Source: a bacterium | GTDB taxonomy: Bacteria > UBA8248 | Direction: 5' to 3' | Length of the DNA stretch: 64,000 nucleotides | Assembly (NCBI GenBank): GCA_965213685.1 | Contig: CBDBZY010000016.1 | Span: forward strand, 256,001 to 320,000 | In this document: positions 1 through 64,000 of the stretch, piece by piece | Layout: each line of letters begins with the position of its first letter | Numbering within the stretch: position 1 is the first letter of the stretch | Translations under genes and position numbers: made by a program | Notes under the pieces: generated by a model | Seen by the model: only the letters and a program-made list of their open reading frames with translations | Database searches by the model: none | Told to the model about the DNA's origin: nothing

Positions 1-347
1 ATAATATGAGGACGCATGATTGTATAGGTGTTCATACAGGAGAGGGTGGCCACCGATACAGCAGTACTTCTTGTCACAAACACAGAGAAGAAACTCTAGC
101 CTTGTGACTCAGCTACTTGTGGAAACACTGATATATTGTCTATAGTATACCACACAATAATATAATCACACAGTACTCCATTTTGGACACGCACACTGTG
201 CTCTACTCACTAGCTACTGGTGTCATGTGAATTTCAATGTTTATACAGCCCAACTTCCATTCAGAGACAGAGGTCACTGAGGTCATTTAGTGTATTAGAA
301 TACTGGGCAATTGGTGCTGGTATTGATCCACTGTTGTTAGCTTTACA

Positions 348-2474
348 ATGGCTGCCTGTGGAGACACAGTTGAGAAAGCTGCCTCCTCCCTCACCCCTCG
401 AGACCTCACCCTCCCTGGTAGGTCCCTCCCTCCTGCCATGCCCCTCATCATCTCCACCCAAGACAGCTGGGACCCTCACAGCTGCAAGCTGGAGACTCAC
501 CAGCACAACAGCCAACCACAACACCTACAGATAGTCACAGACACTCTACAGCTGCTGGGAACCATCAACAAGCCTGTGGCTGTCCTGTCCATCTGTGGTC
601 CCTACCGCTCGGGGAAATCCTACTTCATCTCCCGACTGCTGGGCAGGCCTGGGGCCTTTCAGCTGGGCCACAGGATGCAAGCCTGTACACGTGGAATCTG
701 GATGGCCACCACTGTCCTGGAGTGTGAGCAGTTTGTCACAATCTTGCTGGACACGGAAGGCATTGATGCCATTAGAGCCTCTGAGACCATGGATGCAAGC
801 TTGCTGACTGTCACCACACTCCTCAGCTCCTACCTCATCTACAACTCCATGAAGGTGCCCCAGAAGGTGGACCTGGACAAGATGAGGTGCTTCACACAGC
901 TCTCCAGGTCTCTGCTCGTGCAGAAAGGGAAGTCCATGAGGGCAGAGGTCATGAGGAAGTTCTTCCCTCACTTTCTGTGGCTACTGCGAGATGTGACACT
1001 GAAAGTGACAGACAGAGCCGGCCAGACCATCTCAGCCACTGAGTTCCTGCACACTCGTGTGCTGGCATCACAATCTGGCCAGCCTACAGAGCTGGGCAAG
1101 TCTCTTTGCAGCCTCTTCCCCTCACTGGAATGCCACACTCTTCCCATGCCAAGTATCAACCCCAAAGTCATCAAGAACATTGTGGAGCAACAGGACAAGC
1201 TGAAACCAGCATTCAACAAGGCAGTGGATGAGCTGATCCAGCGAATCCTGTAGCAAGTCACGCCCAAGAAAGCCATCGATGGAGTGAGTGTGGTGGATGG
1301 CCCAGCTCTAGCTGCTCTGACCCATGGCTATGTGGATGCCATCAACACACCAGGAGCAATACCAGACCTGGAACAAGGCTGGCAGGCCGTCATCAAGTGG
1401 AAACTAAAGGAACTATCAGACAAGCTAGTGGAGGAGTATAGGAGAGAGATGGAGGAATGTTTAGCAGACAATCTTCCCATGGAGGAGAGGAATCTGATGA
1501 GAATCCACAAACAGACACTGAGCAGGAAAAGGGAGTCACTGCAGCAGGAGATCCGTCGACTCAAGCCATTGAGTTCCACCTCTGGAGACAAAGACCCAAT
1601 CCTGAGTCAACTGGAGCAGGCAATCAGTCAGACAAACGAGGGGGGCGAGGTGATTGGGGGGGTCCTGTTCCAGTTCACCACTCACAACTACTCCAAGTCC
1701 AAGCAGCAGTGTGAAGAGGTGCTGATGGAAGCAGTGAAGAGCAGTGGAATTCACAAAAAGTGTCAAGAAGCCTTCATCAACTCACAGCCACTGGACATAA
1801 TGGCAGAGATACAGGAGATTGACAGGCAATACCACAGGCAAGCTGTTGGACCAGTAGCCAGTGAAGTGCTGGAGAAAGGCCACAGAGAACTGAACCAACT
1901 GGGAGACTCACTCAAGAGAATTCCTGGCTCACCTGGTGAGGTGGAGGTCATTGGAAAGGGATCTGATCGAGTGAAGCTGAGCTGGCAACCTCCAGAGAAG
2001 AACCCTGAGGCTGCTGAGAGCTATGTGGTGTGGAAACAAGAGGAGGGGAAGCAGTGGGAGAGGCTGAGGGAGACAAAGAAGACCAAAATCCTCATCACTG
2101 GACTGAAGTCAGACACAGACTACCAGTTCAGAATCACAGCCACTAATGACCTGATTAAGAGTGTGGCTACAACACAGAACTCATATACAAGGGAGTCAAA
2201 AGCTAAGATGGGAGCTCTTGGTGGTGGTTTTGGAGCACTTGCATTTGCATTGTCCCCAGTTTTAGGTTATCAGGCTATGACTGATGGAGACATGAGTGGA
2301 GGAAAAATAGTAGCCATATCACTCGCCACTGCACCAATCAGCCTCATATGTGCTCCAGTTACTGCTACTGTGGGTGCAGTTGTGTTTGGTAGGGAAACGG
2401 TCAAGCAATGCTGCTACAGTGGAGACCTGTCCCCAGAGAGTGATGATGAGACGTCATGTGACTCCACAGAGTGA
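348..2474 (+). pseudogene. GBP-like GTPase-FN3-hydrophobic-tail gene, leader type A (MAACGDTVEK), with one premature TAG at 1251-1253
   Basis: Motifs GPYRSGKS (G1), CTRGIW (G2), LDTEG (G3) and LLRD (G4) match the guanylate-binding protein family. ORFs 348-1253 and 1284-2474 are in the same frame. Paralogs have CAG at the TAG position. Confidence 0.88.
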
Positions 2475-2899
2475 CATGACAATACTCTATGGCCAGCTAT
2501 AGCTGCTCTTGTGTGTACACGTTCATGTACTCTCATACCTGCCACAATACACACAACATGCACATGTATTTTGATATATTATGGAGTGGATGCAACTCAA
2601 TACAAGCTTTGTTACTATGACATTGTGTTGGCATGGCAACAGCAGACCCTGAGTGAGCATCCATAGTGTGGGTGGAGCCAGAGAGGTCACCAGTGGGTAG
2701 CACACACAGCAGTGATCATCACTGGTTGTCATGACGAGATGGGCCATGTCAATAATTACGTAGTTGCTATAACATGTCACTGTCTGTACCGGCTTCTGGT
2801 GCAATCTGATTGGTCATTTGATTCTTCTCATCACATGATTTGTTTGCATTGTCACGTGACTTGGTTTCTGAGTTCTGGTTGGTGGCTAAATGGTGGCTG

Positions 2900-6267
<3,368 letters not shown>

Positions 6268-6433
6268 AGCAGCGGAAGAATCGCCACACGGTCTCGGCAA
6301 ACACGACAGCAAAGTATACTAACGTGTACGGTGAGTTGCCTCCGTGTATGTCGAGTATCCGGTAAATGGGTGAGGCTGCAATACGAGCAGCTCCTAGTAG
6401 TGTGGTTTACTGAGCTAAGAGAGAAGCGTAGCG
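6268..6433. promoter_or_regulatory. Probable bidirectional promoter between kintoun-like (-) and ICAP1-like (+) genes; repeated at ~20630-20799, ~37774-38009 and ~58381-58546
   Basis: The divergent ATGs at 6267(-) and 6434(+) are only 166 bp apart, and the interval is CpG-rich relative to its flanks. Confidence 0.6.
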
Positions 6434-8618
<2,185 letters not shown>

Positions 8619-8673
8619 CCTGTGTATTGTGCCATTATATGTACTACCACTATTACATCATGGTTTAAAATGA

Positions 8674-8700
8674 CCAATCAAAACTCACTGCCCATATAAA
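8674..8700 (+). promoter_or_regulatory. CCAAT + TATA-like core promoter upstream of type-B GBP copies
   Basis: CCAAT at 8674-8678 and TATAAA at 8695-8700. The same arrangement lies upstream of the copies at 22910, 40175 and 60899. Confidence 0.4.
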
Positions 8701-8845
8701 GATGAAAAATTCCCCCTGCTGTTACAACCCTGACATGTAATTATGGTTTGCTATGCTCAGCAATTCCATAACGTGTAGCAAGAGAGAAGCACTAGAAATC
8801 ACCACTTTCTCATTGCCTCACTCCAGTACCAAACAGCTACCAGCG

Positions 8846-10951
8846 ATGGCTAAGAAGCAGGAAGTTCCCTCCCTCACCCCTCGAGACCTCACCCTCCCTG
8901 GTAGGTCCCTCCCTCCTGCCATGCCCCTCATCATCTCCACCCAAGACAGGTGGGACCCTCACAGCTGCAAGCTGGAGACTCACCAGCACAACAGCCAACC
9001 ACAACACCTACAGCTAGTCACAGACACTCTACAACTGCTGGGAACCATCAACAAGCCTGTGGCTGTCCTGTCCATCTGTGGTCCCTACCGCTCGGGGAAG
9101 TCCTACTTCATCTCCCGACTGCTGGGCAGGCCTGGGGCCTTTCAGCTGGGCCACAGGATGCAAGCCTGTACACGTGGAATCTGGATGGCCACCACTGTCC
9201 TGGAGTGTGAGCAGTTTGTCACAATCTTGCTGGACACGGAAGGCATTGATGCCATTAGAGCCTCCGAGACCATGGATGCGAGCTTGCTGACTGTCACCAC
9301 ACTCCTCAGCTCCTACCTCATCTACAACTCCATGAAGGTGCCCCAGAAGGTGGACCTGGACAAGATGAGGTGCTTCACCCAGCTCTCCAGGTCTCTGCTT
9401 GTGCAGAAAGGGGAGTCCATGAGGGCAGAGGTCATGAGGAAGTTCTTCCCTCACTTTCTGTGGCTACTGCGAGACGTGACACTGAAAGTGACAGACAGAG
9501 CCGGCCAGACCATCTCAGCCACTGAGTTCCTGCACACTCGTGTGCTGGCCTCACAATCTGGCCAGCCTACAGAGCTGGGCAAGTCTCTTTGCAGCCTCTT
9601 CCCCTCACTGGAATGCCACACTCTTCCCATGCCAAGCATCAACCCCAATGTCATCAAGAACATTGTGGAGCAACAGGACAAGCTGAAACCAGCATTCAAC
9701 AAGGCAGTGGATGAGCTGATCCAGCGAATCCTGCAGCAAGTCACGCCCAAGAAAGCCATCGATGGAGTGAGTGTGGTGGATGGCCCAGCTCTAGCTGCTC
9801 TGACCCGTGGCTATGTGGATGCCATCAACACACCAGGAACAATACCAGACCTGGAACAAGGCTGGCAGGCCGTCATCAAGTGGAAACTGAAGGAACTATC
9901 AGACAAGCTAGTGGAGGAGTACAGGAGAGAGATGGAGGAATGTTTAGGAGAAAATCTTCCCATGGAGGAGAGGAATCTGATGAGAATCCACCAACAGACA
10001 CTGAGCAGGAAAAGAGAGTCACTGCAGCAGGAGATCCGTCGACTCAAGCCATTGAGTTCCACCTCTGGAGACAAAGACCCAATCCTGAGTCAACTGGAGC
10101 AAGCAATCAGTCAGACAAACGAGGGGGGTGAGGTGATTGGGGGGGTCCTGTTCCAGTTCACCACTCAGAATTACTCCAAGTCCAAGCAGCAGTGTGAAGA
10201 GGTGCTGATGGAAGCAGTGAAGAGCAGTGGAATTCACAAGAAGTGTCAAGAAGCCTTCATCAACTCACAGCCACTGGACATAATGGCAGAGATACAGGAG
10301 ATTGAGAGGCAATACCACAGCCAAGCTGTTGGACCAGCAGCCAGTGAAGTGCTGGAGAAAGGCCACAGAGAACTGAACCAACTGGGAGACTCACTCAAGA
10401 GAATTCCTGGCCCACCTAGTGAGGTGGAGGTCGTTGGACAGGGACCTGATCGAGTGAAGCTGAGCTGGCAACCTCCAGAGAAGAATCCTGAGGCTGCTGA
10501 GAGCTATGTGGTGTGGAAACAAGAGGGGAAGCAGTGGGAGAGGGTGAGGGAGACAAAGAAGACCAAAATCCTCATCACTGGACTGAAGTCAAACACAAAG
10601 TACCAGTTCAGAGTCACAGCCACTAATGACCTGATTAAGAGTGTGGCTGCAACACAGGGCTCAGAGACAATGTGGTCAAAAGCTAAGATGGGAGCTATTG
10701 CTGGTGGTGCAGGAGCAATTGGTCTGTCTCTGATGTCAGTTGCACTTGCTATTGTTATGAGTGATAAAAAAATGAGTATAATAATGGCAGTAGCCATATC
10801 AGTCGCCACTGCACCAATCAGCCTCATATGTGCTCCAGTTACTGCTACTGTGGGTGGAGTTTGGTTCGCTAGGGAGTTGATAAAGGAGTGTGAATGGGGA
10901 GACCTGTCCCCAGAGAGTGATGATGAGACGTCATGTGACTCCACAAAATGA
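8846..10951 (+). CDS. GBP-like GTPase-FN3-hydrophobic-tail protein, leader type B (MAKKQEVP), intact; alternative upstream ATG at 8753
   Basis: Uninterrupted ORF with GBP G1-G4 motifs, an FN3 signature (PGPP..V..LSWQPP..Y..ITGLKS.T.YQFRVTA.N) and two hydrophobic segments. Confidence 0.9.
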   Translation: MAKKQEVPSLTPRDLTLPGRSLPPAMPLIISTQDRWDPHSCKLETHQHNSQPQHLQLVTDTLQLLGTINKPVAVLSICGPYRSGKSYFISRLLGRPGAFQLGHRMQACTRGIWMATTVLECEQFVTILLDTEGIDAIRASETMDASLLTVTTLLSSYLIYNSMKVPQKVDLDKMRCFTQLSRSLLVQKGESMRAEVMRKFFPHFLWLLRDVTLKVTDRAGQTISATEFLHTRVLASQSGQPTELGKSLCSLFPSLECHTLPMPSINPNVIKNIVEQQDKLKPAFNKAVDELIQRILQQVTPKKAIDGVSVVDGPALAALTRGYVDAINTPGTIPDLEQGWQAVIKWKLKELSDKLVEEYRREMEECLGENLPMEERNLMRIHQQTLSRKRESLQQEIRRLKPLSSTSGDKDPILSQLEQAISQTNEGGEVIGGVLFQFTTQNYSKSKQQCEEVLMEAVKSSGIHKKCQEAFINSQPLDIMAEIQEIERQYHSQAVGPAASEVLEKGHRELNQLGDSLKRIPGPPSEVEVVGQGPDRVKLSWQPPEKNPEAAESYVVWKQEGKQWERVRETKKTKILITGLKSNTKYQFRVTATNDLIKSVAATQGSETMWSKAKMGAIAGGAGAIGLSLMSVALAIVMSDKKMSIIMAVAISVATAPISLICAPVTATVGGVWFARELIKECEWGDLSPESDDETSCDSTK

Positions 10952-11377
10952 CATGACAATACTCTATGGCTAGCTATAGCTGCTCTTGTGTGTACAAGTT
11001 CATGTACTCTCATACCTGCCACAATAAACACAACATGCACATGTAATTATTATGCACATGTATTTTGATATAATTATTATGGAGTGGATGTAACTCAACA
11101 CAAGCTTTGTTACTATGACACTGTGTTGGCATGGTAATAGCAGACCCTGAGTGAGCATCCATAGTGTAGGTGAAGCCAGAGAGGTCACCAGTGGGTAGCA
11201 CACACAGCAGTGATCATCACTGGTTGTCATGACGAGATGGCCTCTGTCCTTATTATGTAGTTGCCATGTCCCTATGACATGTCGCTGTCTGTATCGGCTT
11301 CTGATTGGTCATTTTTCAATTGTCATGTGACTGGGTTTCTGAGTTCGTTGTATAATGGCTAAAATGGTGGATGACTG

Positions 11378-11705
11378 CTACTTAACTTCAGTGGCAAAGA
11401 TGTGAGGAGGGGAGGGGTGAGGAGGGGAGGGGGAGGATGGGGAGGGTGATTTTGAGTGTGTTGCTCTCCCATTGAGTTGGTCTACAGGGTAAGAGAGGGC
11501 CAGCTGGAATGAGTTAAGGGAGGGAGGGAAAGAGGGAGGGAGGGAGATGGAGAGAGTAGGAAAAGGAAAGGGAGAGGGAGGGAAGGAGGGAGGAAGAGTA
11601 AGAGGTTGCTAGGATACATCCAGGAGGTATGGTGGTGTTTTGTTCTGAAGTAGCAGCTGTTTCTCAAACACATTCAATTCCACATCTGCTGCAGAGCTCT
11701 GTGTG
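11378..11705 (-). pseudogene. Kintoun-like 3' fragment (last two exons, with deletions)
   Basis: Matches 2900-3460 with internal deletions and is joined directly to a GBP fragment. Confidence 0.75.
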
Positions 11706-11719
11706 AAGGAGAGGAGGCA

Positions 11720-12335
11720 CCAGTCCTGAGTCAACTGGAGCAAGCAATCAGTCAGACAAACGAGGGGAGTGAGGTAATTGGGGGGATCCTGTTCCAGTTC
11801 ACCACTCAGAACTACTCCAAGTCCAAGCAGCAGTGTGAAGAGGCAACCTCCGGAGAAGAACCCTGAGGCTGCTGACAGCTATGTGGTGTGGAAACAAGAG
11901 GAGGGGATGGAGTGGGAGAGGGTGAGGGAGACAAAGAAGACCAAAATCCTCATCACTGGACTGAAGTCAGGGACAAAGTACCAGTTCAGAGTCACAGCCA
12001 CTAATGACCTGATTAAGAGTGTGACTATAGCACAGGACTCACAGACATTGTGGTCAAAAGCTAAGATGGGAGCTATTGCTGGTGGTGCAGGAGCAATTGG
12101 TCTGTCTCTGATGCCAGTTGCACTTGCTATTCATGTTATGAGTGATAAAAAAATGAGTATAAAAATGGCAGTAGCCATATCAGTCGCCACTGCACCAATC
12201 AGCCTCATATGTGCTCCAGTTACTGCTACTGTGGGTGGAGTTTGGTTTGCTAGGCAAATGATCAATTTGTGCTACCACAGTGGAGACCTGTCCCCAGAGA
12301 GTGATGATGAGACGTCATGTGACTCCACAGAATGA
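11720..12335 (+). pseudogene. GBP-like 3' fragment (partial helical region, internal deletion at ~11842, FN3 + tail)
   Basis: Begins at PVLSQLEQ and jumps from GAAGAGG to CAACCTCC. The FN3 and tail are nearly identical to those of the copy at 22910. Confidence 0.85.
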
Positions 12336-12696
12336 CATGACCATACTCTATGGCTAGCTATAGCTGCTCTTGTGTGTACACGTTCATGTACTCTCATACC
12401 CGCCACAATACACACAACATGCACATGTATTTTGATATGGAGTGGATGTAACTGACAAGGACAGTTATTGTCAATACAAGCCTTGTTTATATGACATTGT
12501 TAGCATGACATTGTGTTGGCATGGCAACAGCATATAAATGAGAACCCATCAGTAGTGTGGGTGGAGCCAGAGAGGTCACCAGTGGGTAGCACACACAGCA
12601 GTGATCATCACTGGTTGTCATGGTGAGATGGGCCCCTGTCATCAAATCAACCACAATAATTATGGAGTTGCCATGTCCCCAGCCACAGAGCAGTGC

Positions 12697-12793
12697 TAGC
12701 CTCATTCCCTGGCCTTCTCCCACATGCCAGCACAACACCACACCCAGCATGGTGGAGTGCTTGTGTGTGGAGGGCAGATTGGGAACAAGGCTA
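12697..12793. mobile_element. ~97-bp TAGCCTC...AGGCTA MITE; copies near 25386, 28252, 31640 and 46150
   Basis: Imperfect TIRs tagcctcattccc / gggaacaaggcta, with degenerate 9-bp flanks gagcaRtgc / gagtgatgt. Confidence 0.6.
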
Positions 12794-12827
12794 GAGTGAT
12801 GTGGATTGAATGACCATAAACTAATTA

Positions 12828-12998
12828 TTATACACTGTACATGTAGTGGTGAGTGTTATGAGCACCGCTAGTGATGAGTATCATGACTTGTGTTCCTGTG
12901 GTGACTGAGTGCTGAGGTGATTGTGGTTCTCTTGGCCTGATCCACAGCAGTGGGAACATTCCAATCAAACATCTGATGATGATACCAGCACAGCGACC
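12828..12998 (-). pseudogene. Orphan terminal exon of a TMEM65-like gene
   Basis: A pyrimidine tract + CAG acceptor is followed by GRCAGIII(G/R)CLIGMFPLLWI, resembling the TMEM65 C-terminal helix (GKAVGVTIGCILGMFPLIFF, from memory). No upstream exons are recognisable. Confidence 0.6.
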
Positions 12999-13847
12999 CT
13001 GAGATGGGGGAAGAGGAGGATGAGAAAGAGAGTGAGTACATTAAAACACCAGAGAAAGGAAGGAGAGAGGCAGGCAGGCAGGCAGGCAGACAAGCAACTA
13101 AGCAAGTAGGCAGACAGACAGACAGATAGACAGACAGACAACTGTATCCACTTCAGGAGAGAAGCTTCATAGATGCCATAGGGTGGGTAGTATACACAAC
13201 ACTTTGGCTATTATGCCCTCCTCAATGTGATGTACAAACACGAGAAAGAGGTGCTCTATATTGAGGGTGACTATTAATGTCTGAGCCAGCATGCCAGGTA
13301 CTACAGAGCAAGGTTAATTAGGATGCAGAGATAAAATTATGACAAGCATTGTAACATGCTGGACAGGAGTTGTGCGTGTACAATGCATCACAGACTATCG
13401 ACGCTGAGGTTCATTCCTGTGAGATGAGAGGTCCCCAGGAGCCTTTATATCCACTTGCTCTCCCTATAAACTCCTGGAGACCTCTCATCCCAATGTGATA
13501 GCGAAGGAACCCCCCAGAGTGAAATTTGGGGTCCCCGGGAATATCATTCTCTCCATGCAGAGTGCTAGCAAGGCAAACACATATCCACTGTAACACGACT
13601 GCACCCCATGCCACAGTATCATACATGCCACAATAAACAGAACTCAGGACCACTAATCGTAACTGAAAGTAGTTTACCAAAAATTGCGAGTAGGGGCAGA
13701 GCCTGGGAACGAGCTAGGCTAACATGGCCTCCCTCTGCTCGAGCAAAGTTGCGCGACCTTGACCTCTGCGGCTTTGCTATTTTCCGAGTTCAAAAATCAC
13801 TCATCAACATCGCGCGTGTGGACCTTGGGGACGGGGCTAATCCGAAG

Positions 13848-13879
13848 TAGCCTCGTTCCCAGGCCTGGGAACGAGGCTA
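13848..13879. mobile_element. 32-bp perfect palindromic mini-element with 9-bp TSD (AATCCGAAG)
   Basis: tagcctcgttcccagg|cctgggaacgaggcta is flanked by aatccgaag at 13839-13847 and 13880-13888, and is absent from the paralogous site near 26615. Confidence 0.85.
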
Positions 13880-14865
13880 AATCCGAAGGTACTATATATT
13901 TTCCCCAGGCCGCTTACGTGACCACTCGGCCCCCGCATGAATGCGCGCTGCGCGTCCTTGATACAAGTGTACAGCACTCAACTAGCTGGGTAAGAACTCT
14001 TTGGACTTGTGCAAGTGCTCTTCAAACTCTCCTTACTGCAAGGAAAAGAGGTGGCTAAAGTGCTGCAGTGGCTGTTTTGACAGAATGGATGTGAGCACTC
14101 ACTGGGAGATTTTCGCAACTGAACATGCGAACCTTACATCATCATTACACAATATCTCTACTTATGATAGTAGCAATATCTGCACAGAGAAGCAAACATA
14201 CATTACCATACATGGAGTACCACACTCCAAATACATCACACAGGACAGCTATATATGTACATGGCACTGCTAGACACATACAATATTGAGGAAGGTGAAT
14301 TGATGTATATATACACTGCAGCATTGTCACACAACATTCACTTCAATTTGAACCCTTTTCGGGCATAATACTTCCCATGATCATGCAGCTCAAAGCATGT
14401 CATGTAACTAAGTATATAACTCTCTAGCTTTTACCTTGACAGAACACAAATTACCTACTGCTGTGCTTGCCCATATACTATGAGGAATATTTCCCTATAT
14501 TCAGTGAACATGATAACATGAGAGTGCATGTATATGTGTTAAAACAAGAAAGAGTTGTTAGAGGAGTTGCTATACAGCAGTCCTTCTTGTCAAAAACACA
14601 GAAGGAAAAGCTCTAGCCTTGAGACTCAGGCTACTTGTGGAAACACTGACTTACTGTCTATAGTATACCACACAATAATATATACACACACTACTCCATT
14701 TTGGACATGTACATTGTGCTTTACTCACTAGCTACCGGTGTCGTGTGAATTTCAATGTTTATACAGCCCAACTTCCATTCACAGACAGAGGTCACTGAGG
14801 TCATTCAGTGTATTAGAATACTGGGCAATTGGTGCTTGTATTGATCCACTGCTGTTAGCTTTACA

Positions 14866-16990
14866 ATGGCTGCCTATGGAGACACAGTTGAGAAAGCTGC
14901 CTCCTCCCTCACCCCTCGAGACCTCACCCTCCCTGGTAGGTCCCTCCCTCCTGCCATGCCCCTCATCATATCCACCCAAGACAGGTGGGACCCTCACAGC
15001 TGCAAGCTGGAGACTAACCAGCACAACAGCCAACCACAACACCTACAGATAGTCACAGACACTCTACAGCTGCTGGGAACCATCAACAAGCCTGTGGCTG
15101 TCCTGTCCATCTGTGGTCCCTACCGCTCGGGGAAATCCTACTTCATCTCCCGACTGCTGGGCAGGCCTGGGGCCTTTCAGCTGGGCCACAGGATGCAAGC
15201 CTGTACACGTGGAATCTGGATGGCCACCACTGTCCTGGAGTGTGAGCAGTTTGTCACAATCTTGCTGGACACGGAAGGCATTGATGCCATTAGAGCCTCT
15301 GAGACCATGGATGCAAGCTTGCTGACTGTCACCACACTCCTCAGCTCCTACCTCATCTACAACTCCATGAAGGTGCCCCAGAAGGTGGACCTGGACAAGA
15401 TGAGGTGCTTCACACAGCTCTCCAGGTCTCTTGCAGAAAGGGGAGTCCATGAGGGCAGAGGTCATGAGGAAGTTCTTCCCTCACTTTCTGTGGCTACTGC
15501 GAGACGTGACACTGAAAGTGACAGACAGAGCCGGCCAGACCATCTCGGCCACTGAGTTCCTGCACACTCGTGTGCTGGCATCACAATCTGGCCAGCCTAC
15601 AGAGCTGGGCAAGTCTCTTTGCAGCCTCTTCCCCTCACTGGAATGCCACACTCTTCCCATGCCAAGCATCAACCCCAAAGTCATCAAGAACATTGTGGAG
15701 CAACAGGACAAGCTGAAACCAGCATTCAACAAGGCAGTGGATCAACTGATCCAGCGAATCCTGCAGCAAGTCACGCCCAAGAAAGCCATCGATGGAGTGA
15801 GTGTGGTGGATGGCCCAGCTCTAGCTGCTCTGACCCGTGGCTATGTGGATGCCATCAACACACCAGGAGCAATACCAGACCTGGAACAAGGCTGGCAGGC
15901 CGTTATCAAGTGGAAACTGAAGGAACTATCAGACAAGCTAGTGGAGGAGTACAGGAGAGAGATGGAGGAATGTTTAGGAGACAATCTTCCCATGGAGGAG
16001 AGGAATCTGATGAGAATCCACCAACAGACACTGAACAGGAAAAGGGAGTCACTACAGCAGGAGATCCGTCGACTCAAACCATTGAGTTCCACCTCTGGAG
16101 ACAAAGACCCAATCCTGAGTCAACTGGAGCAGGCAATCAGTCAGACAAACGAGGGGGGTGAGGTGATTGGGGGGGTCCTGTTCCAGTTCACCACTCACAA
16201 CTACTCCAAGTCCAAGCAGCAGTGTGAAGAGGTGCTGATGGAAGCAGTGAAGAGCAGTCGAATTCACAAAAAGTGTCAAGAAGCCTTCATCAACTCACAA
16301 CCACTGGACATAATGGCAGAGATACAGGAGATTGACTGGCAATACCACAGGCAAGCTGTCGGACCAGCAGCCAGTGAAGTGCTGGAGAAAGGCCACAGAG
16401 AACTGAACCAACTGGGAGACTCACTCAAGAGAATTCCTGGCCCACCTAGTGAGGTGAGCGACATTGGACAGGGACCTGATCGAGTGAAGCTGAGCTGGCT
16501 ACCTCCAGAGAAGAACCCTGAGGCTGCTGAGAGCTATGTGGTGTGGAAACAAGAGGAGGGGAAGCAGTGGGAGAGGCTGAGGGAGACAAAGAAGACCAAA
16601 ATCCTCATCACTGGACTGAAGTCAGAGACAAAGTACCAGTTCAGAGTAACAGCCACTAATGACCTGATTAAGAGTGTGGATACAACACAAGCTTCATGGA
16701 CAAATGAGTCAAAAGCTAAGATAGGAGCTCTTGGTGGTGGAGTAGGAGCAGGTTTATTTCTATTGGCCCCAGTTGCAAGTACTATTTGGGCTGTCACTGG
16801 TGAAGACATGATTACAAGAAAAGGAGTAGCCATATCAGTCGCCACTGCACCACTCAGCCTCATATGTGCTCCAGTTACTGTTCCTGTGGGTGGGGTTTGG
16901 CTTGCTAGGACAGCGATCAAGGGTACGTGTGAATGGGGAGACCTGTCCCCAGAGAGTGATGATGAGACATCACGTGACTCCACAGAATGA
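14866..16990 (+). pseudogene. GBP-like gene, leader type A, frameshifted by a 5-bp deletion at ~15431
   Basis: aggtctct[gctcg]tgcag deletion relative to paralogs splits the gene into ORFs 14866-15555 and 15431-16990. Confidence 0.88.
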
Positions 16991-17426
16991 CATGACAATA
17001 CTCTATGGCTAGCTATAGCTGCTCTTGTGTGTACAAGTTCATGTACTCTCATACCCGCCACAATAAACACAACATGCACATGTATTTTGATCTAATTGTT
17101 ATGGAGTGGATGTAACTCAATACAAGCTTTGTTACTATGACATTGTGTTGGCATGGCAACAGCAGACCCTGAGTGAGCATCCATAGTGTGGGTGGAGCCA
17201 GAGAGGTCACCAGTGGGTAGCACACACAGCAGTGATCATCACTGGTTGCCATGACGAGATGGCCTCTGTCCTTATTGTGTAGTTGCCATGTCCCTATGAC
17301 ATGTCGCTGTCCGTACCGGCTTCTGGTGCAATCTGATTGGTCATTTGATTCTTCTCATCACATGATTTGTTTGCATTGTCACGTGACTTGGTTTCTGAGT
17401 TCTGGTTGGTGGCTAAATGGTGGCTG

Positions 17427-20629
<3,203 letters not shown>

Positions 20630-20799
20630 AGCAGCGGAAGAATCGCCACACGGTCTCCGCAAACACGACAACAAAGTATACTGACGTGTACGGTGCGTTG
20701 CATTCCGTATATGTTGAGTATCCGGTAAATGGGTGGGGCTGCAATACGAGTTGCAGCTCCTAGTAGTGTGGCTTGCTGAGCTAGGAGAAAAGCGTAGCG

Positions 20800-22651
<1,852 letters not shown>

Positions 22652-22667
22652 CCTGCGTATTGTGCCA

Positions 22668-22739
22668 TTATCTGTACTGCCACTATTACATCATGGTTTA
22701 AAATTATCTGTACTACCACTATTACATCATGGTTTAAAA
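22668..22739 (+). repeat. 36-bp tandem duplication in the ICAP1 3' end / GBP promoter interval
   Basis: ttatctgtactRccactattacatcatggtttaaaa occurs twice here and once in paralogs. Confidence 0.85.
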
Positions 22740-22909
22740 TTACCAATCAAAACCTACTGCCCATATAAGGATCCCCTGCTGCTACAACCCTGACATGAAT
22801 ATAATTATGGTTTGCTATGCTTAGCAATTCTATAACGTGTAGCAAGAGAGAAGCACTAGAAATCACCACTTTCTCATTGCCTCGCTCCAGTACCAAACAG
22901 CTACCAGCG

Positions 22910-25024
22910 ATGGCTAAGAAGCAGGAAGTTCCCTCCCTCACCCCTCGAGACCTCACCCTCCCTGGTAGGTCCCTCCCTCCTGCCATGCCCCTCATCATCT
23001 CCACCCAAGACAGGTGGGACCCTCACAGCTGCAAGCTGGAGACTCACCAGCACAACAGCCAACCACAACACCTACAGCTAGTCACAGACACTCTACAGCT
23101 GCTGGGAACCATCAACAAGCCTGTGGCTGTCCTGTCCATCTGTGGCCCCTACCGCTCAGGGAAGTCCTACTTCATCTCCCGACTGCTGGGCAGGCCTGGG
23201 ACCTTTCAGCTGGGCCACAGGATGCAAGCCTGTACACGTGGAATCTGGATGGCCACCACTGTCCTGGAGTGTGAGCAGTTTGCCATAATAATGCTAGATA
23301 CAGAAGGTATCGATGCCATTAGAGCCTCTGAGACCATGGCCATGAGCTTGCTGACTGTCACCACACTCCTCAGCTCCTACCTTATCTACAACTCCAAGAA
23401 GGTGCCCCAGAAGGTGGACCTGGACAAGATGAGGTGCTTCACCCAGCTCTCCAGGTCTCTGCTCATGCAGAAAGGGGAGTCCATGAGGGCAGAGATCATG
23501 AGGAAGTTCTTCCCTCACTTTCTGTGGCTACTGCGAGATGTGACACTGAAAGTGACAGACAGAGTTGGCCAGACCATCTCAGCCACTGAGTTCCTGCACA
23601 CTCGTGTGCTGGCATCAGAAGCTGGCCAGCCTACAGAGCTGGGCAAGTCTCTTTGCAGCCTCTTCCCCTCACTGGAATGCCACACTCTTCCCATGCCAAG
23701 CATCAACCCCAAAGTCATCAAGAACATTGTGGAGCAACAGGACAAGCTGAAACCAGCATTCAACAAGGCAGTGGATCAACTGATCCAGCGAATCCTGCAG
23801 CAAGTCACGCCCAAGAAAGCCATCGATGGAGTGAGTGTGGTGGATGGCCCAGCTCTAGCTGCTCTGACCCGTGGCTATGTGGATGCCATCAACACACCAG
23901 GAGCAATACCAGGCCTGGAACAAGGCTGGCAGGCTGTCATCAAGTGGAAACTGAAGGAACTATCACACAAGCTAGTGGAGGAGTACAGGAGAGAGATGGA
24001 GGAATGTTTAGGAGACAATCTTCCCATGGAGGAGAGGAATCTGATGAGAATCCACCAACAGACACTGAGCAGGAAAAGAGAGTCACTGCAGCAGGAGATC
24101 CGTCGACTCAAGCCATTGAGTTCCACCTCTGGAGACAAAGACCCAGTCCTCAGTCAACTGGAGCAGGCAATCAGTCAGACAAACGAGGGGGGTGAGGTGA
24201 TTGGGGGGGTCCTGTTCCAGTTCACCACTCACAACTACTCCAAGTCCAAGCAGCAGTGTGAAGAGGTGCTGGTGGAAGCAGTGAAGAGCAGTGGAATACG
24301 CAAGAAGTGTCAGGAAGCCTTCATCACCTCACAGCCACTGGACATAATGGCAGAGATACAGGAGATTGAGAGGCAATACCACAGGCAAGCTGTTGGACCA
24401 GCAGCCAGTGAAGTGCTGGAGAAAGGCCACAGAGAACTGAACCAGCTGGGAGACTCACTCAAGAGAATTCCTGGCCCACCTAGTGAGGTGGAGGTCGTTG
24501 GAAAGGGACCTGATCGAGTGAAGCTGAGCTGGCAACCTCCAGAGAAGAACCCTGAGGCTGCTGAGAGCTATGTGGTGTGGAAACAAGAGGAGGGGATGGA
24601 GTGGGAGAGGGTGAGGGAGACAAAGAAGACCAAAATCCTCATCACTGGACTGAAGTCAGGGACAAAGTACCAGTTCAGAGTCACAGCCACTAATGACCTG
24701 ATTAAGAGTGTGACTATAACACAGGACTCACAGACATTGTGGTCAAAAGCTAAGATGGGAGCTATTGCTGGTGGTGCAGGAGCAATTGGTCTGTCTCTGA
24801 TGCCAGTTGCACTTGCTATTCATGTTATGAGTGATAAAAAAATGAGTATAAAAATGGCAGTAGCCATATCAGTCGCCACTGCACCAATCAGCCTCATATG
24901 TGCTCCAGTTACTGCTACTGTGGGTGGAGTTTGGTTTGCTAGGCAAATGATCAATTTGTGCTACCACAGTGGAGACCTGTCCCCAGAGAGTGATGATGAG
25001 ACGTCATGTGACTCCACAGAATGA
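22910..25024 (+). CDS. GBP-like GTPase-FN3-hydrophobic-tail protein, leader type B, intact; upstream ATG at 22817
   Basis: Uninterrupted 735-aa ORF with all motifs. Confidence 0.9.
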   Translation: MAKKQEVPSLTPRDLTLPGRSLPPAMPLIISTQDRWDPHSCKLETHQHNSQPQHLQLVTDTLQLLGTINKPVAVLSICGPYRSGKSYFISRLLGRPGTFQLGHRMQACTRGIWMATTVLECEQFAIIMLDTEGIDAIRASETMAMSLLTVTTLLSSYLIYNSKKVPQKVDLDKMRCFTQLSRSLLMQKGESMRAEIMRKFFPHFLWLLRDVTLKVTDRVGQTISATEFLHTRVLASEAGQPTELGKSLCSLFPSLECHTLPMPSINPKVIKNIVEQQDKLKPAFNKAVDQLIQRILQQVTPKKAIDGVSVVDGPALAALTRGYVDAINTPGAIPGLEQGWQAVIKWKLKELSHKLVEEYRREMEECLGDNLPMEERNLMRIHQQTLSRKRESLQQEIRRLKPLSSTSGDKDPVLSQLEQAISQTNEGGEVIGGVLFQFTTHNYSKSKQQCEEVLVEAVKSSGIRKKCQEAFITSQPLDIMAEIQEIERQYHRQAVGPAASEVLEKGHRELNQLGDSLKRIPGPPSEVEVVGKGPDRVKLSWQPPEKNPEAAESYVVWKQEEGMEWERVRETKKTKILITGLKSGTKYQFRVTATNDLIKSVTITQDSQTLWSKAKMGAIAGGAGAIGLSLMPVALAIHVMSDKKMSIKMAVAISVATAPISLICAPVTATVGGVWFARQMINLCYHSGDLSPESDDETSCDSTE

Positions 25025-25516
25025 CATGACCATACTCTATGGCTAACTATAGCTGCTCTTGTGTGTACACATTCATGTACTCTCATACCTGCCACAATAC
25101 ACACAACATGCACATGTATTTTGATATGGAGTGGATGTAACTGACAAGGACAGTTATTGCCAATACAAGCCTTGTTTATATGACATTGTTAGCATGACAT
25201 TGTGTTGGCATGGCAACAGCATATAAATGAGAACCCATCAGTAGTGTGGGTGGAGCCAGAGAGGTCACCAGTGGGTAGCACACACAGCAGTGATCATCAC
25301 TGGTTGTCATGATGAGATGGGCCCCTGTCATCAAATCAACCACAATTATTATGGAGTTGCCATGTCCCCAGCCACAGAGCAATGCTAGCCTCATTCCCAG
25401 GCCTTCCCCCACATGCCAGCACAACACCACACCCAGCATGGTGGAGTGCTTGTGTGTGGAGGGCAGTCTGGGAAGAAGGCTAGAGTGATGTGGATTGAAT
25501 GACCATAAACTAATTA

Positions 25517-25687
25517 TTATACACTGTACATGTAGTGGTGAGTGTTATGAGCACTGCTAGTGATGAGTATCATGACTTGTGTTCCTGTGTTGACTGAGTG
25601 TTGAGGTGATTGTGGTTCTCTTGGCCTGATCCACAGCAGTGGAAACATTCCAATCAAACATCTGATGATGATACCAGCACAGCGACC
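25517..25687 (-). pseudogene. TMEM65-like terminal exon, copy 2
   Basis: Paralog of 12828-12998. Confidence 0.58.
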
Positions 25688-25815
25688 CTGAGACGGGAGA
25701 AGAGGAGGATGAGAAAGAGAGTGAGTACATTAAAACACCAGAGAAAGGAAGGAGAGAGGCAGGCAGGCAGGCAGGCAGGCAAGCAGACAAGCAACCAAGC
25801 AAGTAGGCAGACAGG

Positions 25816-25846
<31 letters not shown>

Positions 25847-27578
25847 CTGTATCCACTTCAGGAGAGAAGCTTCATAGATGCCATAGGGTGGGTAGTATAC
25901 ACAACATTTTGGCTATTATGCCCTCCTCAGTGTGATGTACAAACACGAGAAAGAGGTGCTCCATATTGAGGGTGACTATTAATGTCTGAGCCAGCATGCC
26001 AGGTACTACAGAGCAAGGTTAATTAGGATGCGGAGATAAAATTATGACAAGCATTGTAACATGCTGACAGGAGTTGTGCATGTACAATGCATCACAGACT
26101 ATCGACGCTGAGGTTCATGCCTGTGAGATGAGAGGTCTCCAGGAGCCTTTATATCCACTTGCTCTCCCTATAAAACTCCTGGAGACCTCTCATCCCAATG
26201 TGATAGCGAAGGAACCCCCCAGAGTGAAATTTGGGGTTCCCGGGAATAGCATTCTCTCCAGAGCGCTAGCAAGGCACACACACATCCACTGTAGCACGAC
26301 TGCACCCCATGCCACAGTATCATACATGCCACAATAAACAGAACTCAGAACCACTAATCGTAACTGAAAGTAGTTTACCAAAAATTGCGAGTAGGGGCAG
26401 AGCCTGGGAACGAGCTAGGCTAACAGGGCCTCCCTCTGCTCGAGCAAAGTTGCGCGACCTTGACCTCCGCGGCTTAGCTATGGCGGACGTCAAAAACTAT
26501 GCGCAGTGAAGTATGCGCTTAATAACGAGGTGCGCCTAACAACCGGTGTTTACGGTATTTTCGGAGTTCAAAAATCACTCAACAATATCGCGCGTGTGGG
26601 TCTGAGGACGGGCTAATCCGAACATACACGAAGGTACTATATATATTTCGCCAGGTCGCTTACGTGGCCACTCGGGCCCCCGTATGAATGCGCGCGTGAT
26701 ACAAGTGTACAGCACTCAACTAGCTGGGTAAGAACTTTTTGGACTGTGCAAGTGCTCTTCAAACTCACCTTACTGCAAGAAATCAAAAGAGGTGGCTAAC
26801 GTGCTGCGGTGGCTGACGGGATGTGATATCTTAGACGTGAGCAGTCACTGAGAGATTTTCGTAACTGAACATGCGCACCTTACATCATCATTACACAATA
26901 TCACGTAAGCAATATCCGCCACAGAGAAGCGAACATACGTTACCATACATGGAGTACCACACTCCAAATGCATCACACAGGGCAGCTATAATTATGTGTA
27001 CATGGTACTGCTAGACACATACATACAATATTGAGGAAGGTGAATTGACGTACATGTACAATACAACCTGCTCAGCTTACATTGTCAAACAATGGTCTGT
27101 TCAACTTCAACCCTCTTCAGACATAATTGTTATATCGTTTTTCACTTCACATGATCATGCAGCTCAAAGCATGTCATGTAACTGCAAGTTCATAACTCTC
27201 TAGCTTTTGCCTTGATGGGAGACAAAGTACCTGAACAAGTTCTGCCTGTCCATACTATGAGGAATAGCATATTTCCCTGCATGTATTCAGTAAACATGAT
27301 AGTATGAGAGCGCGTGTATGTGTGTTGCTACAAGATAAGAAGAGTTTCCATACAGCAGTCCTCCTTGTCAAAATCACAGAAGCAGCAGCTCTATAGCCTT
27401 GAGACTCAGCTATACTTTTGGAAACATTGCATGAATGAAGTATCCCATACAACAATATATACACACACTACTCCATTTTGGACATGCACATTGTACTCTA
27501 CTCACTAGCTACTGGTGTCATGTGTACTGCAATGTATATACAGCCCAACTTCCATTCACAGCACAAGTAGTAGGGTAG

Positions 27579-27892
27579 CAGCCACTAATGACATGATTAA
27601 AAGTGTGGCTGCAACGCAAGATTCATGGACAAATGATTCAAAAACTTCAGCAGTAGCTTATGGTGGTATTATAGGAAGTTTGTGCTCACTGGCCCCAGCT
27701 ACACTTGCTATTAGTAGGTTTGGGTTGAGTACAGGAGAAACAGTGACCATATCAGTTGCCACTGCACCTATCAGCCTCATATGTGTTCCAGTTACTGCTC
27801 CTGTGTTTGCAGTTTGGGCTGCTAGGGACATGATCGAGAGAGAGTGTGACTGGGGAGACCTGTCCCCAGAGAGTGATGATGAGATGTCATGA
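27579..27892 (+). pseudogene. Diverged GBP-like tail-only remnant fused to a type-A upstream region
   Basis: 27250-27560 matches the type-A upstream region and then jumps to ATNDMIKSV...WGDLSPESDDEMS*. The GTPase and helical regions are deleted. Confidence 0.8.
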
Positions 27893-28443
27893 CTCCACAG
27901 AGTGACATGTCAATACTCTATGTGTGTACAAGTTCATGTACTCTCATACCTGCCACAATAAACACAATGTGCACATGTACTTATTATGAAGTAGATGTAA
28001 CTGACAGTAACAGTAACTCTTAGAATATTTATCAATACAGACCTTGTTTTCGTGACATTGTGTTGGCATGGCAACAGCAGACTCTGAGTGAGCATCCTAG
28101 TGTGGGTGGAGCCAGAGAGCTCGAGGTCACCAGTGGATAGCACATACAGCAGTGATCATCACTAGCTGGTTGTCATGACAAGATGGGCCCCTGTCATCAA
28201 CCACAATATTATTATTATGGAGTTGCCATGTCCCAAGCCACAGAGCAGTGCTAGCCTCATTCCCAGGCCTTCCCCCACATGCCAGCACAACACCACACCC
28301 AGCATGGTGGAGTGCTTGTGTGTGGGGAGCAGTCTGGGAACAAGGCTAGAGTGATGTGAATTGATACATAGCAAATGACCGTAAACATCATAATAATTAT
28401 ACACTGTAGTGGTGAGTGTTGTGAGCACTGCTAGTGATGACTA

Positions 28444-28563
28444 TCATGACTTGTGTTTCTCTGTGGTGACTGAGTTTTGAGGTGATTGTGGTTCTCTCGG
28501 CCTGATCCACAGCAGTGGGAACATTCCAATCAAACATCCAATGATGATACCAGCACAGCGACC
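28444..28563 (-). pseudogene. TMEM65-like terminal exon, copy 3
   Basis: GRCAGIIIGCLIGMFPLLWIRPREPQ follows a CAG acceptor. Confidence 0.6.
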
Positions 28564-29465
28564 CTGAGACGGGGGAAGAGGAGGATGAGAAAGAGAGTAA
28601 GTAACCAGAGGAAGAGGTACATGTATGAGAGTGGAAGCAGATAAGCAGGCTGGCAGGCCAAAGGCAGGCAGACAGATACAGACAGACATGGAATTTTGAC
28701 TCCATAGAATAACATGACAATGGCTCCTCTTGTGTGGTAGTACAACCTCTTGCACTCTCATACCTGCCATATAGCCTCCCAGGCTCTTTTCGGGCCTGGA
28801 TACGAGGCTAACCTAAACATCACATCAACCAGGTCCTTGCACTACCCCACCAGGCGGGCCACTGAATGTACCTGGCGTCCAACACTGTTGTTACGCTCAA
28901 AATATGCCATTTGCTGACTGAACTAAGTCAAACAATTACATGTACACAATGATCGTATACCCCAGCAGATGGCGGCGGTACTTTAGACCACAGAATATCA
29001 ATGACTAGACATCATTAGCGTATTCTCACAAGCCTCCAATCTACCTGCATATTTACTAGAGATCTATGGACCAGCCAAGAATGCGGATAATTATATCACT
29101 GTTACCTACAATGTACTGCCCACTCGCTACTCGGTGCCCACTACTGAACACCAGCACCGTGTAGCGCCATATACGCTAAATATTGACGGTATAGCTATTT
29201 GCTAAACACCAAAGCTATTTACTAAACATACTAGTAAATATCCCCTATGTACTAGTAAACATACTAGTACATAGGGGATATACCCTTTGCTATATCCCCT
29301 TAAAAAATTAGGGTTTTCAAATTTGGGCCAACAGCACCCCATAATTCTTTGAAGAGTAGTACGTCACAGCATAGATATCTATGGTCACGGCGGTGTGGGG
29401 GAGGTCCCTACGTTTAGAATGCGACGCACAGGTATTAGAGCCCACCAGTAGCTTTGCTCATATGC

Positions 29466-31289
29466 ATGGCTGCCTCTGGAGCCACAGCTGAGGATGTTAG
29501 TGCCTCCTCCCTCACCCCTCGAGACCTCACCCTCCCTGGTAGGTCCCTCCCTCCTGCCATGCCCCTCATCATCTCCACCCAAGACAGGTGGGACCCTCAC
29601 AGCTGCAAGCTGGAGACTCACCAGCACAACAGCCAACCACAATACCTACAGCTAGTCACAGACACTCTACAACTGCTGGGAACCATCAACAAGCCTGTGG
29701 CTATCCTGTCCATCTGTGGCCCCTACCGCTCAGGGAAGTCCTACTTCATCTCCCGACTGCTGGGCAGGCCTGGGGCCTTTCAGCTGGGCCACAGGATGCA
29801 AGCCTGTACACGTGGAATCTGGATGGCCACCACTGTCCTGGAGTGTGAGCAGTTTGCCATAATCCTGCTGGACACGGAAGGCATTGATGCCATTGGAGCC
29901 TCCGAGACCATGGCCATGAGCTTGCTGACTGTCACCACACTCCTCAGCTCCTACCTCATCTACAACTCCAAGAAGGTGCCCCAGAAGGTGGACCTGGACA
30001 AGATGAGGTGCTTCACCCGGCTCTCCAGGTCTCTGCTCGTGCAGAAAGGGGAGTCCATGAGGGCAGAGGTCATGAGGGAGTTCTTCCCTCACTTTCTGTG
30101 GCTACTGCGAGATGTGACACTGACTGTGACAGACAGAGCCGGCCAGACCATCTCAGCCACTGAGTTCCTGCACACTCGTGTGCTGGCATCACAGTCTGGC
30201 CAGCCTACAGAGCTGGGCAAGTCTCTTTGCAGCCTCTTCCCCTCACTGGAATGCCACACTCTTCCTATTCCAAGCATCAACCCCAAAGTCATCAAGAACA
30301 TTGTGGAGCAACAGGACAAGCTGAAACCAGCATTCAACAAGGCAGTGGATGAGCTGATCCAGCGAATCCTGCAGCAAGTCACGCCCAAGAAAGCCATCGA
30401 TGGAGTGAGTGTGGTGGATGGCCCGGCTCTAGCTGCTCTGACCCGTGGGTATGTGGATGCCATCAACACACCAGGAGCAATACCAGACCTGGAACAAGGC
30501 TGGCAGGCCATCATCAAGTGGAAACTGAAGGAACTATCAGACAAGCTAGTGGAGGAGTACAGGAGAGAGATGGAGGAATGTTTAGGAGACAATCTTCCCA
30601 TGGAGGAGAGGAATCTGATGAGAATCCACCAACAGACACTGAGCAGGAAAAGGGAGTCACTGCAGCAGGAGATCCGTCGACTCAAGCCATTGAGTTCCAC
30701 CTCTGGAGACAAACACCCAGTCCTGAGTCAACTGGAGCAGGCAATCAGTCAGACAAACGAGGGGGGTGAGGTGATTGGGGGGGTCCTGTTCCGCTGGCAA
30801 CCTCCAGAGAAGAACCCTGAGGCTGCTGAGAGCTATGTGGTGTGGAAACAAGAGGAGGGGAAGCAGTGGGAGAGGGTGAGGGAGACAAAGAAGACCAAAA
30901 TCCTCATCACTGGACTGAAGTCAGACACAGACTACCAGTTCAGAATCACAGCCACTAATGACCTGATTAAGAGTGTGGCTGCAACACATGACTCATGTAC
31001 AATGGAGTCAAAAGCTAAGATGGGAGCTCTTGCTGGTGGTGTAGGAGCAATTACATTGTCAATGATGCCAGTTGCAGCAGCTATTGCGAATGTGACTGCT
31101 GAAGACATGAGTGGAGGAAAAATAGTAGCCATATCAGTCGCCACTTTACCAATTAGCCTCATATGTGCTCCAGTTATTGCTACTGTGGGTGGAGTTTGGA
31201 TTGCTAGGGAAGTGATCAAGGACGGATGCTACAGTGGAGACCTGTCCCCAGAGAGTGATGATGAGACGTCATGTGACTCCACAGAATGA
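29466..31289 (+). CDS. GBP-like gene, leader type C (MAASGATAEDVS), with an in-frame 309-bp deletion removing the distal helical region and the start of FN3
   Basis: Open ORF. The junction GGVLF-R-WQPP at ~30791 corresponds to loss of positions 1672-1980 of copy 1. It may be non-functional. Confidence 0.75.
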   Translation: MAASGATAEDVSASSLTPRDLTLPGRSLPPAMPLIISTQDRWDPHSCKLETHQHNSQPQYLQLVTDTLQLLGTINKPVAILSICGPYRSGKSYFISRLLGRPGAFQLGHRMQACTRGIWMATTVLECEQFAIILLDTEGIDAIGASETMAMSLLTVTTLLSSYLIYNSKKVPQKVDLDKMRCFTRLSRSLLVQKGESMRAEVMREFFPHFLWLLRDVTLTVTDRAGQTISATEFLHTRVLASQSGQPTELGKSLCSLFPSLECHTLPIPSINPKVIKNIVEQQDKLKPAFNKAVDELIQRILQQVTPKKAIDGVSVVDGPALAALTRGYVDAINTPGAIPDLEQGWQAIIKWKLKELSDKLVEEYRREMEECLGDNLPMEERNLMRIHQQTLSRKRESLQQEIRRLKPLSSTSGDKHPVLSQLEQAISQTNEGGEVIGGVLFRWQPPEKNPEAAESYVVWKQEEGKQWERVRETKKTKILITGLKSDTDYQFRITATNDLIKSVAATHDSCTMESKAKMGALAGGVGAITLSMMPVAAAIANVTAEDMSGGKIVAISVATLPISLICAPVIATVGGVWIAREVIKDGCYSGDLSPESDDETSCDSTE

Positions 31290-31770
31290 CATGACAATAC
31301 TCTATGGCCAGCTATAGCTGCTCTTGTGTGTACACGTTCATGTACTCCCATACCTGCCACAATAAACATAACATGCACATGTATTTTGATATATTATGGA
31401 GTGGATGTAACAGAAATTGAGTTATTTATCAGTATAAGCTTTGTTACTGACATTGTGTTGGCATGGCAACAGCAGAACCTAAATGAGCATCCATTGTGGG
31501 TGAAACCAGATAGGTTACCAATGGGTAGCGATTCCAGTGAATATAGCAGTGATCATCACTGTTTGTCATGACAAGATGGGCCCCTGTCATCAACCACAAT
31601 TGTTATGGAGTTGCCGTGTCCCCAGCCACAGAGCAATGCTAGCCTCATTCCCAGGCCTTCCCCCACATGCCAGCACAACACCACACCCAGCATGGTGGAG
31701 TGCTTGTGTGTGGAGGGCAGATTGTGAACAAGGCTAGAGTGATGTGGATTGAATGACCATAAACTAATAA

Positions 31771-31941
31771 TTATACACTGTACATGTAGTGGTGAGTGTT
31801 ATGAGCACTGCTAGTGATGAGTATCATGACTTGTGTTCCTGTGTTGACTGAGTGTTGAGGTGATTGTGGTTCTCTCGGCCTGATCCACAGCAGCGGGAAC
31901 ATTCCAATCAAACATCCGATGATGATACCTGCACAGTGATC
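31771..31941 (-). pseudogene. TMEM65-like terminal exon, copy 4
   Basis: DHCAGIIIGCLIGMFPLLWI... Confidence 0.58.
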
Positions 31942-32015
31942 CTGAGACGGGGGAAGAAGAGAAAGTGAAAAAGTATAAGTATTCATTTGCAAGCATTGGA
32001 TAGGAGTAAGCATAG

Positions 32016-32655
32016 AAACAAGGGCATTATCTTACATCTGACCAACAAATGTTCTCCATCTCCAAATTTGGGATAAAAGTAACAGACTCCCAAAGGCAGC
32101 GCGTTTTCACCCGCCACCCCCTGCACCGAATAGTGAACATCACCTACTATGAGGACACGTACAAGAAGCACATGCTGGCAGTGAGGGTGTCTGGAGCAGA
32201 GGACGGGCAGCAAGAGCTGCACATTTATGAGAGTGAGAGTGAGGTGAGGAGTGCAGGGAAACCCCTCTCATTAGGACACCCTTAATTAGGACACCTTGAG
32301 AGACAGATCACTATTGCTATCCCATATACCATATCTGTGTTCATGCCAATGAGGACACCATTCTAGTGAGGACAGTCCTTCTTTGTGCCAAGAGTGGTTT
32401 GATTAGAGGGGCTCTATGCTGTGCACCATGTTGCTTGCGTGCTGTAGTGATCCAATTCACTCAGTTATGCATTAACACTTTCACCATCACTCCTTCTCCC
32501 CCTCCCTCACTCTTCCCTCCCTCTCTCCTTCCCTCTCTTGCCACCATCCCCAGGCACAGGCTAAGGACATCTGCCTCACTCTGGCTCAGGCATTTGAGGC
32601 AGTCTACAACAAACTGCAGTTGGAACAGAACCTCCACTCCTCAGACCTCAGATAG
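32016..32655 (+). pseudogene. ICAP1-like 3' fragment (exons 5-6 only)
   Basis: MFSISKFGIKVTDSQRQ... and AQAKDICLTLAQAF... are present. The 5' exons are absent and the start of exon 5 is degraded. Confidence 0.78.
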
Positions 32656-32959
32656 CCTGTGTATTGTGTCAATGTACCTATATGTACACATACTTAACTA
32701 TGACATCATCTCTATAATACTGTTTACTCTGATTACATGACTGTGCATAATGATTATTTCAAACATTGCCATCATAGCTAATACTGACCAATCATATTCC
32801 ATTATCCATACATGGGCACCATGATTCCACTTATGCTTAAAACATATCATGAATATGATGACACCTCCTATGCTCAGCAGTTACCATAACAACGTACAGA
32901 AAAACAAGGTCCTTGTTCTCCATTGCGTTGCCTTACTGGAGCACCCTGGGAAGCCCACA

Positions 32960-35092
32960 ATGGCTCAAAATCCAGACGTTCCCTCCCTTACCCCTCGAGA
33001 CCTCACCCTCCCTGGTAGGTCCCTCCCTCCTGCCATGCCCCTCATCATCTCCACCCAAGACAGGTGGGACCCTCACAGCTGCAAGCTGGAGACTCACCAG
33101 CACAACAGCCAGCCACAACACCTACAGCTAGTCACAGACACTCTACAACTGCTGGGAACCATCAACAAGCCTGTGGCTGTCCTGTCCATCTGTGGCCCCT
33201 ATCGCTCGGGGAAGTCCTACTTCATCTCCCGACTGCTGGGCAGGCCTGGGGCCTTTCAGCTGGGCCACAGTATGCGAGCCTGTACACGTGGAATCTGGAT
33301 GGCCACCACTGTCCTGGAGTGTGAGCAGTTTGCCACAATCCTGCTGGATACGGAAGGCATCGATGCCATTGGAGCCTCCGAGACCATGGCCATGAGCTTG
33401 CTGACTGTCACCACACTCCTCAGCTCCTACCTCATCTACAACTCCAAGAAGGTGCCCCAGAAGGTGGACCTGGACAAGATGAGGTGCTTCACCCAGCTCT
33501 CCAGGTCTCTGCTTGTGCAGAAAGGGGAGTCCATGAGGGCAGAGGTCATGAGGAAGTTCTTCCCTCACTTTCTGTGGCTACTGCGAGACGTGACACTGAC
33601 TGTGACAGACAGAGCCGGCCAGACCATCTCAGCCACTGAGTTCCTGCACACTCGTGTGCTGGCATCCGAAGCTGGCCAGCCTACAGAGCTGGGCAAGTCT
33701 CTTTGCAGCCTCTTCCCCTCACTGGAGTGCCACACTCTTCCCATGCCAAGCATCAACCCCAAAGTCATCAAGAACATTGTGGAGCAACAGGACAAGCTGG
33801 AACCAGCATTCAACAAGGCAGTGGATGAGCTGATCCAGCGAATCCTGCAGCAAGTCACACCCAAGAAAGCCATCGATGGAGTGAATGTGGTGGATGGCCC
33901 AGCTCTCGCTGCTCTGACCCGTGGGTATGTGGATGCCATCAACACACCAGGAGCAATACCAGACCTGGAACAAGGCTGGCAGGCCGTCATCAAGTGGAAA
34001 CTGAAGGAACTGTCAGACAAGCTAGTGGAGGAGTACAGGAGAGAGATGGAGGAATGTTTAGGAGACAATCTTCCCATGGAGGAGAGGAATCTGATGAGAA
34101 TCCACAAACAGACACTGAGCAGGAAAAGGGAGTCACTGCAGCAGGAGATCCGTCGACTCAAGCCATTGAGTTCCACCTCTGGAGACAAAGACCCAGTCCT
34201 CAGTCAACTGGAGCAGGCAATCAGTCAGACAAATGAGGGGGGTGAGGTGATTGGGGGGGTCCTGTTCCAGTTCACCACTCACAACTACTCCAAGTCCAAG
34301 CAGCAGTGTGAAGAGGTGCTGATGGAAGCAGTGAAGAGCAGTGAAATTCACAAGAAGTGTCAAGAAGCCTTCATCAACTCACAGCCACTGGACATAATGG
34401 CAGAGATACAGGAGATTGAGTGGCAATACCACAGGCAAGCTGTCGGACCAGCAGCCAGTGAAGTGCTGGAGAAAGGCCTCAGAGAACTGAACCAACTGGG
34501 AGACTCACTCAAGAGAATTCCTGGCCCACCTCGTGAGGTGAGGGACATTGGACGAGGACCTGATCGAGTGAAGCTGAGCTGGAAACCTCCAGAGAAGAAC
34601 CCTGAGGCTGCTGAGAGCTATGTGGTGTGGAAACAAGAGGAGGGGAAGCAGTGGGAGAGGGTGAGGGAGACAAAGAAGACCAAAATCCTCATCACTGGAC
34701 TGAAGTCAGGGACATACTACCAGTTCAGAGTCACAGCCACTAATGACCTGATTAAGAGTGTGGATACAACACAGCGCTCAGAGACAAATGTGTCAAAAGC
34801 TAAGATGGGAGCTATTGGTGGTGGTTTTGGAGCACTTGGATTTGCAGTGTCCCCAGTTTTAGGTTATTTGGCTATGACTAATGGAGACATGAGTACAAGA
34901 AAAATAGTAGCCATATCAGTCGCCACTGCACCAATCAGCCTCATATGTGCTCCAGTTACTGCTACTGTGGGTGCAGTTTGGTTTGCTAGGGAAGAGATCA
35001 AGGACTGGTGCTACAGTGGAGACCTGTCCCCAGAGAGTGATGATCTGTCCCCAGAGAGTGATGATGAAACATCATGTGACTCCACAGAATGA
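32960..35092 (+). CDS. GBP-like GTPase-FN3-hydrophobic-tail protein, leader type D (MAQNPDVP), intact; upstream ATG at 32849
   Basis: Uninterrupted ORF with a 21-bp duplication (LSPESDD x2) at 35024-35065. Confidence 0.9.
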   Translation: MAQNPDVPSLTPRDLTLPGRSLPPAMPLIISTQDRWDPHSCKLETHQHNSQPQHLQLVTDTLQLLGTINKPVAVLSICGPYRSGKSYFISRLLGRPGAFQLGHSMRACTRGIWMATTVLECEQFATILLDTEGIDAIGASETMAMSLLTVTTLLSSYLIYNSKKVPQKVDLDKMRCFTQLSRSLLVQKGESMRAEVMRKFFPHFLWLLRDVTLTVTDRAGQTISATEFLHTRVLASEAGQPTELGKSLCSLFPSLECHTLPMPSINPKVIKNIVEQQDKLEPAFNKAVDELIQRILQQVTPKKAIDGVNVVDGPALAALTRGYVDAINTPGAIPDLEQGWQAVIKWKLKELSDKLVEEYRREMEECLGDNLPMEERNLMRIHKQTLSRKRESLQQEIRRLKPLSSTSGDKDPVLSQLEQAISQTNEGGEVIGGVLFQFTTHNYSKSKQQCEEVLMEAVKSSEIHKKCQEAFINSQPLDIMAEIQEIEWQYHRQAVGPAASEVLEKGLRELNQLGDSLKRIPGPPREVRDIGRGPDRVKLSWKPPEKNPEAAESYVVWKQEEGKQWERVRETKKTKILITGLKSGTYYQFRVTATNDLIKSVDTTQRSETNVSKAKMGAIGGGFGALGFAVSPVLGYLAMTNGDMSTRKIVAISVATAPISLICAPVTATVGAVWFAREEIKDWCYSGDLSPESDDLSPESDDETSCDSTE

Positions 35093-35529
35093 CATGACAA
35101 TACTCTATGGCTAGCTATAGCTGCTCTTGTGTGTACAAGTTCATGTACTCTCATACCTGCCACAATACACACAATGTACACATGTATTTTGATATAATTA
35201 TTATGGAGTGGATATAACTCAATACAAGCTTTGTTACTATGACACTGTGTTGGCATGGCAACAGCAGACCCTGAGTGAGCATCCATAGTGTGGGTGGAGC
35301 CAGAGAGGTCACCAGTGGGTAGCACACACAGCAGTGATCATCACTGGTTGTCATGACAAGATGGGCCCCTGTCAATTATTATGTAGTTGGCAGGTCCCTA
35401 TAACATGTCGCAGTCTGTACCGGCTTCTGGTGCAATCTCATTGGTCATTTGATTCTTCTCATCACATGATTTGCTTGCATTGTCACGTGACTGGGTTTCT
35501 GAGTTCTGGTTGGTGGCTAAATGGTGACT

Positions 35530-37773
<2,244 letters not shown>

Positions 37774-37907
37774 AGCAGCGGAAGAATCGCCACACGGTCT
37801 CGGCAAACACGACAACAAAGTATACTGACGTGTACGGTGCGTTGCATTCCGTATATGTTGGGTATCCGGTAAATGGGTGGGGCTGCAATACGAGTTGCAG
37901 CTCCTAG

Positions 37908-37966
37908 CATAGATAGTATAGACAAGTAACCTATTACTTACTAGTTACTTGTCTATACTATCTATG
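37908..37966. mobile_element. 59-bp CATAG...CTATG palindrome with 7-bp TSD (CTCCTAG) in the bidirectional promoter
   Basis: Perfect 23-bp arms. The empty site gcagctcctagtag is seen in paralogs at ~6388 and ~20754. Confidence 0.85.
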
Positions 37967-38009
37967 CTCCTAGTAGGGTGGCTTACTGAGGTAAGAGAAA
38001 AGCGTAGCG

Positions 38010-39952
<1,943 letters not shown>

Positions 39953-40174
39953 CCTGTGTATTGTGCCATTATCTGTACTACCACTATTACATCATGGTTT
40001 AAAATGACCAATCAAAACCTACTGCCCATATAAGGATCCCCTGCTGCTACAACCCTGACATGAATATAATTATGGTTTGCTATGCTCAGCAATTCCATAA
40101 CGTGTAGCAAGAGAGAAGCACTAGAAATCACCACTTTCTCATCGCCTCACTCCAGTACCAAACAGCTACCAGCG

Positions 40175-42292
40175 ATGGCTAAGAAGCAGGAAGTTCCCTC
40201 TCTCACCCCTCGAGACCTCACCCTCCCTGGTAGGTCCCTCCCTCCTGCCATGCCCCTCATCATCTCCACCCAAGACAGGTGGGACCCTCACAGCTGCAAG
40301 CTGGAGACTCACCAGCACAACAGCCAACCACAACACCTACAGCTAGTCACAGACACTCTGCAACTGCTGGGAACCATCAACAAGCCTGTGGCTGTCCTGT
40401 CCATCTGTGGCCCCTACCGCTCGGGGAAGTCCTACTTCATCTCCCGACTGCTGGGCAGGCCTGGGGCCTTTCAGCTGGGCCACAGGATGCAAGCCTGTAC
40501 ACGTGGAATCTGGATGGCCACCACTGTCCTGGAGTGTGAGCAGTTTGTCACAATCCTGCTGGACACAGAAGGCATCGATGCCATTAGAGCCTCCGAGACC
40601 ATGGATGCAAGCTTGCTGACTGTCACCACACTCCTCAGCTCCTACCTCATCTACAACTCCATGAAGGTGCCCCAGAAGGTGGATCTGGACAAGATGAGGT
40701 GCTTCACCCAGCTCTCCAGGTCTCTGCTCGTGCAGAAAGGGGAGTCCATGAGGGCAGAGGTCATGAGGAAGTTCTTCCCTCACTTTCTGTGGCTACTGCG
40801 AGATGTGACACTGAAAGTGACAGACAGAGCCGGCCAGACCATCTCAGCCACTGAGTTCCTGCACACTCGTGTGCTGGCATCACAATCTGGCCAGCCTACA
40901 GAGCTGGGCAAGTCTCTTTGCAGCCTCTTCCCCTCACTAGAATGCCACACTCTTCCCATGCCAAGCATCAACCCCAAAGTCATCAAGAACATTGTGGAGC
41001 AACAGGACAAGCTGAAACCAGCATTCAACAAGGCAGTGGATGAACTGATCCAGCGAATCCTGCAGCAAGTCACACCCAAGAAAGCCATCAATGGAGTGAG
41101 TGTGGTGGATGGCCCAGCTCTAGCTGCTCTGACCCGTGGCTATGTGGATGCCATCAACACACCAGGAGCAATACCAGACCTGGAACAAGGCTGGCAGGCC
41201 GTCATCAAGTGGAAACTGAAGGAACTGTCAGACAAGCTAGTGGAGGAGTACAGGAGAGAGATGGAGAAATGTTTAGGAGACAATCTTCCCATGGAGGAGA
41301 GGAATCTGATGAGAATCCACAAACAGACACTGAGCAGGAAAAGGGATTCACTGCAGCAGGAGATCCATCGGCTCAAACCATTGAGTTCCACCTCTGGAGA
41401 CAAAAACCCAATCCTGATCATGAGTCAACTGGAGCAGACAATCAGTCAGACAAACGAGGGGGGTGAGGTGATTGGGGGGGTCCTGTTCCAGTTCACCACT
41501 CAGAACTATTACAAGTCCAAGCAGCAGTGTGAAGAGGTGCTGATGGAAGCAGTGAAGAGCAGTGGAATTCACAAGAAGTGTCAGGAAGCCTTCATCAACT
41601 CACAGCCACTGGACATAATGGCAGAGATATGGGATATTCATACACAATACTGCAAGCAAGCTGTCGGACCAGCAGCCAATGAAGTACTGGAGAAAGGTCA
41701 CAGAGAACTGAACCAACTGGGAGACTCACTCAAGAGAATTCCTGGCCCACCTAGTGAGGTGGAGGTCATTGGAGAGGGATCTGATCGAGTGAAGCTGAGC
41801 TGGCAACCTCCAGAGAAGAACCCTGAGGCTGCTGAGAGCTATGTGGTGTGGAAACAAGAGAAGGGGAAGCAGTGGGAGAGGGTGAGGGAGACAAAGAAGA
41901 CCAAAATCCTCATCACTGGACTGAAGTCAGGGACAGTGTACCAGTTCAGAGTCACAGCCACTAATGACCTGATTAAGAGTGTGGCTACAACACAGTGCTC
42001 ATTGACAAAGGAGTCAAAAGCTATGATGGGAGCTATTGGTGGTGGTGCAGGAGCACTTGCATTTGCATTGTCCCCAGTTTTAGGTTATGTGGCTATGACT
42101 GAAGGAGGCATGAGTACAAGAAAAATAGTAGCCATATCAGTCGCCACTGCACCAATCAGCCTCATATGTGCTCCAGTTACTGCTACTGTGGGTGGAGTTT
42201 GGGCTGCTAGGGAAATGATCAAGGATGAGCGTGACTGGGGAGACCTGTCCCCAGGGAGTGATGATGAGACGTCATGTGACTCCACAGAATGA
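40175..42292 (+). CDS. GBP-like GTPase-FN3-hydrophobic-tail protein, leader type B, intact; upstream ATG at 40082
   Basis: Uninterrupted 736-aa ORF with a 2-codon insertion (PILIMSQ). Confidence 0.9.
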   Translation: MAKKQEVPSLTPRDLTLPGRSLPPAMPLIISTQDRWDPHSCKLETHQHNSQPQHLQLVTDTLQLLGTINKPVAVLSICGPYRSGKSYFISRLLGRPGAFQLGHRMQACTRGIWMATTVLECEQFVTILLDTEGIDAIRASETMDASLLTVTTLLSSYLIYNSMKVPQKVDLDKMRCFTQLSRSLLVQKGESMRAEVMRKFFPHFLWLLRDVTLKVTDRAGQTISATEFLHTRVLASQSGQPTELGKSLCSLFPSLECHTLPMPSINPKVIKNIVEQQDKLKPAFNKAVDELIQRILQQVTPKKAINGVSVVDGPALAALTRGYVDAINTPGAIPDLEQGWQAVIKWKLKELSDKLVEEYRREMEKCLGDNLPMEERNLMRIHKQTLSRKRDSLQQEIHRLKPLSSTSGDKNPILIMSQLEQTISQTNEGGEVIGGVLFQFTTQNYYKSKQQCEEVLMEAVKSSGIHKKCQEAFINSQPLDIMAEIWDIHTQYCKQAVGPAANEVLEKGHRELNQLGDSLKRIPGPPSEVEVIGEGSDRVKLSWQPPEKNPEAAESYVVWKQEKGKQWERVRETKKTKILITGLKSGTVYQFRVTATNDLIKSVATTQCSLTKESKAMMGAIGGGAGALAFALSPVLGYVAMTEGGMSTRKIVAISVATAPISLICAPVTATVGGVWAAREMIKDERDWGDLSPGSDDETSCDSTE

Positions 42293-42689
42293 CGTGACAA
42301 TACTCTATGGCTAGCTATAGCTGCTCTTGTGTGTACAAGTTCATGTACTCTCATACCTGCCACAATACACACAACATGCACATGTATTTTGATTTAATTA
42401 TTATGGAGTGACATTTACAAATCAATACAAGCTTTGCTACTATGGCATTGTGTTGGGCATAGCAACAGCAGAACCCAAAAAGAGCATCCATAAATAGTGT
42501 GGGTGGAGCCAGAGAGGTCACCAGTTGCCACATGCCAGCACAACACCACACCCAGCATGATGGAGTGCTTGTGTGTGGGGGCAGTCTGAGAACAAGGCTA
42601 GAGTGATGTGAATTGATACATAGCAAATGACCGTAAACATCATAATAATTATACATAGTGGTGAGTGTTATGAGCACTGCTAGTGATGA

Positions 42690-42809
42690 TCATGACTTGT
42701 GTTCCTCTGTGGTGACTGAGTGTAGAGGTGATTGTGGTTCTCTCGGCCTGATCCACAGCAGCGGGAACATTCCAATCAAACATCCAATGATGATACCAGC
42801 ACAGCGACC
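42690..42809 (-). pseudogene. TMEM65-like terminal exon, copy 5
   Basis: GRCAGIIIGCLIGMFPLLWI... Confidence 0.58.
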
Positions 42810-43664
42810 CTGAGACGGGGGAAGAGGAGGATGAGAAAGAGAGTAAGTAACCAGAGGAAGAGGTACATGTATGAGAGTGGAAGCAGATAAGCAGGCTGGC
42901 AGGCCAAAGGCAGACAGACAGATACAGACAGACATGGAATTTTGACTCCATAGAATAACATGACAATGGCTCCTCTTGTGTGGTAGTACAACCTCTTGCA
43001 CTCTCATACGTGCCATATAGCCTCGTTCCCAGGCTCTTTTCGGGCCTGGATACGAGGCTAACCTAAACATCACATCAACCAGGTCCTTGCACCACCCCAC
43101 CAGGCGGGCCACTGAATGTACCTGGCGTCCAACACTGTTGTTACGCTCAAAATATGCCATTTGCTGACTGAACTAAGTCAAACAATTACATGTACACAAT
43201 GATCGTATACCCCAGCAGATGGCGGCGGTACTTTAGACCACAGAATATCAATGACTAGACATCATTAGCGTATTCTCACAAGCCTCCAATCTACCTGCAT
43301 ATTTACTAGAGATCTATGGACCAGCCAAGAATGCGGATAATTATATCACTGTTACCTACAATGTACTGCCCACTCGCTACTCGGTGCCCACTATTGAACA
43401 CCAGCACCGTGTAGCGCCATACACGCTAAATATTGATGGTAGCTATTTGCTAAACACCAAAGCTATTTACTAAACATCCACCCCTTTGCTATATCCCCTT
43501 AAAAAATTAGGGTTTTCAAATTTGGGCTAACAGCACCCCATAACTCTTTGGAGAGTAGTACGTCACAGCATAGATATCTATGGTCACGACGGTGTGGGGG
43601 AAGTCCCTACGTTTAGAACGCGACGCACAGGTATTAGAGCCCACCAGTAGCTTTGCTCATCTGC

Positions 43665-45797
43665 ATGGCTGCCTCTGGAGCCACAGCTGAGGATGTTAGT
43701 GCCTCCTCCCTCACCCCTCGAGACCTCACCCTCCCTGGTAGGTCCCTCCCTCCTGCCATGCCCCTCATCATCTCCACCCAAGACAGGTGGGACCCTCACA
43801 GCTGCAAGCTGGAGACTCACCAGCACAACAGCCAACCACAATACCTACAGCTAGTCACAGACACTCTACAACTGCTGGGAACCATCAACAAGCCTGTGGC
43901 TATCCTGTCCATCTGTGGCCCCTACCGCTCAGGGAAGTCCTACTTCATCTCCCGACTGCTGGGCAGGCCTGGGGCCTTTCAGCTGGGCCACAGGATGCAA
44001 GCCTGTACACGTGGAATCTGGATGGCCACCACTGTCCTGGAGTGTGAGCAGTTTGCCATAATCCTGCTGGACACAGAAGGCATTGATGCCATTGGAGCCT
44101 CCGAGACCATGGCCATGAGCTTGCTGACTGTCACCACACTCCTCAGCTCCTACCTCATCTACAACTCCAAGAAGGTGCCCCAGAAGGTGGACCTGGACAA
44201 GATGAGGTGCTTCACCCAGCTCTCCAGGTCTCTGCTCGTGCAGAAAGGGGAGTCCATGAGGGCAGAGGTCGTGAGGGAGTTCTTCCCTCACTTTCTGTGG
44301 CTACTGCGAGATGTGACACTGAAAGTGACAGACAGAGCCGGCCAGACCATCTCAGCCACTGAGTTCCTGCACACTCGTGTGCTGGCATCACAGTCTGGCC
44401 AGCCTACAGAGCTGGGCAAGTCTCTTTGCAGCCTCTTCCCCTCACTGGAATGCCACACTCTTCCCATGCCAAGCATCAACCCCAAAGTCATCAAGAACAT
44501 TGTGGAGCAACAGGACAAGCTGAAACCAGCATTCAACAAGGCAGTAGATGAGCTGATCCAGCGAATCCTGCAGCAAGTCACGCCCAAGAAAGCCATTGGT
44601 GGAGTGAGTGTGGTGGATGGCCCAGCTCTAGCTGCTCTGACCCGTGGCTATGTGGATGCCATCAACACACCAGGAGCAATACCAGACCTGGAACAAGGCT
44701 GGCAGGCCATCATCAAGTGGAAACTGAAGGAACTATCAGACAAGCTAGTGGAGGAGTACAGGAGAGAGATGGAGGAATGTTTAGGAGACAATCTTCCCAT
44801 GGAGGAGAGGAATCTGATGAGAATCCACCAACAGACACTGAGCAGGAAAAGGGAGTCACTGCAGCAGGAGATCCGTTGACTCAAGCCATTGAGTTCCACC
44901 TCTGGAGACAAAGACCCAGTCCTGAGTCAACTGGAGCAGACAATCAGTCAGACAAACGAGGGGGGTGAGGTGATTGGGGGGGTCCTGTTCCAGTTCACCA
45001 CTCACAACTATTCCAAGTCCAAGCAGCAATGTGAAGAGGTGCTGATGGAAGCAGTGAAGAGCAGTGGAATTCACAAGAAGTGTCAGGAAGCCTTCATCAA
45101 CTCTCATCCACTGGACATAATGGCAGAGATATGGGATATTCATACACAATACTGCAAGCAAGCTGTTGGACCAGCAGCTGGTGAAGTGCTGAAAAAAGGT
45201 CACAGAGAACTGAACCAACTGGGAGACTCACTCAAGAGAATTCCTGGCCCACCTTGTGAGGTGGAGGTCATTGGATGGGGACCTGATCGAGTGAAGCTGA
45301 GCTGGCAACCTCCAAAGAAGAACCCTGAGGCTGCTGAGAGCTATGTGGTGTGGAAACAAGAGGAGGGAATGCAGTGGGAGAGGGTGAGGGAGACAAAGAA
45401 GACCAAAATCCTCATCACTGGACTGAAGTCAGACACAGACTACCAGTTCAGAATCACAGCCACTAATGACCTGATTAAGAGTGTGGCTGCAACACATGAC
45501 TCATGGACAATGGAGTCAAAAGCTAAGATGGGAGCTCTTGCTGGTGGTGTAGGAGCAATTACATTGTCACTGATGCCAGTTGCAGCAGCTATTGCGAATG
45601 TGACTGCTGAAGACATGAGTGGAGGAAAAATAGTAGCCATATCAGTCGCCACTTTACCAATTAGCCTCATATGTGCTCCAGTTACTGCTACTGTGGGTGG
45701 AGTTTGGATTGCTAGGGAAGTGATCAAGGACGGATGCTACAGTGGAGACCTGTCCCCAGAGAGTGATGATGAGACGTCATGTGACTCCACAGAGTGA
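43665..45797 (+). pseudogene. GBP-like gene, leader type C, premature TGA at 44877-44879
   Basis: CGA>TGA relative to paralogs. The downstream frame continues open to 45797. Confidence 0.88.
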
Positions 45798-46333
45798 CAT
45801 GTCAATACTCTATGGCTAGCTATAGCTGCTCTTGTGTGTACACGTTCATGTACTCTCATACCCGCCACAATAAACACAACATGCACATGTATTTTGATAT
45901 ATTATGGAGTGGATGTAACAGAAATTGAGTTATTTATTAGTATAAGCTTTGTTACTATGACATTGTGTTGGCATGGCAACAGCAGAACCTAAATGAGCAT
46001 CCATTGTGGGTGAAGCCAGATAGGTTACCAATGGGTAGCGATTCTAGTAAATATAGCAGTGATCATCACTGCTTATCATGATGAGATGGGCCCCTGTCAT
46101 CAACCACAATTATTATGGAGTTGCCGTGTCCCCAGCCACAGCGCAATGCTAGCCTCATTCCCAGGCCTTCCCCCACATGCCAGCACAACACCACACCCAG
46201 CATGGTGGAGTGCTTGTGTGTGGGGGGCAGTCTGGGAACAAGGCTAGAGTGATGTGGATTGAATGACCATAAACTAATTATTATACACTGTACATGTAGT
46301 GGTGAGTGTTATGAGCACCGCTAGTGATGAATA

Positions 46334-46453
46334 TCATGACTTGTGTTCCTCTGGGGTGACTGAGTGTTGACGTGATTGTGGTTCTCTTGGCCTGATCCAC
46401 AGCAGCGGGAACATTCCAATCAAACATCCGATGATGATACCAGCACAGCGACC
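46334..46453 (-). pseudogene. TMEM65-like terminal exon, copy 6
   Basis: GRCAGIIIGCLIGMFPLLWI... Confidence 0.58.
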
Positions 46454-46526
46454 CTGAGACGGGGGAAGAGGAGAAAGTGAAAAAGTATAAGTATTCATTT
46501 GCAAGCATTGGATAAGAGTAAGCATA

Positions 46527-47284
46527 GAAACAAGGGCATTATCTTACGTCTGACCAACGAATGTTCTCTGGGATAAAAGTAACGGACTCCCAAAGGCAGT
46601 GTGTCTTCGCCCGCCACCCCCTGCACCGAATAGTGAACATCACCTACTATGAGGACACGTACAAGAAGCACATGCTGGCAGTGAGGGTGTCTGGAGCAGA
46701 GGACGGGCAGCAAGAGCTGCACATTTATGAGAGTGAGAGTGAGGTGAGGAGTGCAGGGAAACCCCTCTAATTAGGATACCCTTAATTAGGACACCTTGAG
46801 AGACAGGTCACTATTGCTATCCCATATACCATATCTGTGTTCATGCCAATGAGGACACCATTCTAGTGAGGACACTCCTTCTTGTGCCAAGAGTGGTTTG
46901 ATTAGAGGGGCTCTATGCTGTGCACCATGTTGCTTGTGTGCTATAGTGATCCAATTCACTCAGTTATGTTTTTTCACCTGACGCTATCCCCAGACACAAG
47001 CCATTCTAGTGAGGACATACCTTCTTGTGCCAAGAGTGGCTTATTAGAGGGTTCTGTACTGTATACCATGCTGCTTACATGCTGTAGTGATCCAATTCAT
47101 ATGAACATTTTTACCATCCCTCCCTCTTCCCTCCCTCTTTCCTTTCCTCCCTCACTCTTCCCTTTCTTACCACCATCCCCAGGCACAGGCTAAGGACGTC
47201 TGCCTCACTCTGGCTCAGGCATTTGAGGCAGTCTACAACAAACTGCAGTTGGAACAGAACCTCCACTCCTCAGACCTCAGATAG
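46527..47284 (+). pseudogene. ICAP1-like 3' fragment (exons 5-6), second copy
   Basis: Paralog of 32016-32655 with a further deletion (MFS-GIKV). Confidence 0.78.
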
Positions 47285-47490
47285 CCTGTGTATTGTGCCA
47301 TTATCTGTACTACCACTATTACATCATGGTTTAAAATGACCAATCAAAACCCACTGCTCATATAAAGAAGGCCCCTTGCTGTTACAACCCTGATATGAAT
47401 ATAAATATTTTGTCCATAGCATAGCAGGTGAGAACACTAGAATATTATCCCTCCATATTGCCTCCGTACAGTGGTAAACATCCAGCAGCA

Positions 47491-47520
47491 ATGGCTGGAT
47501 GTTCCCTCCCTCACCCCTCG
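47491..47520 (+). pseudogene. 5' stub of a deleted GBP-like copy
   Basis: atggctg gatgttccctccctcacccctcg (DVPSLTPR) ends abruptly, preceded by a diverged type-B upstream region. Confidence 0.6.
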
Positions 47521-48892
47521 TTATTATGTTGCTGTATATTTTTACTTTACATGATTATTGTGTAACTATTCTTTGCCCTGACAAGAAAGAGAGAACCTGA
47601 ACAACTGCTTGTCCATACTATGAGAAATAGTGCATTTCCCTATATTCTGTAAACACGATAATATGAGGACACATGATTGTATAGGTGTTCATACAGGAGA
47701 GGGTGGCCACCAATACAGCAGTACTTCTTGTCACAAACACAGAGGAGAAACTCTAGCCTTGTGACTCAGCTACTTGTGGAAACACTGACATATTGTCTAT
47801 AGTATACCACACAATAATATAATCACACACTACTCCATTTTGGACACGCACATTGTGCTCTACTCACTAGCTACTGGTGTCATGTGAATTTCAATGTTTA
47901 TACAGCCCAACTTCCATCCACAGACAGAGGTCACTGAGGTCATTCAGTGTATTAGATTACAGGGCAATTGGTGCTTGTATTGATCCACTGCTGTTAGCTT
48001 TACAATGGCTGCCTGTGGAGACACAGTTGAGAAAGCTGCCTCCTCCCTCACCCCTCGAGACCTCACCCTCCCTGGTAGGTCCCTCCCTCCTGCCATGCCC
48101 CTCATCATCTCCACCCAAGACAGGTGGGACCCTCACAGCTGCAAGCTGAAGACTCACCAGCACAACAGCCAACCACAACACCTACAGATAGTCACAGACA
48201 CTCTACAACTGCTAGGAACCATCAACAAGCCTGTGGCTGTCCTGTCCATCTGTGGCCCCTACCGCTCGGGGAAGTCCTACTTCATCTCCCGACTGCTGGG
48301 CAGGCCTGGGGCCTTTCAGCTGGGCCACAGGATGCAAGCCTGTACACGTGGAATCTGGATGGCCACCACTGTCCTGGAGTGTGAGCAGTTTGCCACAATC
48401 CTGCTGGATACGGAAGGCATCGATGCCATTGGAGCCTCCGAGATCATGGCCATGAGCTTGCTGACTGTCACCACACTCCTCAGCTCCTACCTCATCTACA
48501 ACTCCAAGAAGGTGCCCCAGAAGGTGGATCTGGACAAGATGAGGTGCTTCACCCAGCTCTCCAGGTCTCTGCTCGTGCAGAAAGGGGAGTCCATGAGGGC
48601 AGAGGTCATGAGGAAGTTCTTCCCTCACTTTCTGTGGCTACTGCGAGATGTGACACTGAAAGTGACAGACAGAGCCAGCCAGACCATCTCGGCCACTGAG
48701 TTCCTGCACACTCGTGTGCTGGCATCACAATCTGGCCAGCCTACAGAGCTGGGCAAGTCTCTTTGCAGCCTCTTCCCCTCACTGGAATGCCACACTCTTC
48801 CCATGCCAAGCATCAACCCCAAAGTCATCAAGAACATTGTGGAGCAACAGGACAAGCTGGAACCAGCATTCAACAAGGCAGTGGATGAGCTG

Positions 48893-49087
48893 TGTAGTAT
48901 ATTGCAGTGTAATCATCTCTCATTGTGATGTCACGTTTGTTTCCTCTATTATGCATGTCTATTTCCTGTATTGCATTTGTACTGTATATAAGTGCTGTGT
49001 TGTATTGTTGTAGTGGGAGTTGTCATAAGTCAGTTGTCAGTCCTTGCGCGCTCCTAGCTGCCAACGAACGAACCCGAGTACACGACA
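48893..49087 (+). repeat. 5' LTR
   Basis: tgtagtat...cacgaca; direct repeat of 53186-53380. Confidence 0.95.
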
Positions 49088-49090
49088 TAT

Positions 49091-49108
49091 TGGCGACGAG
49101 GATGGGAT
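49091..49108 (+). other. Primer binding site, complementary to the tRNA-Ser(GCU) 3' end
   Basis: TGGCGACGAGGATGGGAT is the reverse complement of ATCCCATCCTCGTCGCCA, the metazoan tRNA-Ser(GCU) 3' terminus as recalled. Confidence 0.8.

Positions 49109-64000: not shown

What the first reader, a model, noticed from the sequence alone, without database searches (positions are those of the whole stretch)
1930..2200. Codon-focused hypervariability at a few FN3 positions within an almost invariant scaffold
Seen across copies: strand-A site IGKGS/VGQGP/IGQGP/VGKGP/IGRGP/IGEGS/IGWGP; loop KSDTDY/KSNTKY/KSETKY/KSGTKY/KSGTYY/KSGTVY/KSETDY; FN3 end QNSYTRES/QGSETMWS/QASWTNES/QDSQTLWS/HDSCTMES/QRSETNVS/QCSLTKES/HDSWTMES. 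One codon reads AAC/GGC/GCT/GAC/CGC/TGC while the neighbouring TCA and ACA codons are invariant, so changes fall at the 1st and 2nd codon positions. Inference: strong positive selection on a surface patch, meaning a variable ligand- or antagonist-binding face, probably membrane-proximal.
Basis: partly seen in the sequence, partly recalled or inferred. Interest (0 to 1): 0.82.

Follow-up and report, generated by a model that had tools for sequence, protein, structure and literature searches.

The report
Hypervariable membrane-anchored GBP array in sponge
A sponge genome contig carries about 26 tandem copies of an immune-type GTPase gene whose membrane-adjacent fibronectin domain and membrane anchor change amino acids about ten times faster than neutral sites, the signature of a molecular arms race in one of the earliest-branching animals.

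Summary
The window is an animal contig, labelled sponge by the runs that hold it, binned into a bacterial genome. It lies inside a roughly 200-kb tandem array of 26 near-full-length intronless genes. Each encodes a GBP-type GTPase, a helical domain, one FN3 domain, two hydrophobic helices and a conserved acidic tail.

In FN3, 9-13 of 95 codons carry the variation (M1a/M2a 2dlnL 158.6; M8 class omega about 11.5 on 11.5% of sites).

Tree-free checks agree. Four-fold sites beside these codons have pi 0.05, as elsewhere in the gene. Codon positions 1 and 2 of the variable codons have pi 0.49 and 0.38.

The sites lie in strand A and the AB turn, the EF loop and strand G, mostly at the pole that runs into the membrane helix. 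The anchor itself (aa 646-718) is more variable still. The same positions vary in three paralog groups from other assemblies.

Gene conversion reshuffles the segments. I read this as diversifying selection on a cytosolic, membrane-proximal surface and anchor of an undescribed GBP family. Function, expression and 3-D clustering remain untested.

The parts
385..2474 (+). Array copy that holds the finding. It has the GBP G domain, helical domain, FN3 (1920-2204), hydrophobic hairpin (about 2205-2420) and acidic tail. It is broken by a TAG at 1251-1253.
1935..2192 (+). Span of the 9 strongest FN3 hypervariable codons in the finding's copy: aa 556 (1935-1937), 563 (1956-1958), 565 (1962-1964), 615 (2112-2114), 617 (2118-2120), 633 (2166-2168), 637 (2178-2180), 639 (2184-2186) and 641 (2190-2192).
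   Evidence: NEB > 0.95 under M2a with an FN3-specific tree; coordinates from the motif positions
8753..10951 (+). Intact copy (732 aa).
11720..12335 (+). Truncated 3' fragment. A helical-domain piece is joined to FN3 strand B onwards plus the hairpin and tail. It is 99.4% identical to the 3' end of the reference copy.
14903..16990 (+). Near-full copy with a frameshift. It was left out of the codon alignment.
22817..25024 (+). Intact reference copy (735 aa): G domain aa 85-331, GBP_C start 339-417, FN3 aa 551-645 (24467-24751), hairpin and juxtamembrane region aa 646-718 (24752-24970), acidic tail 24971-25021.
27572..27892 (+). Orphan 3' cassette (FN3 strands F-G, hairpin and tail, open frame). 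Its TM1 type is found in none of the 25 aligned genes. Two more copies lie outside the window.
29466..31289 (+). Internally deleted copy. Its 607-aa frame is kept, but it lacks the end of the helical domain and FN3 strands A-B.
32849..35092 (+). Intact copy (747 aa).
40082..42292 (+). Intact copy (736 aa).
43665..45797 (+). Near-full copy with an in-frame stop at 44877-44879.
48005..54621 (+). Copy split by an LTR retrotransposon. The 5' part ends at 48892 and the 3' part resumes at 53383. The element spans 48893-53380, has 195-nt LTRs that are 100% identical, and carries a 1316-aa gag-pol ORF.
60806..63007 (+). Intact copy (733 aa).
63722..64000 (+). Second copy of the truncated 3' fragment, cut by the end of the window.

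Best explanation
The region is the FN3 domain of one member of a large tandem array of intronless genes in a sponge genome. There are 26 near-full copies on a roughly 200-kb stretch, 23 of them with open frames.

Each gene encodes a GBP-type dynamin-superfamily GTPase and a helical domain. These are followed by a single FN3 domain, two closely spaced hydrophobic helices (a membrane hairpin) and a conserved acidic Ser-rich tail. There is no signal peptide, so the GTPase, the FN3 domain and the tail most likely face the cytosol, and the FN3 C-terminal pole sits on the membrane.

Diversifying selection acts on one module while the GTPase, helical domain, FN3 core and tail stay under purifying selection. 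The module comprises FN3 strand A and the AB turn, the EF loop and strand G, then the first membrane helix, the inter-helix loop and the juxtamembrane helix after the second membrane helix.

Gene conversion or unequal crossing-over among array members homogenises the scaffold and reshuffles the variable segments. As a result nearly every copy carries its own combination.

Shown: the architecture, the array, the site-specific excess of amino-acid change over neutral change, recombination, and the same pattern in relatives.

Inferred: the topology, surface exposure, and that the driving force is conflict with microbes. Candidates are recognition of pathogen, symbiont or phagosome membrane targets, or escape from microbial antagonists of a membrane-anchored GBP.
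For: Architecture. Pfam gives GBP 131.6 bits (cut-off 21.1), GBP_C 40.9 bits and fn3 43.5 bits. By sequence, the nearest solved structures are GBP1/2/5 at E about 1e-30, against 1e-8 for atlastin. Foldseek's best hits are GBP5 and GBP1. AF2 gives 7 FN3 strands with 10-residue block mean pLDDT 89-95 across aa 551-640, and helices at 644-673 and 678-715. In 5 of 5 intact window copies the only hydrophobic 19-aa windows are the two C-terminal ones, and none lies in the first 60 aa.

Array. There are 43 tblastn segments on C16 between 178.7 and 375.5 kb. Of 26 near-full copies, 23 have open frames of 702-788 codons.

Selection by region (pooled NG86 dN/dS):
- GTPase 0.33
- helical domain 0.36
- FN3 1.30 (FN3 end 4.2)
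- TM1 plus loop 1.77
- tail 0.22

Selection by site models (my own implementation):
- aa 551-735: M1a -4104.02 vs M2a -3919.09.
- FN3 alone with its own tree: 2dlnL 158.6, omega2 11.5 on 11.5% of sites.
- FN3, M7/M8 162.2 and M8a/M8 158.6.
- aa 646-718: 2dlnL 162.6.
- Removing 9 FN3 codons drops the FN3 statistic to 12.7.

Tree-free checks. Four-fold pi is 0.051 beside the variable codons, 0.040 in the rest of FN3 and 0.044 in aa 39-550. Positions 1 and 2 of the variable codons have pi 0.487 and 0.380. Sites with three or more states number 16 of 190 in FN3 and 48 of 144 in the anchor, against 2 of 290 four-fold sites (p = 1.6e-5 and 1.5e-23). The figure for aa 39-550 is 9 of 1024 (p = 0.55).

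Constraint is kept. TM1 stays hydrophobic in 25 of 25 copies.

Recombination. AU tests reject every foreign partition tree at p <= 2.2e-4. Between 35 and 51% of site pairs fail the four-gamete test, and there are 23 distinct 13-site FN3 haplotypes among 25 copies.

Replication in relatives. In three paralog groups from other assemblies the same 13 FN3 positions are more variable than the rest of FN3 (p = 7e-5, 1.4e-6, 3e-4), and aa 646-718 is the most variable region in two of the three groups, second to the 13 FN3 sites in the third. Relatives that are 71-95% identical over aa 39-550 are only 26-77% identical over aa 633-718.
Against: - The tree-based models assume no recombination, which is pervasive here. 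The control partitions also give significant, though much smaller, M1a/M2a statistics (30.5 for 297 GTPase codons, 23.4 for 215 helical codons). Some inflation is therefore possible.
- My per-site FEL-like test is significant (uncorrected p < 0.05) at only 4 of the 9 top FN3 sites (556, 565, 633, 639). It is not significant at 563, 615, 617, 637 and 641.
- The conservative tree-free state count for FN3 as a whole gives a ratio of 0.83, which is not above 1 (p = 0.84). For aa 646-718 it gives 1.33 (p = 0.05).
- Positions 615 and 617 are the usual free positions of the FN3 EF-loop consensus (recalled), so part of the signal there may be tolerance.
- No coordinates were available, so exposure and 3-D clustering are argued from strand assignments only.
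- Helical-face periodicity of the variation is weak: p = 0.039 for aa 700-718 and p = 0.13 for TM1.
- There is no direct evidence of expression, membrane topology, GTPase activity or any microbial partner.
- The codon models are my own implementation, with branch lengths fixed up to a single scale factor and NEB rather than BEB site posteriors.
Confidence: 0.62

Rival explanations
1. Selection for paralog-specific self-association. The FN3 A-G edge and the Gly/Ala-rich membrane helices would be oligomerisation interfaces. They would diversify so that co-expressed paralogs assemble only with themselves, or in defined combinations, not because of any microbial ligand.
For: GBPs and atlastins act as dimers or oligomers (PDB entry titles 'GBP1 dimer' and 'membrane-bound GBP1 oligomer'). 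The variable sites sit on an edge strand pair and in membrane helices rich in small residues. There are 23 distinct FN3 haplotypes among 25 copies. Variation in aa 700-718 shows a weak 100-degree periodicity (p = 0.039).
Against: Nothing tested here shows self-association through FN3 or the hairpin. The hydrophilic inter-helix loop is also hypervariable and differs in length between relatives, which an intramembrane packing interface does not explain. TM1 periodicity is not significant (p = 0.13).
Confidence: 0.17
2. Relaxed constraint plus gene conversion. The variable codons would simply be tolerant surface or lipid-facing positions that drift neutrally, while conversion keeps the rest of the gene uniform and so mimics hypervariability.
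For: Recombination is pervasive. Positions 615 and 617 are free positions in the FN3 consensus (recalled). Hydrophobic-to-hydrophobic swaps in TM1 are chemically mild. The whole-FN3 state-count ratio is 0.83.
Against: Neutral drift cannot exceed the neutral rate. Four-fold sites in codons directly next to the variable codons have pi 0.051, against 0.38-0.49 at positions 1 and 2 of the variable codons. Variable and invariant codons interleave at 3-nt spacing, which is too fine for conversion tracts to separate. The fitted omega classes are 6.5-11.5. Relatives diverge far faster in the cassette than elsewhere.
Confidence: 0.06
3. Locally targeted mutagenesis: a hypermutation or templated diversification mechanism aimed at this segment.
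For: The variation is sharply localised. A reverse transcriptase lies in the window at 49107-53057. Orphan 3' cassettes exist that could serve as conversion donors.
Against: The reverse transcriptase belongs to an ordinary Ty3/gypsy-type LTR element with gag, protease, RNase H and integrase domains. Synonymous diversity is not raised beside the variable codons (pi 0.051 vs 0.044) or at conserved codons of aa 646-718 (0.029). The differences are germline differences between paralogs, not within-copy variation.
Confidence: 0.03
4. Artefact: mis-assembly or chimeric contigs of a metagenome bin create apparent paralog variation.
For: The contig sits in a bin that mixes 49 high-GC contigs with 22 contigs of GC below 0.55.
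Against: The array lies on one 526,799-base contig with no N. Of the 26 copies, 23 keep open frames of 702-788 codons. Contigs of 20 public runs from 11 studies hold part of the stretch. Related arrays appear in many other assemblies.
Confidence: 0.02

Closest known systems
Vertebrate interferon-inducible guanylate-binding proteins (GBP1/2/5)
   Same: Same G-domain family (Pfam GBP 131.6 bits). They are the best sequence and fold matches among solved structures. They are also clustered multigene families with gain and loss, as stated in the abstract listings of PMC10859415 and PMC8863968. The nucleotide-binding motif residues are invariant across 53 relatives.
   Different: Only the first 78 of 297 GBP_C profile positions match. 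The rest is replaced by a different helical region, one FN3 domain and a two-helix hydrophobic anchor. There is no CaaX box. The genes are intronless, the host is a sponge, and interferon does not apply.
Rapidly evolving polybasic motif of primate GBPs (Kohler et al. 2020, PMC7240152; I saw only the search listing and the start of the abstract)
   Same: A short, fast-evolving element at the C-terminal end of a GBP is stated there to be required for bacterial detection. That it lies next to the membrane anchor is my recollection, not seen here. It is the nearest precedent for positive selection at the membrane-targeting end of a GBP.
   Different: There it is a few basic residues. Here it is an FN3 face plus about 70 residues of membrane hairpin, diversified between paralogs of one genome.
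Atlastin / Sey1-RHD3 and RNF112 (GBP-related GTPases with two C-terminal membrane helices)
   Same: A GBP-like G domain is followed by a helical domain, two closely spaced hydrophobic helices and a cytosolic tail. Both families appear among the fold hits.
   Different: The G domain is much closer to GBPs (E about 1e-30) than to atlastin (E about 1e-8). Atlastins have no FN3 domain, are single-copy housekeeping fusogens, and have conserved anchors (the last two points recalled).
Restriction factors with hypervariable patches, such as the TRIM5alpha B30.2 variable loops and the tetherin transmembrane helix
   Same: Cytosolic or membrane immune proteins in which a few surface positions of a beta-sandwich, or a membrane helix, evolve under positive selection because of pathogen contact or antagonism.
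   Different: Those are unrelated folds and families. There the signal is between orthologs of different species, not among about 26 paralogs in one array.
Expanded innate-immune gene families of sponges and other invertebrates, such as sponge NLRs (PMC3879445; search listing only)
   Same: A large lineage-specific expansion of a putative intracellular immune protein in sponges.
   Different: The domain family is different. I found no report of a GBP-FN3-hairpin family, or of codon-level hypervariability in it.

Membership tests
GBP family (dynamin superfamily; Pfam PF02263 and PF02841) | The G domain matches the GBP N-terminal domain model above its curated cut-off. | tested here: met
   131.6 bits vs 21.1, residues 85-331.
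GBP family (dynamin superfamily; Pfam PF02263 and PF02841) | Nucleotide-binding motifs are present: P-loop with GKS, switch-I Thr, DxxG, RD (motif names recalled). | tested here: met
   G110, G115, K116, S117, T140, D161, T162, G164 and D241 are invariant, and R113 and R240 nearly invariant, in 53 relatives.
GBP family (dynamin superfamily; Pfam PF02263 and PF02841) | A full C-terminal helical GBP_C domain. | tested here: inconclusive
   40.9 bits (cut-off 24.3), but only profile positions 2-78 of 297 match. AF2 shows long helices up to residue 549.
GBP family (dynamin superfamily; Pfam PF02263 and PF02841) | Closer to GBPs than to the sister atlastin family. | tested here: met
   GBP1/2/5 at E 7e-31 to 1e-26, atlastin-1 at E about 1e-8. 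Foldseek top hits are GBP5 and GBP1.
GBP family (dynamin superfamily; Pfam PF02263 and PF02841) | Cooperative GTP hydrolysis and immune induction. | not testable with these tools
   This needs biochemistry and expression data.
Isoprenylated GBPs (GBP1/2/5 type) | A C-terminal CaaX box. | tested here: not met
   The tail is acidic and ends without a CaaX pattern. Anchoring would be through two hydrophobic helices.
Atlastin / Sey1 | Two closely spaced membrane helices followed by a cytosolic tail. | tested here: met
   Helices at 644-673 and 678-715. These are the only hydrophobic windows in 5 of 5 intact window copies.
Atlastin / Sey1 | An atlastin-type G domain. | tested here: not met
   E about 1e-8 to atlastin against about 1e-30 to GBPs. 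Pfam RHD3_GTPase scores 15.9 bits, below its cut-off of 42.4.
Fibronectin type III domain (PF00041) | Profile match and a seven-strand sandwich. | tested here: met
   43.5 bits vs 25. Seven strands with 10-residue block mean pLDDT 89-95 across aa 551-640. Foldseek hits FN3con and titin FN3, TM-score normalised to the target 0.76-0.84.
Multigene immune family under diversifying selection | Tandem array with many intact paralogs. | tested here: met
   26 near-full copies, 23 with open frames.
Multigene immune family under diversifying selection | Localised non-synonymous rate above the neutral rate. | tested here: met
Multigene immune family under diversifying selection | Response to infection, or binding of a microbial target. 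| not testable with these tools
Templated or targeted hypermutation systems | Raised mutation at all codon positions of the target, with a dedicated reverse transcriptase or template. | tested here: not met
   Four-fold pi beside the variable codons is 0.051, against 0.044 gene-wide. The only reverse transcriptase is part of an LTR retrotransposon.

The most novel reading that the evidence does not exclude
Sponges carry a germline-encoded repertoire of membrane-anchored GBP-type GTPases. In this reading a hypervariable FN3 face plus a hypervariable membrane hairpin act as the specificity module, and the inter-helix loop would face the lumen of phagosomes or symbiont-containing vacuoles. Array-wide gene conversion, possibly drawing on orphan 3' cassettes, keeps generating new combinations. 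This would be a cell-autonomous system for telling food, symbiont and pathogen microbes apart, or for escaping their antagonists, coupled directly to a GBP effector. It would also be a class of variable intracellular immune receptor-effector that I found described in none of my literature searches.
Probability: 0.25. Interest if true: 0.88.

Novelty: new variant of a known kind. Interest (0 to 1): 0.68.

Why it matters
GBPs are central effectors of cell-autonomous immunity in vertebrates. Their roles in invertebrates are described as unclear in the one review I read passages of (PMC9005921).

This array shows three things. An early-branching animal has expanded a GBP-type GTPase into dozens of paralogs. 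It has fused that GTPase to a new FN3-plus-hairpin anchor. Selection is concentrated on the membrane-proximal face and on the anchor itself.

That points to the membrane-targeting end of GBPs as an old battleground with microbes. It also gives a concrete, testable candidate for how sponges, which live with dense microbial communities, discriminate or control intracellular microbes.

The family appears unannotated.

Tried and rejected
- 3-D mapping. The AF2 model is returned without coordinates, and /data holds none. Exposure and spatial clustering could not be computed, so I used strand assignments only.
- Independent DNA arrays. The search for related loci returned 3 weak loci in metagenome contigs and none in genome contigs. 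Replication in relatives therefore rests on protein sequences only.
- Module search. A search of 1.84 billion representatives with the FN3-hairpin-tail module was swamped by giant multi-FN3 proteins and said nothing about the hairpin.
- Word-based search. A search with residues 630-735 found only 8 proteins, all of the same family. This is no evidence for or against the module in other architectures.
- ESM Atlas. All scores were at or below 0.81, so they are leads only: septin/AIG1 plus fn3 clusters in molluscs and chordates.
- NCBIfam gave no hit, which is expected for a eukaryotic protein. Rfam gave no hit in the window.
- Expression. No RNA holder was listed. The four runs I laid are only guessed to be RNA, so I draw no conclusion on expression.
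- Contig coverage. The uncovered stretch 24701-24961, and the joints 24709->24970/24971 in those contigs, may mean a replaced divergent cassette or a skipped one. This is unresolved.
- Trans-species sharing of cassette types was looked for and not found.
- Helical periodicity of the variation was tested and is weak.
- Model fitting. The M8 fit for the whole 551-735 partition did not finish before the time limit. I reran M7, M8a and M8 on FN3 alone.
- One FEL-like estimate (D732) is a numerical failure and is ignored.
- Rows left out of the codon alignment: the frameshifted copy at window 14903-16990 and all truncated, deleted or split copies. Two in-frame stops were masked as NNN.
- Literature. 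No paper on a GBP-FN3-transmembrane family, or on sponge GBPs, was found in the searches. Supplements were not consulted.
Full report
WHERE THE WINDOW LIES. The window is G000:C16:256001-320000. The 'genome' is a bin of 71 contigs. Of these, 49 have GC 0.61-0.69, and 22, including the 526,799-base C16, have GC below 0.55. The window has no Rfam hit. It encodes metazoan-type proteins: a Ty3/gypsy-type gag-pol, PIH1-domain pieces and an ICAP-1-like PTB domain. Of the 20 public runs that hold part of the gene, 8 are labelled 'sponge metagenome' and the rest carry coded organism names. I therefore treat the contig as sponge host DNA binned with a bacterial genome.

WHAT THE GENE IS. The window holds a tandem series of long single-exon frames of 732-747 aa.
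- Pfam places a GBP G domain at residues 85-331 (131.6 bits, cut-off 21.1), the start of GBP_C at 339-417, and one fn3 domain at 554-628.
- By sequence, the closest solved structures are GBP1/2/5 (E 7e-31 to 1e-26) and not atlastin (about 1e-8). The FN3 domain is closest to the intracellular FN3 domains of titin, myomesin and MyBP-C.
- An AF2 model built on 53 relatives has mean pLDDT 71.5, with 10-residue block means of 89-95 across FN3. The FN3 strands are 556-563 (A), 567-573 (B), 584-591 (C), 597-602 (C'), 606-610 (E), 617-625 (F) and 634-639 (G).
- Two long helices follow at 644-673 and 678-715. Foldseek returns GBP5, GBP1, RNF112 and atlastin for the N-terminal part and FN3con and titin for the FN3 domain.
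- In 5 of 5 intact window copies the only hydrophobic 19-residue windows (mean Kyte-Doolittle >= 1.4) are these two C-terminal segments. The first 60 residues never exceed 0.93.

So there is no signal peptide, and the anchor is a C-terminal two-helix hairpin as in atlastin and RNF112. The GTPase, FN3 and the acidic tail should all be cytosolic (inference).

THE ARRAY. tblastn finds 43 segments on C16 between 178,741 and 375,530, plus 10 on C64 that make up a frameshifted copy and a distant relative. There are 26 near-full-length copies. Of these, 23 have open stop-to-stop frames of 702-788 codons. All 3 broken ones lie in the window. One of them is the finding's own copy, which has TAG at 1251-1253 where the others read CAG. 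The window also holds an internally deleted copy, a copy split by an LTR element with 100% identical 195-nt LTRs, and three truncated 3' fragments.

CHECK OF THE OBSERVATION. The codon series and the invariant TCA and ACA neighbours are as described.

I aligned 25 copies by codon, giving 722 columns. The frameshifted copy and all fragments were left out, and two in-frame stops were masked. Residue variability is low from aa 39 to 550. It rises at a few FN3 columns and is highest in aa 646-718. Mean column entropy reaches 1.26 bits there, against 0.03-0.2 in most of the GTPase.

IS IT SELECTION? Pooled Nei-Gojobori dN/dS by region:
- GTPase: 0.33
- helical domain: 0.36
- FN3: 1.30 (last 13 codons 4.2)
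- TM1 plus loop: 1.77
- TM2: 1.48
- post-TM2: 1.30
- tail: 0.22

I wrote a GY94/F3x4 site-model likelihood. Relative branch lengths are fixed from an IQ-TREE nucleotide tree, with one free scale factor.
- aa 551-735: M0 omega is 1.79, M1a lnL is -4104.02 and M2a lnL is -3919.09, a difference of 369.9 in 2dlnL. The positive class has omega 7.96 on 23.7% of sites. Under this fit, 30 of 208 columns have NEB > 0.95.
- FN3 alone with its own tree: 2dlnL 158.6, omega 11.5 on 11.5% of sites. The sites with NEB > 0.95 are 556, 563, 565, 615, 617, 633, 637, 639 and 641.
- FN3, other model pairs: M7/M8 gives 162.2 and M8a/M8 gives 158.6.
- FN3 without those 9 codons: 12.7, with residual signal at 560, 634, 642 and 621.
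- aa 646-718: 162.6, with 14 sites above 0.95.
- Controls: the GTPase and helical partitions give M0 omega 0.34 and 0.42, and much smaller statistics of 30.5 and 23.4.

A FEL-like per-site test has low power. It gives beta > alpha at uncorrected p < 0.05 in 28 of 208 columns, 7 of them in FN3. It is not significant at 563, 615, 617, 637 and 641.

RECOMBINATION AND TREE-FREE TESTS. Each of the three large partitions rejects the trees of the other two and the whole-gene tree (AU p between 1e-114 and 1.7e-3; the other partitions' trees all at p <= 2.2e-4). FN3 and aa 646-718 reject each other's trees (p about 2e-6). Between 35 and 51% of informative site pairs fail the four-gamete test. Tree-based omega may therefore be inflated, so I added tests that need no tree.

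Four-fold degenerate sites serve as the neutral proxy. Their mean pi is:
- 0.051 in the 11 usable codons directly flanking the variable FN3 codons
- 0.040 in the rest of FN3 (26 sites)
- 0.044 in aa 39-550 (223 sites)
- 0.029 at conserved codons of aa 646-718 (22 sites)

By contrast, the 13 variable FN3 codons have pi 0.487, 0.380 and 0.205 at positions 1, 2 and 3.

Across all sites of a region, with no site picking, the counts of sites with three or more nucleotide states are:
- four-fold sites: 2 of 290
- FN3 first and second positions: 16 of 190 (p = 1.6e-5)
- aa 646-718 first and second positions: 48 of 144 (p = 1.5e-23)
- aa 39-550 first and second positions: 9 of 1024 (p = 0.55)

A more conservative count of the minimum number of states gives ratios of 0.30 (GTPase), 0.83 (FN3) and 1.33 (anchor). 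The 9 FN3 codons carry 43 non-synonymous and 4 synonymous state changes, and the other 86 codons carry 45 and 26.

The mutation rate is therefore not raised locally. Amino-acid-changing diversity at these codons is about ten times the neutral level. Variable and invariant codons alternate at a spacing too fine for conversion tracts to explain. Physico-chemical character is kept: TM1 is hydrophobic in 25 of 25 copies and the connecting loop is hydrophilic.

WHERE THE SITES SIT. The 13 FN3 sites fall into three groups:
- strand A and the AB turn: 556, 559, 560, 563, 565
- the EF loop and the start of strand F: 615, 617
- the end of the FG loop, strand G and the 4-residue linker to the first membrane helix: 633, 634, 637, 639, 641, 642

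None lies in strands B, C, C' or E, or in the BC, CC' or C'E loops. In the canonical FN3 topology (recalled, not measured here), strands A and G are neighbours on one edge of the sandwich. The AB and EF loops lie at the C-terminal pole, and here that pole runs straight into the membrane helix. The variable residues include charged, aromatic and small side chains at the same column, which a core position would not tolerate (inference). The BC and FG loops at the opposite pole are nearly invariant.

SAME PATTERN ELSEWHERE.
- In 52 relatives from other assemblies the 9 sites have 2.86 bits, against 1.47 for the rest of FN3. aa 646-718 has 2.70 bits, against 0.81 for the GTPase.
- Within three paralog groups of 8, 15 and 4 proteins, the 13 sites are more variable than the rest of FN3 (Mann-Whitney p = 7e-5, 1.4e-6 and 3e-4). 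aa 646-718 is the most variable region in the groups of 8 and 4, and second to the 13 FN3 sites in the group of 15. Its loop also differs in length between relatives. Several proteins of one group carry an insert of up to about 22 residues exactly at the EF loop.
- Relatives that are 71-95% identical to the array over aa 39-550 are only 26-77% identical over aa 633-718. This points to continuing fast turnover and not to old shared cassette types.

KNOWN OR NEW. The family is abundant in unnamed assemblies: 206 hits and 119. Two of those three are named, a coral and a sea-cucumber GBP at 30-31% identity. Five literature searches found no description of a GBP-FN3-transmembrane family or of sponge GBPs. 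Passages of a 2022 review call invertebrate GBP function unclear (PMC9005921). The nearest precedent for selection at the membrane-targeting end of GBPs is the primate polybasic motif (PMC7240152; listing and start of abstract only).

VERDICT. The mechanism best supported is diversifying selection, with gene conversion shuffling the variants. It acts on a membrane-proximal FN3 face and on the membrane hairpin of a cytosolic, membrane-anchored GBP-type GTPase family in a sponge. A role in conflict with microbes is the most likely driver, but it is inferred. Selection for paralog-specific assembly is the main rival. This is a new variant of a known kind, not a new kind of system.

Noticed in passing
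whole window (G000:C16:256001-320000): The window is eukaryotic (sponge-labelled) DNA inside a bin whose other 49 contigs have GC 0.61-0.69. In all, 22 of the 71 contigs, about 5 Mb, have GC below 0.55 (0.33-0.54), which I read as host contamination of a bacterial genome record.
   Followed up: partly
window 48893-53380: An LTR retrotransposon (Ty3/gypsy-type gag-pol ORF of 1316 aa, with a PNMA-like gag match) has two 195-nt LTRs that are 100% identical. It is inserted into one array copy, which suggests a very recent insertion.
   Followed up: partly
window 2900-5308, 35857-36522, 57139-57906 (minus strand); 59411-60154 (plus strand): ORF pieces with PIH1 N-terminal and PIH1 CS-like domains recur between the GBP copies on the opposite strand, and there is one ICAP-1-like PTB ORF. 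The duplicated unit seems to carry pieces of other genes.
   Followed up: no
window 27572-27892 (also G000:C16:194015-194350 and 213098-213433): Three nearly identical orphan 3' cassettes (FN3 strands F-G, hairpin and tail) have an open frame. Their first membrane helix is of a type seen in none of the 25 aligned genes. They are possible conversion donors, alternative 3' exons, or remnants.
   Followed up: partly
window 29466-31289: An internally deleted copy keeps a 607-aa open frame. It lacks the end of the helical domain and FN3 strands A-B.
   Followed up: no
window 22817-22931 and the equivalent 5' ends of the other copies: At least three unrelated N-terminal leaders precede a sharp common boundary at nucleotide 116 of the reference frame. 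Contigs of other runs lose similarity at the same point (loose end at 22932). This could reflect alternative first exons or leader swapping.
   Followed up: no
window 24709-24971: Contigs of 3 coded runs join 24709 to 24970 or 24971, skipping 260-261 bases that equal the end of FN3 plus the hairpin; a fourth run has similar joints from 24658/24663. It is unresolved whether the cassette is replaced by a divergent one or left out, for example in an anchor-less isoform.
   Followed up: partly
relatives P0041, P0044, P0047, P0054, P0055, P0058, P0074 (alignment A1): Seven proteins of one paralog group from other assemblies carry an insert of up to about 22 residues exactly at the hypervariable EF loop of FN3.
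   Followed up: no
window 24971-25021 and the equivalent tails: The acidic, Ser-rich C-terminal tail is the most conserved part after the G domain (dN/dS 0.22). It is kept across distant relatives as a GDL-x-x-x-S-acidic motif, which looks like a phospho-acidic sorting or regulatory signal (recalled analogy). Cysteines just after the second helix could be acylation sites.
   Followed up: no
G000:C64:1589043-1590945: A dispersed, frameshifted copy of the same gene lies on another low-GC contig of the bin, outside the array.
   Followed up: no

What the first reader, a model, noticed from the sequence alone, without database searches (positions are those of the whole stretch)
11720..25024. Tail-only fragment matches the tail of an intact gene: direct trace of cassette swapping by recombination
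Seen: block 1 reads GBP-B (8846, tail X) - kintoun fragment - GBP fragment (11720-12335, tail Y) - downstream DNA. Block 2 reads GBP-B (22910) ending directly in tail Y (EEGMEW..QDSQTLWS..IHVM..RQMINLCYHSG) followed by the same downstream DNA (12335-14500 ~ 25024-27250). Inference: a crossover in FN3 removed ~1.4 kb and put tail Y on an expressed gene, or the reverse event created the fragment. Fragments at 11720, 27579 and 63722 could act as silent donor cassettes.
Basis: partly seen in the sequence, partly recalled or inferred. Interest (0 to 1): 0.72.

Follow-up and report, generated by a model that had tools for sequence, protein, structure and literature searches.

The report
Truncated gene relic in GBP array
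The tail-only piece is real, but it is best read as the leftover of a whole gene cut down by a deletion, inside a large animal gene array whose members keep swapping short stretches of their rapidly evolving membrane anchor.

Summary
Observation confirmed, with corrections. The window is an animal (probably sponge) contig inside a mixed bacterial assembly. It holds part of a ~200-kb head-to-tail array of 28 single-exon genes for a GBP-type GTPase, FN3 domain and two-helix membrane hairpin.

The fragment at 11720-12335 matches the tail and downstream DNA of gene 22910 (96.8% over 1956 bp). It is not a clean tail cassette:
- It starts at a non-homologous junction, spacer just past a shrunken (TG)n joined to codon ~408.
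- It keeps 124 bp of helical domain out of frame.
- It has a 266-bp internal deletion.

A twin with identical junctions lies at 63722. A third Y relic elsewhere in the array has different junctions, so truncation happened at least twice. The simplest reading is a ~6.2-kb deletion into a once-complete Y gene.

Recombination is nevertheless pervasive:
- "Tail X" of gene 8846 carries a Y-type first membrane helix (10673-10788), flanked by non-Y sequence (tree 100/99; AU p=0.024).
- Leader and tail trees conflict (AU p=4e-22 and 1e-48).
- The hairpin shows dN/dS 1.7.

The proposed FN3 crossover is not supported. Programmed donor cassettes remain untested and unlikely. This is ordinary array evolution in an undescribed gene family.

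The parts
8846..10951 (+). Intact gene 'B1': B'-type (L4) leader, homogenised GTPase/helical body, hybrid tail
   Evidence: ORF (732 aa from the upstream ATG); Pfam GBP 1.2e-39, GBP_C, fn3; leader class L4, tail class T4
10673..10788 (+). Y-type tract (first membrane helix and loop) inside the tail of B1; outer limits 10670 and 10874
   Evidence: 16 of 19 Y-diagnostic columns are Y here, 0 of 59 further 3'. Tree places B1 in the Y clade at 100/99. 8/118 differences to Y against 47/115 to the nearest X-type tail
10952..11303 (+). X-type 3' flank of B1
   Evidence: 7/280 differences to the flank of gene C16:236020 against 29/271 to gene 22910; AU rejects B1+Y here, p=0.024
11319..11716 (.). Start of the X-type spacer, with a broken PIH1_CS (kintoun-like) relic on the minus strand, ending just past a (TG)n shrunk to three units
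   Evidence: Pfam PF18201 on the homologous spacer, E 1.5e-6
11706..11720 (.). Junction J1: spacer joined non-homologously to the gene at about codon 408
   Evidence: alignment; sequence; a 250-base contig of run X5 lies across 11605-11788
11720..11843 (+). 124-bp piece of the helical domain (codons 408-453), out of frame with the tail
11843..11844 (.). Junction J2: 266-bp deletion (gene-22910 coordinates 24267-24532), GG microhomology
11844..12335 (+). Partial FN3, membrane hairpin and acidic C-tail of type Y; frame still open
   Evidence: 84 of 86 diagnostic columns Y; 3/494 differences to gene 22910
12336..13780 (+). Downstream DNA of the Y module
   Evidence: 96.8% to 25025-26481; 30/1060 differences
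22910..25024 (+). Intact Y-tailed gene 'B2' (L2 leader, tail class T1), one of four in the array
25025..26481 (+). Downstream DNA of the Y module behind B2
27556..27892 (+). Second kind of relic: DNA from ~70 bp upstream of an A-type start codon, joined to the last FN3 strand, hairpin and tail of a diverged class
   Evidence: junction; 59% identity, three copies in the array
60899..63007 (+). Twin of B1 (B1'), with the same Y-type tract
63722..64000 (+). Twin of the fragment with the same J1 and J2; runs off the window; 1-bp insertion (frameshift) further on

Best explanation
The fragment is the remnant of a once-complete Y-tailed gene. In the ancestral arrangement a gene with a B'-type leader and an X-type tail was followed by its spacer and then by a complete Y gene.

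A non-homologous deletion of about 6.2 kb (measured on the block at 14572-29283) fused that spacer to codon ~408 of the Y gene. The left break lies a few bases past a (TG)n microsatellite. A second, 266-bp microhomology deletion then removed the end of the helical domain. The whole block was later duplicated, which gave the twin at 63722.

The array as a whole evolves by unequal crossing-over and gene conversion. These homogenise the GTPase/helical body and reassort leaders and tails. The membrane hairpin stays diverse under positive selection. One such exchange put a Y-type first membrane helix (at least 116 bp) into the tail of gene 8846. The donor may have been the relic 1.4 kb downstream or any intact Y gene.

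Shown: the junctions, the mosaic tail, the incongruent trees and the dN/dS pattern. Inferred: the order of events, the ancestral arrangement and the donor.
For: 1. Junction anatomy. J1 joins two non-homologous sequences. The fragment keeps 124 bp of helical domain that a tail cassette would not need, and that piece is out of frame after a 266-bp deletion.
2. The arrangement the model requires exists. All 4 intact Y genes are preceded by a gene with an X-type tail, the kintoun-type spacer and the ICAP-1-type spacer.
3. A third Y relic (C16:190467) follows the same kind of gene but has other break points (spacer ~19480 joined to 24717). Neither form can derive from the other, so truncation by deletion happened at least twice.
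4. The relic at 27556 is also a deletion product, with a further pair of break points.
5. The fragment sits inside the Y clade (100/100), nearly identical to intact Y tails (3/494). The flanks of gene 8846 are much more distant from block 2 (leader 91%, upstream spacer 92.7%).
6. Exchange:
- Y tract in B1 and B1'.
- Leader/tail incongruence, AU p=3.9e-22 and 1.1e-48.
- Hudson-Kaplan Rmin 47 in the 1.6-kb body.
- dS is 0.06-0.07 in the body, while 3' flanks of different classes are ~80% identical.
7. Positive selection on the hairpin: dN/dS 1.71, with 233 of 253 pairs dN>dS. The same segment is the least conserved in 59 homologues from other assemblies.
Against: - No undeleted 'B'-leader gene, spacer, Y gene' arrangement survives in the array. 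All 3 B'-leader (L4) genes are followed by a Y relic, which a tail-replacement model would predict directly.
- Gene 8846 keeps Y-type sequence immediately 5' of its X-type end. A single complex event could also explain this.
- The two twin fragments do not group together in sequence trees, although the AU test does not reject their grouping (p=0.16).
- The clades tested with AU were named after the trees were seen.
- All inference rests on one assembly of a highly repetitive region.
Confidence: 0.62

Rival explanations
1. Tail replacement in one aberrant repair event. A break in a B'-leader Y gene was repaired by copying the 3' end, flank and spacer of an X-type paralogue. It was closed by end-joining, giving the gene a new end and stranding its old tail just downstream.
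For: 3 of 3 B'-leader genes are followed by an orphan Y tail, and no intact B'-spacer-Y arrangement exists. B' (L4) and Y-gene (L2) leaders are sister classes. Gene 8846 is Y-type up to 10788 and X-type from 10874 onward.
Against: - It needs a duplication of 24140-24860, which a simple break does not give.
- The fragment is far closer to intact Y genes (3/494) than to the supposedly sister segment in gene 8846: 23/324 positions differ over 24531-24860 as aligned, about 6 of them from a misplaced 3-bp gap.
- The leader and upstream spacer differ from those of Y genes by 7-9%, against ~3% downstream.
- The B'-leader gene at C16:186096 has no Y-type states in its tail.
Confidence: 0.15
2. One reading: an FN3 crossover between gene 8846 and the fragment deleted 1.4 kb and created the Y-tailed gene 22910.
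For: The two direct repeats (10467-11248 and 11842-12640) are 87% identical and 1375 bp apart, so such a deletion is mechanically possible.
Against: - Gene 8846 has non-Y states at 24597, 24599 and 24660, so the crossover would have to lie within 66 bp.
- The leader of gene 22910 is 91% identical to that of 8846 but 98-99.6% to the other three Y genes.
- 19 Y-lineage sites lie in the body, and 8846 shares 2.
- The fragment carries marks of decay from a longer gene.
Confidence: 0.04
3. A programmed (somatic or clonal) diversification system in which promoterless tail cassettes donate sequence to expressed genes.
For: A conserved body and a conserved C-terminal motif flank a hypervariable hairpin under positive selection. 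One expressed-type gene carries a tract of the class of its neighbouring relic. Relic tails are 3-5 times less diverged from intact tails than the adjoining DNA is, Fisher p=0.004-0.03 in 4 of 4 comparisons that involve a relic.
Against: - 23 of 28 gene bodies are intact with their own leaders, so there is no single expression site.
- Relics are few and their borders are unrelated accidents.
- One relic is frameshifted.
- Relics of gene 5' ends occur as well.
- The Y tract is shared by two 95%-identical block copies, so it is germline and old.
Confidence: 0.03
4. Assembly artefact: the junctions are mis-joins in a collapsed repeat.
For: The region is highly repetitive, and the assembly is a mixed bin of bacterial and host contigs.
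Against: The same two junctions occur twice in blocks that are only 95% identical. A contig of a run from another study lies across J1 with one mismatch.
Confidence: 0.03

Closest known systems
Tandem multigene families under concerted / birth-and-death evolution (unequal crossing-over, gene conversion, truncated relics). Textbook cases are recalled, not read here.
   Same: Head-to-tail paralogues on one strand, a homogenised core, diverged flanks, mosaic members, relics with illegitimate junctions, and a variable segment under positive selection.
   Different: The family itself (GBP GTPase, FN3 and membrane hairpin, single exon, ~30 copies) did not turn up in print in the searches. The variable part is a membrane helix, not an exposed binding surface.
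Pseudogene- or cassette-templated gene conversion systems (chicken Ig light-chain pseudo-V genes, trypanosome VSG, Neisseria pilE/pilS, Borrelia vlsE). Recalled.
   Same: A variable segment bounded by conserved sequence. Promoterless partial copies lie near full genes. One full gene carries a short tract of the relic's class.
   Different: Many intact genes rather than one expression site. Relics are few and accidental in outline, and one is frameshifted. There is no evidence of somatic or high-frequency switching.
Vertebrate interferon-inducible GBPs (GBP1/2/5)
   Same: Large GTPase domain plus helical domain: PDB sequence E ~1e-30; Foldseek E 1e-24 to 1e-19, G-domain TM-score ~0.8.
   Different: No CaaX end. 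Instead an FN3 domain, two hydrophobic helices and an acidic tail. Only the first 78 of 297 GBP_C profile positions match.
Atlastin / RNF112: membrane-anchored GBP-like GTPases
   Same: GBP-like G domain followed by a helical middle part and two closely spaced membrane helices, so both ends would face the cytosol.
   Different: Sequence and fold are closer to GBPs than to atlastin (1e-30 against 1e-8). Atlastins have no FN3. Function was not tested.

Membership tests
Programmed donor-cassette gene conversion system | One or few expression sites and many promoterless silent cassettes | tested here: not met
   23 of 28 gene bodies have ORFs of 690 aa or more with their own leaders. tblastn also lists about eight partial 3' pieces and three partial 5' pieces in the array.
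Programmed donor-cassette gene conversion system | Cassettes comprise the variable segment bounded by conserved recombination borders | tested here: not met
   Relic 5' borders are non-homologous and differ: spacer joined to 24140 plus a 266-bp deletion; spacer joined to 24717; upstream-of-leader joined to ~24676.
Programmed donor-cassette gene conversion system | Frequent, directional (somatic or clonal) transfer into the expressed copy | not testable with these tools
   Only 100-250-base contigs of public runs could be laid. No RNA holder was listed.
Programmed donor-cassette gene conversion system | Expressed copies are mosaics traceable to donors | tested here: inconclusive
   One case: the Y tract in genes 8846 and 60899. 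The donor cannot be told, because the relic and the intact Y genes are identical in the tract.
Tandem gene family with concerted evolution | Head-to-tail paralogues with a homogenised core and diverged flanks | tested here: met
   (all full copies on the + strand); body identity 96-99% against 77-84% in the 3' flank between classes; dS 0.06-0.07 in the body against 0.17 in the hairpin.
Tandem gene family with concerted evolution | Phylogenetic incongruence between segments | tested here: met
   AU p=3.9e-22 and 1.1e-48; p=0.024; Rmin 47.
GBP family (PF02263/PF02841) | GBP-type large GTPase domain | tested here: met
   Pfam E 1e-39, above the cut-off; PDB and Foldseek matches to GBP1/2/5.
GBP family (PF02263/PF02841) | Full C-terminal helical domain, with lipid anchoring by CaaX in the membrane-binding members (recalled) | tested here: not met
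   GBP_C matches profile positions 2-78 of 297 only. The protein ends ...SCDSTE behind two hydrophobic helices.
Atlastin-like membrane GTPases | G domain, helical middle domain and two adjacent membrane helices | tested here: inconclusive
   Hydrophobic segments at 616-642 and 645-677, and model helices 613-642 and 647-683. Similarity to atlastin is weaker than to GBPs. The FN3 insert is foreign to atlastins.

The most novel reading that the evidence does not exclude
The array is a germline diversity generator for the membrane hairpin of a sponge GBP-like defence GTPase. Gene conversion keeps the enzymatic body uniform and moves short hairpin segments between copies. Truncated tail relics persist as conversion partners. 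The Y-type first helix in genes 8846 and 60899 would then be a captured transfer from the relic 1.4 kb downstream.
Probability: 0.15. Interest if true: 0.65.

Novelty: new member of a known kind. Interest (0 to 1): 0.36.

Why it matters
As a recombination trace the finding is ordinary. Deletions, unequal crossing-over and short conversion tracts are what tandem arrays do, and the 'cassette' look comes from a homogenised body next to a fast-evolving tail.

What is worth keeping is the gene family. About 30 single-exon GBP-type GTPases each carry an FN3 domain and a two-helix membrane anchor. The first helix of that anchor is the most variable part (dN/dS 1.7), here and in homologues from other assemblies.

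If these are defence GTPases of an early-branching animal, variation in a membrane-embedded helix would point to targeting of different membranes. That is testable by localisation experiments. The relics and mosaic tails give concrete markers for population studies of how such arrays diversify.

Tried and rejected
- Public runs: 23 runs listed, best share of words 0.46, no RNA holder listed.
- Laying four runs on 9900-14000 gave only contigs of 100-250 bases in this repeat. No structural variants, recombinant forms or expression could be judged. The listed joints have short sides (22-40 letters) and fit paralogues.
- A search for the J2 junction (34 bases) found nothing in metagenome contigs or in genome contigs.
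- The search for related loci in genome contigs found no relative.
- Protein Atlas: best score 0.81, leads only.
- Earlier findings by place, words and sequence: nothing on this array.
- Three paper searches found nothing on GBP-FN3 genes of sponges or invertebrates (listings and abstract starts only).
- Intron-like origin of the two internal deletions was rejected, because neither has GT..AG ends.
- My first reading of the fragment's deletion as 264 bp and in frame was wrong. It is 266 bp and shifts the frame.
- The test of whether the twin fragments fail to group in sequence was not significant (AU p=0.16).
- One MAFFT run timed out and was repeated with faster settings.
Full report
**Setting.** The window is C16:256001-320000 of an assembly of 7.97 Mb in 71 contigs. 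The contigs fall into two groups. Many have ~63-69% GC. Others, including C16, C64, C18, C41, C7 and C51, have 42-54% GC. C16 carries microsatellites, single-exon GBP/FN3 genes, relics of PIH1_CS (kintoun-type) and ICAP-1/PID domains, and an LTR retrotransposon. It is therefore animal DNA binned with a bacterium. Runs labelled 'sponge metagenome' hold small shares of the stretch, and earlier notes of this scan call the low-GC contigs sponge-like. I did not verify the host further.

**The array.** tblastn with the protein of gene 22910 gives 53 matches in the genome. 43 lie on C16 between 178.8 and 375.6 kb. All full-length copies are on the + strand; one short 5' piece is inverted. 28 gene bodies can be aligned, and 23 have ORFs of 690 aa or more. 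In the window:
- Genes 8846, 22910, 32960, 40175 and 60899 are intact.
- Gene 29506 has an in-frame 309-bp deletion.
- Genes 385, 14903 and 43705 are broken.
- Gene 48044/53379 is split by a retrotransposon.

**The protein.**
- It has a GBP large GTPase domain (Pfam E 1e-39), the start of GBP_C and an FN3 domain.
- It has two hydrophobic segments, residues 616-642 and 645-677, and an acidic end.
- The AlphaFold model (mean pLDDT 81.3, 52-row alignment) shows the G domain, a helical domain, a beta sandwich at 525-608, and helices 613-642 and 647-683.
- The nearest solved structures are GBP5/1/2, then atlastin-1 and RNF112.
- 238 homologues with the same domains exist in other assemblies, all unnamed.

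**The observation.** It holds.
- 11842-13780 equals 24531-26481 at 96.8% over 1956 columns. Identity then drops to 80% for 13884-14787 against 26629-27565.
- The tail DNA of the fragment differs from that of gene 22910 at 3 of 494 positions.
- 84 of 86 columns diagnostic for the Y lineage carry the Y state in the fragment.
- The block 7716-11998 recurs at 59778-64000 (95.2%) with the same fragment.
- In the whole array there are four intact Y-tailed genes (C16:204174, 231370, 278910 = window 22910, and 332316).
- There are three Y relics (C16:190467, 267720 = window 11720, and 319722 = window 63722).

**Break-point mapping.** The fragment is not a tail cassette.
- On its left, homology to the spacer behind X-tailed genes (for example 35375-35900) runs through a (TG)n that is reduced to three units, and about 11 bases beyond it. 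The gene then starts at about codon 408. This junction (J1, 11706-11720) joins non-homologous DNA.
- The next 124 bp (11720-11843) are helical-domain sequence.
- At 11843/11844 a 266-bp deletion (24267-24532, GG microhomology) joins that piece, out of frame, to the FN3 start.
- In the coordinates of the block at 14572-29283, J1 corresponds to a deletion from about 17970 to 24140, roughly 6.2 kb.
- All four intact Y genes are preceded by exactly what such a deletion would remove: an X-tailed gene, the kintoun-type spacer, the ICAP-1-type spacer and a B leader.
- The third Y relic has other break points, spacer ~19480 joined to 24717. It retains more spacer and less gene, so neither relic can derive from the other.
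- The relic at 27556-27892 is a different, diverged tail class. Its junction joins DNA ~70 bp upstream of an A-type start codon to the last FN3 strand.
- Relics of gene 5' ends also occur.

Repeated illegitimate deletion is thus the general source of fragments here.

**Is gene 22910 a recombinant of gene 8846 and the fragment?** The evidence is against it.
- The leader of 22910 is 98-99.6% identical to those of the other Y genes but 91% to that of 8846.
- 19 sites in the body are diagnostic for the Y lineage, and 8846 shares 2.
- 8846 has non-Y states at 24597, 24599 and 24660. That leaves only 66 bp for the proposed FN3 crossover.

**Real traces of exchange.**
- 'Tail X' of gene 8846 and its twin is a mosaic. 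Across 24740-24858 (window 10673-10788, the first membrane helix and loop), 16 of 19 diagnostic columns are Y-type. Two of the three exceptions come from a misplaced 3-bp gap. From 24944 onward, 0 of 59 columns are Y-type.
- Trees agree. In 24740-24860 the two genes sit in the Y clade (100/99). In 24861-25330 they sit with X-type tails (93/92), and the AU test rejects a clade with Y (p=0.024).
- Raw counts in the tract are 8/118 differences to Y against 47/115 to the nearest X-type tail. In the 3' flank they are 29/271 to gene 22910 against 7/280 to that X-type gene.
- Array-wide, tail class T3 occurs with leader classes L3 (twice) and L1, and T2 with L5 (twice) and L1. Forcing these tail sets to be clades in the leader tree is rejected, p=3.9e-22 and 1.1e-48. 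The sets were named after the tail trees were seen.
- In the 1.6-kb body, 3212 of 7260 pairs of informative sites show all four gametes, and Rmin is 47.
- Body dS is 0.06-0.07, while 3' flanks of different classes are only ~80% identical. The body is therefore homogenised.

**Selection.** Over 253 gene pairs, dN/dS is 0.32 (GTPase), 0.37 (helical), 1.05 (FN3), 1.71 (hairpin; 233 pairs with dN>dS) and 0.77 (C-tail). In 59 full-length homologues the first helix plus loop (consensus fraction 0.33) and the juxtamembrane stretch (0.28) are the least conserved parts, against 0.80 for the GTPase.

**Do relics still take part in exchange?** In 7 of 7 comparisons among Y-type copies, the tail coding part is 3-5 times or more less diverged than the adjoining downstream DNA. 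For gene 22910 against the fragment this is 3/494 against 30/1060, p=0.004. The range of p over all seven is 0.001-0.03. Four of the seven comparisons involve a relic. For relics, one of which is frameshifted, purifying selection is an unlikely cause. Homogenisation with intact Y tails is the simplest reading. Uneven mutation, or conversion of the downstream DNA by other classes, is not excluded. Direction and donor cannot be told, because the relic and the intact Y genes are identical within the tract.

**What remains unexplained.** All 3 genes with the B'-type (L4) leader are followed by a Y relic, and no undeleted arrangement survives. This keeps a tail-replacement model alive at about 0.15. 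That model fits poorly with two facts. The fragment is much closer to intact Y genes than to the Y-like part of gene 8846. The upstream flanks are 7-9% diverged from those of Y genes, against ~3% downstream.

**Verdict.** The specific FN3 crossover and the 'silent donor cassette' system are not. The feature is ordinary tandem-array evolution in a gene family that the paper searches did not find described.

Noticed in passing
whole assembly (contigs C1-C71): The assembly is a mixed bin. Many contigs have ~63-69% GC, while C16, C64, C18, C41, C7, C51 and others have 42-54% GC and look like animal (probably sponge) DNA. The window is host DNA, not bacterial.
   Followed up: partly
window 48893-53380: An LTR retrotransposon splits a GBP gene into 48044-48886 and 53379 onward. 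Its two 195-bp terminal repeats are 100% identical. It has an open 1342-aa gag-pol frame (zinc knuckle, RT, RNase H, integrase), so the insertion is very young.
   Followed up: partly
window 30792/30793: Gene 29506 has an in-frame 309-bp deletion relative to its 96-98% identical partner at 43705. The right end of that deletion lies 5 bp from the right end of the fragment's 266-bp deletion. Two independent deletions therefore end at the start of FN3.
   Followed up: partly
window 7794-8108 and 21892-22209: Each spacer in front of a B-type leader holds an open ~100-aa piece matching the ICAP-1 integrin-binding / PID domain (PF10480, E 5.5e-12). This is an exon-like relic of an unrelated gene, duplicated along with the array unit.
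   Followed up: no
C16:186096, 264846, 316899: All three genes with the B'-type (L4) leader are followed by a truncated Y gene. No undeleted version of this pair exists in the array.
   Followed up: partly
C64:1589043-1590945: A lone, frameshifted copy of the gene (80-89% identity in pieces) lies on another contig, outside the array.
   Followed up: no
C16:247299-247514: An inverted 5' piece of a gene (codons 9-80) lies directly behind gene C16:244917. It is the only minus-strand piece found in the array.
   Followed up: no
window 63722-64000 and beyond (C16:319722-320338): The twin fragment has non-Y states at 24597 and 24599, like its neighbour gene and all non-Y genes. It also shares several downstream variants and two indels with the intact Y gene at C16:231370. 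This hints at further patchy exchange.
   Followed up: partly
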